From an uncultured beta proteobacterium (GTDB lineage: Bacteria; Pseudomonadota; Gammaproteobacteria; Burkholderiales; Burkholderiaceae_F), in the NCBI GenBank assembly GCA_963746085.1, contig CAVVAI010000008.1, positions 291,777 through 355,776 on the forward strand: 64,000 nt of DNA, read 5' to 3'. The first letter of the stretch is position 1; each line of letters begins with the position of its first letter. Below are positions 1-64,000 of this stretch, one piece after another. The translations under genes and the position numbers were made by a program. The notes beneath the pieces are model-generated. The model searched no databases and was not told where the DNA came from. It saw only the letters and a list, made by a program, of their open reading frames with translations.

Positions 1-153
1 GGCGTCCCCACCGCCGAGGCCGCCGGCGCGCGCGCTTGCCCCGGGTTGCCTCGTGAGTACAATTCCGCCGTTCGTCTGGCCAGGCCCTCCCGGATCGTAT
101 GGCGCTGCGGGCATGTGTCGGTCAACAACTATTCAGCCAAGGGGAAAAAATCC

Positions 154-1356
154 ATGAACCAACAGTTACTTAAATTCGCACCAGTGGCCATCGCCGCTGC
201 ATTGGCGCTGACAGCTTGCAACCGTCAGGAAACGCCCGCTACCAAGACAGCCCCGGCACCAGCGCCGGCGAAGGCCGCTGCCGCACCCGCTGCTGAGGTG
301 ATCAAGATCGGCCACGTTGCACCACTCACCGGCGGTATCGCCCACCTGGGCAAGGACAACGAGAACGGCGCCCGCATGGCCGTCGAGGAAATCAACGCCG
401 CGGGCGGGTTGAAAGTCGGCGACAAGACGTACAAGCTGGACCTGGTCGCCGAAGACGACAAGGCCGACCCGAAGGAAGGTACGTTAGCCGCACAGAAGAT
501 CGTCGATTCCGGCGCAGTTGCAGTCGTCGGGCATCTGAATTCGGGCACCACAATTCCGGCGTCTAAGATTTATTCGGACGCCAATATGGCGCAGATTTCG
601 CCATCGGCCACCAATCCCAAATACACCGAGCAGGGATTTAAGACCGCGTTTCGCGTCGTGGCGAACGACAATCAGCAGGGCGCGGTACTCGCCAATTATG
701 CGGCGGATACGTTGAAAGCTAAGACGATTGCGATCCTCGACGACCGTACCGCCTACGGCCAGGGCCTGGCCGATGTGGTCGAGCGTGTTGCGAAACAGAA
801 AGGCATGAAAGTCGTTGCACGTGAATTTACCAACGACAAGGCGACCGACTTCAACGCCATTTTGACCAAGGTTCGAGCCACCAAGCCGGACGTCGTGATG
901 TACGGTGGGATGGATGCTACCGCCGGCCCGATGGCCAAGCAGATGTCGCAGCTCGGCATGAAGTCCACCTTCCTTGCGGGTGACGGCGTTTGCTCGCCGG
1001 AATTCATCAAGTTGGCCGGTGACGCTTCAGGGATGCTGCATTGCTCGCAGGCAGGCGAGGCGGTCGAGAAACTGGCCAAGGGCGCCGAGTTCACCGACAA
1101 GTACAAGAAGCGCTTCAATGCGGACGTTCAGGTGTATTCGCCTTATTCGTACGATGCGGTTTATGTGCTTGGCGAAGCCATCAAGCGCGCCGGTAAGATA
1201 GATCGCGCATCGATCGCGGCGGCGGTGCCAGCCACCAGCTACAACGGCGTGACCGGCACGGTTGCGTTTGACGACAAAGGCGACGTCAAGGGCGGCGCCA
1301 TTTCCATGTTCAAGGTCGTCAACGGAAAGATGGAGTACGTGTCGACGGTTCGCTAA
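154..1356 (+). CDS. livK: branched-chain amino acid ABC transporter substrate-binding lipoprotein (LivK/BraC family)
   Basis: In-frame ATG at 154 within ORF 46..1356. Signal peptide with lipobox (..ALALTAC). 'IKIGHVAPLTGGIAHLGKDNENGA' is a type-1 periplasmic-binding N-terminus. Followed by livHMGF. Confidence 0.85.
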   Translation: MNQQLLKFAPVAIAAALALTACNRQETPATKTAPAPAPAKAAAAPAAEVIKIGHVAPLTGGIAHLGKDNENGARMAVEEINAAGGLKVGDKTYKLDLVAEDDKADPKEGTLAAQKIVDSGAVAVVGHLNSGTTIPASKIYSDANMAQISPSATNPKYTEQGFKTAFRVVANDNQQGAVLANYAADTLKAKTIAILDDRTAYGQGLADVVERVAKQKGMKVVAREFTNDKATDFNAILTKVRATKPDVVMYGGMDATAGPMAKQMSQLGMKSTFLAGDGVCSPEFIKLAGDASGMLHCSQAGEAVEKLAKGAEFTDKYKKRFNADVQVYSPYSYDAVYVLGEAIKRAGKIDRASIAAAVPATSYNGVTGTVAFDDKGDVKGGAISMFKVVNGKMEYVSTVR

Positions 1357-1377
1357 GGAACGTAGAGCGAAGACGGG

Positions 1378-1409
1378 AAACGGCACCCTTTGTGGTGCCG
1401 TTTTTTTTT
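1378..1409 (+). terminator. rho-independent terminator/attenuator hairpin between livK and livH
   Basis: Stem 'acggcacc' / loop 'ctttgt' / stem 'ggtgccgt' runs directly into a run of nine T, about 22 nt after the livK stop. Confidence 0.7.
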
Positions 1410-1446
1410 GACTTGATACGATCGCTGATCGCGGCGGCGGAAAACC

Positions 1447-2379
1447 ATGGAAACCTTCATCCAGCAGGTCATCAACGGCTTGGTGCTCGGCAGCATGTAT
1501 TCGCTGATCGCGCTCGGCTATACGATGGTTTATGGGATTCTGAATCTGATCAATTTCGCGCACGGCGATGTGATGACGATCGGCGCCCTGACGTCGCTGA
1601 CGACTGCGCTGCTGCTGCAATCGATGTTTCCCGGCATACCCGGCTGGTTCATTCTGCTGGGCGCCCTGCTCGCTGCAATCCCGGTATGCGTCGCTCTGAG
1701 TCTGGTGGTCGAGCGGGTCGCCTACCGGCCGTTGCGTAACGCGCCTCGGCTGGCGCCGCTGATTACCGCGATTGGCGTGTCGATCGTGATTCAAACCATC
1801 GCGATGCTGGTTTGGGGACGCAACTTCCTGACGTATCCGCAGCTGATCTCGAACGACCCGATTGGCGTGTTTGGCATCGCGACGGTCACGCAGACCAAGA
1901 TCGCGGTGATTGGGCTTTCGGCCATCGTAATGATCGGTCTCATGCTGCTGGTCAATCGCACCCGGCTCGGCCGCGCGATGCGTGCGACCGCCGAGAATCC
2001 GAGGGTCGCGAGTCTGATGGGAGTGAATCCCAATTTCGTCATCGCGGCAACGTTCGCGATCGGCGCCGCGCTGGCGGCCCTTGCAGGCGTCATGTTCGCG
2101 ACCACCTATGGCGTTGCCCACTTTTACATGGGATTTTTGCCGGGGCTCAAGGCTTTCACCGCCGCTGTTCTCGGCGGTATCGGCAACGTGCCTGGAGCGA
2201 TGATTGGCGGGCTGCTGCTCGGCCTGATCGAGTCGCTCGGCGCGGGTTACATCGGGCAACTCACCGGTGGTGTATTCGGGAGTAATTATCAGGACGTGTT
2301 CGCGTTTCTAATACTGGTCGGTGTTCTGATCTTTCGGCCATCGGGCTTGCTGGGCGAACGCGTCGCCGATCGGGCGTGA
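1447..2379 (+). CDS. livH: branched-chain amino acid ABC transporter permease (LivH/BraD)
   Basis: 310-aa polytopic membrane ORF with ATG at 1447. Has 'NFAHGDVMTIGA' and 'LGGIGNVPGAMIGG' permease motifs. Sits in the liv operon. Confidence 0.9.
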   Translation: METFIQQVINGLVLGSMYSLIALGYTMVYGILNLINFAHGDVMTIGALTSLTTALLLQSMFPGIPGWFILLGALLAAIPVCVALSLVVERVAYRPLRNAPRLAPLITAIGVSIVIQTIAMLVWGRNFLTYPQLISNDPIGVFGIATVTQTKIAVIGLSAIVMIGLMLLVNRTRLGRAMRATAENPRVASLMGVNPNFVIAATFAIGAALAALAGVMFATTYGVAHFYMGFLPGLKAFTAAVLGGIGNVPGAMIGGLLLGLIESLGAGYIGQLTGGVFGSNYQDVFAFLILVGVLIFRPSGLLGERVADRA

Positions 2380-3509
2380 TCAACATTTTTCCGCAGCTAC
2401 GAAACAACGCTGCCGCAGCGTGGATTGCGATCGTCGTCGTCGCTGCGGTGCTGCTGGCGCTTCCGTATATCGCCGGCGGGTTTGGAAACGCGTGGGTACG
2501 GGCGCTAGCGTTCATGATGTTGTACATCATGCTGGCGCTCGGGCTGAACATTGTGGTCGGCTTTGCCGGCCTGCTCGATCTCGGTTACATCGCGTTTTAC
2601 GCGGTCGGTGCGTACACGTTTGCACTGCTGGCGTCGCCGCACTTGACGCAAAACTTTGCGTGGATTGCGCAGGCGTTTCCGAACGGACTGCACATTTCGA
2701 TCTGGCTCGTTATTCCGCTGAGCGCCGGTATCGCGGCAATGTTCGGCATCCTGCTCGGAGCGCCGGTATTGAAGCTGCGCGGCGATTACCTCGCGATCGT
2801 GACGCTGGGCTTTGGGGAGCTGATCCGCATTTTTCTGAACAATCTGAATGCGCCGCTGAACATTACCAATGGCCCGCAAGGCATCACGCTGATCGATCCC
2901 GTGCGGATCGGCAGCGTCAATTTCACCGGCGTGCACGACGTATTCGGCCTCGCACTGCCTGCCGTCTATTTGTATTACTACCTGTTCCTCCTACTGACGA
3001 TCATCACCATCGTCATCTGCATTCGATTGCAGCATTCGCGGCTCGGTCGCGCGTGGATGGCAATTCGCGAAGACGAGATCGCAGCGAAGGCGATGGGCAT
3101 CAATGTGCGCAACGTGAAGCTGCTCGCGTTCGCGCTCGGAGCGACGTTCGGCGGCGTCGCCGGCGCAATGTTCTCGGCGTTTCAAGGTTTCGTGTCGCCC
3201 GAGTCGTTCGTGTTGAACGAATCGATCATCGTTCTGGCGATGGTCGTGCTCGGAGGGCTGGGCCATATTCCCGGCGTGATCCTCGGCGCCGTGCTGCTGG
3301 CGCTGTTCCCTGAATTGCTCAGGCATACCGTGACGCCGGTGCAGATGGCGTTGTTCGGCGAGGTCATCGTCGAAGCCGAAGTTTTGCGCATGATGCTGTA
3401 CGGCCTCGCGCTGGTGCTGGTGATGCTGTACCGGCCAAAGGGCTTGTGGCCGGCGCCGGAGCATGGGATCAATCCGGTCGTGCAAAAGCATTCGCGGCTC
3501 GTCGCATGA
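2376..3509 (+). CDS. livM: branched-chain amino acid ABC transporter permease (LivM/BraE)
   Basis: GTG at 2376 overlaps the livH stop (GTGA). 377-aa membrane ORF containing 'LNIVVGFAGLLDLGYIAFYAVGAY'. Confidence 0.88.
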   Translation: MINIFPQLRNNAAAAWIAIVVVAAVLLALPYIAGGFGNAWVRALAFMMLYIMLALGLNIVVGFAGLLDLGYIAFYAVGAYTFALLASPHLTQNFAWIAQAFPNGLHISIWLVIPLSAGIAAMFGILLGAPVLKLRGDYLAIVTLGFGELIRIFLNNLNAPLNITNGPQGITLIDPVRIGSVNFTGVHDVFGLALPAVYLYYYLFLLLTIITIVICIRLQHSRLGRAWMAIREDEIAAKAMGINVRNVKLLAFALGATFGGVAGAMFSAFQGFVSPESFVLNESIIVLAMVVLGGLGHIPGVILGAVLLALFPELLRHTVTPVQMALFGEVIVEAEVLRMMLYGLALVLVMLYRPKGLWPAPEHGINPVVQKHSRLVA

Positions 3510-4312
3510 GCCAAGCCGTGTCGGACATCGTGCTCCGTGTAGCGGGAGTGAATAAGCGCTTCGGCGGATTGCAGGCGCTATCCGATGTCGGCGTGCAGAT
3601 AGTGCGCGGGCAGATATATGGGTTAATCGGACCCAATGGCGCCGGCAAGACAACGTTCTTCAACGTCGTCACCGGGCTCTACGCACCGGACTCCGGAACG
3701 TTCGAACTCGACGGCGCCTCGTACTCGCCGCACGAAGTGCACCGGGTGGCAGCGGCCGGCATCGCTCGCACCTTTCAGAACATCAGGCTGTTTCCTGACA
3801 TGACGGCGCTTGAGAACGTGATGGTCGGCCGGCACGTTCGCACCAAAGCCACCGCGCTCGGCGCGATCCTGCGCACGCGCGCAACGGTCGCGGAGGAGCG
3901 TGCGATCAAGCAGCGCTCGCTCGAGCTGCTGGAGTACGTCGGCATTGCAAAGTACGCCGATTACCAGGCGCGCACGCTGGCATACGGCGATCAGCGGCGT
4001 CTCGAAATAGCGCGCGCGCTGGCCACGGAACCCAAGCTGCTGGCGCTGGACGAACCTGCGGCCGGCATGAATGCCACCGAAAAACTTGCGCTGCGCTCGC
4101 TGCTCGTAGCCATCAGCCGCGACGGCGTCACCATATTGCTGATCGAGCACGACGTGAAACTCGTTATGGGACTGTGCGATCAGGTCACCGTCCTCGACTA
4201 CGGCAAGACGATCGCAGTCGGCTCGCCGGCCGAGGTGCAGCGCAATCCCGCCGTCATCGAGGCGTACCTGGGTGCTGCGCATACGAATGTCGCAACAAAG
4301 GCGTCGGCATGA
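3506..4312 (+). CDS. livG: branched-chain amino acid ABC transporter ATP-binding protein (LivG/BraF)
   Basis: ATG at 3506 overlaps the livM stop (ATGA). Walker A 'GPNGAGKTT', 'YGDQRRLEIARAL', Walker B 'LLALDEP'. Confidence 0.9.
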   Translation: MSQAVSDIVLRVAGVNKRFGGLQALSDVGVQIVRGQIYGLIGPNGAGKTTFFNVVTGLYAPDSGTFELDGASYSPHEVHRVAAAGIARTFQNIRLFPDMTALENVMVGRHVRTKATALGAILRTRATVAEERAIKQRSLELLEYVGIAKYADYQARTLAYGDQRRLEIARALATEPKLLALDEPAAGMNATEKLALRSLLVAISRDGVTILLIEHDVKLVMGLCDQVTVLDYGKTIAVGSPAEVQRNPAVIEAYLGAAHTNVATKASA

Positions 4313-5028
4313 CGGACACCGTCCTGAACGTGCGCGGACTGAAAGTTGCATACGGCGGCATTCAAGCCGTCAAAGGCATCGACTTGGAGGTCCGTGCAGG
4401 CGAATTGGTGACGCTGATCGGCGCCAATGGAGCGGGTAAGACGACGACGCTGAAGGCGATCACCGGCACACAGGCGTGGAGCGGTGAAGTCGACTATATG
4501 GGCGCGACAACCAGAGGCCAGGCGCCGTATCAGCTGCTGACAAAAGGCCTGACGATGGTGCCCGAAGGCCGCGGCGTTTTCGCGCGCATGAGCGTTACCG
4601 AAAATCTGCAGATGGGCGCATTCGTGCGCACGGATACTGCCGGTATCAAACGCGACATCGATCAAATGTTCGGAATCTTCCCGCGACTGAAGGAGCGTGC
4701 CAAACAGCTCGCCGGCACGCTGTCGGGCGGTGAACAGCAAATGCTGGCGATGGCGCGTGCGCTGATGAGCCAGCCGAAGCTACTACTGCTCGATGAACCG
4801 TCGATGGGTTTGGCGCCGATCATGGTCGAAAAGGTGTTCGACGTGATTCGGTCGGTGGCAGAGCGCAAGGTGCCGATGCTGCTGGTAGAACAAAACGCAC
4901 GTCTTGCTCTGGAAGCTGCGCATCGCGGATATGTGATGGAGTCGGGGTTGATCACGTTGTCGGGCGATGCAAAGTCACTGCTGAACGATCCCAAGGTTAG
5001 GGAAGCGTACTTGGGGGAAGCTGCCTAG
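4309..5028 (+). CDS. livF: branched-chain amino acid ABC transporter ATP-binding protein (LivF/BraG)
   Basis: ATG at 4309 overlaps the livG stop. 'GANGAGKTT', ABC signature 'LSGGEQQMLAMARAL', 'LLLLDEP'. Confidence 0.9.
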   Translation: MTDTVLNVRGLKVAYGGIQAVKGIDLEVRAGELVTLIGANGAGKTTTLKAITGTQAWSGEVDYMGATTRGQAPYQLLTKGLTMVPEGRGVFARMSVTENLQMGAFVRTDTAGIKRDIDQMFGIFPRLKERAKQLAGTLSGGEQQMLAMARALMSQPKLLLLDEPSMGLAPIMVEKVFDVIRSVAERKVPMLLVEQNARLALEAAHRGYVMESGLITLSGDAKSLLNDPKVREAYLGEAA

Positions 5029-5045
5029 GCTCGGTGGTATCGCGG

Positions 5046-5476
5046 CGCGCAAGCGTTGGGAGTGCGGCGCTGCCCTGATTCGTCGCGCCGCGCAAGCGTT
5101 GGGCGGAGCGGACCTGCCTGGGCGTCGGGCACTGAAGTGCCGACCGCTGCGGTACTCACAACGCCGGTGCAAAAAAGGGCTAAAGCGCTTTTTTGCTTAA
5201 CCGCCCCGGCGTCGCTCCGTTCCTCGGGCGACGCCCCGAAGCCAGGCCCGCTCCGCCCAACGCTTGCGCTTGAGGCAGTCTCACTTGGTGTGGGGAAAAG
5301 GAAAAAACACCTCGTGCGGGGCGATGTCGCGACAGCAGCGGCTGGCGCAGATGCGCCGCCTTTTCGTCGTCGCCCGAGGAACGGAGCCAAGCCGGGGCCT
5401 TTGAGCGAAACAGCGCTTTAGCCCTGTTTCGCGCCGGCTTGGCGAGTACCGCAGCGGTTGGCACGAAGTGCCCGAC
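5046..5476. repeat. composite nested inverted-repeat (REP/MITE-like) intergenic element
   Basis: Module A is direct at 5046-5077 and 5089-5125 and inverted at 5234-5270. A ~110-nt module B at 5124-5233 recurs inverted at 5368-5476, about 85% identical by eye. No credible coding frame. Confidence 0.8.
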
Positions 5477-5531
5477 GACGTAGGCGGCGCAGCTGCGCCA
5501 GCCGCTGCTGGCCACCACTAGCGGCAAATAA

Positions 5532-6134
5532 TCATTCCTCGACTTGCACATCAGTCACCCACATCAATTCGCACGAACCCCCTCCTGTGTCATCCCGCGA
5601 CAACGATGAGCGCCAGGTCCATCCGTCGTTGTGCCGCACGTTGATCAAGTAGCCGCTGAGCTTGACTACCGCGCCCTTTCTTACATCGAGCAGGCGCCTT
5701 TTTACGAGATCATCGGCCGGCACCAGGTGAGTATTGGCCGAGCTTTTCGCCATGACGGACGGTTCGATCGGTGGAGAGCCTTCCCAGCGGTAGTGGTACC
5801 AGCGGCCGCTCTGGCTGATGCTCAGTCGATCGATCACAGCGGCGTCCGACATCGGTCCCCATCCGAGCGCGAAGTCGAGCGGGGACAGATCGGCCTCGCG
5901 CCCCATTCGATAGCGCTCGATCGACAACACCCGCCCGCGAACTTCGTAGCTTGCGAGCGGTTCGATTGTGTAGCCGTCGCGCTGAAGCGTGAGGCCGCCA
6001 TGGCTCGACTGCGAAGGTATCTCGGCGACTGGGCCACTCTTAAGGACGCGTCGCTCGGCGGCGCGGTCATAGACGAAGTAGGCGACACTCGCCGCCAGCA
6101 CCAGACCAACGAACCAGGGCTTCAAACGCTCCAT
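5532..6134 (-). CDS. hypothetical membrane-anchored protein
   Basis: 200-aa ORF with one N-terminal TM helix ('WFVGLVLAASVAYFVY'). GC3-rich codon use. I do not recognise a family. Confidence 0.55.
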   Translation of the reverse strand: MERLKPWFVGLVLAASVAYFVYDRAAERRVLKSGPVAEIPSQSSHGGLTLQRDGYTIEPLASYEVRGRVLSIERYRMGREADLSPLDFALGWGPMSDAAVIDRLSISQSGRWYHYRWEGSPPIEPSVMAKSSANTHLVPADDLVKRRLLDVRKGAVVKLSGYLINVRHNDGWTWRSSLSRDDTGGGSCELMWVTDVQVEE

Positions 6135-6241
6135 CTCTTCGTTATAGGGCGAAGCGAGGAGCTACTGCCGGCAAACAGCGGCGGATTTACGAGTGTTTTT
6201 GCACGAACAGCCGCAAGCGGCGACGTCGACTTAAGCCAGCG

Positions 6242-7198
6242 TCACACTCGGCGCACCGAAACCTTGACGTCCATCCCGACGTAGTCTGACGCGGCGCCGA
6301 ACCAGCTGCCGCTCAGTGGGGCGGCCAATTTCGGATCGCGCGCGAAGGCAACGCGAATCAAATTGGCGCTTCTGAAAATCGCATTGGTTGGATCAAAGGG
6401 AACCCACCCCGCGCCGGGCAGGTACACATCGAGCCAGGCATGTGTCGCGCCGGCGCCGACAACGCCTTCGTCCCAACCGGTGTCCTGGGCGGGGTCATAC
6501 AGGTACCCCGACACGAATCGCCCCGCCATTCCCAATCGTCGCACGGCCTCCATCATCAGCAACGCGTAATCGCGGCAGCTTCCCGATCCGCGCTCCAGTG
6601 TTTCATCGGGCGTCTGCGTGCCCTCCTCGTTGCGCACTTCGTACGTGAGCCCGCTTTTTATCGCATCGGCCAGCGACATCAGCAGCTCCTTGGTGTCGGG
6701 CCGCGCCGCATGTGTGAAAAATGGACGCATCCATTCGTACAGCCGGCCGTCCGGATCGAGATAGTGCGGCTCGAGCATCGCACCGAGATCGCGCCGCTCT
6801 TCGCCGCTGTAATCGAACGGCCAGCGTTGTGCGTGCGCCGCCAGTGGCAGGTCCTGCGCGCTGCGCACGCGATGCTGTTCGATCTTGAAACGGCATTCGA
6901 TCTTCAGCTCCGCCGACTCTTCCTGCGGCGTGACCAGCGTGACCGAGTTGGACTGCGTGTCGAGCATCCAGTCGATCCGCGCCGGGACGCTGACGTGCAC
7001 GCCTGCTTCAAGCACCTGCACGTCGTGCCCCTCGCGCGGGCGAAACATCAACCGGTGCTGGCCGAAGCGGACCGGCTTCCGGTAGTGATAAGTCGTGACA
7101 TGCTCGACCGTCAGCAGACTCAGCGGGCCGGCTGCGGCACTGCTTGCACCCGGCTCACTGACAGCCAACGTGCCGGCGGCCAACGAGTCATTGCTCAT
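6242..7198 (-). CDS. transglutaminase-like cysteine protease family protein
   Basis: 318 aa. N-terminal 'VEHVTTYHYRKPV' (bacterial transglutaminase N domain). Core 'GSGSCRDYALLMMEAVRRLGMAGRFVSGYL...HAWLDVYLPGAGWVPFDPTN' carries the Cys-His-Asp arrangement. Confidence 0.85.
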   Translation of the reverse strand: MSNDSLAAGTLAVSEPGASSAAAGPLSLLTVEHVTTYHYRKPVRFGQHRLMFRPREGHDVQVLEAGVHVSVPARIDWMLDTQSNSVTLVTPQEESAELKIECRFKIEQHRVRSAQDLPLAAHAQRWPFDYSGEERRDLGAMLEPHYLDPDGRLYEWMRPFFTHAARPDTKELLMSLADAIKSGLTYEVRNEEGTQTPDETLERGSGSCRDYALLMMEAVRRLGMAGRFVSGYLYDPAQDTGWDEGVVGAGATHAWLDVYLPGAGWVPFDPTNAIFRSANLIRVAFARDPKLAAPLSGSWFGAASDYVGMDVKVSVRRV

Positions 7199-7199
7199 G

Positions 7200-8157
7200 C
7201 TAGGCAGTCAGCCCGGTCTGTTCCGGCAGGCCGAACATCAAGTTCATGTTCTGCACCGCGGCGCCGCTCGCGCCCTTGCCTAGGTTGTCAAGGCGCGCCA
7301 CGAGCAACGCTTGTTCGTTGGCATCGTTGGCAAACACGAACACTTCGATGCGATTGGTGCCGTTGACGGCTTCCGGCTCGAGGTAAGCCCCGTCGCGCAG
7401 TGCAGCGCTGTCGTTAAGCGGCCGCACGGTGATGAACGGTTCCTCGGCATAATGGTCCACGTACGCCGCATGCAATGCCTCACCCGGTGACGCGCCCCGG
7501 CAACTGGCCGGTGTGCAGCGGAATCGATACCAGCATGCCGCGCATGAAATCACCGACATGCGGCGTGAATACCGGCGCGCGGTCAAGAAGGCCCATCGTC
7601 TGCATCTCCGGGAGATGCTTGTGAGCAAGATTGAGTCCGTACAAGACAATCTTGGCGGGGCGATTCTCGGTGCGCTGGTACGCGTCGATCAATCGGCGGC
7701 CCCCGCCCGAATACCCGGACACTGCGTTGACATTGAGCAGCGTGCTCGGCGGAAGAACTTCTCGTTCCCGCAGCGGACGCAGCAGCGCGATCGCACCGGT
7801 CGGATAGCAGCCCGGATTCGATACGCGCTGCGCCGAAGCGATCGTAGCTCGTTGCGTACGCGTCATTTCGGGGAACCCGTAAACCCAGTCCGGTGAAGTG
7901 CGGTGAGCGCTGCTCGCATCGATAAAGCGCGTCGCGCCCTGCCCGGCAAGCGCCACGGTTTCGCGCGCAGCATCGTCGGGCAAGCAGAGGATGACCAGAT
8001 CCACGGCGTTCAGCACGCCGAGCTTTGCAACCGCGTCTTTGCGCTGCTCGACCGGCAAGCTGACCAGCTCGATATCGTCGCGCGCGATCAAGCGCTCGCG
8101 AATCTCGAGTCCCGTGGTTCCGTGTTCGCCGTCGATGAATACTTTCGGCTTTGCCAT
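7200..8157 (-). pseudogene. argC: N-acetyl-gamma-glutamyl-phosphate reductase (short ArgC type), one frameshift
   Basis: '[23 protein letters not shown]...SNPGCYPTG...' is in the frame of ORF 7480..8253, which stops at 7480. The conserved C-terminus '[12 protein letters not shown]...NLGKGASGAAVQNMNLMFG' continues in ORF 7200..7649. The junction lies in a C-run at about 7483-7485. Confidence 0.8.
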
Positions 8158-8176
8158 TACTTTTCCGTAGAAGCGA

Positions 8177-9241
8177 CTAAGCGTTGACCAGATCTGCCTG
8201 CGTCGTGAACGCGTCTGCAAAGAACTCGCTGTCCGGCAGCCCGCATTGTCCAACGAAGTCGCGCCGCGCAGCGTCGATCATCGCCGGCGCGCCGCACGCG
8301 TAAACCTGAAATGCCGATAAATCGGGCAGATCGTCCATCACCGCCTGATGGACGAATCCGGCCCGGCCCTGCCATCCATCTTCGGGCTGCGGCTCGGACA
8401 GGACGGGGACATAGCGAAAATTCGGCTGCTCGCGCGCCCACCGCTCGGGTAGATCGGTCATGTACAGGTCGGGCCGTGCGCGCGCGCCCCAATACAAGTA
8501 CACGTTGCGTGCCGGCTTGTCGCCTTCATTCCGGTTGATCCGTTTGTGAAACACATGCTCGGCGATCGCCTTGACCGGAGCAAATCCGGTTCCGCCCGCG
8601 AGCAGCACGATCGGCCGCGCATTGTCTTCGCGCAGAAAGAACGTGCCGAGCGGCGCTTCGATGCGCAGAATGTCGCGCTCCTTGACCGTCGGTTCGACCG
8701 CACCGAACAGGCGGTCCGTAAACACCCCGCCCGGCGTGCGCCGGATGTGCAGCTGGATCAGTTCGTCCGCGTGCGGCGCGGTCGCGATCGAATACTGGCG
8801 GCGTGCACCATCTTTCAGAATGAAATCGAGATACTGCCCGGCACGAAACTGCAATCGCTCATTGGCCGGCAGTTGCAGCGAGATCACCGCAACGTCGGGT
8901 ACGGGCCATTCGATCCCGGCAATGCGCGCCGGCATTTTGCGAATCGGAATATCGCCGAAGCCAGTCAGCTCGCGTGCTTCGATCACGATATCGCTCGCCG
9001 GACGCGACGAGCAGAAAAGTGCGAAGCCTTTGGCCTCGTCGGCGGCCGACAGCGCCGACGACGAATGCGCGCGATGCACGAGTTGACCCTCTACCAGCCT
9101 GCCGCGGCAGGTGCCACACGCGCCGTTCTTGCACCCATACGGCAGCCCGACGCCGTTACGCAACGCAGCTTCGAGCACGGTTTCGTCGCCGTCGACGCTG
9201 AACGCGCGCCCGCTCGGGCGAACGGTGACGTTAAAACCCAT
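8177..9241 (-). CDS. 2Fe-2S ferredoxin / FAD-NAD(P) oxidoreductase fusion (CDP-6-deoxy-delta-3,4-glucoseen reductase-like)
   Basis: 354 aa. Plant-type 2Fe-2S '[11 protein letters not shown]...C', FAD 'RQYSIA', NAD '[10 protein letters not shown]'. Confidence 0.85.
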
Positions 9242-9247
9242 CCGGCG

Positions 9248-9679
9248 CTACGGCCTTAAGTACGCGTAGCCCTCACGGCTCTGCAGTTGCGTGATTCGTT
9301 GCACGCCCGACGGCGTGTAGGTCACTTCCGGAATGAACTGCTCTTCTTCGAGCTTGCGATTGCGCGGCGTGATCTTGCACACCTCGAAGGTCACACCCTG
9401 CGACTTCAGGTCCTCGACGATCACGTTGTACGGATTCTTGTTTGCATCCTGCGCGCCTGTCATCAGAAAATCGACGCCTTGCGCGTGCGCGACGACGACT
9501 ATCTTCGCCTTCGGATCAACTTCAAGATGGTTGCGAATGTTGCGTAATCCGTTGGTCGCCTGCGCAAGCCCGTCGCCGAAGTGATAGACGACCTTGTCTT
9601 GACCTACTGCACTCTGAGCCAGCGCCGCGCACGAAAATACCGTCGCTGCGATGACCACGAGTAGCCGATGCTTGATCAT
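9248..9679 (-). CDS. DsrE-family (COG1416-like) secreted protein
   Basis: Internal ATG at 9679 gives 'MIKHRLLVVIAATVFSCAALA' (signal peptide). 'KVVYHF..GL...KIVVVAHAQGVDFL' is DsrE-like. The upstream part of ORF 9248..9754 overlaps the tRNA. Confidence 0.6.
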   Translation of the reverse strand: MIKHRLLVVIAATVFSCAALAQSAVGQDKVVYHFGDGLAQATNGLRNIRNHLEVDPKAKIVVVAHAQGVDFLMTGAQDANKNPYNVIVEDLKSQGVTFEVCKITPRNRKLEEEQFIPEVTYTPSGVQRITQLQSREGYAYLRP

Positions 9680-9715
9680 TGTGTCTCCTTGCGCAATGGC
9701 CGGACTGGAAAATCT

Positions 9716-9791
9716 TGGTGCCGCTGAGAGGAGTCGAACCTCCGACCTTCGCATTACGAATGCGCTGCTCTACCAACTGAGCTACAGCGGC
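9716..9791 (-). tRNA. tRNA-Thr (anticodon CGU)
   Basis: Reverse complement reads GCCGCTG-TA-GCTCAGTTGGTAGAGC-A-GCGCA-TTCGTAA-TGCGA-AGGTC-GGAGGTTCGACTCCTCT-CAGCGGC-ACCA. Clean cloverleaf with encoded CCA. Confidence 0.93.
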
Positions 9792-9846
9792 CGATGTTTC
9801 TCTCGCTAGAGCGAGCCGCGAAGTATAAGGGCCGCTGTCTTGCGTC

Positions 9847-10980
9847 CTAGTGAGCGTGGCGCAACAACGCCCAGGCGACGTGCTCACACACCAGCTCGCT
9901 CGGATGATCCGCCCGCGCCCGCAACGCCGCGATCACTTCCGGAGTCGTCGGAGCATTGCCCAGCGCGACTGCGATGTTGCGCAGCCATCGCTCGTGGCCG
10001 ATACGGCGAATCGCCGATCCGGCATGGCGCTCATTGAACTGCGCTTCGTCCCAAGCAAACAACTCGATCAAAGTTGCTGTGTCGAGTCCGTTGCGTACAT
10101 CGAAGTCGGCCAACGCTGCCAAGCGCGCGAACTTGTTCCACGGACACACGAGCTGGCAGTCGTCGCAGCCGTAGACCCGATTGCCAATCAGCGACCGCAG
10201 ATCGACCGGGATCGATCCATGATGCTCGATCGTCAGATATGAAATGCAACGGCGCGCGTCGAGCTGGTACGGCGCGGTGATCGCCTGTGTCGGGCAGATG
10301 TCGATGCAGCGCGAGCACTTGCCGCAATGATCTGGGGTCGGTCCATCGATCGGCAGCGGCAGATCGGTCAGGATTTCGCCGAGAAAAAACATCGAGCCCG
10401 CGTCCTGCGACAGCAACAGCGTGTGCTTGCCGCGCCAGCCGAGGCCCGCCTTGCGCGCCAGTTCGACTTCGAGCACCGGCGCCGAATCCGTCGCCACGCG
10501 ATACCCGATGCGCCCCGCTTCCGCTTCGATCATCGAGGCCAGCTTTTGCAACCGCTCACGCAGAATCTTGTGATAGTCGCGACCGCGCGCGTAAATCGAT
10601 ACGACCGCTTCATTCGGCTGTGCTATCCGATCGAATTCACGCTGCGCCCAATCGTCCGGAGTGTCGCGCGGCAGGTAATCCATGCGCGCAACAATCACCC
10701 GCAATGCACCCGGCAGCAGGCGCGCGGGGTCGGCTCGCAACCCGGCGTGTCGCTGCAGATAATCCATATCGCCGTGCCGACCGTCAGCGAGCCATGCATC
10801 GAGCCGCTCAGCCGCACGCGCCACGTCGACATCGGCAATGCCGATCCGCGCGAACCCCAACTCCTCACCCCAGCGACGAATGCCCGATGCGAGTGCACTG
10901 AGATCGCGGGGAAGATCGCCCGTGGTCAGCGGCGGCGCAACGCAGACGCCCGACTCGCGTGCTGGTGTTACGGCTGCCAC
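9847..10980 (-). CDS. queG: epoxyqueuosine reductase
   Basis: 377 aa. 'YARGRDYHK', two 4Fe-4S motifs 'CGKCSRCIDICP' and 'CDDCQLVCPWN', HEAT-like C-terminus. Exact start uncertain. Confidence 0.88.
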   Translation of the reverse strand: MAAVTPARESGVCVAPPLTTGDLPRDLSALASGIRRWGEELGFARIGIADVDVARAAERLDAWLADGRHGDMDYLQRHAGLRADPARLLPGALRVIVARMDYLPRDTPDDWAQREFDRIAQPNEAVVSIYARGRDYHKILRERLQKLASMIEAEAGRIGYRVATDSAPVLEVELARKAGLGWRGKHTLLLSQDAGSMFFLGEILTDLPLPIDGPTPDHCGKCSRCIDICPTQAITAPYQLDARRCISYLTIEHHGSIPVDLRSLIGNRVYGCDDCQLVCPWNKFARLAALADFDVRNGLDTATLIELFAWDEAQFNERHAGSAIRRIGHERWLRNIAVALGNAPTTPEVIAALRARADHPSELVCEHVAWALLRHAH

Positions 10981-11348
10981 GAATAGAAAACCCGCAGCGG
11001 GGCGATGCGATACGCAAAAATCCCCGATCGCACGCCAGGGTCCGCCTCTATCACAACCTTCGCCGCATCCAGCGTATCAGCCTTAAGAAAGATCATCCCA
11101 AGATCGCCGTATCTCGCGCCGAAGACGATCGTCCCCTCCTTTCTCAGGCGATTGAGATTCGCCGAATGCTCGCGAAAGCCTGGCTGATCGGAAGGCGCCA
11201 GCGACTTGTTCCAACTCGGTCCAGTCTCGAAGTGAACGACGAATAGCGGTGATGGAGTTAGCGGCGCAGTCTCGGCCGCAACTGCGACCGCTGACAAACA
11301 AAGCGCGAGAGCCGCGAGCCAGGTTTCGATTGCTGCGCGCCTTCGCAT
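10968..11348 (-). CDS. YciI-like family protein with signal peptide
   Basis: 126 aa with N-terminal signal ('LAALALCLSAVAVAAE'). Body 'FVVHFETGPSW...HSANLNRLRKEGTIVFGARYGD' resembles the YciI/COG2350 fold. Confidence 0.5.
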   Translation of the reverse strand: MRRRAAIETWLAALALCLSAVAVAAETAPLTPSPLFVVHFETGPSWNKSLAPSDQPGFREHSANLNRLRKEGTIVFGARYGDLGMIFLKADTLDAAKVVIEADPGVRSGIFAYRIAPLRVFYSWQP

Positions 11349-11839
11349 CAGGAGCCCGCGTTACCCGGCGAGTTTTCAAGGAACCATTGCGCGATATCCG
11401 GCATGTGCGGCTCGAACGCGCCGGGGATGGACAGATTCAGCACCCCTGCGCGCGTGCTTCCCCGATTCTCGAAGTCATGCGTGACACCGCCCGGCACGAG
11501 GACAAATGAACCCTTGGTGGCATGCGTCCAATGCTCACCCACGCGCACGCTCATCGTGCCTTCGATCACATAGAAAACGTCGTCCGCGGGATGCGAGTGA
11601 GCTCCGGGTCCTTGGGTGTTCGGCTCAAGCCACCATTCGGAGATCGAATAGCGCGAGGCGGTTTCAGCACCGTCGGCCTTGAATACTGCGCTGATGCGGC
11701 CCATCGGATAGGCGCGGCCTTCGCCCGGACCCAGGACCACCGCCTCTCGCGGCGGAATCGGCTCGTCAGCGATCGGCACAGACGGCGCGAGGGTCTCAGT
11801 CATGGGTGCACTCCGAGCAGGGTATTGGTGTTCCTGCAC
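11348..11839 (-). CDS. cupin domain protein
   Basis: 'GPGAHSHPADDVFYVIEGTMSVRVGE...VLVPGGVTHDFEN' carries cupin motifs 1 and 2. The start may be the internal Met ('MTETLAP'). Confidence 0.75.
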   Translation of the reverse strand: MQEHQYPARSAPMTETLAPSVPIADEPIPPREAVVLGPGEGRAYPMGRISAVFKADGAETASRYSISEWWLEPNTQGPGAHSHPADDVFYVIEGTMSVRVGEHWTHATKGSFVLVPGGVTHDFENRGSTRAGVLNLSIPGAFEPHMPDIAQWFLENSPGNAGS

Positions 11840-11934
11840 TTATCGTCACTCCTCGGTTAGCGGATAAACGCGCAGCGTGTTTGAACTAGTAAGTAGGATA
11901 AGACACTGTCTATCCAACCAGCCGCGCGACACCC

Positions 11935-12477
11935 GTGCCCACGTTACTGACCCTCAAAAATGCCGAGGCAACCGATGCGTTGGGGCATTCGCTTGCCCGG
12001 GCGTTGCAACATCATTTCGAGGCTATTCGCGCCGCTGGCCTCCAGCTAAATCTCTCCGGCGATATCGGTGCCGGCAAGACCGCGCTGGTGCGGGCGATGC
12101 TGCGCGCGCTCGGCGTCGACGGCCCGGTCAAGAGCCCCACGTTTGCCCTGCTTGAACCTTATACCGTTTCGAGCTTAGACTTCTACCACTTTGATTTTTA
12201 TCGGCTTAAGGAGCCCGCCGACTTCGGTAGCGCGGGCTTTCGGGAGCTTTTTGGATCGGGCCGGATTTGTGTCGTCGAATGGCCGGAGCGGGCCGGTCCG
12301 CGACTGCCAACCGCCGACATCTCGATCACGTTGACCGTGCACGGCGACGGTCGGGTGGCAACGATCAGCACGACAGGCGAATTGGGCGAGGCATGTCTGA
12401 GCAGCGCGATGGAGGAAGTCGAAGCAGCCGGCGGCGGTTCATCACCGCCAGCGCCGGCACGCTCGTCCTCGCGCTGA
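11935..12477 (+). CDS. tsaE: tRNA threonylcarbamoyladenosine biosynthesis ATPase TsaE
   Basis: GTG start. P-loop 'GDIGAGKTALVRAML', 'SPTFALLEPY', 'YHFDFYRL', 'VVEWPE'. The 3' end overlaps the amiC start. Confidence 0.85.
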   Translation: MPTLLTLKNAEATDALGHSLARALQHHFEAIRAAGLQLNLSGDIGAGKTALVRAMLRALGVDGPVKSPTFALLEPYTVSSLDFYHFDFYRLKEPADFGSAGFRELFGSGRICVVEWPERAGPRLPTADISITLTVHGDGRVATISTTGELGEACLSSAMEEVEAAGGGSSPPAPARSSSR

Positions 12478-13664
12478 CGCATCACGAGATTGCGTTCGGG
12501 GCGACGCTGCTCGCGGTGCGCGTGTGGCCGGCGGAGGACTACACGCGCGTCACGCTGGAGCACGACGGGCCGCTCACTTTCTCTCACTTCATCGTGCGCG
12601 ATCCGGCGCATCCGCTGCGGCTGGTGGTGGACATCGACGGCCTGGATTTGACGCCGACTTTGAAGGAGCTCGTCGGAAAGATCGAAGCGAGCGACCCGTA
12701 TATCGCGCTGGTGCGAGTCGGCCAGAACCGGCCAAAGGTAGCGCGGCTGGTGATCGAATTGAAGGAAGACATCAAGCCGCAGGTGTTTTCGCTTGAACCC
12801 GTTGGCCCGTATCAACACCGGCTCGTGCTTGATCTGTACCCGGTCATTCCGCCGGATCCATTGCTTGCATTGCTGCGCGAACACGCGGTGCGGCCCGAGG
12901 GCAAGCCATCGATCACGCCACGCCCGAGTACGCCGGTCAAACCGCCCGACGTGCAGCGCATCGTCACGGTCGCGATCGATCCCGGCCACGGCGGCGAAGA
13001 CCCCGGCGCGGTCGGGCGCGCGGGGACGTATGAAAAAACCGTGACGCTCGAAATCGGCCAGCGACTGCGCGCAATGATCGCCGCTGATCCGACGATGCGG
13101 GTCGCGATGACACGCGACGGCGATTTCTTTGTGCCGCTACGCACGCGAGTTGCGAAAGCGCGTGCAGTGCACGCAGATTTGTTCGTCTCGATTCACGCCG
13201 ACGCGTGGATCCGGCCCGACGCCCGCGGCTCGTCGGTGTTCGCGCTGTCGGAGAACGGCGCGTCGAGTACCGCCGCGGCCTACCTGGCGAAGAAGGAAAA
13301 CAACGCCGATCGGGTCGGTGGCATCAACCTGGCTTTGAAAGACCGCCAGCTGCAGCGCGTATTGCTCGACTTGTCGACCACCGCGCAGATCAACGACAGC
13401 CTGAAGCTCGGCAACTCAGTGCTGCGCGAGCTGGAGCGCATCAACCGCCTACACAAGCCGCGGGTCGAACAGGCGGGCTTCGCCGTGTTGAAAGCGCCGG
13501 ACATTCCGTCGATCCTGGTCGAGACCGCATTCATCAGCAATCCTGACGAAGAAAAGCGCTTGCGCGATGACGACTACCAGGACCGGATGGCGCGCGCGAT
13601 ACTGGCCGGCATCAAGCGCTACTTCGCGAAGAACCCGCCGCTGGCGCGCACTCCGCTTACTTGA
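12393..13664 (+). CDS. amiC: N-acetylmuramoyl-L-alanine amidase (AmiC type, Tat-exported)
   Basis: ATG at 12393 gives the twin-arginine signal 'SRRRFITASAGTLVLAL'. AMIN domain 'VRVWPAEDYTRVTLE'. Amidase_3 'IDPGHGGEDPGA...SIHADA...VLKAPDIPSILVETAFISN'. Confidence 0.88.
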   Translation: MSEQRDGGSRSSRRRFITASAGTLVLALTHHEIAFGATLLAVRVWPAEDYTRVTLEHDGPLTFSHFIVRDPAHPLRLVVDIDGLDLTPTLKELVGKIEASDPYIALVRVGQNRPKVARLVIELKEDIKPQVFSLEPVGPYQHRLVLDLYPVIPPDPLLALLREHAVRPEGKPSITPRPSTPVKPPDVQRIVTVAIDPGHGGEDPGAVGRAGTYEKTVTLEIGQRLRAMIAADPTMRVAMTRDGDFFVPLRTRVAKARAVHADLFVSIHADAWIRPDARGSSVFALSENGASSTAAAYLAKKENNADRVGGINLALKDRQLQRVLLDLSTTAQINDSLKLGNSVLRELERINRLHKPRVEQAGFAVLKAPDIPSILVETAFISNPDEEKRLRDDDYQDRMARAILAGIKRYFAKNPPLARTPLT

Positions 13665-14328
13665 GCACGCGCACCGTTTTCCTGCGCCGTAGCAGCCGCA
13701 CGAACGCAGCGAGCACCAGCGGACCGAGCACTGCGGCGATGCCGACGATCAGGATCACCCCGAGGTTGTCGCGAACGAGCGGAATGTTCCCGAACAAGTA
13801 GCCGCCATAGACCAGCGACACGACCCACACGCCGGCGCCCAGCACGTTGAAGAACTGGAACTTGTGAAAGTCCATGCCCGAAGCGCCCGCGACCAATGGA
13901 GCGAACGAGCGCACCACCGGAACGAAGCGTGAAATCATCACCGTCTTGCCGCCGTGCCGCTCGAAAAAAGCGTGCGTCTTCATCAACGCGTGCTGATCGA
14001 TCCAGCTGATCGTGCCGTCGTACACCTTCTTGCCGAGCCACGCCCCGATAAAGTAATTGAGCGTGTTCCCGAGCACGGCAGCCGCGGCAATGATGAGGAC
14101 GAGCAGGTGAACGTTCAGTCCCTTGAACTCAACCGCCGGCAGCGCTGACACCGCACCGGCGACGAACAGCAGCGAGTCGCCGGGCAGGAACGCCATAAAG
14201 ACGAGACCTGTTTCCGAAAAGAAAATCGAGAACAGCACGACGTAGACGAGCATCACATTGCGTTCGACGATCGCCGAAAGAAAGCGATCGGTCGCCGTGA
14301 ACAGGTCGAGCCAGTTGATACCTTCCAT
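13657..14328 (-). CDS. DedA family membrane protein
   Basis: ATG at 14328. 'FFSETGLVFMAFLPGDSLLFVAGA' and 'HGGKTVMISRFVPVVRSFAPLVAG' are DedA/SNARE-associated motifs. Confidence 0.85.
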   Translation of the reverse strand: MEGINWLDLFTATDRFLSAIVERNVMLVYVVLFSIFFSETGLVFMAFLPGDSLLFVAGAVSALPAVEFKGLNVHLLVLIIAAAAVLGNTLNYFIGAWLGKKVYDGTISWIDQHALMKTHAFFERHGGKTVMISRFVPVVRSFAPLVAGASGMDFHKFQFFNVLGAGVWVVSLVYGGYLFGNIPLVRDNLGVILIVGIAAVLGPLVLAAFVRLLRRRKTVRVLK

Positions 14329-14439
14329 CGGAGCTGATTCAGGCAGCGCGAATTGCGCGAAGCGGAGTGCGAGGCAGCGCGGGATCATACGTGAGGCAAG
14401 ACTTTGAGACACTCACGCGTCATTCCTATAATCCCTTAG

Positions 14440-16188
14440 ATGAATGCCACGCTTCGTCGCGCGATACGGCCCTTGGCCGACGCACTGATCAGCCAGATCG
14501 CTGCGGGCGAAGTGGTCGAGCGACCGGCGTCGGTCGTCAAGGAGTTGCTCGAGAACAGCCTGGATGCCGGCGCGACGCAAATCGACATCAAACTGGAAGC
14601 GGGCGGCATCAGGCGCATCATCGTCGCCGACAACGGCGCCGGCATTCCATGCGACGAACTGCCTCTCGCGATGGCACGGCACGCCACCAGCAAGATCGCG
14701 AGCCTGGAAGAACTCGAGGGCGTCGAGTCGCTGGGCTTTCGGGGCGAAGCGCTGGCATCGATCGCGTCGGTTGCCGACGTATCGATCACCTCACGCGTTG
14801 CCGACGGCGACAGCGCTTTCTGCGTGCGCAGCAGTAACCGCGACGTCGAGCCGGCGGCCGGCTCGATCGGCACGCGCATCGAAGTGGCCGACCTGTTTCA
14901 CAAGACACCGGCGCGGCGCAAGTTCCTGCGCAGCGAAGCCACCGAACTGGCGCATTGCCTGACGCAGGTCGAGCGCGCAGCGGCTGCCCATTCATCGGTC
15001 GCATTCACCGCCACCCATCAGGGGCGCACGATGCTCGCGCTGCCGGCCCAGCCACCGCGCGAGCGCGCTTTGCGCCTGATGCCCGAAGAATTCGCCGTGG
15101 CTCGGCGCGAAGTCGAGCAGGATGCCGGCACGGTGCGCGTGCACGGCTGGGCCGGCGCACCAACCGCGAGCCGCGCACGCGCCGACGCGCAGTATTTTTT
15201 CGTCAATGGCCGCTACGTGCGCGACAAGCGTGCTGACGCACGCGGTGCGCGCGGCCTACGCCGACGTGCTGCACGGCGCGGCGCAGCCGATGTACTGCCT
15301 GTACCTGACGATCGACCCGAAGCGGGTCGACGTCAACGTGCACCCGACCAAGATCGAAGTGCGGTTTCGCGATTCGTCGAGTGTTCACCAGTTTGTGCTG
15401 CACGCGGTGCAGGCGGCGCTTGCACAATCGGTGCAACCGCTGCAGCCGTCGGTCATGGAGCCGCACGGTGCGGACACGGCGTACCGGCTGACGTCATCAC
15501 ATCAAACGTCGTTCGGCGTCGCGCAGACGGTTGCCAACTACCTCGCGCTGCTGGCTGAGCGTCCGGCCTCGTTCGTCAACGAGGCGAGCGATGAAGCGCC
15601 CGATCTGCCCCTGGGGTTCGCGGTCGCCCAGCTATCGGGCATCTACATCCTGGCGCAAAACGAACGCGGACTGATCATCGTCGACATGCACGCGGCGCAC
15701 GAGCGCATCGTGTATGAAAAGTTGAAGCGCCAGCTCGATCAACGCCAGATTCCGCAGCAACGGCTGCTGATACCGCAGGTGTTCAACGTCTCGGCCGTCG
15801 AGATCGCGACCGCGACCGAGCATGGCGAGTTGCTCGAGCAACTCGGGCTCGACGTTTCGCTCGCCTCGACCGACACAGGTCGCATTGCGCGGGGTCCCCG
15901 CACTGCTGTCGCAGGCCGATGGCGCCGAGCTCGACGCGCGATGTGCTGCGCGACGTGCGCGAATACGGCGGCTCGCGCGTGCTGACCGAGCACCGGAACG
16001 AATTGTTGTCGACACTGGCCTGCCATGGTGCCGTGCGCGCCAACCGCCGGCTCACAATTGACGAAATGAACGCGTTGCTGCGTGAGATGGAAGCGACCGA
16101 GCGCTCCGATCAGTGCAACCACGGCCGCCCAACCTGGGTCCAGCTCGCCGTCGGAGATCTAGACAAATTGTTCATGCGCGGACGATGA
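14440..16188 (+). pseudogene. mutL: DNA mismatch repair protein MutL, at least 3 frameshifts
   Basis: The N-terminus 'IAAGEVVERPASVVKELLENSLDAG' runs to '..YFFVNGRYVRDK' in frame 1. 'VLTHAVRAAYADVLHG...VNVHPTKIEVRF' continues in frame 2, switching at about 15229. '[18 protein letters not shown]' is in frame 0, switching at about 15870. '[12 protein letters not shown]...[11 protein letters not shown]' returns to frame 1 at about 15934. Confidence 0.88.
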
Positions 16189-17438
16189 GCAGCGCGTCCG
16201 CCCACACACCGAGCGCCGCCAACGCCCGGATCGCTGCCGCAGGCCTGACCGCGACGACGATTCTGCTGCTGACCGCGGGTCTGTCGATGCTACAGCCGCT
16301 ATCGACCGACTTGTACTTGTCGACGCTGCCCGGTATCGCGACCTACTTCAACGCCAGCGTCGCATCGGTGCAATCGACGCTGTGGATCTTCATCGCGGCG
16401 TTCGGCACGTGGCAGTTGTTGGCAGGCCCGTTATCGGATCGATTCGGCCGCTATCCGATCGTTGTAGCCGGCGCCTTCACCTACTGCGCAGCCAGCGTGC
16501 TGGCGACATTCGCACCATCGCTCGAACTTCTTATCGTCGGCCGCATCCTGCAAGCGGTGGGTGCATGCACCTGCCTGGTGGGTGCGCGCGGCTTCATACG
16601 CGATTTGTACTCGCCGACCGAAGGCGCGCGGATGCTCGCGAACGCCGCCACCCTGATGAGCCTCGCGCCGCTGATTGGTCCCCTGCTCGGCGCGGCGCTG
16701 TATGTGCGCTACGGCTGGCGTTCGTCGTTTGCACTGCTCGCGGCATTTTCGCTGTTGCTGGCGTGCACTGCGGCCATCAAGCTGAAAGAAACCAACACGC
16801 GCCGCAATCCGCACGCGCTCAGCTGGGTGCCGATGCTGCGCACCTATGCCAGCGTCGCTCGCTCGCCGGCGTTTCGTGCCTACACGCTCGCAGCGGCAGC
16901 GACCTACGCTTGCCTGTTCGCATTCCTGTCCGGTTCGTCGTTCGTCCTGATCAACGTGCTGGGCCAGACACCGACGGTCTTCGCGCTGACGTTCGCAACG
17001 ATGGTTGTCGGATACCTGATCGGCACGGTTGTGTGCCGCAGACTGCTGGCAGTGCACGGCATTCAGCGCACCGTGACCATCGGTGCGACGCTGCAGGCCG
17101 TCACCGGAATGACGATGGCGGCATTGGCGCTGAGCGGCGTTCATGTTCCGCTCGCGCTCGGCGGCCCGATTTTTTTTCTCGGCCTATCGCATGGACTGAT
17201 TCAGCCGCCGGTGCAATCGGGCGCGGTCGCACCGTTCCCGCACGCGGCCGGTGCGGCCGCCGCCCTGCTCGGCTTTGTGATGATGGTCGTCGCGGCCTTG
17301 GTCGGCATATGGATCGGCGCCAGCTACAACGCCACCGTGTATCCGCTGACCTTGACGATTTGCGCGTGCGCGCTCGCATCGGCAGCGATCGCGTTCACGC
17401 TGGTACGCAAGGACGGCGACATCGCAGCGCATGGCTGA
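16185..17438 (+). CDS. MFS transporter (Bcr/CflA drug-resistance subfamily)
   Basis: ATG at 16185 overlaps the mutL stop (ATGA). 12-TM profile with '[16 protein letters not shown]' (MFS motif A-like). Confidence 0.8.
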
Positions 17439-18390
17439 AGCGGTCGACGCTGTTTTGCTGCTCGGCCCGACGGCCAGCGGCAAAAGCGCGCTCGCGATGC
17501 AGCTTGCGGAAAAGATTCCGCTCGAGATCGTGTCGGTCGACTCGGCGCAGGTGTATCGCGGCATGGATATCGGGACCGCGAAGCCGGGCGCCGCAGATCG
17601 CGCGGAGGTCCCGCATCACCTGCTCGATATCCGTGACCCGGCTGACCCGTACTCGGCCGCCGACTTCGTGCGCGACGCGACGCTGGCGATCCGCGAGATT
17701 CGCGGACGGGGCAAGCTGCCGTTGCTGGTCGGCGGCACGATGTTGTACGCGAAAGCGTTGCGCTACGGTTTGTCCGAGCTGCCGTCGGCTGATCTGAAGG
17801 TGCGTGAACGGATTGAAGACGAGGCACGGGAGCTGGGGTGGCCGGCGATGCATGCGCGGCTTGCGCAGGTCGATCCGGCGACTAGCGAGCGTCTGAAGCC
17901 AAACGACGGTCAGCGTATACAGCGCGCGCTCGAGGTCTATCAGACCACTGGCACGCCGATGTCGAATTTGCTGGCCAACGTCCAGACGCCTTCACTCAAG
18001 CTGGCAACGATCGCATTGATGCCAGCCGATCGCGCGCACTTACACCGCCGCATCGAACAGCGCGTCGAGGCGATGATCGTGGCGGGCTTCGTTGATGAAG
18101 TCCGGGCGCTGCATGCTCGCGGTGACCTGCATGCCAACCTGCCTGCAATGCGCAGCGTCGGATATCGCCAGGCATGGAGTTTGATTGAAGGTGGCCTTGC
18201 GGCCGCCCAGTTCCGCGCCGCTGTGATTGCGGCTACGCGCCAACTTGCCAAGCGCCAGATCACATGGCTGCGATCGACGAAGACTGACTTTCTCACAGCG
18301 TCCTCGGTTACGGTGAATGACGACCTCACACTGTTTATCAAGGAACACGCTGATTCCTGCCCAATGGACTTGTCGACGGTTCACACCTGA
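17431..18390 (+). CDS. miaA: tRNA dimethylallyltransferase
   Basis: '[18 protein letters not shown]', '[18 protein letters not shown]', 'HHLLDI', 'LVGGTMLY'. 319 aa, apparently intact. Confidence 0.92.
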
Positions 18391-18765
18391 TCGACGCCCG
18401 CTGAATCGGTGGGGATCAACTACAAGTGCAAGGCCATTGCGAGGCGCGAAATACTGGTTGGCGCATGAAGCCGCCTGCCTGATCAACCAGCGCATCAGGT
18501 TCGGTATGTCGGCTGCAAGAAAGGAGTAGCCCGGCGAGGTCGAGCGCAACGCTGGCGAGTTTCAAACCGTACAACCGCACCCCGCGAATCGGGCGGACCA
18601 GCTCCGGCCGAAATTGCCCGAGGCGCTCGATTTCGTCGGCGGCTTCCTTGACGGCGATTCCACGGGGGCCGGTTTTTTGCCGAATTCGTGGGGCATCCGT
18701 GGGGTGCGCGATTCGAAGCTTCTTTCCATCCGCGGCGGGGTGCCGCGGCGACCAGGAGAGCAGCC

Positions 18766-19020
18766 ATGAAATTATTTGAATCGCTTCCGTCAGCAGCCCC
18801 GTTGCGCCGTCTGGTACTGGCGCGCCTAGCCGCCGGGCTTATTGTCCTGATCGCGATCGTCCTCGCACCACCGACGTCGGACTCGATTGCAACGTTCAAC
18901 TTTAGCGCGCTGGAGCTCGCAAACCTGCAGGACGGCGACGACGGGCTTCAGGCCGAAAAGGGCATCGAGGTGCAGGAGACGGAGGCCGAACCGGTGGAGC
19001 CGCTGTCTATGTCGTACTGA
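18766..19020 (+). CDS. hypothetical small membrane protein (84 aa)
   Basis: ATG at 18766 is preceded by 'aggagag' 6 nt upstream. One TM helix 'LVLARLAAGLIVLIAIVLAPP' followed by an acidic tail. No family recognised. Confidence 0.4.
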   Translation: MKLFESLPSAAPLRRLVLARLAAGLIVLIAIVLAPPTSDSIATFNFSALELANLQDGDDGLQAEKGIEVQETEAEPVEPLSMSY

Positions 19021-19030
19021 TGTTTCCGGT

Positions 19031-20356
19031 CTACCAGCCGATCGCGGCCGGCAGCCAGGTCGCGATCGCCGGAAATAGGAACACCAGCACGATGCCGACG
19101 ATCTGCAGCACTACAAATGGGATGACGCCGACGTAGATGTGGCGCGTCGTGATCTCCGGCGGCGCCACGCCGCGCAGGAAGAACAGCGCCCAGCCAAACG
19201 GCGGGGTCAGAAACGATGACTGCAGGTTGACGGTGATCAGCATCGCGAGCCACACGGGATCGACACCCGCGGCCATGAAGATCGGCAGGAACAGCGGCAC
19301 CGCGATATAGCTGATCTCGATCCATTCGAGAAAAAATCCGAGCACGAAAATCAGCGCCATCAGAAACCAGATGTCGGCGCTGATGCCGCCCGGCAGCAGG
19401 GTGAAAAGGTCCTCGATCAGTTTTTCGCCCCGCAGTCCGCGGAACGCCAGGCTAAACACCTGCGCGCAGATCAGGATGAACAGCACCATCGCGGAGATAC
19501 GCGTGGTGGTCTGCATCACTTCGCGCAACACTTTGAACGACAGTCGGCGCGCAAGTGCGACAACGAGGATCGATCCGAGGGCGCCCATCGAGGCTGCCTC
19601 AGTGGGCGCCGCGACGCCGGCGATGATCGAACCCAGCACCGATAGGACTAACGCGAGCGGCGGCAACGCCACCTTGAACACTCGCACCCAGAGCTCGCGC
19701 CGCGGCAGCGCGTCACGCTCGGCGCGCGGTACCGGCGGCATCGAGTTCGGGCGCAGCCATCCATAGACGATGATCCACGCGCAATACAGTGCGGCGAGCA
19801 TCAGCCCGGGCATCACGGCGGCGGCGAAGAGCGTGCCGACCGAGAGCTGCATGATGTCCGACAGCAGAATCAGCACCAGGCTGGGAGGAAGGATCTGCCC
19901 GAGCGTGCCCGACGCGCAAATCGCGCCGCACGAAATCTCTGCGTCGTAGCCACGCCGCAGCAGGGTGGGCAGCGTCAGCAGCCCGAGCGTGATGACGGTC
20001 GCGCCGACGATGCCGGTAGTCGCTCCCATCAACACGCCCACGCCGATGATGCCGAGCGCCATGCCGCCGCGCACGCCGCCCGCCAGGTGGCCGATCACAT
20101 CGAGCAGATCTTCGGCGAGGCGCGACTTTTCGAGCATCACGCCCATGAAGACGAACAGCGGAATCGCGAGCCACTGATAGTTGGCTACCACCCCGTAGAT
20201 GCGCGCCGGCAGAAGATTGAACAGCGACTCGCCGAAGCCCATAAAGCCGAAGATGAAACCGCTCGCAGCGAGCGTGATGCCGACCGGCACGCCGGCGATC
20301 AGCATCACGAAAAATCCGATCAGCAGCCCGATCGCTAGCCACTCCTGCAGACTCAT
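19031..20356 (-). CDS. dctM: TRAP transporter large permease (DctM family), intact
   Basis: 441-aa polytopic ORF. Its stop lies next to the dctQ-like gene, with dctQ/dctP upstream. Confidence 0.88.
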   Translation of the reverse strand: MSLQEWLAIGLLIGFFVMLIAGVPVGITLAASGFIFGFMGFGESLFNLLPARIYGVVANYQWLAIPLFVFMGVMLEKSRLAEDLLDVIGHLAGGVRGGMALGIIGVGVLMGATTGIVGATVITLGLLTLPTLLRRGYDAEISCGAICASGTLGQILPPSLVLILLSDIMQLSVGTLFAAAVMPGLMLAALYCAWIIVYGWLRPNSMPPVPRAERDALPRRELWVRVFKVALPPLALVLSVLGSIIAGVAAPTEAASMGALGSILVVALARRLSFKVLREVMQTTTRISAMVLFILICAQVFSLAFRGLRGEKLIEDLFTLLPGGISADIWFLMALIFVLGFFLEWIEISYIAVPLFLPIFMAAGVDPVWLAMLITVNLQSSFLTPPFGWALFFLRGVAPPEITTRHIYVGVIPFVVLQIVGIVLVFLFPAIATWLPAAIGW

Positions 20357-20907
20357 CGCGCGTCGCTGTTACCAGAGAGCCGCAGCGCCGCACCGACCGC
20401 TTGCGCAGCGGCCTGCAGCGCGAATACTGCAAAGCCAATCGGTATCAACGCCTTCAACATCCAGCGATGCGTGAGCCCGCCCGGGTCCGACGAGACCTCG
20501 TCGATGCTGTAAGCCTGACCGACATAGTTGATCGAATAGCGGATGACGAGTATGGCGATCGCAATCGCCAGCAGCGAGGCAACCAGATCAACGGCGGCTT
20601 TTCCGCGTAGCGAATAGCGCGTGTAGAACACGTCGACGCGAACATGCTCGCCTTTGAGCAGCGCGTACGTCATGCCGAACAACACCAGGGGCGCCAGCAG
20701 GTGCCATTCGAGCTCCTGCGCCCACACCGAGCCGACGCTGAACGCGTAGCGCAGCAGCACATCGACGGCCATTAACACGACGATTGCGAGCGAGAGCCAC
20801 GAGGCAGCGCGGCCCATCGTATCGACGGCGCGCTCGATGCCGGCAATCAGCGCGCGCGCGGACACGCCCCCGCGCCGCGGCCCGCCGGCGGGAGCGTTCA
20901 CGCTCAT
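20353..20907 (-). CDS. dctQ: TRAP transporter small permease (DctQ family)
   Basis: 184 aa with 4 TM segments. 4-nt overlap with the dctM start. Confidence 0.8.
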   Translation of the reverse strand: MSVNAPAGGPRRGGVSARALIAGIERAVDTMGRAASWLSLAIVVLMAVDVLLRYAFSVGSVWAQELEWHLLAPLVLFGMTYALLKGEHVRVDVFYTRYSLRGKAAVDLVASLLAIAIAILVIRYSINYVGQAYSIDEVSSDPGGLTHRWMLKALIPIGFAVFALQAAAQAVGAALRLSGNSDAR

Positions 20908-20913
20908 CGACTG

Positions 20914-22011
20914 CTATATGACCAGGATCTTGGCGTGATACGGACCTTCGCTGTACGCGGCCCATGCGTCGTACTTTTTCTTGTACGCCATATACGAGTC
21001 ATGCACCTTCTTGGTCGTCGCGTCCTTGGCGACTGCTTCTGCCAGCACCTGATTCGTGACTTCGCGCAGCCGCTTGATCACTTCGTCAGGCAGCGGGCGC
21101 GCCAGCACACCCTGATTCTTGACGAGGTCCTCCATCGCGTCGGCGTTGTTGCGCTGGCACCAGGCTTCGCTGATGACGTTGCATGCAGCAGCAGCGTTCT
21201 CGACCACTGCCTGCAGATCTTTCGGCAGCTTTTCCCACGCAGCCTTGTTGATCAGCAGCTCGGACACCGTCGCCGTCTCGTGCCAGCCGGTGGTGTAGTA
21301 ATACTTCGCCGCTTTGTGCAGGCCGAGCTTGCGATCCTGGAACGGGCCGACGAACTCGGCCGCGTCGATCACACCGCGCTCGAGCGCGGGGAAAATCTCG
21401 CCCCCGGGCAGTAGTTTCACATCGACACCGAGGGCGGCATAAACGCGCCCGGCCAGGCCCGGGATACGCATCTTCAATCCCTTGAAATCGGCGCTCGACT
21501 TGATCTCTTTCTTGAACCAGCCCGTCATTTGCACGCCGGTGTTCCCGCACGGAAACGCGACCATGCCGAAAGGCGCGTAGACCTCGTTCCACAGCGCTTG
21601 GCCACCGCCGTCATACAGCCAGCCATTCATGCCCTGAAAGTTCAGGCCGAACGGGACCGCGGTGAAGTACTGCGCGGCGAACGTCTTGCCGGTCCAGAAA
21701 TAACTGTTCGCATGATTCATCTCTACCGTGCCGGCGCGCACCGCATCGAAGCCTTCAAGCGCGGGGATCAACTCGCCGGCACCAAAGACCTGAATCTTCA
21801 GTCGCCCACCCGACATCGCTTCGACGCGCTTGGCAAGATCAGTCGCACTGCCGGGGCCATCCATGTAGAAAGGTGAACCCTTGCCGTACGCGCTCGTCAT
21901 CTTCCAACTGAACGTTTGCTGGGCTTTCGCGATCATTGGAAACCCGAGCGCGCTGCCTGCCACGGCCGCTGTTGATCCTGCGGTTAAAAGTGAACGTCGC
22001 GTCTGTGCCAT
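20914..22011 (-). CDS. dctP: TRAP transporter substrate-binding protein (DctP type-7 family), Tat-like signal
   Basis: 'MAQTRRSLLTAGSTAAVAGSALGFPMIAKA' is a signal peptide. 'NHANSYFWTGK', 'GWFKKEIKS..DFKGLKMRIPG' match the COG4663-type binding protein. Confidence 0.85.
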   Translation of the reverse strand: MAQTRRSLLTAGSTAAVAGSALGFPMIAKAQQTFSWKMTSAYGKGSPFYMDGPGSATDLAKRVEAMSGGRLKIQVFGAGELIPALEGFDAVRAGTVEMNHANSYFWTGKTFAAQYFTAVPFGLNFQGMNGWLYDGGGQALWNEVYAPFGMVAFPCGNTGVQMTGWFKKEIKSSADFKGLKMRIPGLAGRVYAALGVDVKLLPGGEIFPALERGVIDAAEFVGPFQDRKLGLHKAAKYYYTTGWHETATVSELLINKAAWEKLPKDLQAVVENAAAACNVISEAWCQRNNADAMEDLVKNQGVLARPLPDEVIKRLREVTNQVLAEAVAKDATTKKVHDSYMAYKKKYDAWAAYSEGPYHAKILVI

Positions 22012-22200
22012 GCAAACCTCCCCGTTTGTCAGAAGTCCACTGCAAGGTCAATGCCATGATGCGCAGAATACGCGCAGCGCTCTCGCAGCACGCCGCGATC
22101 GCCGGATGCATCCAGTCTGGTTCGAGCTAACGCACGGTTCGTGCGCATAAAAGTCAAAACTGGTGCAACGGTGCGCACCATCGCGGTTGCAGCGCGCGCG

Positions 22201-23316
22201 TTACGCGCGCACATGCAGATCGCCGCCGCTGAAGGCAAGCTGCAACGGCTCGATGAATACCTGCCTGGCACCGTTGTCGACGCGACCGGCCAGCAGTGTG
22301 CTGAAACCCGCAGTGCGCGCGACCTGCTCTGTTCGTTCGGCGTCTGCGCCGGCAACAAACAACGCGAAGCCGGCTCCCATATTCAGGTTGCCGTAGGCCT
22401 CGCGATCGTCGATCGCTGCATGCCGCTGAATGAATTGCAGCACCGAAGGGACCGGCGGCAACGCGTTGATGCGGTAAGTGAATGCCGCTTGATGCCGCAT
22501 CAACTTGCGCCAGCCGTGGCCGGTGATGTTGACACAGTAATGCGGAACGATGCCGGCGGCGGCCAGCGCTTCGGTCACCGGCGAGTACAGCAGCGTCGGC
22601 TCCAGCAGCGCGTCGCCGAACAGCGTGCCGTCTTCGAGCCGCGTCGCATAGCCCTCCGGCAGGCGTTCGGCGAGCTTGCGCGCGAGAGAAATTCCGTTGG
22701 CGTGAATGCCGCTGGAAGCGAGCAGCACGATCGCATCGCCGGCAGCCAGCTTGTCACCCAAGGTCAGGCGCGATTTCGGCCGCACGATGCCCACGCACGA
22801 CGCCGCGAGATCGATGCGTCCGGGTTCCACTACGCCGGCAAGCGCGGGTGTTTCGCCGCCGCCCCACGCAACGCCGCACCGATCGCACGCGCGTTTCCAG
22901 CCGTCGACCAGGTCGCGCGCCCGTGCTTCGTCGGCGAACCAATCGCTGCCACCGCTCGCCCAATACGCGTGCACCGAGATTGGCGTGGCGCCGACCGTGA
23001 TGATGTCGTTGATCGCCATCGCCAGCGTGTCCTGCGCGATCTGATCGTAATAGGTGCGGCCGGCGCTGTTACTTGGAAGCGCGCGCATCGCGTCAGCGAC
23101 CAGTGCCTTGGTGCCTAGACACTCGGTAATCGATGCGATGTAAAACTCGCCGCAATCGACCACATACGCAGACTCGCCGCGCGACGCCGCTACTTCGCTG
23201 AGGCCGTGCTGCGCGAGATTGCGCGCCGTATCGGCGGCCGCGCGTTGCGCGAGCACCTTGAGCGGATCGATCTTCGCGTAATCGACGCCTGCGTTTTTGT
23301 AGTTCAGTTCAGTCAT
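22201..23316 (-). CDS. AIR synthase (PurM) superfamily protein, non-canonical
   Basis: 371 aa. 'YKNAGVD', 'GGGETP', 'SSGIHANG', 'NITGHGW', 'NLNMGAGF' parallel the PurM motifs. The N-terminal third differs from the canonical PurM I remember. Confidence 0.65.
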   Translation of the reverse strand: MTELNYKNAGVDYAKIDPLKVLAQRAAADTARNLAQHGLSEVAASRGESAYVVDCGEFYIASITECLGTKALVADAMRALPSNSAGRTYYDQIAQDTLAMAINDIITVGATPISVHAYWASGGSDWFADEARARDLVDGWKRACDRCGVAWGGGETPALAGVVEPGRIDLAASCVGIVRPKSRLTLGDKLAAGDAIVLLASSGIHANGISLARKLAERLPEGYATRLEDGTLFGDALLEPTLLYSPVTEALAAAGIVPHYCVNITGHGWRKLMRHQAAFTYRINALPPVPSVLQFIQRHAAIDDREAYGNLNMGAGFALFVAGADAERTEQVARTAGFSTLLAGRVDNGARQVFIEPLQLAFSGGDLHVRA

Positions 23317-23426
23317 CGAAGCGAACGGTAAACTGCCGCGCGCTCACGGGATCTACGCCGGCAGTCGGAGCGCGATTCTAGTTCCCTTGGTGATTGCGCA
23401 GAACCTTCCCACGTCCGTATCGAATT

Positions 23427-24084
23427 GTGAGCACTCCGCGCCAGCTAACGCTGGATCTGGTCAAACCGCCTCAGCCTTCGCTCGACAATTTCGTCGTCGG
23501 CCGCAATGCGGAAGTCGTTGCCGCCTTGCGCGCGATGATGACCGGCACCGGCGAGCGCTTCATTTACGTGTGGGGCGAGACGGGCGCGGGCCGCTCACAT
23601 CTGCTGCAGGCGCTCGGCTGCATATGGTCGCGAAGTGCCGGCATTCGACTCGCACCGGCCTGTGTACGCAGTCGATGATGTCGACAGTCTGAACGAATCG
23701 CAGCAACAACGGCTGTTCGTGTTACTGAACGAGATTCGGGAAGGCGCCAGCGCTCGCTTCGTCGGGGCTGGCAGCGCAGCGCCGATGCACCTGGCGCTGC
23801 GTGACGACGTTCGCACTCGCCTGGCGTGGGGGTTGGTTTATCAAGTGCACTCCCTCAGCGACGACGAGAAGACGCACGCGCTGGTGGCTCACGCCGCTTC
23901 GCGCGGCCTCGCGCTCTCCTCCGAAGTCGTCGACTATCTGCTGACGCACATGCCGCGCGACATGCGGACGCTGGTGGCCGTTGTCGAAGCGCTGGATACC
24001 TACGCCCTGTCGGTGAAGAAGCCGCTGACCGTGCCGCTGGTGCGGCACTGGGCTGAAGATGTCGCCGACCGGAGCGCGCCGTAA
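23427..24084 (+). pseudogene. hda: DnaA regulatory inactivator Hda, one frameshift
   Basis: 'RQLTLDL...DNFVVGRNAEVVAAL...VWGETGAGRSHLLQAL' is in the frame of ORF 23394..23678. 'AAYGREVPAFDSHRPVYAVDDVDSL...LAWGLVYQVHSLSDDEK...' continues in ORF 23635..24084. The frame switches at about 23616. Probable GTG start at 23427. Confidence 0.78.
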
Positions 24085-24119
24085 GATTCGTCGATGTCCG
24101 TTGCCCTGCGCTGCCTTAA

Positions 24120-24806
24120 GTGCGACTAGCCCTGTTCGACCTTGACCATACGCTGCTGCCGATCGACAGCGCGGACACCTGGTCGTACTTCGTCGTGAGG
24201 AAGGGTGGGCTGGACCCGGAAACGTACGGCGCCCGCATTCAAGAGTTCGCGCATACGTACCACGCCGGTACGTTCGACGTCGAGGGCTACGTCCGGTTTC
24301 AGATGGAGCTGCTGGCGCTGTTTCCGCGCGCGATGCTCGACGCGTGGCATCGGCAGTTCATGGACGAGCATGTTCGACCGCACATTCGCAGCGAAGCGCT
24401 GGCGCTGGTCGACTCGCACCGCCAGCGCGGCGACGATCTGGCGCTGGTGACCGGCACCAACGCGTATGTAGTGACGCCGATCGCGCGCGAGTTCGGCATC
24501 GAGAATGTGCTCGCGGTGCAGCCCGAAATGCGCGGGGATCAATTCACCGGCGGTTATGTCGGCACGCACACGTATCAGCAGGGCAAGGTACGCAAAGTCG
24601 GCGAGTGGCTGGCGGCGCGCGGGCGCACCTGGGACGACACGATCACGATCTGTTATGGCGATTCGATCAACGATCTGCCGCTGCTCGAGCGCGTCACGCA
24701 CCCGGTCGTCACCAACGGCGACGCACGGTTGATCTCCATTGCAAAGCACCGCGGCTGGCAATCGCTGCAGCTGTTCGCCCCCACCGACACGACCAGCGCC
24801 GCATGA
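24120..24806 (+). CDS. HAD-IB family hydrolase
   Basis: GTG start. 'LALFDLDHTLL' is HAD motif I and 'YGDSINDLPLL' is motif IV. Confidence 0.82.
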   Translation: MRLALFDLDHTLLPIDSADTWSYFVVRKGGLDPETYGARIQEFAHTYHAGTFDVEGYVRFQMELLALFPRAMLDAWHRQFMDEHVRPHIRSEALALVDSHRQRGDDLALVTGTNAYVVTPIAREFGIENVLAVQPEMRGDQFTGGYVGTHTYQQGKVRKVGEWLAARGRTWDDTITICYGDSINDLPLLERVTHPVVTNGDARLISIAKHRGWQSLQLFAPTDTTSAA

Positions 24807-26215
24807 TCAAGCGGGTCTTCGAAAGAGTGCAGACGCTGTTCAAGCGCAAGCCGAAGCGTGGCGGGCGCGAGCCGAAGCGCATCCCGGCCGGCGAACACCA
24901 TATCAACCGTGAGCTCGTGTCGCGTTCGGCGCTGCGCGTGTGTGAGACGCTGCAGAAAGCCGGCCATCGCGCCTACATAGTCGGCGGCGCGGTACGTGAC
25001 CTGCTGCTCGACATCGCGCCGAAAGACTTCGACATCGCGACCGACGCCACGCCGGAGCAGATCAAATCGCACTTTCGGCGCGCCTTCATCATCGGCCGTC
25101 GCTTCAAGCTGGTGCACGTGATGTTCGGCCAGGAGACGATCGAGGTGTCGACGTTCCGCGCTTTGGTCAACGTTGACCGCGTGATCGACGAACACGGCCG
25201 CGTCCTCGCCGACAACCTGTACGGCGAGCAGAACGAAGACTCCGCGCGGCGCGACTTCACAATCAACGCGCTCTACTACGACCCAACCACCGGCGACGTT
25301 CTCGACTATCACGACGGCGTCAAGGACCTGCGTGCGCGCCGGCTGCGGATGATCGGTGAGCCGGCCGATCGTTATCGCGAAGACCCGGTGCGCATGCTTC
25401 GCGCGGTGCGGTTCGCGGCGAAGCTCGGCTTTGCGATCGACGAGGCGACACGCGAGCCGATTCACCGGATGGCGGAGCTGATCGAAAACGTGCCGCCCGC
25501 ACGCTTGTTCGATGAGATGCTGAAGCTGTTGACCAGCGGGCATTCGGTCGCGTGCATCACGCGGCTGCGCGCCGAAGGCCTGCATCATGGATTGCTGCCG
25601 CTGCTCGACGTGATCCTCGAACAACCCGCCGGCGAGCGCTTTGTGATGCTGGCTTTGTCGCGTACCGACGAACGGGTGCGCGCGGGAAAGTCGATCTCGC
25701 CCGGGTTCCTGTTTGCGACGCTGCTGTGGAACGATGTGCTCGTCAAATGGACCGCGCGCCTGGCGAAAAACGAGCATCGCATTCCCGCGCTGAATCTGGC
25801 AATCGATGAAACGATCGACGCCCAAACCGAAAAGCTTGCGATCCAGCGCCGCTTCGTCGCGGACATGCGGGAGATCTGGGGGCTGCAGCCCCGTTTCGAG
25901 CGCCGGACCGGCCGCTCGCCGTTCCGGTTGATCGAACACCTGCGCTTTCGTGCCGGTTATGATTTCCTGCTTTTGCGTACGGCGGCCGATGAGATTCCGC
26001 TGGCGCTTGGCGATTGGTGGACCCGCTTTGCGCAGGCGAGCACGGAGGAGCGCGAGCAGATGGTCATCGAAGCCGCGCAGGAGATCGGCCCGGCTCCGAC
26101 GGCCGGGAAGCGGCGGCGGCGACCAAGAAGGCGGGGGGAGAAGGCGCGGCAAGCATCGCCTGACATTGAAAGTGAAAAGAACCGCATACATCGGGCTGGG
26201 CGCCAATCAGGGTGA
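24803..26215 (+). CDS. pcnB: poly(A) polymerase I
   Basis: ATG at 24803 overlaps the HAD stop (ATGA). 'AYIVGGAVRDLLL..PKDFDIAT', 'RRDFTINALYYD', basic C-terminal tail. Confidence 0.9.
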   Translation: MIKRVFERVQTLFKRKPKRGGREPKRIPAGEHHINRELVSRSALRVCETLQKAGHRAYIVGGAVRDLLLDIAPKDFDIATDATPEQIKSHFRRAFIIGRRFKLVHVMFGQETIEVSTFRALVNVDRVIDEHGRVLADNLYGEQNEDSARRDFTINALYYDPTTGDVLDYHDGVKDLRARRLRMIGEPADRYREDPVRMLRAVRFAAKLGFAIDEATREPIHRMAELIENVPPARLFDEMLKLLTSGHSVACITRLRAEGLHHGLLPLLDVILEQPAGERFVMLALSRTDERVRAGKSISPGFLFATLLWNDVLVKWTARLAKNEHRIPALNLAIDETIDAQTEKLAIQRRFVADMREIWGLQPRFERRTGRSPFRLIEHLRFRAGYDFLLLRTAADEIPLALGDWWTRFAQASTEEREQMVIEAAQEIGPAPTAGKRRRRPRRRGEKARQASPDIESEKNRIHRAGRQSG

Positions 26216-26678
26216 GATGGTCGAGTCGCTAAAGGCAGCGTTCGACTCCTTGCGCTCGCTCGAACAATCCGAGCTTCTGGCGGTTTCGCCGTTCTACAAG
26301 TCGGCGCCGATCGATGCGACCGGACCCGACTTCGTCAACGCGGTGGCAAAGCTGGAAACGGCGCTCGAGCCGTATGGCTTGCTGCTGCACCTGCTCGATA
26401 TCGAATTGATGCTCGGCCGCAAGCGACGCGGCCAGGGACAGAAAAAAAATGCGCCGCGCAATGTTGATCTGGATTTGCTGCTGCTCGGCGACATGATCAT
26501 TCAGAGCACGCCGTTGACGCTGCCGCATCCGCGGCTGCACCAGCGGGCGTTCGTACTCAAGCCGTTGCTCGACCTGGCGCCTGAAATTCTCATACCCGGG
26601 CAAGGCTCGGCCAGCGACTTCATCAAGGCGGTGGCCGATCAACGCGTCGAGTTGCTTGAAGAGTCGGCCGAGCAATAG
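26172..26678 (+). CDS. folK: 2-amino-4-hydroxy-6-hydroxymethyldihydropteridine diphosphokinase
   Basis: No ATG is available; GTG at 26172 (or TTG at 26166) gives '(M)KRTAYIGLGAN'. 'PRNVDLDLLLLGD', 'LPHPRLHQRAFVLKPL'. Overlaps the pcnB 3' end. Confidence 0.8.
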   Translation: MKRTAYIGLGANQGEMVESLKAAFDSLRSLEQSELLAVSPFYKSAPIDATGPDFVNAVAKLETALEPYGLLLHLLDIELMLGRKRRGQGQKKNAPRNVDLDLLLLGDMIIQSTPLTLPHPRLHQRAFVLKPLLDLAPEILIPGQGSASDFIKAVADQRVELLEESAEQ

Positions 26679-26680
26679 CC

Positions 26681-27336
26681 GTGCGGCTGCCTTTTGAAGT
26701 GCCCTTGCGCAAGTATCAGTACGTCGTCATCGAAGGCCCGATTGGCGCCGGCAAGACTTCGCTCGCATGCAAACTGGCGCTGTACTACTCGGCGCATACG
26801 CTGCTTGAACAGCCCGAGTCCAACCCGTTCCTGGAGCGGTTTTACCGCGACCCGGCGCGGTATGCGCTGCCTACGCAGTTGTTCTTTCTGTTTCAACGCG
26901 TGCAACAGTTGGGCGACGTGACGCAGCTCGATTTGTTTCGATCCTCGGTCGTGGCTGACTTCCTTCTTGAAAAAGATCCGCTGTTTGCCCGGCTGACACT
27001 GGCCGACGACGAACTGAAATTGTATGAGCAGATCTTTGCGCAGTTAAAGCCGCAGGCGCCGCTGCCTGATCTCGTGGTCTATCTGCAGGCCCCGCCCGAT
27101 ACTTTGGTCGAGCGCGTACTTCAACGCGGCAATCCGATCGAATCGGGAATTTCCGAAACTTACTTGCGAGCGTTGTCGGATAGCTACACGCGATTTTTTC
27201 ATCAGTACGATGGCGCGCCGGTGTTGATTGTCAACACCGAAAACCTCAATCCGATCGAGCGCGACGAAGATTTCGAGCTGTTGCTGTCGCGCATCGACAA
27301 GATGCGCGGCCGGCGCGAATACTTCAATCTGGCGGC

Positions 27337-27340
<4 letters not shown>
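26681..27340 (+). CDS. deoxynucleoside kinase family protein
   Basis: P-loop '[13 protein letters not shown]'. 'NPFLERFY' and 'FLFQR' are dNK-family motifs. Confidence 0.8.
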
Positions 27341-29003
<1,663 letters not shown>

Positions 29004-29044
29004 CACGCGCTGCAGATCGGCGATAATCCGCGTCCCAATTCCAG

Positions 29045-29131
29045 GCCGGGCTGGCGGAACTGGTAGACGCGCCGGACTCAAAATCCGGTTCTGGTAACAG
29101 AGTGTGGGTTCGATTCCCTCGCCCGGCACCA
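29045..29131 (+). tRNA. tRNA-Leu (anticodon CAA)
   Basis: GCCGGGC acceptor stem pairing with GCCCGGC-ACCA. Anticodon stem-loop 'ccgga-ctCAAaa-tccgg'. Long variable arm, T-arm 'gtgggttcgattccc'. 87 nt. Confidence 0.92.
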
Positions 29132-29136
29132 ACTTC

Positions 29137-31320
<2,184 letters not shown>

Positions 31321-31397
31321 GACGGCGCCGCTATAATCGCGCGCCGCGTTTACCCTCAGCCGTTATCTGAGCAACTGAGTCATTAAGGACACCCATC

Positions 31398-31745
31398 ATG
31401 TTCTTCATCAGTAATGCTTTTGCACAAACCGCGCCTGCCGCGCAGTCCGGTGCCGAATCGTCGTTCATGTCGATCGGCTTCATGGTGTTGATCTTCGTCG
31501 TCTTCTACTTTTTCATGATCCGGCCACAGGTGAAGCGCCAGAAGGAACACAAGTCGATGGCCGACGCGCTGAAAAAAGGCGATGAGGTGATTACCGCCGG
31601 CGGCATCGTCGGCAAGATCACCGAGATCAACGATCAGTTCGTCACTGTGCAGGTGGCCGCGGTCAACGGCCAGCCGGTGCAGATCTCGATGCAAAAAATG
31701 GCGGTGCAGACGCTATTGCCGAAAGATACGTTCAAGCCTGCCTAA
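31398..31745 (+). CDS. yajC: preprotein translocase subunit YajC
   Basis: 115 aa. TM segment then 'FFMIRPQVKRQKEHKSM...LKKGDEVITAGGIVGKI'. Confidence 0.9.
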   Translation: MFFISNAFAQTAPAAQSGAESSFMSIGFMVLIFVVFYFFMIRPQVKRQKEHKSMADALKKGDEVITAGGIVGKITEINDQFVTVQVAAVNGQPVQISMQKMAVQTLLPKDTFKPA

Positions 31746-31884
31746 TGATGGAGCCGTCTCAGAAACGTCGCGAGAAGGCCCGACTCATTTGCAGCATACG
31801 GGTCGAGGAACGGACGTGTATGACCGATACAGCGAGCGCCGCAGGGCTCGCATCGGGCCGCGCAGTAGTTGCTGAGGCGGCTTG

Positions 31885-33747
31885 ATGAACCGGTATGCGC
31901 TCTGGAAATACATCGTCATAGCCGTCGCGCTGATCCTGGGCGCGATCTACACGCTGCCCAATTTTTATGGCGAGTCGCCGGCTGTCCAGGTCTCGTCCGG
32001 GCGGCCGACGGTTAAGGTCGACACCGCGTTAATGGCGCGCGTCGAGTCGGTCCTGAACGACGCGCAAATCCCGCACGAGGCCGTGTACTTCGACACGATC
32101 GGCACCAACTCGACCGTGCGCATGCGTTTCGCCGACACCGATACGCAGTTGAAGGCGAAGGACACGCTGCAGCGCGCGCTCAGCCCCAGTGCCGAAGATC
32201 CTGACTACGTCGTCGCTCTTAACCTGATTTCGAATACTCCGCCTTGGCTCACCAGCGTCAATGCGCTGCCCATGTACCTGGGGCTCGACCTGCGCGGCGG
32301 CGTGCACTTTCTGATGCAGGTCAACATGAGCTCCGCGATCGACAAGCGGCTCGACACGCTCACGTCGGATATCCGCACGTTGTTGCGTGAGAAGAACATC
32401 CGCCATGCCGGTATCACCAAGACGCCCGCGTCGATCGATATCCGCTTTCGCGACCCGGATATGCGCACGCGCGCGCAGGACCTGCTGCGCACGCAGGTGG
32501 GTGAACTGGCGTTGCGCGAGACGGGCAGCGGCGATGATCTCGCTCTGAGCACAACGCTGACACCTGCTGCGCAGCGGGCGATTCAGGACTCCGCCCTTCG
32601 GCAGAACATTTCAACGCTGCATAACCGCGTCAACGAGCTCGGCGTGGCCGAGCCGGTCATTCAGCAGCAGGGCGCCGACCGCATCGTCGTGCAGCTTCCC
32701 GGCGTACAGGACGTGGCGCGCGCGAAGACGCTGATCGGCCGCACCGCGACGCTTGAAATACGGCTGGTCGATCAGGACGCGATGGCGGCCGGAACACCGG
32801 GCGCGGTGACGGTGCCGCAGCGCGATGGCCAGGTCGTGAAGCAAATTCCGTTGAAGCGCGAGATCGTGGCTACCGGGACGCAGTTGAACGGTGCATCGGC
32901 CACGCTCGACCAGAACCAGCGTCCCGCCGTGTCGGTGCGGCTCGACGAGGCCGGCGGCCGCTCGATGCGCACGGCGTCGCGCGAGAACCTCGGAAGGCTG
33001 ATGGCGATCGTGCTGTACGAGCGCGGCAAGGGCGAGGCGATCTCGGTCGCAACGATCCAGGGCGAATTCGGCAATCAGTTTCAGATCACCGGCAACTTCA
33101 CGGTTCAGGAAACCGCCGATCTTTCATTGCTGATCCGCTCCGGCTCGCTCGCTGCGCCGATGGAAATCATCGAAGAGCGCACGATCGGCCCCAGCCTGGG
33201 TGCGGAGAACATCGAGCGAGGCTTCCAGTCAACGTTGTATGGGTTCGCGGCGATCGGCGTGTTCATGATTCTTTACTACCGCGTGTTCGGCCTGATTTCA
33301 GTGGCCGCGCTGACCGTCAACCTGATGCTGCTGATCGCGCTGCTGTCGTTGCTGCAGGCGACGCTGACGCTGCCTGGCATCGCGGCGATCGCACTGACCC
33401 TCGGTATGGCCATCGACGCCAACGTGCTGATCAACGAGCGCGTGCGCGAAGAGCTGCGCAACGGCCGAACGCCGCAGCAGGCGATTTACGAGGGCTATGA
33501 CAAGGCGTGGGCCACGATCATGGATTCGAACATCACGACGCTGATTGCCGGCATTGCACTGCTGACGTTCGGCTCGGGCCCGGTGCGCGGATTCGCGGTC
33601 GTGCACGTGCTCGGCATCCTGACTTCGATCTTCTCGGCGGTTTACGTTTCGCGCGCGATGGTCAACTTGTACTACGGGACGCGCAAGAAGCTGCCTTCGA
33701 TCTCGATCGGGCAGGTGTGGAAGCCCGGCACATCCGGCGCCGAGTAA
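31885..33747 (+). CDS. secD: protein translocase subunit SecD
   Basis: ATG at 31885 ('MNRYALWKYIVIAV'). 'LGLDLRGGVHF', periplasmic domain, C-terminal 6-TM 'TLPGIAAIALTLGMAIDANVLI'. Confidence 0.93.
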   Translation: MNRYALWKYIVIAVALILGAIYTLPNFYGESPAVQVSSGRPTVKVDTALMARVESVLNDAQIPHEAVYFDTIGTNSTVRMRFADTDTQLKAKDTLQRALSPSAEDPDYVVALNLISNTPPWLTSVNALPMYLGLDLRGGVHFLMQVNMSSAIDKRLDTLTSDIRTLLREKNIRHAGITKTPASIDIRFRDPDMRTRAQDLLRTQVGELALRETGSGDDLALSTTLTPAAQRAIQDSALRQNISTLHNRVNELGVAEPVIQQQGADRIVVQLPGVQDVARAKTLIGRTATLEIRLVDQDAMAAGTPGAVTVPQRDGQVVKQIPLKREIVATGTQLNGASATLDQNQRPAVSVRLDEAGGRSMRTASRENLGRLMAIVLYERGKGEAISVATIQGEFGNQFQITGNFTVQETADLSLLIRSGSLAAPMEIIEERTIGPSLGAENIERGFQSTLYGFAAIGVFMILYYRVFGLISVAALTVNLMLLIALLSLLQATLTLPGIAAIALTLGMAIDANVLINERVREELRNGRTPQQAIYEGYDKAWATIMDSNITTLIAGIALLTFGSGPVRGFAVVHVLGILTSIFSAVYVSRAMVNLYYGTRKKLPSISIGQVWKPGTSGAE

Positions 33748-33770
33748 GCGGGTAAGCGACAGGAAAACGA

Positions 33771-34706
33771 ATGGAATTCTTCAAGATCCGCCGCACGATT
33801 CCGTTCATGCGGTACTCGCTGATATTGAACGCGATCTCCGCGATCTCGTTCCTTGTCGCGGTCGGGTTCCTGGTGTTTCGCGGACTGAACCTGTCGATCG
33901 AGTTCACCGGCGGCACGGTAATGGAAGTTGCCTATCAGGAGGCCGCGCAGCTCGAGCGAATTCGGGGCGCAATCGAGCAGCAAGGTGGCGGCGAGTTTCA
34001 GGTGCAGAACTTCGGCACCTCGCGCGATGTGCTGATTCGCCTGCCGCTGCAACCGGGCTTCACGTCCGGGCAGCAGGCCGAGCGTGTGATGGAAACGTTG
34101 CGCGCACAAACGCCCAACGTCGAACTGCGCCGCGTCGAGTTTGTGGGGCCACAGGTCGGTGCCGAGCTTGCGCAAGATGGCCTTCTTGCTTTGCTGATGG
34201 TCGTGATCGGCATCATGGTCTACCTCGCATTCCGCTTCGAGTGGAAGTTCTCGGTCGCAGCGATCGTTGCCAACCTGCACGATGTGATCCTGGTCGTCGG
34301 CATGTTCTCGATCTTCGGCTGGGAATTTTCTCTGCCGGTGCTGGCGGCGGTGCTTGCGGTGCTCGGTTACTCGGTCAACGAATCGGTGATCATCTTCGAT
34401 CGCGTGCGCGAGCATTTCAAGAAGATGCGCCGCGCCAGCGTGGTCGAAGTGATCGATTCGGCGATCACGGCCACCATTTCGCGCACGATCATCACGCATG
34501 GCTGCACGTTGGCGATGGCGTTGTCGATGCTGTTCTTCGGCGGGCCCGCGCTGCACTACTTCGCACTGGCGCTGACGATCGGCATCCTGTTCGGGATTTA
34601 TTCGTCGGTCTTCGTTGCGGCGGCGATCGCGATGTATCTCGGCGTCAAGCGCGAAGACCTCGTCAAACCCGTCAAACGCGAGGACGAACAGCAAATCGTT
34701 CCCTAA
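33771..34706 (+). CDS. secF: protein translocase subunit SecF
   Basis: 'MEFFKIRRTIPFM', 'LSIEFTGGT', 'YSVNESVIIFDRVRE'. 311 aa. Confidence 0.93.
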   Translation: MEFFKIRRTIPFMRYSLILNAISAISFLVAVGFLVFRGLNLSIEFTGGTVMEVAYQEAAQLERIRGAIEQQGGGEFQVQNFGTSRDVLIRLPLQPGFTSGQQAERVMETLRAQTPNVELRRVEFVGPQVGAELAQDGLLALLMVVIGIMVYLAFRFEWKFSVAAIVANLHDVILVVGMFSIFGWEFSLPVLAAVLAVLGYSVNESVIIFDRVREHFKKMRRASVVEVIDSAITATISRTIITHGCTLAMALSMLFFGGPALHYFALALTIGILFGIYSSVFVAAAIAMYLGVKREDLVKPVKREDEQQIVP

Positions 34707-34717
34707 GGTGCTCGATC

Positions 34718-35386
34718 ATGAGGGATCTGAGCCCGCGGACTCGCATCTGGGATCTGCCCACGCGGCTGTTTCACTGGCTACTGGCCGCGCTGGCCATCTT
34801 TTCCTTCACGACTGGCAAGCTTGGCGGCGACTGGCTCACCTGGCACTTCCGCTCGGGCTACGCAATCGCATCGCTGTTGCTTTTTCGATTGCTGTGGGGC
34901 TTCGTAGGCTCGCGCTATGCGCGGTTTGCGAGTTTTCTGCCGTCGCCGTCTCGCATCTGGCGCACGCTCCTTTCGACTGGTTCCGATGGTTTGCCTGCCA
35001 GCGCCGGGCACAGCGCAGTCGGGACGCTGTCGGTGTATGCGCTGCTGATCGTGCTCGCCGTGCAGATCTCCACCGGCGTGTTCACCAACGACGGCAGCTT
35101 TAACGAAGGGCCGTGGGTCAAGTTCATCTCCAGCGCGCTGAGCGATCGTTTATCGACGGTGCATTACTACAACCACTGGTTGGTAGTCGGCCTGACCGTG
35201 TTGCATGTCGCCGCAATCGGGTTTTATCTGCTGGTCCGGCGCCACGACTTGATCACGCCGATGCTCACTGGAGACAAGCTCGGATTGGCGGCGCCCGCAG
35301 CCGAGGATGGCGCGGCGATACGACTGCGGGCCGCCGTGCTGGCGATCGTCGCCGCCGGGGTCGTTTCTTATCTGGTTACGTTGTAA
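34718..35386 (+). CDS. cytochrome b (b561 / Ni-hydrogenase b-type subunit family) membrane protein
   Basis: ATG at 34718. 'RIWDLPTRLFHWLLAALAIFSFTTG' and 'HYYNHWLVVGLTVLHVAAIGF' are His-bearing TM helices typical of PF01292. Confidence 0.75.
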   Translation: MRDLSPRTRIWDLPTRLFHWLLAALAIFSFTTGKLGGDWLTWHFRSGYAIASLLLFRLLWGFVGSRYARFASFLPSPSRIWRTLLSTGSDGLPASAGHSAVGTLSVYALLIVLAVQISTGVFTNDGSFNEGPWVKFISSALSDRLSTVHYYNHWLVVGLTVLHVAAIGFYLLVRRHDLITPMLTGDKLGLAAPAAEDGAAIRLRAAVLAIVAAGVVSYLVTL

Positions 35387-35402
35387 GCGCGCGAAGTCAG
35401 GA

Positions 35403-35564
35403 TCAAAAGTCAGGCTGGCGTCGCACGACGCGCGCGACGCTGCCAATCTTGGCCGACTCGATGCGCCAGACCGCGGCTACCTGGGCCGTGTCATCCAGTT
35501 CCCGGTCCGGCCCTTCCATGTAGCCATGGAGGGTCGCACGGACCTGCCAGAAAAATTTCCTCAT
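35403..35564 (-). pseudogene. possible truncated remnant of a RibD_C/dihydrofolate-reductase-like family gene
   Basis: 53-codon ORF 'MRKFFWQVRATLHGYMEGPDRELDD...' resembles the N-terminus 'MRK....M.VSLDGY..GP.GE.DW' of ~180-aa family members, then diverges and stops. Below the ORF-track cutoff. Confidence 0.35.
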
Positions 35565-35571
35565 GATCCTG

Positions 35572-36000
35572 CTACGGCTGCTTCGCTTTGTTCAATTCCG
35601 CCTGCGCCCAAAGACGCTTTTCCTGCGCGCGGAGCTCGGGCGTGAACTCGGCGCCGAAATCTTCGGCTTCGAAAACGGGTCGCAGTTCGACTTCTCCATC
35701 CCGGAACGGACTGCGCTTGATCCATTCGACCGCCTCATCCATCGAGCGCACCTGCCAGATCCAGAAGCCGGCGACGAGTTCCTTCGTCTCGGTAAACGGC
35801 CCGTCGATGACCGTGCGTTTGGATCCGGCAAACCGGACCCGCTTGCCTTTCGAGGTCGGGTGCAGCCCCTCACCGGCCAGCATCACGCCGGCTTTGACCA
35901 GCTCTTCGTTGAACTTGCCCATCTCGGTCAGTACCTGCGTGCTCGGCATCACGCCGGCTTCCGACTCCGCGGTGGACTTGACTAGCACCAGAAATTTCAT
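35572..36000 (-). CDS. YCII-related domain protein
   Basis: ATG at 36000. 'MKFLVLVKS...MGKFNEELVKAGVML.GEGL....G.RV.F......V.DGPF.E.KEL.AGFW' is the classic YCII/DGPF pattern. Confidence 0.85.
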   Translation of the reverse strand: MKFLVLVKSTAESEAGVMPSTQVLTEMGKFNEELVKAGVMLAGEGLHPTSKGKRVRFAGSKRTVIDGPFTETKELVAGFWIWQVRSMDEAVEWIKRSPFRDGEVELRPVFEAEDFGAEFTPELRAQEKRLWAQAELNKAKQP

Positions 36001-36126
36001 TGACGTATCTCCATAGGATTGGGGTGGAGCTGGCTCGATCAGCGCCGCTTCGTCGGGCTCGACGCCGGCGGAAGTCATAGTGCGGCGGCGGCGCACTCAT
36101 CCGCAACGTACGCGCTGCCCGCCCGC

Positions 36127-36486
36127 TCATACGTCGACGAATATCTTGAATCCACCAAAGAACATGCGCTTGGCGTCGAACGGCAGCGACTTCGGATCCA
36201 TCATGTCGGCCAGTCGCGGATCCTTCATGACCTTGGCGTTGACGCGGTCGCGCTGCGCGCGCGACTTGTAGGTGATCCAAGAGAACACGACGACTTCGTC
36301 ACGCTTCAGTTTGACGCTCTGCGGGAAGGAGGTGACCTTTCCCACTTTAACGTCGTCGCCGACACACTCCTTGTATTCGATGGCGCCGTATTCGCGCCAG
36401 ACCTTGCCCGCCTTCGCCGACAGCTTCTTGTATGCAGTCAGATTCTTTTTTGGTACCGGCACCACAAATCCGTCTACGTAGCTCAT
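36127..36486 (-). CDS. DUF1428 family protein
   Basis: ATG at 36486. 'MSYVDGFVVPVPKKNL.AYKKL..KAGKVWREYGA.EY.EC' is typical of DUF1428. Confidence 0.8.
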   Translation of the reverse strand: MSYVDGFVVPVPKKNLTAYKKLSAKAGKVWREYGAIEYKECVGDDVKVGKVTSFPQSVKLKRDEVVVFSWITYKSRAQRDRVNAKVMKDPRLADMMDPKSLPFDAKRMFFGGFKIFVDV

Positions 36487-36515
36487 TACTGCTCCAGGAT
36501 TAGTAAATTGATTGC

Positions 36516-36929
36516 TCAGACGGCGATCGGACCGGCGTTGATCATCCAAGGCGTGCCGAAACGGTCGGTCACCATGCCGAACGCTTCTGCCCAGAACGTC
36601 TTCTCCAAAGGCATCGTTATTTGGCCGCCCTTAGCCAACGCGTCAAACACCGGCTTGCCATCGGCCCCTTTTGGATAGTTCAGTGCGACCGATATACCTT
36701 TGACTCCCTCGAAGGGCGCCCATGGCCCGGCGTCCGACGCCATCAGCGACTGGCCGTTCACCGTCAGGCACGCATGCATGATCTTGTCGCCATGACCCGC
36801 CGGAATCTCATCGCGCATCGGCGATGAACCGAACGTCGTCATGTCGAGCTTGCCTCCGAACGTGCGCTCGTAAAAGCGCATCGCTTCCGCACAGTTACCG
36901 TCGAAAGTCAGGTACGGGTTCATTTGCAT
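36516..36929 (-). CDS. VOC/PhnB-like (3-demethylubiquinone-9 3-methyltransferase domain) protein
   Basis: 'MNPYLTFDGNCAEAMRFYE..FGG.........IMHA.L...G..LMASD....FG..WMIN'. Confidence 0.8.
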   Translation of the reverse strand: MQMNPYLTFDGNCAEAMRFYERTFGGKLDMTTFGSSPMRDEIPAGHGDKIMHACLTVNGQSLMASDAGPWAPFEGVKGISVALNYPKGADGKPVFDALAKGGQITMPLEKTFWAEAFGMVTDRFGTPWMINAGPIAV

Positions 36930-37020
36930 GGCAAATTCCTTTCTGGTGGTGGATCGGGACTACTGGCAAAACCATGTCGCGTTTTCGAATGTGTTCCGTT
37001 TCGGCGCCTGGCGGCGCACG

Positions 37021-37473
37021 TTATCCGAACGAGGCGACTCCTCTCGCCATCAATGCCGCGAACAGAATCATCAGCGCAGCTGCGATCAATTCCCAGTGAA
37101 TCACTGCGCGGATCAAACGCAGTTTGCGCTCCGGCACGACCGGTGCGCGTCCCTGTCTCTGATGCTTTCGCCAGGATAGGAATTCAACGGTGGGATAAAT
37201 CGAGAGCACCGCAACTATGAAGAACAGCGTGACCTTGGCGATGAACGGAACGCTATGGAAGTAGTAGGGCGCGCCCTTTTCGAAGTAGAACACGCGAAGA
37301 AAGCCAACCACCAAAATCGTGCCTGCCGAAACGCCAAGAGCCAGATCGGCGAGCTGCAGCTGGCGCGCGCGCTGCATCGTCAGTTCGCCCTTTATAAGGA
37401 CAACTTCGACGGTAAGAGCAGCAACCAGGGCGAACGCTGCGATGTGATGCGCAAACGCAAACAACCAGCTCAT
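37021..37473 (-). CDS. DUF2214 family membrane protein
   Basis: 150 aa, 4 TM segments. 'FAHHIAAFALVAALTVEVVLI' N-terminus as in DUF2214. Confidence 0.65.
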   Translation of the reverse strand: MSWLFAFAHHIAAFALVAALTVEVVLIKGELTMQRARQLQLADLALGVSAGTILVVGFLRVFYFEKGAPYYFHSVPFIAKVTLFFIVAVLSIYPTVEFLSWRKHQRQGRAPVVPERKLRLIRAVIHWELIAAALMILFAALMARGVASFG

Positions 37474-37898
37474 AAATGCATCGTTCTTGTCCCAAGTTTC
37501 GCGCAGATTGCCCGTTGCGCTGCGCAGATTTCAATTGAAACAACGGCGCGGCGTTGCAACTGAAACGACAGAGTCGTGCGACGGAAACGAGCGAGCAATG
37601 AATCGGCGCCACTATCCCTCGCGAGCCAGGACGCTTGAGTGAAGAGGAATGCAAATGGGACAAAAAAGTAGTTTGGCAACGCTCAACGACTTCATGCACG
37701 CCGTCGTAATCAGCGGTGCGCTGGCCGTAACGGCGCTTGGCTTGTTCGACGAGTTGTTCAGCTTCCGCGGCGAGGACGTGCTCACGGTGGCCGCCTCCGC
37801 GGTGTCGGGCGCTTCACTTGCATACGCCGCGACTCTCGCGCACCCCTTGCCTGCAGCTGAAAAGGCAGCGCTAACGTGCCGCCGCGCGGATCTCGCGA

Positions 37899-38366
37899 CT
37901 ATTTCGCTCTGAAGTCGTCGTGGCAGTTATCGCAGCTTTTCGCGACAGCATTGAATTGAGTCCGGATCGCGGCGGCGTCCCCGGTCTTGGCAACCGAGTT
38001 CAGCTTGGCGGTTTCTTCCTGCATCTTTTGCGCAAGGTCTTTGGCCTTGGCTTCATTTTTGAACAGAGCGGGCAAAGCGCGTGTATCGGCCACCATCTCC
38101 GTATCGGGCGAAAACGCGTCCCATGGGAGCTTCGACATCGACTCGACCGTTTGCGCACTGGACTGAATCACCTGCATGTTTGGATTCGGTGACTTCAGCT
38201 GCCTGAAAATGCGTCCCATGTGGCTGTTCATCACGGTGAACGCAGCTTTCCGATACTTGACTGCATCTTCGGGCTTGGCGTACTGCGCGGCCACCGGCCA
38301 GGTGACGGCGGCACCGATCGCAATGCAGGCAGCCGCGCATGCGACCTTCACGTGTCGATGCATCAC
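37899..38366 (-). CDS. cytochrome c' (class II cytochrome c)
   Basis: Signal peptide, four-helix-bundle-length protein. C-terminal heme site 'CDNCHDDFR'. Confidence 0.88.
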   Translation of the reverse strand: MMHRHVKVACAAACIAIGAAVTWPVAAQYAKPEDAVKYRKAAFTVMNSHMGRIFRQLKSPNPNMQVIQSSAQTVESMSKLPWDAFSPDTEMVADTRALPALFKNEAKAKDLAQKMQEETAKLNSVAKTGDAAAIRTQFNAVAKSCDNCHDDFRAK

Positions 38367-38419
38367 TATTCCTTGGCGTTTTCTAAAAGGTGAGTCGAAA
38401 GCTTAACGAAGCGTCGAGC

Positions 38420-39818
<1,399 letters not shown>

Positions 39819-39974
39819 TGCGGCGCGTGTGCTAAACGTGTAGAACTTTCAGAGGCGGCGGAGTGTAGCAAAGGCGCATCGTTGTTCCCGCGTAATCGGC
39901 GTGTGGCATTCCGTTGCTATTGCCGGTTGGCGCGCCGTCGATATACTGCTTTCCCGTCGTTTTCTGCGTGCAAC

Positions 39975-40598
39975 GTGTCCAAGACCATCCGCTTGATCGG
40001 TTCGCTTGCCAGCCCCTACGTACGCAAGGTACGCATCGTGATGGCGGAAAAACGACTGGAGTACCAGTTGGAGCTGGAAGACGTTTGGTCGCCCGACACG
40101 TCCATCCATGACGCCAACCCGCTGGGAAAGGTGCCTTGCCTGATCATGGAGGATGGCGGCGCCCTATTCGACTCTCGCGTGATCGTCGAGTATCTGGATA
40201 CGCTGACACCCGTGGCGAAGCTGATCCCGCCCAACGGGCGCGAGCGCGCGGAAGTGCGGACGTGGGAAGCGCTGGCCGACGGCGTGATGGATGCGTCGAT
40301 TCTCGTTCGACTCGAACAAACGCAGCGCCCCCCCGAGCAGCAAAGCCAAAAGTGGACCGATCGGCAGATGGACAAGGTGCATGCCGCCGTGGCCTCGATG
40401 GACCATGGCCTGGCGGACAAGCCGTGGTGCAATGGGCACGCGTATTCGCTGGCCGATATCGCAGTGGGATGCGCCTTGGGGTATCTGGACTTTCGCTTCA
40501 AGCACATCAATTGGCGCGGCGCGCATCCGAATCTGGCGCGCCATTACGAAAAACTCGCGGCGCGCCCCTCATTTATCGACACGCAGCCGCCCGGCTAG
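39975..40598 (+). CDS. glutathione S-transferase family protein
   Basis: GTG at 39975 gives '(M)SKTIRLIGSLASPYVRKVRIVMAEK'. 'GKVPCLIMEDGGALFDSRVIVEYL' is the GST N-domain, followed by an alpha-helical C-domain. Confidence 0.82.
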   Translation: MSKTIRLIGSLASPYVRKVRIVMAEKRLEYQLELEDVWSPDTSIHDANPLGKVPCLIMEDGGALFDSRVIVEYLDTLTPVAKLIPPNGRERAEVRTWEALADGVMDASILVRLEQTQRPPEQQSQKWTDRQMDKVHAAVASMDHGLADKPWCNGHAYSLADIAVGCALGYLDFRFKHINWRGAHPNLARHYEKLAARPSFIDTQPPG

Positions 40599-41391
40599 CG
40601 GACTCGGCGGCTAGATCAGCGGGGATGCGGTCGATCGCATCCGTGCAGAACGCGTCGACGCCCCAGCTAAAAGCGTTCGTGCGCGCTGCGGCGAATTCAC
40701 CGTGTAGCAGAAGAGCCAGGTGCCGGCGCGCTTTATCTGGTGCGCCTGTTGGCCCGTCAGGTGGCGATGATTGGTGTGTAGCGACACGCAACTTCAGGCG
40801 CGCCATTTCTTTGTGCCACTCTGGCGGCACCAGGTCCACCAGCCAACCGCGCGGCAGGTCCGGCGCCACCTCGCGCGCTGCGATCAGCGCCGCAGGGGCA
40901 AACGAAGACAGCAATGGCACGCAAGCGTCGACTTGATCTGCGCGCGTCGCCGCCGGGCCGCATCAGATCCGCATAGACCTCCGCGGTCACCCGCGCCACG
41001 GCTGCGCCGGTCGCCGCTTCAAAGCCGGCGCCTGGCTTGATCTCGATATTCGGCCAGATGTCATGCTCGCGGCAAAAGCGCAGCGTTCGCTGCAGCGTCG
41101 GCACCGTCTCGCCGATGAAGCGCGCCGAATGCCAGCCGCCGACGTCGATCCGCTCAAGCTCCGCTGCACTCCGCTCGCTGACCGCGCCAACGGTGAGCGC
41201 GGTGCGCTCGAGCGTCGGGTCGTGCATCAGCACCGGCACGTCATCGACAGCCAGCATCGCGTCGAACTCAACGCCGCGATACCCGCGCTCGAGCCCACTC
41301 TTATCGCCGCAATCGTGTTCTCCGGTGCCAGCGCACCGCCGCCGCGATGCGCGAGCACGCGTGGGTACGGCCACGCGGCCGCACGACTCAT
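40573..41391 (-). pseudogene. ugpQ: glycerophosphodiester phosphodiesterase, at least 4 frameshifts
   Basis: '[30 protein letters not shown]' starts at ATG 41391. '[26 protein letters not shown]' follows a switch at about 41294-41296. 'PLLSSFAPAALIAAREV' follows a switch at about 40950. 'LHTNHRHLTGQQAHQIKRAG..YTVNSPQRA' follows a switch at about 40780. 'SWGVDAFCTDAIDRIP' follows a switch at about 40675. The conserved motifs are spread over three frames. Confidence 0.82.
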
Positions 41392-41912
41392 GCCGGATTC
41401 TCCATTGGACGAGAATCCCGCTTGCGCCGGATATAAATGACTTTCTCGACGCGCGCGACCACCATGCCTTCGTCATCCTTGATATCGATGTTAAACAGGT
41501 GCAGATGCTTGTCGCCCGCCTCGGTCATGCGCCGAATCTGTTCCAGATCGACCTCATTCAGATCGAAGCGTGCCCAAACGCGACCGCGGCCGGGCGCGAG
41601 GTAGTCGATCGATCCCGACTTGTCCCACACGCGATACTGAGCCCCCAGAATGTGAGACAGCATCACCATCAGAAACGGATCGGTCATCGCATACAGCGAT
41701 CCGCCGAAATGGGTGCCGACGTAGCTTCGATTCGACCAGCGCAGTCGCATGTCGACGGTGACGCTGCGAAAGTCGGGCGCGATGTGGCGTACGCGAATGC
41801 CCGCGCCCATGAACGGCGGCCATATGTTCATCAACACGCGCAGCATTCCGGGCGAAAGTTTGCGTAGCATCGCGCAAAGTGTAGGCAATCGCCGCCCATC
41901 GACCACGTTCAA
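41388..41912 (-). CDS. DUF4442 / hotdog-fold thioesterase-like protein
   Basis: '[17 protein letters not shown]...[16 protein letters not shown]' is YiiD C-terminal-like. The true start may be the internal 'MLRKLS'. Its stop overlaps the ugpQ ATG. Confidence 0.7.
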
Positions 41913-43133
41913 TGAAATCCCTCGGCCATCTGCGTGTGCTCGACTTGACGCGCGTGCTTGCGGGGCCGTGGTGTACGCAACTGCTGGCTGACCTCGGCGC
42001 CGAAGTGATCAAGATCGAGCGGCCGGGCAGCGGCGACGACACACGCGCGTGGGGGCCGCCGTACCTGAAGAACTCCGACGGCGCGGACACGTCGGAAGCT
42101 GCCTACTATCTGTCGGCCAATCGCGGCAAGCGTTCGGTCACGATCGACATTTCCAGACCGCGAGGGCCAGTCGCTGCTGCACAAGCTCGCGGACAGTGCG
42201 ACATGCGTCGTCGAGAACTACAAGGTCGGGCAGCTCGCGAAATACGGTCTCGACTACGCGCACTGACGGAAATCAATCCGGGGTTGATCTACTGCTCGAT
42301 CACCGGCTTCGGGCAGACCGGGCCGTATCGGATGCGCGCCGGCTACGACTTCATGATGCAGGGCATGGGCGGCTTCATGTGCATTACCGGCGAGCGCGAC
42401 GACCGCCCCGGCGGCGGGCCGCAAAAGGCCGGCGTCGCGGTGTCCGATCTGATGACCGGAATGTATTCGGCGGTGGCGATCCTCGCCGCGGTGACGCATC
42501 GCGAACGCAAGCGGCGAAGGGCAGCACATCGACATGGCACTCTACGACGTGATGATCGCGATGCTCGCGAACATGAACATGAATTACCTGACGTCCGGCA
42601 AGGCGCCGGGCCGCGCCGGTAACGCACATCCGAACATCGTGCCGTATCAGGTATTTGCAGCCGCCGACGGCCACGTGGTCGTCGCAGTGGGCAACGATTC
42701 GCAGTTCGTCAAATTCTGCGAAGTCGCGGGCACGCCGCGCCTGGCCACCGACGCGCGTTACCGGCGCAACGCGGATCGCGTTCGCAATCGCGAGATTCTG
42801 GTCGGCGAACTCGAATCGATCGTGGGCGCCAAGCCGGTGGCATTCTGGACCGAGCACCTGGACGCGGCCGGCGTCCCTTGCGGCGCCATCAACGACATCG
42901 CACACGCACTTGCAGATCCTCAGGTCGCTGCGCGCCAACTACGGGTCGATCTCGCACACGCGTTGGCCGGGCAGGTCCCCATGGTCGCAAATCCGATCAA
43001 GATGACGGCGACGCCGCCGAGTTACGAGCTGCCGCCGCCGATGCTCGGCGAGCACACTGCCAGCGTGCTGCGCGAATACGCAGGCATCGACGCAGAGCAA
43101 CTGCACTCTCTGAAGTCGCGCGGGATCGTCTGA
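41912..43133 (+). pseudogene. CaiB/BaiF family CoA-transferase, 3 frameshifts
   Basis: 'LRVLDLTRVLAGPWCTQLLADLGAEVIKIERPG.GDDTR.WGPP' runs to '..VTIDISRP'. After +1 at about 42161, 'EGQSLLHKLADS..VVENYKVGQLAKYGLDYA'. After -1 at about 42260, 'LTEINPGLIYCSITGFGQTGPY..RAGYDFMMQGMGG'. After +1 at about 42510, 'GEGQHIDMALYDV...NAHPNIVPYQVF' (ORF 42534..43133). Confidence 0.85.
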
Positions 43134-43421
43134 TTGCCTGCGTTGCATTTCAAAATTGCCGGCCAGGTGCAAGGCGTCGGTTTTCGCTATGCGATGTGCA
43201 ACGAGGCGCGCCGGCTGCGGTTGGCGGGGTGGGTGCGAAATTGCAGCGATGGCAGCGTCGAGGCAGTCGCCGTCGGCCAAGAAGCAGCACTTCAACGTCT
43301 GGCGCAGTGGGCCCAGCATGGACCTCCTGGGGCCAGCGTCGACGGCGTTCATGTCTGCGCGGCCAGCGATGCGCAGGCCGCCGACGCCGACGAGCCTTTC
43401 AACCAGCGTTCAAGCGCCTGA
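43134..43421 (+). CDS. acyP: acylphosphatase
   Basis: 'HFKIAGQVQGVGFRYAMCNEARRLRLAGWVRNCSDGSVEAV' is the acylphosphatase signature. TTG start is uncertain. Confidence 0.8.
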   Translation: MPALHFKIAGQVQGVGFRYAMCNEARRLRLAGWVRNCSDGSVEAVAVGQEAALQRLAQWAQHGPPGASVDGVHVCAASDAQAADADEPFNQRSSA

Positions 43422-44121
43422 AATACTGGGCTCGGAGTGCGAATTGGTCAATGCAGTGAAGCACATGTTGAACATTCATAGCTACGCGAACGCAGCAATT
43501 GAACAGCGACGGTACTCAGCGTCTCGCTGAGCACAAGCAAAACCTGCTCATCGTCAGAGTTATCGCAAGTCTCTGCTTCCTCACGTTAACGTTACTTGGC
43601 AGTTTGAGCTGGACTTAGGACAGGCATTAGACGATGTTCTGACCCCAAAGATCGAAGCGCTCGAGAAAAGCACAAAGAGCTCCTTCCTTGAGAAAGCGCT
43701 CATCCCCAGCGGACTAACGCTTGGTGCCGGAGCCGTCGTGCTGTCCGCCACTCAAATCTTTCCCGCCACGGCGGCGGCGGGCGACCTGCTGACACCCGCG
43801 GCTTGGCTGGCGGACAAGCTATACAAGCGATACAAAGGCTCGGGCCGCACGGATCGTCGACTGTTGGAAGGATTCATCACGTTTCGCAGCATGTCGCAGC
43901 CCACGCACCACATCGCAGTGACACGGAAACGGCAGATCCCCGACGAGCGGACAGGCGATAGACCGTCCGATATTCAACGCGAATGACCTTGCCGCTTCTT
44001 GCCTTATAGTCGAAGCGTACCTAGTCTGTTCCCTAGTCCCGCACTCGCGGCGTTAAACGCGTTGCTCGCACCTGGTGGCAAAGGAATCGGCGTAGCGAAC
44101 GAATCCAGCGAGGACTCAAGG

Positions 44122-45243
44122 ATGGCTATTGAATGCAGTGCCGAAAAATTCTCAGTGGCGGCACCCGATGATATGTCGGGCTTGGAGGCGGCCTTTCACG
44201 AAGGAAGAGTGCTTGCCGAAGACGTCGTCGGAATCATTGCTAAGACCGAGGGAAATGGAAAGGTCAACGACTTTTCGCGTCCTTTCGCACATCGCTGCTT
44301 TACCGAGTTGCTCGCCCACTGGACGAAGCGCCCTGCCTCGGAAGTTGACGAACGGGTTGCGTTCGTCATGTCGGGAGGATGTGAGGGCGTCATTTCACCC
44401 CATGCGACAGTGTTTTCACGGAAGATCACCAGCGCCACGCCCGTTGCGGGGCAGAAGCGTCTTTCAGTATCCATTGCGAACACACGGGAGCTAGCGCCGG
44501 AGGAAGTCGGCGCGCTGGCGCATGTCGAGCTCGTTGCGGCGGCGGTCCGCGATGCGCTCGCGGCAGCCGACCTCGCTTCGCTTGACGACGTTCACTATGT
44601 GCAGGTCAAGTGTCCTCTACTCACTTCCGAAAGAATCAACGACGCAAAGGCACGGGGGAAATCGGTGGTCACCGAAGACACGGCCCGCTCGATGGGATTC
44701 GCAAACGGTGCCTCTGCGCTGGGCATTGCACTCGGTCTTGGCGAGATCAACGGTCCGCTGGCTGCGCGCGACATTGGTCATAACCACGACCTCTACACAC
44801 TGCGCGGTGCTGCGTCTTCGGGCATCGAGATGCTTCGCTGTCAGGTCTTGCTGCTCGGCAATTCTGCGAATGCCGTCGGAGACTACGTATGCAGCCACGC
44901 AATGATGGAAGATCTCATCGACGCCGAAGGAGTGCGCAAGGCCTTGCGAGGGGCGGGTATTCCTGTTCAAGTGTCGGTAGAAGACGTTGATCGCGAGCGC
45001 ATTGTCAACGTCTTCGCCAAAGGACAAATTCCGGTGCATGGACGCATCCGCGGTCGCCGCACTACTCTCCTGACCGATACAGATCTCAATACACGTCCCT
45101 CACGCGCCGTACTCGGCGCCGTCGTCGCGTCGGTCGTCGGTGATCCCGCGATCTACGCCTCTGCAGGAATGAGCTATCACCAGGGGCCGGTCGGGGCTGG
45201 CGTGGCTGCCGTCGTGGCGCGTGTCGGCAGGCAGAGCCAATGA
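44122..45243 (+). CDS. ring-opening amidohydrolase (cyanuric acid amidohydrolase AtzD/TrzD / barbiturase family)
   Basis: ATG at 44122. 'IIAKTEGNGKVNDFSR', 'ERVAFVMSGGCEGVISPHATVF', 'VQVKCPLLT', 'HQGPVGAGVAAVVARV' match my memory of AtzD ('MGKTEGNGCVNDYTR', 'RVAFVMSGGTEGVLSPH'). 373 aa. Confidence 0.85.
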   Translation: MAIECSAEKFSVAAPDDMSGLEAAFHEGRVLAEDVVGIIAKTEGNGKVNDFSRPFAHRCFTELLAHWTKRPASEVDERVAFVMSGGCEGVISPHATVFSRKITSATPVAGQKRLSVSIANTRELAPEEVGALAHVELVAAAVRDALAAADLASLDDVHYVQVKCPLLTSERINDAKARGKSVVTEDTARSMGFANGASALGIALGLGEINGPLAARDIGHNHDLYTLRGAASSGIEMLRCQVLLLGNSANAVGDYVCSHAMMEDLIDAEGVRKALRGAGIPVQVSVEDVDRERIVNVFAKGQIPVHGRIRGRRTTLLTDTDLNTRPSRAVLGAVVASVVGDPAIYASAGMSYHQGPVGAGVAAVVARVGRQSQ

Positions 45244-45413
45244 CCTATGACATTTTTGTGCGCGAGGCAGCGCAGCTCGCAGGATTCGCGCTCGACGAAG
45301 CGGCACTTGCGGAGGTCACGTTGAGCCTTGAGCGGATCGCAGGGTTCGCGCAACTCTTGGAGGATATTCCACTCGCCTTGGAAGATGAGGCAGCGCCGAT
45401 ATGGCGTCCATAG
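45240..45413 (+). CDS. AtzG-like small protein (DUF4089; GatC-like partner of AtzE), 57 aa
   Basis: Not in the ORF track (under 60 aa). ATG at 45240 overlaps the upstream stop (ATGA). '[57 protein letters not shown]'. Its end overlaps the amidase start by 13 nt. Confidence 0.7.
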   Translation: MTYDIFVREAAQLAGFALDEAALAEVTLSLERIAGFAQLLEDIPLALEDEAAPIWRP

Positions 45414-46705
45414 TGGACAGCATCGCCAAAACCCTTGAGGTGATCGGAAAGCGCGACGCAGCCATCAATGCCTTCACCGCAATTACTCGAAACCGAGCGC
45501 TGAAGCAGGCTGCGGACGTAGCGGGCCGCAGAAAAAGGGGACCCCTCACAGGTGTGCCCTTTGCGGTGAAGAACCTTTTTGACGTCGAAGACATCGCGAC
45601 ACTCGCGGGCTCTAAGATCAATCGCGAGCATTCGCCTGCTGCAAGGGACGCCACGCTCATTACTCGTCTAGAGGCGGCCGGAGCCGTTCTCGTCGGAACG
45701 CTCAACATGGACGAATACGCGTTCGGCTTCACTACGGAGAACTCTCACTATGGGGCGACCCGGAACCCGCACGACCCAGACCGCGTCGCGGGCGGGTCTT
45801 CGGGTGGGTCCGCAGCGGCGGTCGCGGCCGGAATGGTGCCCCTCACACTGGGGTCCGATACGAATGGATCAATCCGCGTTCCGGCCGCCTACTGCGGCGT
45901 GTGGGGTCTAAAGCCAACTTACGGCAGGTTGTCGCGCGCCGGAACTTATCCGTTCGTTGCTTCCCTAGACCATGTAGGCCCGATCGCGCGAGATCTCGAT
46001 TTGCTCGCCGCGGCCTACGATGCGATGCAAGGGTACGACACCGCCGACCCCGTGTGCACCGATCGGATACCCGAACCGGTCACCGGCATGTCTGGAATCG
46101 GCAGCTTGCGAATTGCCAGCGCCAATGAATTCTTCGAGAGCAACTGCGAACCAGACATCTACGCTAAGGTTGTTGCCATCGGCGCGACGCTGGGCGTCAA
46201 GCAGTCGATAAAGCTTCCGCTAGCCGCCGCGGCGCGCGCTGCATCGATCGTGATCACAGCAGCGGAAGGCGCACAGCAACACCTTTCTAATCTGCGCCTG
46301 CGGCCGCGGGACTTCGATCCGTTAATCGTCAACCGTCTGCGGGCGGGCGCCCTCATACCCGCACATTGGCTCATACATGCTCAGCGCATCAGACGACGCG
46401 CGTGGCACGAAACAACGCGACTCTTTGAATCCGTGGATGCGATCCTTGCGCCGGCGACGCCGGTTACCGCGCAGCGCATCGGCGCAGAAACCTTCAACGT
46501 GCGCGGCATCGAAATGCTGGCCCGACCTAACACTGGGATGTTGACCCAGCCTGTCTCGTGTCTCGGCCTGCCTGTCATTTGTGCACCCATCGGAAAACTT
46601 AACGGCATGCCGGTCGGAATGCAGATCATTGCTGCACCGTGGCGCGAGGATGTCTGCTTTCGAGTGGCGCGCGCGATTGAGGCGCAGTGCTTGTCGGAAG
46701 CCTAG
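45401..46705 (+). CDS. AtzE-family amidase (amidase-signature enzyme; 1-carboxybiuret hydrolase-like)
   Basis: 434 aa. Amidase signature '[48 protein letters not shown]'. Immediately follows the AtzD-like and AtzG-like genes. Confidence 0.82.
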
Positions 46706-46723
46706 TTGGTTAAGCGATCACAA

Positions 46724-47947
46724 TCACGCCGTTCCGGCCCGTTCGAGTACCGCTGAAGCAAGCACATTGCAGCCTGCTGCCAGATCCTCGACGCGGGCGC
46801 TTTCAGCCTCGTTGTGGCTGATGCCACCCTCACACGGAACAAACACCATTGCGGTTGGCGTGATGCGCGACATGTAGACGGCGTCGTGTGCCGCACCGCT
46901 GACAATGTCGCGGTGGGAGTACCGGTGCCCACGAGCCGCGCGGCGCACCGACTCGACCAAGCCTTGGTCAAATTCGCTTGGCGGGAAGTACACGACTTCA
47001 GTGCATTCGATGTCGACGTGGCATTCACGTTTGACCGACGCGATGGCCTCACTCAGCCTGCCGGCCATCATGCCCAGCGTAGTGTCCTTTGCGTTACGCA
47101 GATCAACGCTCATTCGAACTTCACCAGGTACGACGTTGCGAGAGTTTGGTTTCGCTTGGAGGAATCCGACCGTACCGCGAGCGTAATCGGGACTTGCAAT
47201 CGCAATTCGGTTGACCTCGAGGACGAGCCGACTCGCCGCCAGCAACGCGTCGCGACGAGTTTCCATGGGCGTCGGGCCCGCATGCGCGTCCTGCCCTGTT
47301 ATGACGATGTCGAACCAGCGCTGGCCGAGCGCGCCTTGAACGACACCAATCGTAGTGCCCGTGTCTTCGAGCACAGGGCCTTGCTCAATGTGCGCCTCGA
47401 AGTAGGCGCCAAGTGGATGCGGCGGTGAGTCGCCGGCGTAGCCTATTGCTGTCAATGCGTCCGCAACGCTGACACCGTCGGCGTCCACCTGTGCCAAGGC
47501 ATAGTCCAACTTGTACGCCCCCGCATAAACGCCGGAGCCCATCATCGTGGGGACGAAGCGCGAACCTTCCTCATTCGTCCAAGCTATTATTTCCAGAGGC
47601 GCTTTCGTGCGAATGTTGGCGTCGTTCAAGCTGCGCACGACCTCAAGGCCGGCCATCACGCCGTACGCACCATCAAATTTTCCGCCCGATGGCTGAGAAT
47701 CCAGATGACTGCCCATCGCGATAGGGGCAAGCGTGGAGTCAGCTCCCCCGCGGCGAGCGAACACGTTGCCGATCCCGTCAATTTGAATTGAAAGTCCTGC
47801 CTCGCGGCACCAGTCTGCGAAACAGTCTCTTCCTTGCCGGTCAGCTTCGGTCATCGTGATCCGCCGAACACCTCCCTTCGGCGTTGCGCCAATGCGCGCA
47901 AGCTCCATGAGTGACTGCCACAAGCGTTCGGAATCGACGGCGAGCAC
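46724..47947 (-). CDS. M20-family Zn amidohydrolase (allantoate amidohydrolase / N-carbamoyl-L-amino-acid hydrolase type)
   Basis: 'ERLWQSLMELARIGATPKGGVRRI', 'GSHLDSQPSGGKFDGAYGV', 'WTNEEGSRF', 'DAHAGPTPM', 'SGAAHDA'. GTG at 47947 is the best start; the ORF continues upstream to 48214 without homology. Confidence 0.82.
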   Translation of the reverse strand: MLAVDSERLWQSLMELARIGATPKGGVRRITMTEADRQGRDCFADWCREAGLSIQIDGIGNVFARRGGADSTLAPIAMGSHLDSQPSGGKFDGAYGVMAGLEVVRSLNDANIRTKAPLEIIAWTNEEGSRFVPTMMGSGVYAGAYKLDYALAQVDADGVSVADALTAIGYAGDSPPHPLGAYFEAHIEQGPVLEDTGTTIGVVQGALGQRWFDIVITGQDAHAGPTPMETRRDALLAASRLVLEVNRIAIASPDYARGTVGFLQAKPNSRNVVPGEVRMSVDLRNAKDTTLGMMAGRLSEAIASVKRECHVDIECTEVVYFPPSEFDQGLVESVRRAARGHRYSHRDIVSGAAHDAVYMSRITPTAMVFVPCEGGISHNEAESARVEDLAAGCNVLASAVLERAGTA

Positions 47948-48150
47948 TGTGATATCTCTATCTACAACGGACTTCCAAATACGCGACGTTGCCGATTCCG
48001 ATCGACACCCTTCGCGACTGAAGTGCTCGATCACGGACCTATCCTCTAAATACTGTTCGCTTCGCCGGCTATCGTCGCTAACTATCGTCTTTGTGTGCGG
48101 GCTCCAAAGTGCTACGCGCACCAGCACTCGCCCGTGTGAATCCAGGTTCG

Positions 48151-48566
48151 TTAGGTTGTCGTCTTCTGTCCCCCAGCTTCGTCCGTGTGCTGTGCTATGG
48201 AAACATGAGCGCAAACAACTCGCCAGCCCTCAGGAGTGCGCATCCAAGTCTGTGATTGCCGGCCTACCTTGCCGCTATCCAAGCGCTTGTACTCGATGTT
48301 GGCGTACCGAAATCATGGCCAAACGTGGTGAGTACCTTGCGCGTTATGCTGCGCTGTGGCGCACCACCCTGCCCGGCGCGACGCCGTCGGTAGGTGCAGA
48401 TCTCATTCCAGCCATACAGGTTCTCTGCGATTCCATATCTCAGCGTGTAGTCCGACTTCCAGAACAGTTCTTCAAGCGTCGCGGGGTCGTTGCTCATAAG
48501 CGCGCGCTCGTAGCGTTCGAATGCGGCGCCCAGCTCGTCGAGCGGCCCGAGCAAATTGATCTCCAT
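48151..48566 (-). pseudogene. AtzH-like (NTF2-fold, DUF3225) protein, one frameshift
   Basis: ORF 48264..48566 reads 'LDELGAAFERYERALMSNDPATLEELFW...TTFGHDFG'. The expected C-terminus '[35 protein letters not shown]' is in another frame and ends at 'taa' at 48151. 1-nt loss at about 48302-48304. Confidence 0.65.
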
Positions 48567-48584
48567 GACCTACTCGTTTTCCAA

Positions 48585-49577
48585 CTACTGGAATGTGATT
48601 CCAGTTGTCTGAATCACGGGCCGCCAACGCTCGACTTCACTCTGAATGAAGCGCTGAGTTTCCGCCGCCGACATCGGAACGGGGGCAAGTGAAAGCTCAT
48701 CGAACCGGGACTTCATCTCGGCAAGTTCCAGAACTGCATAAATCTCGCGGTTGAGTCGCTGCACGATCGAAGGTGGCGTGGCCGCTGGCACCGCGACGCC
48801 AAACCAAGACATGGCGACGAGATCCGCATGACCAGATTCGACGAGAGTCGGCACCTCGGGAAGCTGCGGCACGCGCTTCGGTCCCGAGACGGCCAGTGGC
48901 CGCACTCTGTTTGCTCGAATTTGCGCGATCAGCGCTGGCATCGTGTCAATCGTGCCGTCAATCCGGCCAGCCATGATATCGACCAGGGCCGGTGCCGAGC
49001 CCTTGTACGGCACATGCGTGATCTGCGTACCCGTCGATGCCTTGAACCGCTCGAGCATCACATGACTCGGAGTCGCTGGACCGCTGGAGCTGAAGTTCAG
49101 CTTTCCCGGGTCGGCCTTCGCCGCCGCGATGATATCTGCGACGCTCTTAGCCGGCTGTTCGTTCGATACGACAAACACGAGTGGTGTCGCCGCGACCACC
49201 GCAACGTGCGCAAGATCTTTGAGAGGATCGTACTCGAGTTTGCGCGGCGTCGAAGGCGCAAAGGCGATCGGCGCAATGCTCGTCAAGACCATGGTGTAAC
49301 CGTCGGGCGCGGCCTTCGCCGCCACATCTGTTCCAAGTATGCCGGCGACACCGGGTCGGTTGTCGACGACCACTGGTTGCCCGAGACGTGCGGCAAGTCG
49401 CTCGCCTACAAGCCGCGCGACGATATCCGAGGTACCACCTGGCGGGAAGGGAACAACAAAACGCAACGGACGCGTTGGCCATTCCTGTGCTTGTGAGAGC
49501 GATGCGAAGCCTGTGAAAACAAGGAGAAAAGCAAGCCTCTTGAGCACGATACCTCCGAAGTTCTTGATGGCGATCAT
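48585..49577 (-). CDS. tripartite tricarboxylate transporter substrate-binding protein (TctC/Bug family)
   Basis: Signal peptide, then 'WPTRPLRFVVPFPPGGTSDIVARL...VVVDNRPG' is the Bug-family N-terminus. 330 aa. Confidence 0.88.
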   Translation of the reverse strand: MIAIKNFGGIVLKRLAFLLVFTGFASLSQAQEWPTRPLRFVVPFPPGGTSDIVARLVGERLAARLGQPVVVDNRPGVAGILGTDVAAKAAPDGYTMVLTSIAPIAFAPSTPRKLEYDPLKDLAHVAVVAATPLVFVVSNEQPAKSVADIIAAAKADPGKLNFSSSGPATPSHVMLERFKASTGTQITHVPYKGSAPALVDIMAGRIDGTIDTMPALIAQIRANRVRPLAVSGPKRVPQLPEVPTLVESGHADLVAMSWFGVAVPAATPPSIVQRLNREIYAVLELAEMKSRFDELSLAPVPMSAAETQRFIQSEVERWRPVIQTTGITFQ

Positions 49578-49755
49578 AACCGCCCTTCTAGACAGTTCGC
49601 GGCCGAAAATTTACCAGCATCCAGACCTTGGCTCCTATGTCTTCCCCTTGAAGCACGTTTGCTTACGTTGGCACAACTATGGCCGCTCTAATGTCGGTTC
49701 GGCAACCGTCCGAATCGTCTGCTTCTGGCCGCTAGCTGCCTACGCGAAAAACATG

Positions 49756-49786
49756 GTGATCAAAGTTACGTAGAAACTTTGATCAC
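49756..49786. promoter_or_regulatory. near-perfect 31-bp palindrome (candidate operator) in the divergent tctC-tctC intergenic region
   Basis: 'gtgatcaaagtt-acgtaga-aactttgatcac' has 12-bp perfect arms. It lies in an AT-richer spacer about 100 nt upstream of the 49888 gene. Confidence 0.4.
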
Positions 49787-49887
49787 AAGCTTCCCCAACT
49801 GTGACGACGTTCAATGTCGCGCCACGCGTCGTCGACAACATCGCGATGAGCGATACTAACGATGACCTCATTTGAGCGGCGGGCAAC

Positions 49888-50892
49888 GTGAATCGACGAC
49901 ATGCAATAGGTGTACTCGCGGCGGCGGGATTTGCTGCAAGCTGGACGGAACGGGTTGCAGCGCAATCGGCTAGTGCACAGTCCGGGTATCCGAACAGGCC
50001 GATTCGCCTGGTGGTGCCCTACCCCCCCGGCGGCCCGCTCGATACCGCAGCGCGTGCATTAGCGGAACGGGTCAAGGAAGCACTGGGCGTCATCGTCGTC
50101 GAGAACCGTCCCGGCGCGGGCGGCAATCTCGGTGTCGATCACGTCGCAAAGTCGCCACCCGACGGCTATTCGCTCGTCATCGGCGCGGTCGCAACGCACG
50201 CGGTCAATCCGTGGCTGTTCTCCAAGCTGCCCTATGACCCGGTCAGGGACTTCGCTCCGATCACGCTGATCGCGCACGTGCCGAACGTGCTGGTGATGAC
50301 ACCCGATCGCGCCGGCCAGCTCGGCGTTCGATCGGCACGAGAGTTGATCGATTACGCGCGCAAGAATCCGGCACGGCTTAACTACGCGTCGGGCGGCAAC
50401 GGCAGCGCCGGACACATGGCCGGCGAGCTGATGAAGTCGCAAGCGAAAATTTCGGCGGTTCACATTCCTTATGCAGGCGCAGCGCCGGCGCAACTCGGGT
50501 TGCTGGCGGGCCAGACCGATTTCATGTTCGACAACCTGGCGTCTGCCACCGCTCAGATCAAAGCCGGAAAGCTGCGCGCACTGGCAGCCACAACCGCTCA
50601 GCGCGCGAACGCAATGCCGGACGTGCCGACGATGGCAGAAGCTGGACTGCCCGGCTTCGATGTATCGACCTGGTTCGGCGTATTCGCACCCGCCGGTACT
50701 CCGAGAGAAATCGTCGCGCGGCTGAATGCGGCGTTCACCACCGCGCTGCGTTCACCCGAGATACGCGAACGTCTGGCACGCATGGGCGCCGAACCCGCGC
50801 CCGGCACACCCGATCAGTTTTCAGAGTTCGTGCGCAGCGAGCTGTCAAAGTATCAAAACGTGGTGAAGTTTTCCGGCGCGCGCGTCGACTGA
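49888..50892 (+). CDS. tripartite tricarboxylate transporter substrate-binding protein (TctC/Bug family)
   Basis: GTG start and signal peptide. 'YPNRPIRLVVPYPPGGPLDTAARALA...VVENRPGAGG'. 334 aa. Confidence 0.88.
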   Translation: MNRRHAIGVLAAAGFAASWTERVAAQSASAQSGYPNRPIRLVVPYPPGGPLDTAARALAERVKEALGVIVVENRPGAGGNLGVDHVAKSPPDGYSLVIGAVATHAVNPWLFSKLPYDPVRDFAPITLIAHVPNVLVMTPDRAGQLGVRSARELIDYARKNPARLNYASGGNGSAGHMAGELMKSQAKISAVHIPYAGAAPAQLGLLAGQTDFMFDNLASATAQIKAGKLRALAATTAQRANAMPDVPTMAEAGLPGFDVSTWFGVFAPAGTPREIVARLNAAFTTALRSPEIRERLARMGAEPAPGTPDQFSEFVRSELSKYQNVVKFSGARVD

Positions 50893-50902
50893 TTCGGCAT
50901 TT

Positions 50903-52189
50903 TCATTTCATCAGCCCAGGCAGCCACAGCGAAATCGCCGGAATGTAGGTGACGAGCAGCAGCGCGAGCGCACATCGCGCCATAGAACGGCCATAGCTCC
51001 TTCGACACCTGCTCCATCGTGACCTTGCCGATGGCGCAGCCGACGAACAGCGTCGGCCCCACCGGCGGCGTGATGAGTCCGATGCCCAGGTTCAGGATCA
51101 TGATCATGCCGAAGTGCACCGGATCGATCCCGAGCTTGAGCGATCACCGGCATGAAGATCGGCGTGCAGATCAGCAGCATCGGCGCCAGGTCCATGAACG
51201 TACCGAGCAGCAGCAGAAGAATGTTCACGAGCAGCAGGAACACGTACTTGTTGTCCGAGATCGTCAGGAAGAACAGCGGTCACCTTGGCCGGGATCTGCA
51301 TGATCGCCATCATGTAGCCGAAGGCCACCGAAAACCCGATCAGCATCATCACCATCGCTACGGTCTTGACCACGCGGTGGACCAGGTGCGGCAGGTCGCG
51401 CCACTTGTAGTCGCGGTAGACGAAAAAGGTGACGAGAAACGCGTAGACGCAGGCGACCGCGGCCGACTCGGTGGGCGTGAATACGCCGGACAGGATGCCG
51501 CCCATGATGATGACGACAGTGCCCAGGCCCCACAGCGCGTCGATGACGATCTTCGGGATCGTCGCTCAGCGGAATCGGCTCGCCCTTCGGGAAGTCGCGC
51601 TTTGTGGGCCGTCCACAGGACGAGTCCGATCAGGCACAGTCCGAACAGCAGCCCGGGAAATATGCCGGCGAGGAACAGATGCGCGACCGAAATCGTGCCG
51701 CCCGCGGCCAGCGAGTAGATGACCGCGTTGTGCGACGGCGGAATCATCAGCGCCTGCACCGACCCGCAGATCGTTACGTTGGTGGCGAAGACGCGCGGGT
51801 AGCCGGCCTTGACCATCTGCGGGATCATCACCGAGCCGATCGACGCGGTGTCGGCCACCGACGATCCCGAGATGCAGCCGAACAGCGAGCTGGCAAGGAT
51901 GTTCACCAGCGCCAGTCCGCCGCGGATGAAGCCGACGAAGACCCTGGCGAGGTTGATCAGGCGCGCCGCCATGCCGCCCTCGGCCATGATGCCGCCGGCC
52001 AGCACGAAGAACGGAATCGCCAGCAGCGCGAAGTCGTCGGTGCCGTCGGAGATCTTCAGCATCACCGCTTCGAGCGGGATGTCGACCCAGAACGCGGCGA
52101 TGATCGCCGCCAGGCCGAGCGCGTAGGCGACCGGCACGCCGAAGCGCGCACAGGACGGCGAACGAACCCAGCAGTACGAGAATGTCCAT
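50903..52189 (-). pseudogene. dctM: TRAP transporter large permease (DctM), about 6 frameshifts
   Basis: DctM sequence is split over ORFs 51566..52348 ('MDILVLLGSFAVLCAL'), 51358..52137, 51104..51505 ('MGGILSGVFTPTESAAV'), 50911..51243 and 50853..51119. The real tail 'LALLLVTYIPAISLWLPGLMK*' is in a further frame. Junctions at about 52141, 51578, 51553, 51283, 51140 and 50968. Confidence 0.85.
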
Positions 52190-52191
52190 TA

Positions 52192-52721
52192 CTACTCGAG
52201 CTCGGTCGCCTGGTCGCTGTACATGATCGACGTCGCCGGCGGGCTCACCGACCCAAACGCGCTCGATCAGGAACAGCAGCGTCAGCAACCCGCCGATGGG
52301 GATCGGCAGGTAGACGAATGCCGCCGAAAGCCAAGGGAACTCGGCCATCGTCTGGAACCGGGTGATGACGGCACAGATGGACGCCGTAGCCGAGCATGAA
52401 CAGCGCGATCGGCCCCATGCAGGCGTCGACGCCCCACAGCATCGCGCGCCGGATGTCCGGGCTCACGGCGTTGAGCAGCGCTTCGACCGCGACGTGCACG
52501 TTGGCGCGGTACACCGCAGCGCCGCCGATGAACGAAAACATCACCATCAGCGACACCGGCCGCCGGCTCCGGCCACGACAGCGGACTGTTCATCACGTAG
52601 CGCATGAACACGCCGAGCCGGGATGATCAGCGTGATCGACGACCAGTGCCGCGCCCGAAAGCACGACGCACACGAAGTAGATCCGCTCCATCGCCTGCGC
52701 GTAGCGTTGCCTTGCGTTCAT
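52192..52721 (-). pseudogene. dctQ: TRAP transporter small permease (DctQ), about 5 frameshifts
   Basis: 'MNARQRYAQAMERIYFVCVVLSGAALVV', 'GVFMRYVMNSPLSW', 'SLMVMFSFIGGAAVYRANVHVAVEAL' and 'MAEFPWLSAAFVYLPIPIGGLLTLLFLIERVW' lie in different frames. The count of switches is approximate. Confidence 0.75.
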
Positions 52722-52795
52722 GCGCGCGATCACCGGAAACTGAAACGCGCAAAGAGACACGCGGAGCAAGACGCCCGCGTGTCATCGGCGGCCGC

Positions 52796-53803
52796 CTACT
52801 TGGTGTCTTCGATGCGCTTAAGCAGCGCGGCGTACTTGGCGCCGTACTTGTCGCGGATCGGCTGCGTAGCCTTGTAGAAAGCGGCTTTGTCGGCCGCGAC
52901 GAACTTGACGCCGGCCGCCTTGAGCTTGGTTTCGGCCTCGCCGACGTACGCGTCCCAGAGCTGCGCGCTGCTCCATCTGCGCCTCGCGCGAAACCTTGCG
53001 CACCAGGTCCTGGTCGGCCTTGGAGAGCGTGTCCCAGGTGCGCTTGGAAAACACGAAGATCTCGGGAATGATCAGGTGGCCGGTCAGGCTGTACACCTTG
53101 CTCACCGTGTAGTGGTTCTGCGCGAGCAGCGTCGGCGGATTGTTCTCGGCGCCGTCGACGACGCCGCGTCTGCAGCGCGCCGAACAGCTCGTTGAAGCCC
53201 ATCGCAACGCCGTTGCCGCCCATCGCGTTCATCGTCTCGACGAACAGCGGGTTGCCCATCATGCGGATCTTCATGCCCTTCAGATCCGTCGGGCTTGGTC
53301 ACCGGCTTGTTCGAGTAGACGTTGCGCGTGCCGGCGTCCATCCAGCCGAGCACCACCAGCCGCGACTGCGGACTCGCGGTGACCTTCTCGAGCAGTTCCT
53401 GGCCGATCGGACCGTCGATCACTTTCCGCATGTGGGCTTCGTCGCGGAAGATGAACGGCAGGTTGAAGACGTTCAGCTCGTCGACCACCGGGCCCATCGC
53501 GCCGACCGAAATGCGCGCGATCTGCAGCGCGCCGACCTGCGCCTGCTCGATCATCTCCTTCTCGCCGCCCAGCTGCATCAGCGGGTACATCTGGATCGAG
53601 ATGCGGCCGTTGGTCGCCGTCTCCAGCTTCTTGCCCATGCGCTGAATCGCCTCGACCGTCGGATACCCGAGCGGATGCACGTCCGAAGCCTTCCATACCA
53701 CCTTGTCCTGGGCCGATACCGTTCCCGTGATAGTCGCGGCGCCAATGGCGGCAGACGACGCGCACACCTTGACGAAATCGCGACGCTTCATGCGAAGTTC
53801 CAT
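52796..53803 (-). pseudogene. dctP: TRAP transporter substrate-binding protein (DctP), 3 frameshifts
   Basis: ATG at 53803 with RBS. 'MELRMKRRDFVKV' signal runs to '..NVYSNKPVTKPD'. After a switch at about 53287, 'DLKGMKIRMMGNPLFVETMNAMGG'. After about 53168, 'GVVDGAENNPPTLLAQNHY...'. After about 52957, 'QLWDAYVGEAETKLKAAGVKFV...LLKRIEDTK*'. Confidence 0.85.
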
Positions 53804-53981
53804 GTTGTCTCCTTTGCGGTTCGAAACTACCTGCGGCGGACGGCACCTTGGTATTTTTATTCTATTTTTCAAAAATGTAGCATGAAAATTTCATGCCGCG
53901 CCAGGAGATCGTTCAGCGGATGGCAGCGCGCGAGCGCCGCCATCCGCGTGTCACGACTGCAGCGATGCCACACAGTCGCGC

Positions 53982-55349
53982 TTAGTGCGCAGCAACGGCA
54001 ACGCGCGCGTTTGCGCGCTTCGACGTCAGGGCTGCGCGCTCGGAGCGCGCCAGCAACCGCTCGCTCCACGCGGTCGGTTTGTGGACTTGCCGCTCGGCGA
54101 TGTAATGCCGCGCCCGGCGCGTATCGCCCACACGGATCGAAGCATCGATCAAGGTCAGCGTCAGCAGATCGCGTTGCGCATGACTGCCGCCAAAAACGTT
54201 TGCCGTGTCGCGCACCGGTTCAATCGCAGCAATGGCGTCAGCGTGCCGATTGCTCGCATATGCGGCCAGTCCGTCGGCCAATGGCATGCCCACCTCGCGC
54301 GTCATCGCGGCATTGACAGCCTCCCCCTTGACCGCGGCGCGCATCGAGCGTCGCAAACGAGCGATTTCGTCAGCCCGGCCGGTCGCCGCAAAGCTCATCA
54401 TCGCGTGAGCATCGTTGAACGCGTAATAGCCTGCCTCCAATTCCAGCTTGCCCGCCCAGACGTCGGCGACACTTTCGAACCGGTTGCCGACGTCGACGCC
54501 TTCCAGGCGCAGCCGCCACAGCAGCGCCGATGCGTCGAGCAGCACCAGCATCATGTCGAGCTGTGGACCCGCCAGCTTCTGGTCGAACAGATCGAGCGCC
54601 GCGTCGAAATTTCCGAGGTCCATGTTGAACAACGCCAGATGCCACCAGTTGTGCGGCGCGAACATATTGTCGGGTGCCCAGTCGGACTCGCGCGACTGCA
54701 GCCACTCGATCCCCTCGGCAATGCGGCCCTGCATCTCCATCACATGGGTCACCGCATGCACCGCCCAGCCGTCGCGCGGCTGCAATTCAAGGGCGCGGCG
54801 TGCAGCGCGCTCGGCTTCCGGATACTGATTGCATTCCTCCAAACCGAACGCATGCATGCCGAGGACGTACGAATAGCTAGGAACCTTCTCGTCCCAATGG
54901 GGCAGCACACGCGAGATGCGATTACGCAGATTCAGCGCATCACCCTGGAAGAAGTCCATCAGATGCGCGGTTTGAATGGCAAGCGTGTCGCGCGGATGTT
55001 TCATCAGGACCGAGTCGAAAGCGCGCGATGCGTCACGCCACTTCCCATCGACCAGCAGCTCGGCCGCATCGAGCAGATCGCGCTCGCGCGAATTCATCTT
55101 CGCCCTCAGCGCCGCAGCCTTGGCGATAGCGTCGCGCACGGCCGGCAGGTAGCGCTGTTCGGTCGCCGTGTACATCGCGAACACGTTGAACAAGTGCGCG
55201 AGCGCGAAGTCGGGGTCGGCCTGCAACGCCTGTTGCATAGTGGCGAGCGGATCGCCGGTATAGCTGTGAAACTGCGTCAGGGCGGTTTCGAAATGTTCCA
55301 GCGCCTGCGCACTCGATGTCGAGACCGCAAGCCCACGTAAGTCCTTCAT
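53982..55349 (-). CDS. tetratricopeptide repeat protein (TTC38-like)
   Basis: 455 aa. 'ALEHFETAL', 'ADPDFALAH', 'GMHAFGLEECNQY.EAE.AARRALEL.P.D.WA.HA..HV.EMQGR' is as I remember for the TTC38 family. Confidence 0.7.
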   Translation of the reverse strand: MKDLRGLAVSTSSAQALEHFETALTQFHSYTGDPLATMQQALQADPDFALAHLFNVFAMYTATEQRYLPAVRDAIAKAAALRAKMNSRERDLLDAAELLVDGKWRDASRAFDSVLMKHPRDTLAIQTAHLMDFFQGDALNLRNRISRVLPHWDEKVPSYSYVLGMHAFGLEECNQYPEAERAARRALELQPRDGWAVHAVTHVMEMQGRIAEGIEWLQSRESDWAPDNMFAPHNWWHLALFNMDLGNFDAALDLFDQKLAGPQLDMMLVLLDASALLWRLRLEGVDVGNRFESVADVWAGKLELEAGYYAFNDAHAMMSFAATGRADEIARLRRSMRAAVKGEAVNAAMTREVGMPLADGLAAYASNRHADAIAAIEPVRDTANVFGGSHAQRDLLTLTLIDASIRVGDTRRARHYIAERQVHKPTAWSERLLARSERAALTSKRANARVAVAAH

Positions 55350-55455
55350 CTAATTCTCCAGTAAGTAGTGATGACCTCGCGATAAGCCGCAGCGCACAAA
55401 GCGCTGTCGGCTTGGTCGCGAGGAGTTATTTCGGCGCAAAGCGTCCGAAATAACC

Positions 55456-55872
55456 TTAGTTGTATCGATAGTTGGAAGAAATATCCGACACCGGCGCCGC
55501 CGAAGTCTTCTTTCCTTCGTTGCGGATGACGTGCCATACGCCGCCCTGCTTGTCGCCGTTGACGTCGCCCGCCTTCGCGTCGCCCGCGAAGAAGTACAGC
55601 GGCTTGCCCTTGTAGGCCCACTGCGCTGCGCCGTCATCGCGCTTGACGATCGAAAAATCGCCGCCCGCGAGACCGGGATTGGCGACAACGAACGGAGGCC
55701 ACGCCGCAGCACAACCGCCGTTGCAGTTGCTCTTGTTGGCAGCATCCTTGTCGAACGTGTACAGCGTCTTTCCGTCCTTGCTGGCCATGACCCCGTTGGC
55801 GACCAGGGTCGGGGTCGCGTGAACCGACAAAGCGGTGACCGCGATCGCGAAGAACATCGATGTGTATCTCAT
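55456..55872 (-). CDS. secreted COG4315-type protein (Yx(F/W/Y)xxD repeat)
   Basis: Signal peptide. 'GKTLYTFDKD......C.G.CA..WPP' and 'QWAYKGKPLYFFAGD' repeats. Confidence 0.75.
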   Translation of the reverse strand: MRYTSMFFAIAVTALSVHATPTLVANGVMASKDGKTLYTFDKDAANKSNCNGGCAAAWPPFVVANPGLAGGDFSIVKRDDGAAQWAYKGKPLYFFAGDAKAGDVNGDKQGGVWHVIRNEGKKTSAAPVSDISSNYRYN

Positions 55873-55972
55873 TTAAAGCTCCTCTTTCTTAGTGGGTTAA
55901 GCGTGTTTCTGTGTCAGCAACCGAGCACACATACGTGGCGCGCTGCGGATCGGATGCAGGACATCCAGACGG

Positions 55973-56905
55973 CTAGTGAGTGACCGGCGCAAGCGCATCG
56001 AACACGCGTTTGGACTGGTCTTCGCTGATCATTCCGGCCAGCAGGTCGCCGAAGCGCGGTTCTTTGATGCCCGAAACGATGTATTGCCAGCGGTAGGCGG
56101 CCAGCACATGCGACTCGACGTGCGATGACTCGGCGGCCGTTAGAACGCGCCCGCAAATCGCGCTGAAATACGCGACATCTGCCTTCGCCTGTCGCTGCAG
56201 CGTGCCGTCGATGCCGGCCATCAGCGCGATCAGATCGTCGACCGCCGCGTCGCGCTCTTCGTCGCTCAGCCTTTCGTTTTCACGCGCCCATTCGAGCTCG
56301 TCGATGATCGCGTGCTGCGATTCCTCTTTCCAGTGAAAGAAGAACACGTCCTTGTATAGCGGCGACAGCTGCTGATCGGGCTCGATGCTTTGCCGGTAGT
56401 GCACCTGCGTGAAAATTTCGATGTGGCAGGTCAACGCCAGCACGGCCCAGGTCGACTTGCCGAGTACGAAAAGGGCGACATCGTTGGGCTGAGGCACGAA
56501 CCGGTAGCCGTCGGGCATTTGCTCAGCCGCCAGCAGCTCGATTCTGCGAAACAACCGCTGGTGCTTGAGTTCTTCGTCGGTAAAGCGAATCAGCGCTTCG
56601 AATGCGGTCTGGTCACCCAGCGCATGGTCGCGCGTAATGTCGAGCATCTTCGCGCCAATGAAGCGCTCGACCAGTCCGAACATGTTGGCGTAGGTCCGGC
56701 CCTGGATCTGCGACAGTAGCCGACGCTCGCCGGCGTTCAGTGAGTCGATGCGATGCGCGAACGAAAGCCCATCGGGCAAGAACTTGTGGTCGGTGTCGAA
56801 GTCCCGGCCACGGATGACGTCACGCTCGATGTCCCAGCGGATGCGCTTCGAAACCTCGATGCATTTGGCATAACGCTGGGTGTTGACCGATTCGAATACG
56901 TGCAT
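55973..56905 (-). CDS. ferritin-like diiron-carboxylate protein (AurF-like oxygenase family candidate)
   Basis: Two E...ExxH-type motifs ('FTDEELKHQ', 'HWKEESQHA') plus upstream 'ERRLLSQIQG'. The start is ATG 56905 or the upstream codon at 56959. Confidence 0.55.
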   Translation of the reverse strand: MHVFESVNTQRYAKCIEVSKRIRWDIERDVIRGRDFDTDHKFLPDGLSFAHRIDSLNAGERRLLSQIQGRTYANMFGLVERFIGAKMLDITRDHALGDQTAFEALIRFTDEELKHQRLFRRIELLAAEQMPDGYRFVPQPNDVALFVLGKSTWAVLALTCHIEIFTQVHYRQSIEPDQQLSPLYKDVFFFHWKEESQHAIIDELEWARENERLSDEERDAAVDDLIALMAGIDGTLQRQAKADVAYFSAICGRVLTAAESSHVESHVLAAYRWQYIVSGIKEPRFGDLLAGMISEDQSKRVFDALAPVTH

Positions 56906-57041
56906 GATCGTTCCCTGATGTCGGACATCGTGGTACGAATTGTCGGCAGCGACGGCCACTACGTCGTGAGACCAGTGTCCCGGCCGTATCCCGGTACGGG
57001 GCTGATTGGCGGGGAAAACGTGGGACCTGAGTCCCGGTGGG

Positions 57042-58118
57042 CTAGCTGATCAGCTTGCCGAAGCCGGCCTTGCGCGCCATCACGATCGCCTGCGGACGAT
57101 TTTCGACTTCGAGCTTGGAAAAGATTCGCGTGATGTGATTGCGCACCGTTTTCTCGCTGAGCGTCAGAGCTGCCGCCACCTGCGCGTTATCTCGTCCCTG
57201 AGCGATCAGCTCGAGCAAGTCACGCTCGCGCGCGGTCAGCGCTGAAAACGCGGGGTGATTGACCGCGACCGTCATCGGCAGGAACGCACGCACTTCATCG
57301 GCCCAGCGCTGCCATGCGGGCTCGCTTTCGAGCAGCAAATGGTTCTCACTTTCGAGCGGTACGAAGCGTGCCTCCGGTATCCGCCCCGCGATCAGGCGCC
57401 CCTCGTCGAACGGCACGCGCACGTCGCGGCTTGAATGCAGCACCAGCGTCGGGCACGAAACGCGCGGCAGCAAGTCCACCACGTCGATATCGTTGAACTC
57501 GCGCATGAAGCGCGCTGCGTTGGCCGCCGACGTCGATACCCGCTCGAGCTCGTTAAACCAGTGGTGCTGCTCCGCCGTGCCGCCAGGAATGTATTGCGTC
57601 GTAAAAAACTGACGAAACGCAGGGTTCTGCTGGCCCCAGCCGATTTCCGCCAGGCGATTCATCACTTCGGCTTCGTCGCGCTGTTGCGGCGTCGGATTGC
57701 GCTTTAACCGGCCCCGCGCGTAGCCGCCATGCAGGATCAAGTGCGACACGCGCTGCGGATGACGTACTGCGTACGCAATGGCGATCGATGCGCCCTGTGA
57801 AAGTCCGAGCAACGGAAAGCGCTCGACCTGCGCCGCATCGACGACGGTCTCGAGGTCGTGCAGCCAGGCATCAAACGACAGGTCGGCCACATCCCGATCG
57901 GACAGGCCGCAGCCGCGCTCGTCGTAGCGAATCAACGTGTGCTGTCGCGACAGTTCGATCAGCAGATGGCTCCACACCGGGCTGCCCACATCAAACTCGA
58001 GATGGCTGAGCCAATTGGCCGCCTTGATCAGCGGCGGACCGTGACCCGACGCGGCGTACGCGATGCGAACGCCATCGTGTCCGGTGCAAAATCGAATTTG
58101 CTGCTTGAACGTCGGCAT
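57042..58118 (-). CDS. alpha/beta-hydrolase domain fused to LuxR-type HTH transcriptional regulator
   Basis: N-terminal hydrolase fold with nucleophile elbow 'GLSQGAS' and late 'ENHLLL' His. C-terminal 'LTARERDLLELIAQGRDNAQVAAALTLSEKTVRNHITRIFSKL' is a GerE/LuxR HTH. Confidence 0.85.
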   Translation of the reverse strand: MPTFKQQIRFCTGHDGVRIAYAASGHGPPLIKAANWLSHLEFDVGSPVWSHLLIELSRQHTLIRYDERGCGLSDRDVADLSFDAWLHDLETVVDAAQVERFPLLGLSQGASIAIAYAVRHPQRVSHLILHGGYARGRLKRNPTPQQRDEAEVMNRLAEIGWGQQNPAFRQFFTTQYIPGGTAEQHHWFNELERVSTSAANAARFMREFNDIDVVDLLPRVSCPTLVLHSSRDVRVPFDEGRLIAGRIPEARFVPLESENHLLLESEPAWQRWADEVRAFLPMTVAVNHPAFSALTARERDLLELIAQGRDNAQVAAALTLSEKTVRNHITRIFSKLEVENRPQAIVMARKAGFGKLIS

Positions 58119-58190
58119 GTCAAAGGGCTGGATTACGATGCGATCGAATCTGTGGAAGTCAAAATTTAACGCTACGCGAGTGATCCTGTC

Positions 58191-59222
58191 TTGGCCTTGG
58201 CACCAACTCCCGCAACTCTAATTCCCGGCGATGGTATCGGGCCCGAAATCACCGCCGCCGTGGTCGAGATTCTCGACGCGCTGGGCAAGCCGTTCGGGTG
58301 GGAGGTGCAGCAAGGCGGCATGGCGGCCGTCGAAAAATGCGGCGACCCGCTTCCGCCGGCGCTGCTCGACAGCATTCGCCGCACACGGCTCGCTTTGAAG
58401 GGGCCGCTGGCAACTCCGGTCGGTGGCGGTTACCGATCGGTCAACGTCCGCTTGCGTGAGGAATTCAAGCTGTACGCGAACCTGCGGCCGGCGCGCACGC
58501 TAATAACGGGCGGCCGGTACGAAGACATCGACATTGTCCTGGTGCGCGAAAACCTCGAAGGCTTTTACATCGGCTTCGAGCATTTCATTCCGATCGACGG
58601 CGATCCGCAGGCGGCGGCGATTTCATCGGGCATCAACACGCGCGCCGGGTCGCGCCGCGTCGCCGAGTTCGCCTTCGACTATGCGCTGAAGCACGGACGC
58701 AAGAAGGTCACGATCGTGCACAAGGCCAATGTGCTGAAGGCACTGTCGGGAATTTTTCTCGACACCGCGCGCGAAGTTGCCAGGAAGTACGAGGGCAAGG
58801 TGGCGATGGACGATCGGATCATCGACGCCTGCGCCATGCAGTTGGTGCTGAAGCCGTGGCAATTCGACGTGATACTGACCACGAATCTGTTCGGCGACAT
58901 TTTGTCCGACGAAATCGCCGGGCTGGTCGGCGGGCTTGGCATGGCGCCGGGCGCCAACATCGGCGTCGATGCCGCGATCTTCGAAGCGGTGCACGGCTCG
59001 GCGCCCGACATCGCTGGCAAAGGGGTCGCCAATCCGCTGGCGCTGCTGCTGGCGACCGCAATGATGCTGAATCATGCGGGACGCAACGATGTGGCGCTGA
59101 CATTGCGCAATGCGATCGATGGCATGTTGCGCGACGACGGTGTGCGCACCGGCGATCTCGGCGGCAGTGCGACCACGCACGACATGACGCGCGCGATCCT
59201 GCGCCGGATTTCGAAGACGTAG
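58191..59222 (+). CDS. isocitrate/isopropylmalate dehydrogenase family (NAD-dependent beta-decarboxylating dehydrogenase)
   Basis: 'LIPGDGIGPEI', 'LVRENLEGFY', 'NLFGDILSDEIAGLVGGLGMAPGANIG', 'FEAVHGSAPDIAGK'. TTG start is uncertain. Confidence 0.85.
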   Translation: MALAPTPATLIPGDGIGPEITAAVVEILDALGKPFGWEVQQGGMAAVEKCGDPLPPALLDSIRRTRLALKGPLATPVGGGYRSVNVRLREEFKLYANLRPARTLITGGRYEDIDIVLVRENLEGFYIGFEHFIPIDGDPQAAAISSGINTRAGSRRVAEFAFDYALKHGRKKVTIVHKANVLKALSGIFLDTAREVARKYEGKVAMDDRIIDACAMQLVLKPWQFDVILTTNLFGDILSDEIAGLVGGLGMAPGANIGVDAAIFEAVHGSAPDIAGKGVANPLALLLATAMMLNHAGRNDVALTLRNAIDGMLRDDGVRTGDLGGSATTHDMTRAILRRISKT

Positions 59223-59229
59223 CGCCCCG

Positions 59230-60354
59230 ATGAAAATACGCGCGGCAGTTCTGGAAACGATGGGCGCGCCACATCCATATGCGCAATCCCAACCTCTGAA
59301 GATCGAGGAGCTCGATCTCGCGCCACCGGGCAGCGGCGAAATTCTGGTGCGCATCAAGGCTGCGGGGCTGTGTCATTCGGATCTATCGGTGATCAACGGC
59401 GACCGGCCGCGTCCACTGCCGATGGCGCTCGGCCATGAAGCCTCCGGCATCGTGGAACAACTCGGTGACGGCGTGCATGACCTGGCCGTCGGCGATCACG
59501 TCGTGCTGGTGTTCGTGCCAAGTTGTGGTCACTGCAACCCGTGCGCCGAAGGTCGCCCGGCGCTGTGCGAGCCAGGTGCAGCAGCCAACGGCGCCGGGTC
59601 GCTGCTCAGTGGCGCGCGTCGCATCACGCGCAACGGGCACACGATCCAACATCACCTGGGTTGCTCGGCGTTTGCCACTCACGCCGTCGTGTCGCGCCGC
59701 TCGGCGATCAAGATCGATCGCGATCTGCCGTTCGAGCATGCGGCACTGTTCGGCTGCGCGGTGTTGACGGGAGTGGGAGCCGTCGTAAACACGGCGCAGG
59801 TGCGCGCAGGGACGTCGGTCGCAGTGATCGGGCTCGGCGGCGTCGGGCTCGCGTCGGTGCTCGGCGCCGCCGCCGCCGGCGCGCGCCAAGTTATTGCAGT
59901 CGATCTGTCTGCCGACAAACTTGCACTGGCACGCGCGCTCGGTGCAACGCACACCTTCGACGCCGGTGCGCCGGAAGTCGTCGCAGCGATCCGCGATGCA
60001 ACCCTTGGCGGCGTTGATACCGCAATCGAAATGGCAGGCTCGACGCGCGCGTTCGAACTGGCGTACCGCATCACCCGGCGCGGCGGCATGACCGTCACCG
60101 CGGGGCTTCCTCCGGCCGATGCAACGTGGGCGATGCCCGCCGTCAACCTCGTGGCGGAAGAACGCACCATCAAGGGCAGTTACGTCGGCACGTGCGTGCC
60201 GATGCGCGATATCCCGCGCTACGTTGACCTCTTTCGTGGCGGCCGCCTGCCGGTGGATCGATTGTTGACGGGGACGCTTGCGCTCGATGACATCAACAAG
60301 GGCTTCGATCTGCTGCATGAAGGCAAAGCGGTCCGACAAGTGGTCACTCTTTAG
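59230..60354 (+). CDS. zinc-dependent alcohol dehydrogenase family protein
   Basis: 'GLCHSDLS', 'GHEASGIVEQLG', structural-Zn 'CGHCNPCAEGRPALC', Rossmann 'VIGLGGVGL'. 374 aa. Confidence 0.88.
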   Translation: MKIRAAVLETMGAPHPYAQSQPLKIEELDLAPPGSGEILVRIKAAGLCHSDLSVINGDRPRPLPMALGHEASGIVEQLGDGVHDLAVGDHVVLVFVPSCGHCNPCAEGRPALCEPGAAANGAGSLLSGARRITRNGHTIQHHLGCSAFATHAVVSRRSAIKIDRDLPFEHAALFGCAVLTGVGAVVNTAQVRAGTSVAVIGLGGVGLASVLGAAAAGARQVIAVDLSADKLALARALGATHTFDAGAPEVVAAIRDATLGGVDTAIEMAGSTRAFELAYRITRRGGMTVTAGLPPADATWAMPAVNLVAEERTIKGSYVGTCVPMRDIPRYVDLFRGGRLPVDRLLTGTLALDDINKGFDLLHEGKAVRQVVTL

Positions 60355-60457
60355 ACGCTGCTGCATGGCAACAAGCCCACGGCGTGAACAATTCGACGGC
60401 CAACCTCGAAGTTGTGGCTAGAATCATTCGGCCCACCCTCGCTCGCCGGGAGCCACC

Positions 60458-60919
60458 TTGAAAATCCGAGATCAAAAGAACTTCTGGTCAGGCTTGATGT
60501 TCCTGGGGTTCGGCGCGTTCTTTGTCGGCTGGGCGCAGCAGTACGACTTGGGATCCGCAGCCCGCATGGGTCCTGCGTTTTTCCCGACGATGTTGGGCGC
60601 CATGCTGTTCTTGCTCGGCGGGATCGTTCTGATCGAAGGCCTGGTGGTGGAAACCCCCGATGGCAAGATCGAGCCGTTCAACTTCAGAGCGCTGATACTG
60701 GTGTTGGGCTCGGTCGTCGCGTTCGGGATGCTACTGCGCCCGGCGGGGCTACTCGTTGCACTGTTCGTGCTGGTTTGCGTGTCGAGCTTCGGCAGTCATG
60801 AGTTCAAGCTGCGCGATGTGTTGCTGCTGTCGGTCGGGATGTCGCTGTTGGTACTGGGGGTGTTCATTTACGGTCTGAGTATGACGATCCCCGTATTGCC
60901 GTCGTTCATGCGCGAATAG
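60458..60919 (+). CDS. tctB: tripartite tricarboxylate transporter small membrane protein TctB
   Basis: 153 aa, 4 TM segments. Directly upstream of tctA. Confidence 0.8.
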   Translation: MKIRDQKNFWSGLMFLGFGAFFVGWAQQYDLGSAARMGPAFFPTMLGAMLFLLGGIVLIEGLVVETPDGKIEPFNFRALILVLGSVVAFGMLLRPAGLLVALFVLVCVSSFGSHEFKLRDVLLLSVGMSLLVLGVFIYGLSMTIPVLPSFMRE

Positions 60920-60928
60920 GAATCCCCC

Positions 60929-62437
60929 GTGGAGCTCATCGACAACCTCGCGCTCGGATTCGCCACCGCGCTGACTTTGCAGAACCTGTTTTACTGCTTC
61001 ATCGGCGTGCTGATCGGAACGCTGATCGGCGTGCTACCGGGAATCGGCCCGGTGGCGACGTTGGCAATGTTGCTGCCGGTGACCTATGCGCTGCCGCCGA
61101 CGTCGGCGCTGATCATGCTGGCGGGGATTTACTACGGTGCACAGTACGGCGGGTCGACTACGGCAATTTTGGTCAATCTACCCGGGGAATCGTCGTCGGT
61201 TGTCACGTGCCTCGACGGTTACCAGATGGCCCGGCGGGGACGAGCAGGGGCCGCGTTGGCGACGGCGGCGCTCGGCTCGTTCTTCGCCGGCACGGTCGGC
61301 GTGCTGATCGTCGCGGCGCTGGCGCTACCCATGGTCGAGCTCGCGTTCAAGTTCGGCCCGGCAGAATATTTTTCGCTGATGGTGCTTGGATTGATCGGCG
61401 CCGTCGTGCTGGCAGGAGGTTCGCTGATCAAGGCGATCGCGATGATCGTGCTCGGCTTGCTGCTCGGGTTGGTCGGCACCGACGTCAATTCCGGCGTTGC
61501 GCGCTTTAGCTTCGACATTCCGGAGCTGGCCGACGGGATCAACTTCGCTGCCGTCGCGATGGGCGTGTTTGGCTTTGCAGAAATTATCGCCAACCTCGAG
61601 CAAAAGGATAAGCGCGAAGTCTTCACCAGCAAGGTCGGTCGGCTGATGCCGAGCAAGGCGGAGTTCAAATACGCCTACCCGGCCGTCTTGCGTGGAACCG
61701 CGTTGGGATCGGTGCTCGGCGTATTGCCTGGTGGCGGCGCGTTGCTGGCAGCGTTCGCAGCGTACACACTCGAAAAGAAAATCACCCGCAACGCCGATCC
61801 ACCGTTCGGCAAGGGCAATATCCGCGGCGTCGCTGCACCCGAATCGGCAAACAACGCAGGCGCGCAGACTTCATTCATCCCGATGCTGACCTTGGGCATC
61901 CCGCCCAACGCCGTGATGGCGTTAATGGTCGGGGCGATGACGATCCACAATATTCAGCCGGGCCCGCAGGTGATGTCGAGCAACCCGGCACTCTTTTGGG
62001 GCCTGATCACCTCGATGTGGATCGGCAACTTGATCCTGGTAGTACTGAATCTGCCATTGATCGGCATGTGGGTTCAACTGCTGAAGGTGCCGTACCGGCT
62101 GTTGTATCCAGCGATCCTCGTATTCTGCGGAATCGGCGTCTACTCGATCAACAACAATCCGTTCGACGTCACTGTCACCGCGGTATTCGGTCTGATCGGG
62201 TACATCTTCTACAAGCTGCGCTGCGAGCCCGCGCCGTTGATCCTCGGCTTCATTCTCGGGCCGATGATGGAAGAGAATCTGCGGCGGGCGATGCTCCTCT
62301 CGCGCGGTGACGCGACCGTGTTTTTCACGCGGCCGTTGTCGCTGGGACTGTTGGTGGCCGCCGCCGCGCTGATCGTGATCGTCGCGCTGCCGAACATCAA
62401 GAAGAAGCGCGAAGTCGCCTTCCAGGAAGCCCCTTAG
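60929..62437 (+). CDS. tctA: tripartite tricarboxylate transporter large permease TctA
   Basis: 502 aa. 'GVLPGIGPVATLAMLLP', 'YGAQYGGSTTAILVNLPGE', 'GVLPGGGALLAAF..Y..EK'. Confidence 0.9.
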   Translation: MELIDNLALGFATALTLQNLFYCFIGVLIGTLIGVLPGIGPVATLAMLLPVTYALPPTSALIMLAGIYYGAQYGGSTTAILVNLPGESSSVVTCLDGYQMARRGRAGAALATAALGSFFAGTVGVLIVAALALPMVELAFKFGPAEYFSLMVLGLIGAVVLAGGSLIKAIAMIVLGLLLGLVGTDVNSGVARFSFDIPELADGINFAAVAMGVFGFAEIIANLEQKDKREVFTSKVGRLMPSKAEFKYAYPAVLRGTALGSVLGVLPGGGALLAAFAAYTLEKKITRNADPPFGKGNIRGVAAPESANNAGAQTSFIPMLTLGIPPNAVMALMVGAMTIHNIQPGPQVMSSNPALFWGLITSMWIGNLILVVLNLPLIGMWVQLLKVPYRLLYPAILVFCGIGVYSINNNPFDVTVTAVFGLIGYIFYKLRCEPAPLILGFILGPMMEENLRRAMLLSRGDATVFFTRPLSLGLLVAAAALIVIVALPNIKKKREVAFQEAP

Positions 62438-62588
62438 AAGTTGGCGGCGATGGTTCGTTCGCGCAACGTTGCGTGAGCAACTCATTTGCTGCGCAACAGG
62501 AAGTCGCTCAGAACTGCGCCGCAGCGTCAAGCCTCCGAGCCCCTCCGAAGTCAAACGCCAATGGAATCGACGTGGCGCCTTCGATGGG

Positions 62589-62906
62589 CTACTCGACGAC
62601 CGTCACGCTCTTCTGCGAGGAAACAAAGATGACCGCGTCCGTCAGGGCGACCACATCGTGCTCCTCGCCGGGTTGCGTGAACAGGTAGTCACCTTCACCC
62701 AACTCGGCTCCGCCAATCAGCACCGTCCCTGAAAGAACGACCACTTCTTCGTTGCCGTGATGCGCGTGGCGCGGAACGCGCGCCTGCTTTCTCAGACGAA
62801 CGACGGAGCTACGGCCACCCGCGTCGTTATTGCGGAACAGGCTGCGCTCAACGCCCGAAGTCTCGGTGGGCTTCCACTGCCTATCTACTGCCTTGTTGAC
62901 CAGCAT
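62589..62906 (-). CDS. cupin domain protein
   Basis: 105 aa. 'PRHAHHGNEEVVVLSGTV...GDYLFTQPGEEHDV' carries the cupin motifs. Confidence 0.75.
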   Translation of the reverse strand: MLVNKAVDRQWKPTETSGVERSLFRNNDAGGRSSVVRLRKQARVPRHAHHGNEEVVVLSGTVLIGGAELGEGDYLFTQPGEEHDVVALTDAVIFVSSQKSVTVVE

Positions 62907-62919
62907 TGCAGTCTCCCTG

Positions 62920-63306
62920 TCAGGTGCTCAACTGCCAGCGCTGCGGCTCGTGGCATTCGAAGAGTTCAATCAACAGATCATCCGGCCCGGCGATCATCAC
63001 ATAATTGAACTTCGGGTGCTTCCGAATGGCATTTCGGAACGAATACCCTTTCAACTTCATCTTCGCCACCAGTCCGCCCAGATCGTCGGTCTCGATCCCC
63101 AAATGATGAATCGCGCCTCCTCGCTCAACCGTGGGCGGCTGATCGTACACATGAACGAATGCGTGCCCGAGCGCCAGTCGAACATTTCGCACACCGGCGG
63201 CTTCCTCGTCCCAGACCACTTTCGCGTCGAGCATCGAGCAAAAGAAATTTAACGTCGCCGCAAGATCGGACGCGAATATATGTACATGATCAAGACTTAC
63301 ACGCAC
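62920..63306 (-). CDS. VOC (glyoxalase/bleomycin-resistance/dioxygenase) family protein
   Basis: 128 aa. 'LDHVHIFASDL..T..FF' and 'IHHLGIETDDL' are paired beta-alpha-beta-beta-beta modules. Confidence 0.8.
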   Translation of the reverse strand: MRVSLDHVHIFASDLAATLNFFCSMLDAKVVWDEEAAGVRNVRLALGHAFVHVYDQPPTVERGGAIHHLGIETDDLGGLVAKMKLKGYSFRNAIRKHPKFNYVMIAGPDDLLIELFECHEPQRWQLST

Positions 63307-63401
63307 GCTGCTCCTCCACGAGCTGCCCTAGTACGATTCAGGTCACGAGCGAACGACGGCCGCGTCGCTATGCTCTTCACTTACTCGTGCGGGGTTTCCA
63401 A

Positions 63402-64000
63402 ATGAGCTTACGTCGCATTCTTGCCGCTTGCATCTTCGTGTGGCCAATGGCGGCATTCGCGCAGGGTTACCCTTCCAAACCGATCCGCCTCGTCGTGCCA
63501 TTTCCCCCGGCCGGCGCGACCGACATTTTGTCGCGCGAGCTGGCGCGGCAGTTGTCGGACCGGTTGAAGCAACAGGTGATCGTCGATAATCGCCCGGGCG
63601 CCGGCGGGACTTTGGGCAGCGATCTCGTGGCCAAGAGCGCTGCCGATGGCTACACGATCCAGATGGCCACCAGCTCGACGCATTCGATCGGCCCCAGTTT
63701 GAATCCGAAGATCCCGTACAACGCGCAGACCGACTTCACGCCGGTCGCGCACGTGGCCAACTCGGTCAACGTGCTGCTGATCGCGCCGAACGTCAAAGCG
63801 AGCAACGTCGCCGAGCTGACTACATTGCTGAAGTCGAGCCCGGCCCAATTCAACTACGGATCGAGCGGCAACGGCACGATCGTTCATCTGACCGGCGAGT
63901 TGTTCAAGTCGATGACGGGAACCTACGTCGTTCACATTCCCTATCGAGGCACGGCGCTGGTGATTCCCGACATGATGAGCGGGCAGATTCACATGTTGTT
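63402..64000 (+). CDS. TctC/Bug-family substrate-binding protein (3' end beyond window)
   Basis: Not in the ORF track because no stop lies in the window. ATG at 63402. 'MSLRRILAACIFVWPMAAFAQGYPSKPIRLVVPFPPAGATDILSRELA...VIVDNRPGAGG'. Confidence 0.85.
   Translation, partial: MSLRRILAACIFVWPMAAFAQGYPSKPIRLVVPFPPAGATDILSRELARQLSDRLKQQVIVDNRPGAGGTLGSDLVAKSAADGYTIQMATSSTHSIGPSLNPKIPYNAQTDFTPVAHVANSVNVLLIAPNVKASNVAELTTLLKSSPAQFNYGSSGNGTIVHLTGELFKSMTGTYVVHIPYRGTALVIPDMMSGQIHML

Follow-up and report, generated by a model that had tools for sequence, protein, structure and literature searches.

One of the closest described systems is the atzDGEHF operon, which serves cyanuric acid mineralisation in Pseudomonas sp. 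ADP and is located on plasmid pADP-1; in it, atzD, atzG and atzE follow one another in overlapping frames. Its ring-opening enzyme, AtzD, is one of the canonical cyanuric acid hydrolases (CAHs), together with TrzD and the Moorella and Azorhizobium enzymes. The published C-terminal motif of the CAHs is S-G-G-x-E-x-Q-G-P-x-G-G-G-P, and the Azorhizobium mutants R188K and R188Q lose activity 5,000- to 23,000-fold. Barbiturase of Rhodococcus erythropolis (PDB 5HWE) is a further member of the family. Esquirol et al. (2018) described proteobacterial atzG-atzE-atzH clusters that have neither atzD nor atzF, including the HpxX/Y/Z oxalurate system of Klebsiella, which lies beside an allantoate amidohydrolase. 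Two intermediates, 1,3-dicarboxyurea and allophanate, turn into urea spontaneously (PMC6219798).

The window analysed here, 64,000 nucleotides of a contig from an uncultured beta proteobacterium, shares homologs of AtzD, AtzG, AtzE and AtzH with Pseudomonas sp. ADP (Table 1). All gene identities proposed in the initial annotation (AtzD family, AtzG, AtzE, TctC, AtzH, M20 and a second TctC) held in profile searches. The D-G-E order and the overlapping frames are also shared: the AtzG start overlaps the AtzD stop as ATGA and the AtzE start overlaps the end of AtzG by 13 nt, in line with the coupling noted earlier. This plus-strand unit faces a convergent minus-strand unit of TctC1, AtzH and M20, the gap between AtzE and M20 being 18 nt. 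Unlike the plasmid-borne Pseudomonas operon, the island is inserted into the chromosome and lacks IS elements. Its AtzH sits in the second, convergent unit, after TctC and before the M20 hydrolase, its AtzD homolog is only 46% identical to AtzD and of the type called here N-type, and it has no AtzF. As first reported, the window lacks both AtzF and biuret hydrolase: tblastn detected no second amidase-signature gene within it, and none of its scanned ORFs matched the isochorismatase family.

Table 1. Features of the inserted island and of its core surroundings (positions within the window)
Feature	Position	Strand	Support or remark
acyP (acylphosphatase), core left flank	43134..43421	+	PF00708, E = 4.8e-21
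Inserted island, whole	43422..49842 (~6.4 kb)		Between acyP and core TctC2
Left spacer	43422..44121		GC 0.563; presumed to hold the promoter for AtzD-G-E
AtzD/barbiturase (Toblerone-fold) family ring-opening amidohydrolase, N-type	44122..45243	+	PF09663, 415 bits
AtzG-like small subunit, 57 aa	45240..45413	+	PF13318, E = 1.1e-9
AtzE-family amidase, 1-carboxybiuret-hydrolase type	45401..46705	+	NF006631, 612 bits (cut-off 461)
M20 Zn-hydrolase, hydantoinase/carbamoylase family	46724..~47965	-	TIGR01879, 439 bits (cut-off 204); start inferred, ORF remains open to 48214
AtzH-like NTF2-fold protein (DUF3225), frame-broken	48151..48566	-	PF11533, E = 1e-25, first 89 residues
TctC/Bug periplasmic binding protein TctC1	48585..49577	-	PF03401, 246 bits
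Right spacer of the island	49578..49842		GC 0.529 (measured over 49578-49887)
TctC2, core, outside the island	49888..50892	+	83% full-length identity to the TctC after acyP in L166
tctB-tctA membrane components, core	60458..62437	+	PF07331 and PF01970

An empty site in a relative (L166, GCA_038216465.1) proves the insertion itself. There, only ~88 nt separate acyP from the next genes, TctC and DctMQP. The AcyP proteins are 66% identical, and in the junction alignment homology stops after the acyP stop codon and resumes at 49843, which indicates that a ~6.4-kb block of acquired genes was inserted at ~43422-49842 into an otherwise conserved core locus. The description of the region as an accessory island thus stands, except that its right border needs to be moved inwards by ~1 kb: TctC2 belongs to the core and shares only 35% identity with TctC1. 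The reported drop in GC was recovered, too: the profile is not flat, and the island region (GC 0.598) comes out lowest of all 227 sliding windows of 7.5 kb, for which the mean is 0.621 (sd 0.0097). The mean GC3 of the seven genes in the range first annotated is 0.67 vs. 0.757 ± 0.047 elsewhere. The decrease is modest, yet consistent. In agreement with the initial annotation, there are no mobility genes at the island borders and no tRNA near it; flanking direct repeats do not exceed chance. No regulator gene is present within the island. The left spacer holds an open frame of ~150 codons without a convincing start, for which an NCBIfam search gave no match and the related loci no similarity; its single weak sigma-70-like match (43983-44010) is no better than chance. 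The right spacer contains a perfect 12-nt inverted repeat with a 7-nt loop (49756-49786), ~180 nt upstream of TctC1. A T-run lies behind it on the minus strand, where it may be a terminator, as judged by its score.

AtzE exceeds the cut-off of TIGR02715 as well (590 vs. 426 bits) and matches Pseudomonas AtzE (PDB 6C62) with E = 4.7e-140, the GGSSGGS and VKN motifs being aligned. In AtzH, 1 nt is deleted at ACG[G]CCAAC, around 48303-48312, which shifts the reading frame. Its second frame encodes the conserved C-terminus, which is 82% identical to the L004 protein downstream of the shift, and the repaired protein matches AtzH (6BJT, E = 1.3e-39) with the positions aligned to the catalytic Tyr22 and Arg46 conserved. 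The synteny search revealed the AtzD-AtzG-AtzE set with TctC and AtzH in three other Burkholderiales MAG contigs (L003, L004 and L006), where flanks and gene orders vary and AtzF is absent too; the AtzG-like proteins of these contigs are 51-66% identical to that of the island.

TctC1, the first gene of the minus-strand unit, has a signal peptide as read from the sequence. Its orthologs (68-81% identity) directly adjoin N-type AtzD in L001/L002, L003, L004, L006 and L010, and an N-type AtzD with an abutting TctC1 ortholog is found in six distinct places. TctC1 is likely the receptor for the ring substrate. To our knowledge, the ligands of TctC proteins are carboxylates and not ring ureides, which counts against such a role. 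The statement that tctAB is not adjacent needs qualification, since the window does contain a tctB-tctA pair. It is the sole TTT permease of the window, and its position relative to Iso_dh and ADH matches L166; the pair is a possible partner of TctC1.

We consider it rather probable that the two convergent transcription units of the island make up a horizontally acquired catabolic module, which obtains nitrogen from a cyclic ureide of the cyanurate type. In the periplasm, TctC1 would capture an anionic ring compound and deliver it to a TTT permease whose genes lie elsewhere, e.g., tctBA 10.6 kb away. The N-type AtzD would open the ring via its conserved domain-2 Ser-Lys dyad, yielding a carboxy-acylurea (in the case of cyanuric acid, 1-carboxybiuret), AtzE-AtzG would deamidate the terminal amide to give 1,3-dicarboxyurea, and AtzH would take off one carboxyl group to leave allophanate. 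With AtzF missing, the co-located M20 carbamoylase-type hydrolase could cleave the last ureido bond; alternatively, allophanate may decay to urea that is processed elsewhere in the genome. The chemistry of the pathway steps is taken from PMC6219798. This proposal builds on the family memberships, the conserved catalytic residues (among them the Tyr/Arg pair of AtzH and, in the AtzD homolog, the Ser-Lys dyads, Arg53 and Arg328), the recurrence of the gene set and of the TctC1-AtzD linkage, and the insertion into a conserved core locus; the identity of the substrate, the ligand and permease of TctC1 and the part played by M20 are inferred from them. The AtzH frameshift and the lack of a regulator gene speak against it, as do two further points considered below, the company kept by M20 relatives and the remodelled active site of the AtzD homolog.

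The M20 protein scores far below the AllC model (TIGR03176, 259 bits vs. a cut-off of 598). Its best PDB matches are Burkholderia structural-genomics proteins without assigned function (5THW and 5I4M), to which it is nearer than to the N-carbamoyl-beta-alanine and N-carbamoyl-L-amino-acid amidohydrolases that it also matches over full length (8C46, the next in rank, 8APZ and 3N5F; E = 1e-114 to 1e-117). Its presence could be incidental: M20 may be a passenger with its own function, e.g., as a hydrolase acting on N-carbamoyl or N-acyl amino acids, while the pathway ends by decay to urea followed by urease, or by AtzF or urea amidolyase encoded elsewhere. We give this possibility considerable weight, albeit somewhat short of even. 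The 80 loci that carry the nearest M20 relatives (58-74% identity) are devoid of AtzD, AtzE, AtzG and AtzH, the neighbours being Dpp/Opp peptide ABC transporters, a class-III aminotransferase and FAH-family genes. Because these closest relatives are not atz-linked, we only infer that M20 might substitute for AtzF. Moreover, L006 has the module, but the 8.5 kb downstream of it contain no M20 gene, the gap between AtzH and M20 is ~180 nt, and, as noted, 1,3-dicarboxyurea and allophanate turn into urea spontaneously. However, M20 belongs to the insertion, where it follows TctC1 and AtzH on the same strand, and L004 holds a 79% identical ortholog in the matching slot. M20 carbamoylase-family genes occur within 5 kb of AtzD in 5 of 41 N-type loci but in none of 42 canonical ones, and they form two lineages, that of the L004 ortholog and a second one in L003 and L007/L008, whose members are 60% identical to each other. 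The family chemistry, cleavage of a ureido bond next to a carboxylate, would also suit allophanate. The clusters of Esquirol et al. and the Hpx system are similar in that a G-E-H acylurea trio lies near an M20 gene of the 'allantoate amidohydrolase' type without AtzF. The island differs from them in having an AtzD homolog and a TTT instead of an ABC transporter, and it reaches the cut-offs of neither HpxX (22.8 bits vs. 70) nor HpxZ (90.5 vs. 135, truncated protein). No description of an M20 gene inside an atz-type island was found in the literature.

The substrate of the ring-opening enzyme deserves separate consideration. The AtzD homolog falls in the expected family and passes the NCBIfam CAH equivalog NF052395 (410.8 bits, cut-off 360), with 46-49% identity to canonical CAHs. 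The comparison of Ser-Lys dyads showed that all three are kept along with Arg53 and Arg328. At the five specificity positions (N195, T324, R328, A348 and G349) its signature is N-T-R-A-G vs. R-T-R-G-G in CAHs and N-H-K-V-S in barbiturase. Thus the site-C Arg, mutationally critical in the Azorhizobium enzyme, is replaced by Asn and the Gly following the third Ser by Ala; in addition, Tyr takes the place of the loop Glu, accompanied by an insertion of one residue, and the CAH motif has lost its Glu and its Pro (now Val). The changes at site C go together in 41 of 41 N-type members: Arg to Asn, the partner Glu (Moorella E351) to Phe or Tyr, a one-residue insertion and loss of the motif Pro. All 41 terminals, found in MAGs only, form one clade nested between CAH clades and not with barbiturase (NJ tree, no bootstraps, rooted on barbiturase). 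Barbiturase shares the site-C Asn and Ser-Ser-Gly after the domain-2 nucleophile, but matches at one of the five signature positions, is 41% identical and lies farther away than any other reference in the tree, which is, however, rooted on it. By its sequence, the AtzD homolog is a non-canonical CAH relative without two published CAH-defining features. This strengthens the earlier suggestion that the substrate may not be that of the described system. No assayed member of the clade was found in the literature.

The same architecture might therefore act on a compound other than cyanuric acid, the N-type clade having its own specificity and AtzEG and AtzH processing an analogous acylurea. Candidates would be less symmetric rings, such as ammelide, 5-azauracil, an N- or 5-substituted (iso)cyanurate or barbiturate, or an oxidised-purine product. 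We regard this as possible but rather unlikely. In its favour are a signature that fits neither CAH nor barbiturase, the correlated remodelling, the known use of AtzG-E-H trios for further acylureas, for instance oxalurate in the Hpx system, and the surroundings of most N-type genes (AtzA/TriA-like deaminase, RidA, flavoprotein and M17), which are entirely unlike those of canonical CAHs. Against it stand the equivalog score, the position of the clade in the tree, CAH-like residues at three of the five signature positions, and the similarity of AtzE and AtzH to the Pseudomonas sp. ADP proteins, which is about as high as in clusters linked to a canonical atzD. A TRZ/ATZ-family amidohydrolase lies within 4 kb of AtzD in 23 other N-type loci, mostly directly upstream; the representative of L028 matches AtzA (4V1X, E = 8e-98) and the protein of L003 matches 8-oxoguanine deaminase/AtzB and TrzN. 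These neighbours fit s-triazine-type chemistry and speak for the cyanurate-type module proposed above.

It is very improbable that the island is a remnant that has lost its function and is decaying, as the AtzH frameshift, the missing regulator and AtzF, the left-spacer frame (which could be a gene remnant) and the heavily frame-broken adjacent TRAP transporter might suggest, since the other five island genes are full-length with intact catalytic residues, AtzH is still highly similar to its ortholog past the shift, and at least 16 frame breaks, that of AtzH among them, affect the window, including purB, tgt and other core genes. The frameshift noted initially is real in the sequence, but because of these breaks it is no evidence of decay; they point to consensus errors or a genome-wide feature and not to selective loss of the module.

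The ring-opening enzyme represents a large branch outside the characterised cyanuric acid hydrolases. If the nitrogen-scavenging reading is true, an uncultured soil or water bacterium would import a ring compound resembling cyanuric acid and degrade it for nitrogen.

The region proved to be an inserted segment, and the decisive evidence is an empty site in L166, a contig of a related MAG (GCA_038216465.1). L166 has the same core order as the window, ...secD-secF-...-purB-GST-GDPD-DUF4442-CoA-transferase-acyP-TctC-DctMQP(-)-Iso_dh-ADH-tctB-tctA, with GST and SecD being 87% and 93% identical, respectively, and its acyP is separated from TctC by a gap of only ~88 nt. The best SecD match overall (95%) is on metagenome contigs, and matches at ~80% are "Burkholderiaceae bacterium" MAGs, which places the host among uncultured Burkholderiaceae-like bacteria. 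Because homology of the window to L166 stops directly past the acyP stop codon and returns at 49843 in the junction alignment, the island spans about 43422-49842, i.e., ~6.4 kb. The accessory island proposed in the initial annotation is thus borne out, but its right border had been placed at 50892, too far to the right. TctC2, the binding-protein gene on that side, shows 83% identity to the TctC of L166 and is a core gene, as is the tctBA pair.

The claimed shift in GC and codon usage was found as well. GC over the originally assigned range (43422-50892) is 0.598, the lowest of 227 sliding 7.5-kb windows (mean 0.621, sd 0.0097), and GC3 averages 0.67 in the seven genes of that range vs. 0.757 ± 0.047 in 42 other genes; the two spacers have a GC of 0.563 and 0.529. 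The shift is consistent though modest. Presence or absence within conserved flanks and a change of composition, the two marks of a genomic island, both occur here. The borders do lack an integrase, tRNA, or IS element: there is no tRNA within 14 kb of the island, every island ORF falls in a catabolic or transport family, and direct repeats at the borders are only at chance level. No Rfam family, riboswitches included, was detected in 43-51 kb, promoter and terminator scans gave chance-level results, and neither of the two spacers resembles related loci or any other part of the window.

Several further elements accompany these borders (see the table for positions). The left spacer contains an open frame of ~150 codons without a convincing start codon. 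This frame matches no NCBIfam model and resembles none of the related loci, and it may have come in with the island as the remnant of a gene. A perfect 12-nt inverted repeat, GTGATCAAAGTT-N7-AACTTTGATCAC, with a T-run after it on the minus strand, is situated ~180 nt upstream of TctC1, the island binding protein, and still inside the island at its right end; it might serve as an operator or be what is left of a terminator. Between DctP and the Iso_dh/ADH/tctBA block, the window carries a second insertion that L166 lacks. Downstream of tctBA, the right end of the window cuts off a further TctC-family gene, the third, with 40-41% identity to both TctC1 and TctC2.

Features of the island and its surroundings, in window coordinates
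Feature	Position	Strand	Basis or remark
acyP	43134-43421		Pfam/NCBIfam scans
Open frame in left spacer	43528-43986
AtzD/TrzD-family ring-opening amidohydrolase	44122-45243	plus	PF09663 415 bits, TIGR02714 392 bits, both full length
AtzG-like ORF, 57 aa	45240-45413	plus	Pfam/NCBIfam scans
AtzE-family amidase	45401-46705	plus	NF006631 612 bits vs. cut-off 461
M20 hydrolase, hydantoinase/carbamoylase family	46724 to ~47965	minus	TIGR01879 439 bits vs. 204
AtzH-like protein (DUF3225)	48566 down to 48151	minus	Pfam/NCBIfam scans
TctC1 binding protein	48585-49577	minus	clear TctC family member by profile scan
Inverted repeat	49756-49786
TctC2	49888-50892	plus	Pfam/NCBIfam scans
Second insertion vs. 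L166	53900-58150
TPR protein	53982-55349	minus	in second insertion
AurF-like di-iron oxygenase-type ORF	55973-56959	minus	in second insertion
LuxR-type regulator fused to alpha/beta hydrolase	57042-58118	minus	in second insertion
tctB-tctA	60458-62437		core genes, not adjacent to TctC1
Third TctC-family gene	63363-64000

Pfam and NCBIfam scans upheld every gene identity named in the initial annotation. In the sequence, AtzD and AtzG overlap at an ATGA, and the AtzG and AtzE frames have 13 nt in common. The AtzE homolog matches Pseudomonas AtzE (6C62) with E = 4.7e-140, the GGSSGGS motif and the catalytic Lys context being aligned. With AtzE above the curated cut-offs and an AtzG ORF overlapping it, the pair bears the sequence hallmarks of AtzE-AtzG and is a putative 1-carboxybiuret hydrolase. 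The AtzH homolog (E = 1.3e-39 to Pseudomonas AtzH) has an AtzH-like fold and keeps the equivalents of Tyr22 and Arg46, its frame being broken by a 1-nt deletion. AtzF, the allophanate hydrolase that acts last in the Pseudomonas sp. ADP pathway, had been described as missing, and a tblastn search of the 64 kb with AtzE indeed detects no further amidase-signature gene. Biuret hydrolase, also described as missing, left no isochorismatase-family match among the ORFs covered by a scan short of an exhaustive six-frame search. As to uptake, no tctAB genes lie beside TctC1, as had been stated, but a tctBA pair is present elsewhere in the window.

The frame of AtzH is interrupted by the loss of one base (ACG[G]CCAAC) near 48303-48312. 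Its C-terminal 50 residues are encoded in the next frame, with 82% identity to the ortholog in L004, a Casimicrobiaceae MAG locus. Core genes are broken likewise, which rules out the frameshift as a sign of selective loss of the module. Compared with their intact L166 orthologs, tgt, purB, GDPD, and CoA-transferase carry one break each, DctM has six and DctP three, and little of DctQ is left; mutL is degenerate too. The broken stretches are located at 30189-31317, 38435-39680, 40973-41379, 41912-43130, and 50906-53791, and also at 14440-16300. Since the fragments of these core genes still have an amino-acid identity of 72-96%, the breaks suggest consensus indel errors or very recent decay. The AtzH deletion is best ascribed to an error of the assembly or to a feature of the whole genome, because at least 16 breaks, purB among them, occur in ~35 kb of the window.

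The AtzD homolog retains the catalytic framework of cyanuric acid amidohydrolase (CAH, EC 3.5.2.15). Its dyads K41/S84, K163/S232, and K300/S347 align with K40/S83, K161/S231, and K299/S347 of the Moorella enzyme, so that the three Ser-Lys dyads of a CAH, one per domain, are all kept, as are Arg53 and Arg328. The NCBIfam CAH equivalog NF052395 is passed with 410.8 bits (cut-off 360). The signature of the protein is nevertheless neither that of a CAH nor that of a barbiturase, though the dyads are complete. As described in PMC9118981 and PMC3758960, CAHs are set apart from barbiturase by the arginines aligned with AtzD R194/195 and R324/325. The second of these is R328 in the window protein; the first is Asn195, and Asn occupies this position in 41 of 41 N-type sequences, as we term the homologs that read N-T-R-A-G at the specificity positions (R-type sequences are canonical CAH-like, with Arg at the first position). 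In PMC9118981, CAHs are further defined by the C-terminal motif S-G-G-x-E-x-Q-G-P-x-G-G-G-P together with the R194 and R324 equivalents. The window protein reads S-A-G-M-S-Y-H-Q-G-P-V-G-A-G-V. Both the Glu and the Pro of the motif are found in all 45 R-type sequences and neither in any of the 41 N-type ones, which have a one-residue insertion in this region as well.

Peat et al. 2013 gave a signature for AtzD positions 195/321/325/345/346, R-T-R-G-G in CAHs and N-H-K-V-S/A in barbiturase (PMC3758960), where the window protein has N-T-R-A-G. Barbiturase (EC 3.5.2.1) can be dismissed, since one of the five signature positions matches (the Asn). In the Moorella CAH, R193 pairs with E351 at carbonyl site C, and both residues are absent in the window protein; in the Azorhizobium enzyme, the R188K replacement costs 5,000-fold activity and R188Q 23,000-fold. 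The AtzD homolog is thus a family member, yet one that fails two published CAH-defining sequence features, and by sequence it is not a canonical CAH.

Of 84 homologous loci compared, 43 read N-T-R-A-G, all at least ~50% identical to the window protein, and the other 42 read R-T-R-G-G or R-E-R-G-G. In a neighbour-joining tree, rooted arbitrarily on barbiturase and without support values, the N-type sequences form one clade (41/41 terminals), sister to that of Moorella CAH, TrzD, and AtzD. An exact-sequence look-up returned no record of the window protein. Its best match among GTDB species representatives is 85% identical, and the nearest homologs (79-85%) are all on MAG or metagenome contigs. 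All 41 N-type loci among GTDB species representatives are MAGs, and ~112 of the best 120 metagenome cluster representatives are N-type. PLSDB plasmids yielded no N-type gene and only canonical AtzD-type genes of <60% identity. The literature searched contained no enzyme assay on a protein of this clade. To our knowledge, cyanuric acid and barbiturate are so far the only substrates of the Toblerone-fold cyclic-amide-hydrolase family.

The gene set recurs elsewhere in differing order, as a synteny search revealed. L004 contains AtzD-AtzG-AtzE, an M20 gene on the minus strand, and TctC-AtzH; the metagenome contig L003 carries an M20 of another lineage, a PuuR-like regulator, AtzD-AtzG-AtzE-TctC-AtzH, a TRZ/ATZ-type amidohydrolase, and an ABC transporter; and the MAG contig L006 has TctC-AtzH-AtzD-AtzG-AtzE. 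Flanking genes are unlike in each, and AtzF is absent from all three loci. TctC1 is the most tightly linked partner of the AtzD homolog, because its orthologs (68-81%) adjoin the latter at six distinct places. In 23 other N-type loci, the AtzD homolog has a TRZ/ATZ-family amidohydrolase gene at a distance of up to 4 kb, mostly directly upstream (Fisher p = 2e-8 vs. R-type loci). The best PDB match of the one in locus L028 is the atrazine chlorohydrolase AtzA (4V1X, E = 8e-98), and that of L003 matches 8-oxoguanine deaminase/AtzB and TrzN. Other recurrent neighbours are RidA, a CrtI-like flavoprotein, and an M17 peptidase. Such neighbours suggest a triazine-like ring with amino or oxo substituents, and not pyrimidine oxidation.

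Other arrangements were seen among the compared loci. In Nitrospinota-like and unclassified MAGs (L018-L042, L067; e.g., L028 5769-9929), an AtzA/TriA-like amidohydrolase directly precedes the N-type AtzD, which also has RidA, a CrtI/amine-oxidase-like flavoprotein, a cupin, an M17 aminopeptidase, and small ORFs of no known family in its company. Alphaproteobacterial N-type loci (L007 9559-16122, L008, L014 9584-11080, L015) have AtzH directly upstream of AtzD and no AtzG/AtzE; in L007 and L008, another amidase (NF006169, 478 bits vs. 391) is found in their place, together with an AtzB/8-oxoguanine-deaminase-like enzyme and the second M20 lineage. R-type genes of Firmicutes and relatives adjoin genes for AllG/FdrA-type oxamate carbamoyltransferase, carbamate kinase, xanthine/uracil permease, and PucR. 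Such clustering, in 15-19 of the 42 R-type loci depending on the gene family, occurs in Firmicutes, Acholeplasmataceae, and some archaeal MAGs (among L043-L071, e.g., L058 15975-19869 and L057 11165-13776) and suggests an ATP-yielding carbamoyl-transfer route after ring opening.

The M20 hydrolase belongs to the carbamoylase branch of the hydantoinase/carbamoylase family. In the PDB it is closest to Burkholderia structural-genomics proteins (5THW, 5I4M) and, after these, to N-carbamoyl-beta-alanine and N-carbamoyl-L-amino-acid amidohydrolases. AllC/allantoate amidohydrolase is rejected as its identity, the TIGR03176 score of 259 bits being far under the cut-off of 598. A dedicated atz-type M20 subfamily is also ruled out: none of the 80 metagenome loci with the nearest M20 relatives (58-74% identity) contains atz genes, their neighbours being peptide ABC transporters, class-III aminotransferase, and FAH-family genes. 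What ties M20 to the module is its position within the insertion and a 79% ortholog in the same slot of L004. In L003, L007, and L008, N-type AtzD is accompanied by M20 genes of a second lineage, whose products are 60% identical between L003 and L007/L008 and 44-45% identical to the window M20. Altogether, M20 is found near AtzD in 5 of 41 N-type loci vs. 0 of 42 R-type loci, which amounts to two or three independent events. Enzymes of the M20 carbamoylase family cut a ureido group beside a carboxylate, a chemistry that may be compatible with allophanate. Whether M20 is a pathway enzyme is, in our estimate, an evenly balanced matter.

It is reasonable to regard the island as a variant atz-type module, as the initial annotation had it. 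The known atzDGEHF set is one operon of five genes including AtzF, whereas the island holds D, G, E, and H in two convergent units with no AtzF. By sequence, the features setting it apart from the described system would be the non-canonical ring-opening clade, the TTT receptor, and a carbamoylase-type hydrolase instead of AtzF. In the pathway that we propose, TctC1 would bind a ring anion and work with a TTT permease encoded elsewhere, and the N-type hydrolase would open the ring. AtzEG and AtzH would release NH3 and CO2 in turning the resulting acylurea into the next amide, a chemistry taken from PMC6219798. The last step would be performed by M20 or by urea metabolism elsewhere. We consider this general scheme moderately likely to be correct. 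Cyanuric acid itself has about an even chance of being the physiological substrate; another ring compound is a less probable candidate. Only tentatively can the N-T-R-A-G clade be proposed as a third substrate specificity of the Toblerone-fold family, with the island and the versions linked to AtzA/TriA-like deaminases (in Nitrospinota-like and other MAGs) forming a natural pathway for another N-heterocycle, in which M20 would replace allophanate hydrolase and the TTT protein would recognise a non-carboxylate ring anion.

Under automatic annotation, these proteins receive the name "cyanuric acid amidohydrolase", although no member of the clade has the Arg whose replacement lowers the activity of a genuine CAH 10^3.7- to 10^4.4-fold, nor the CAH motif given in the literature. 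If N-type enzymes hydrolyse cyanuric acid, the threefold Arg triad would be dispensable, and the sequence space for pool-water and bioremediation enzymes would be wider. If they do not, metagenomic "atzD" counts would overstate the potential for cyanuric acid degradation, and uncultured Burkholderiales, Nitrospinota-like bacteria, and Chloroflexota would possess a reaction and a natural N-heterocycle pathway that are both new. The island is also a source of candidates for an allophanate/ureido hydrolase outside the amidase-signature family and for a TTT receptor that binds a ring ureide.
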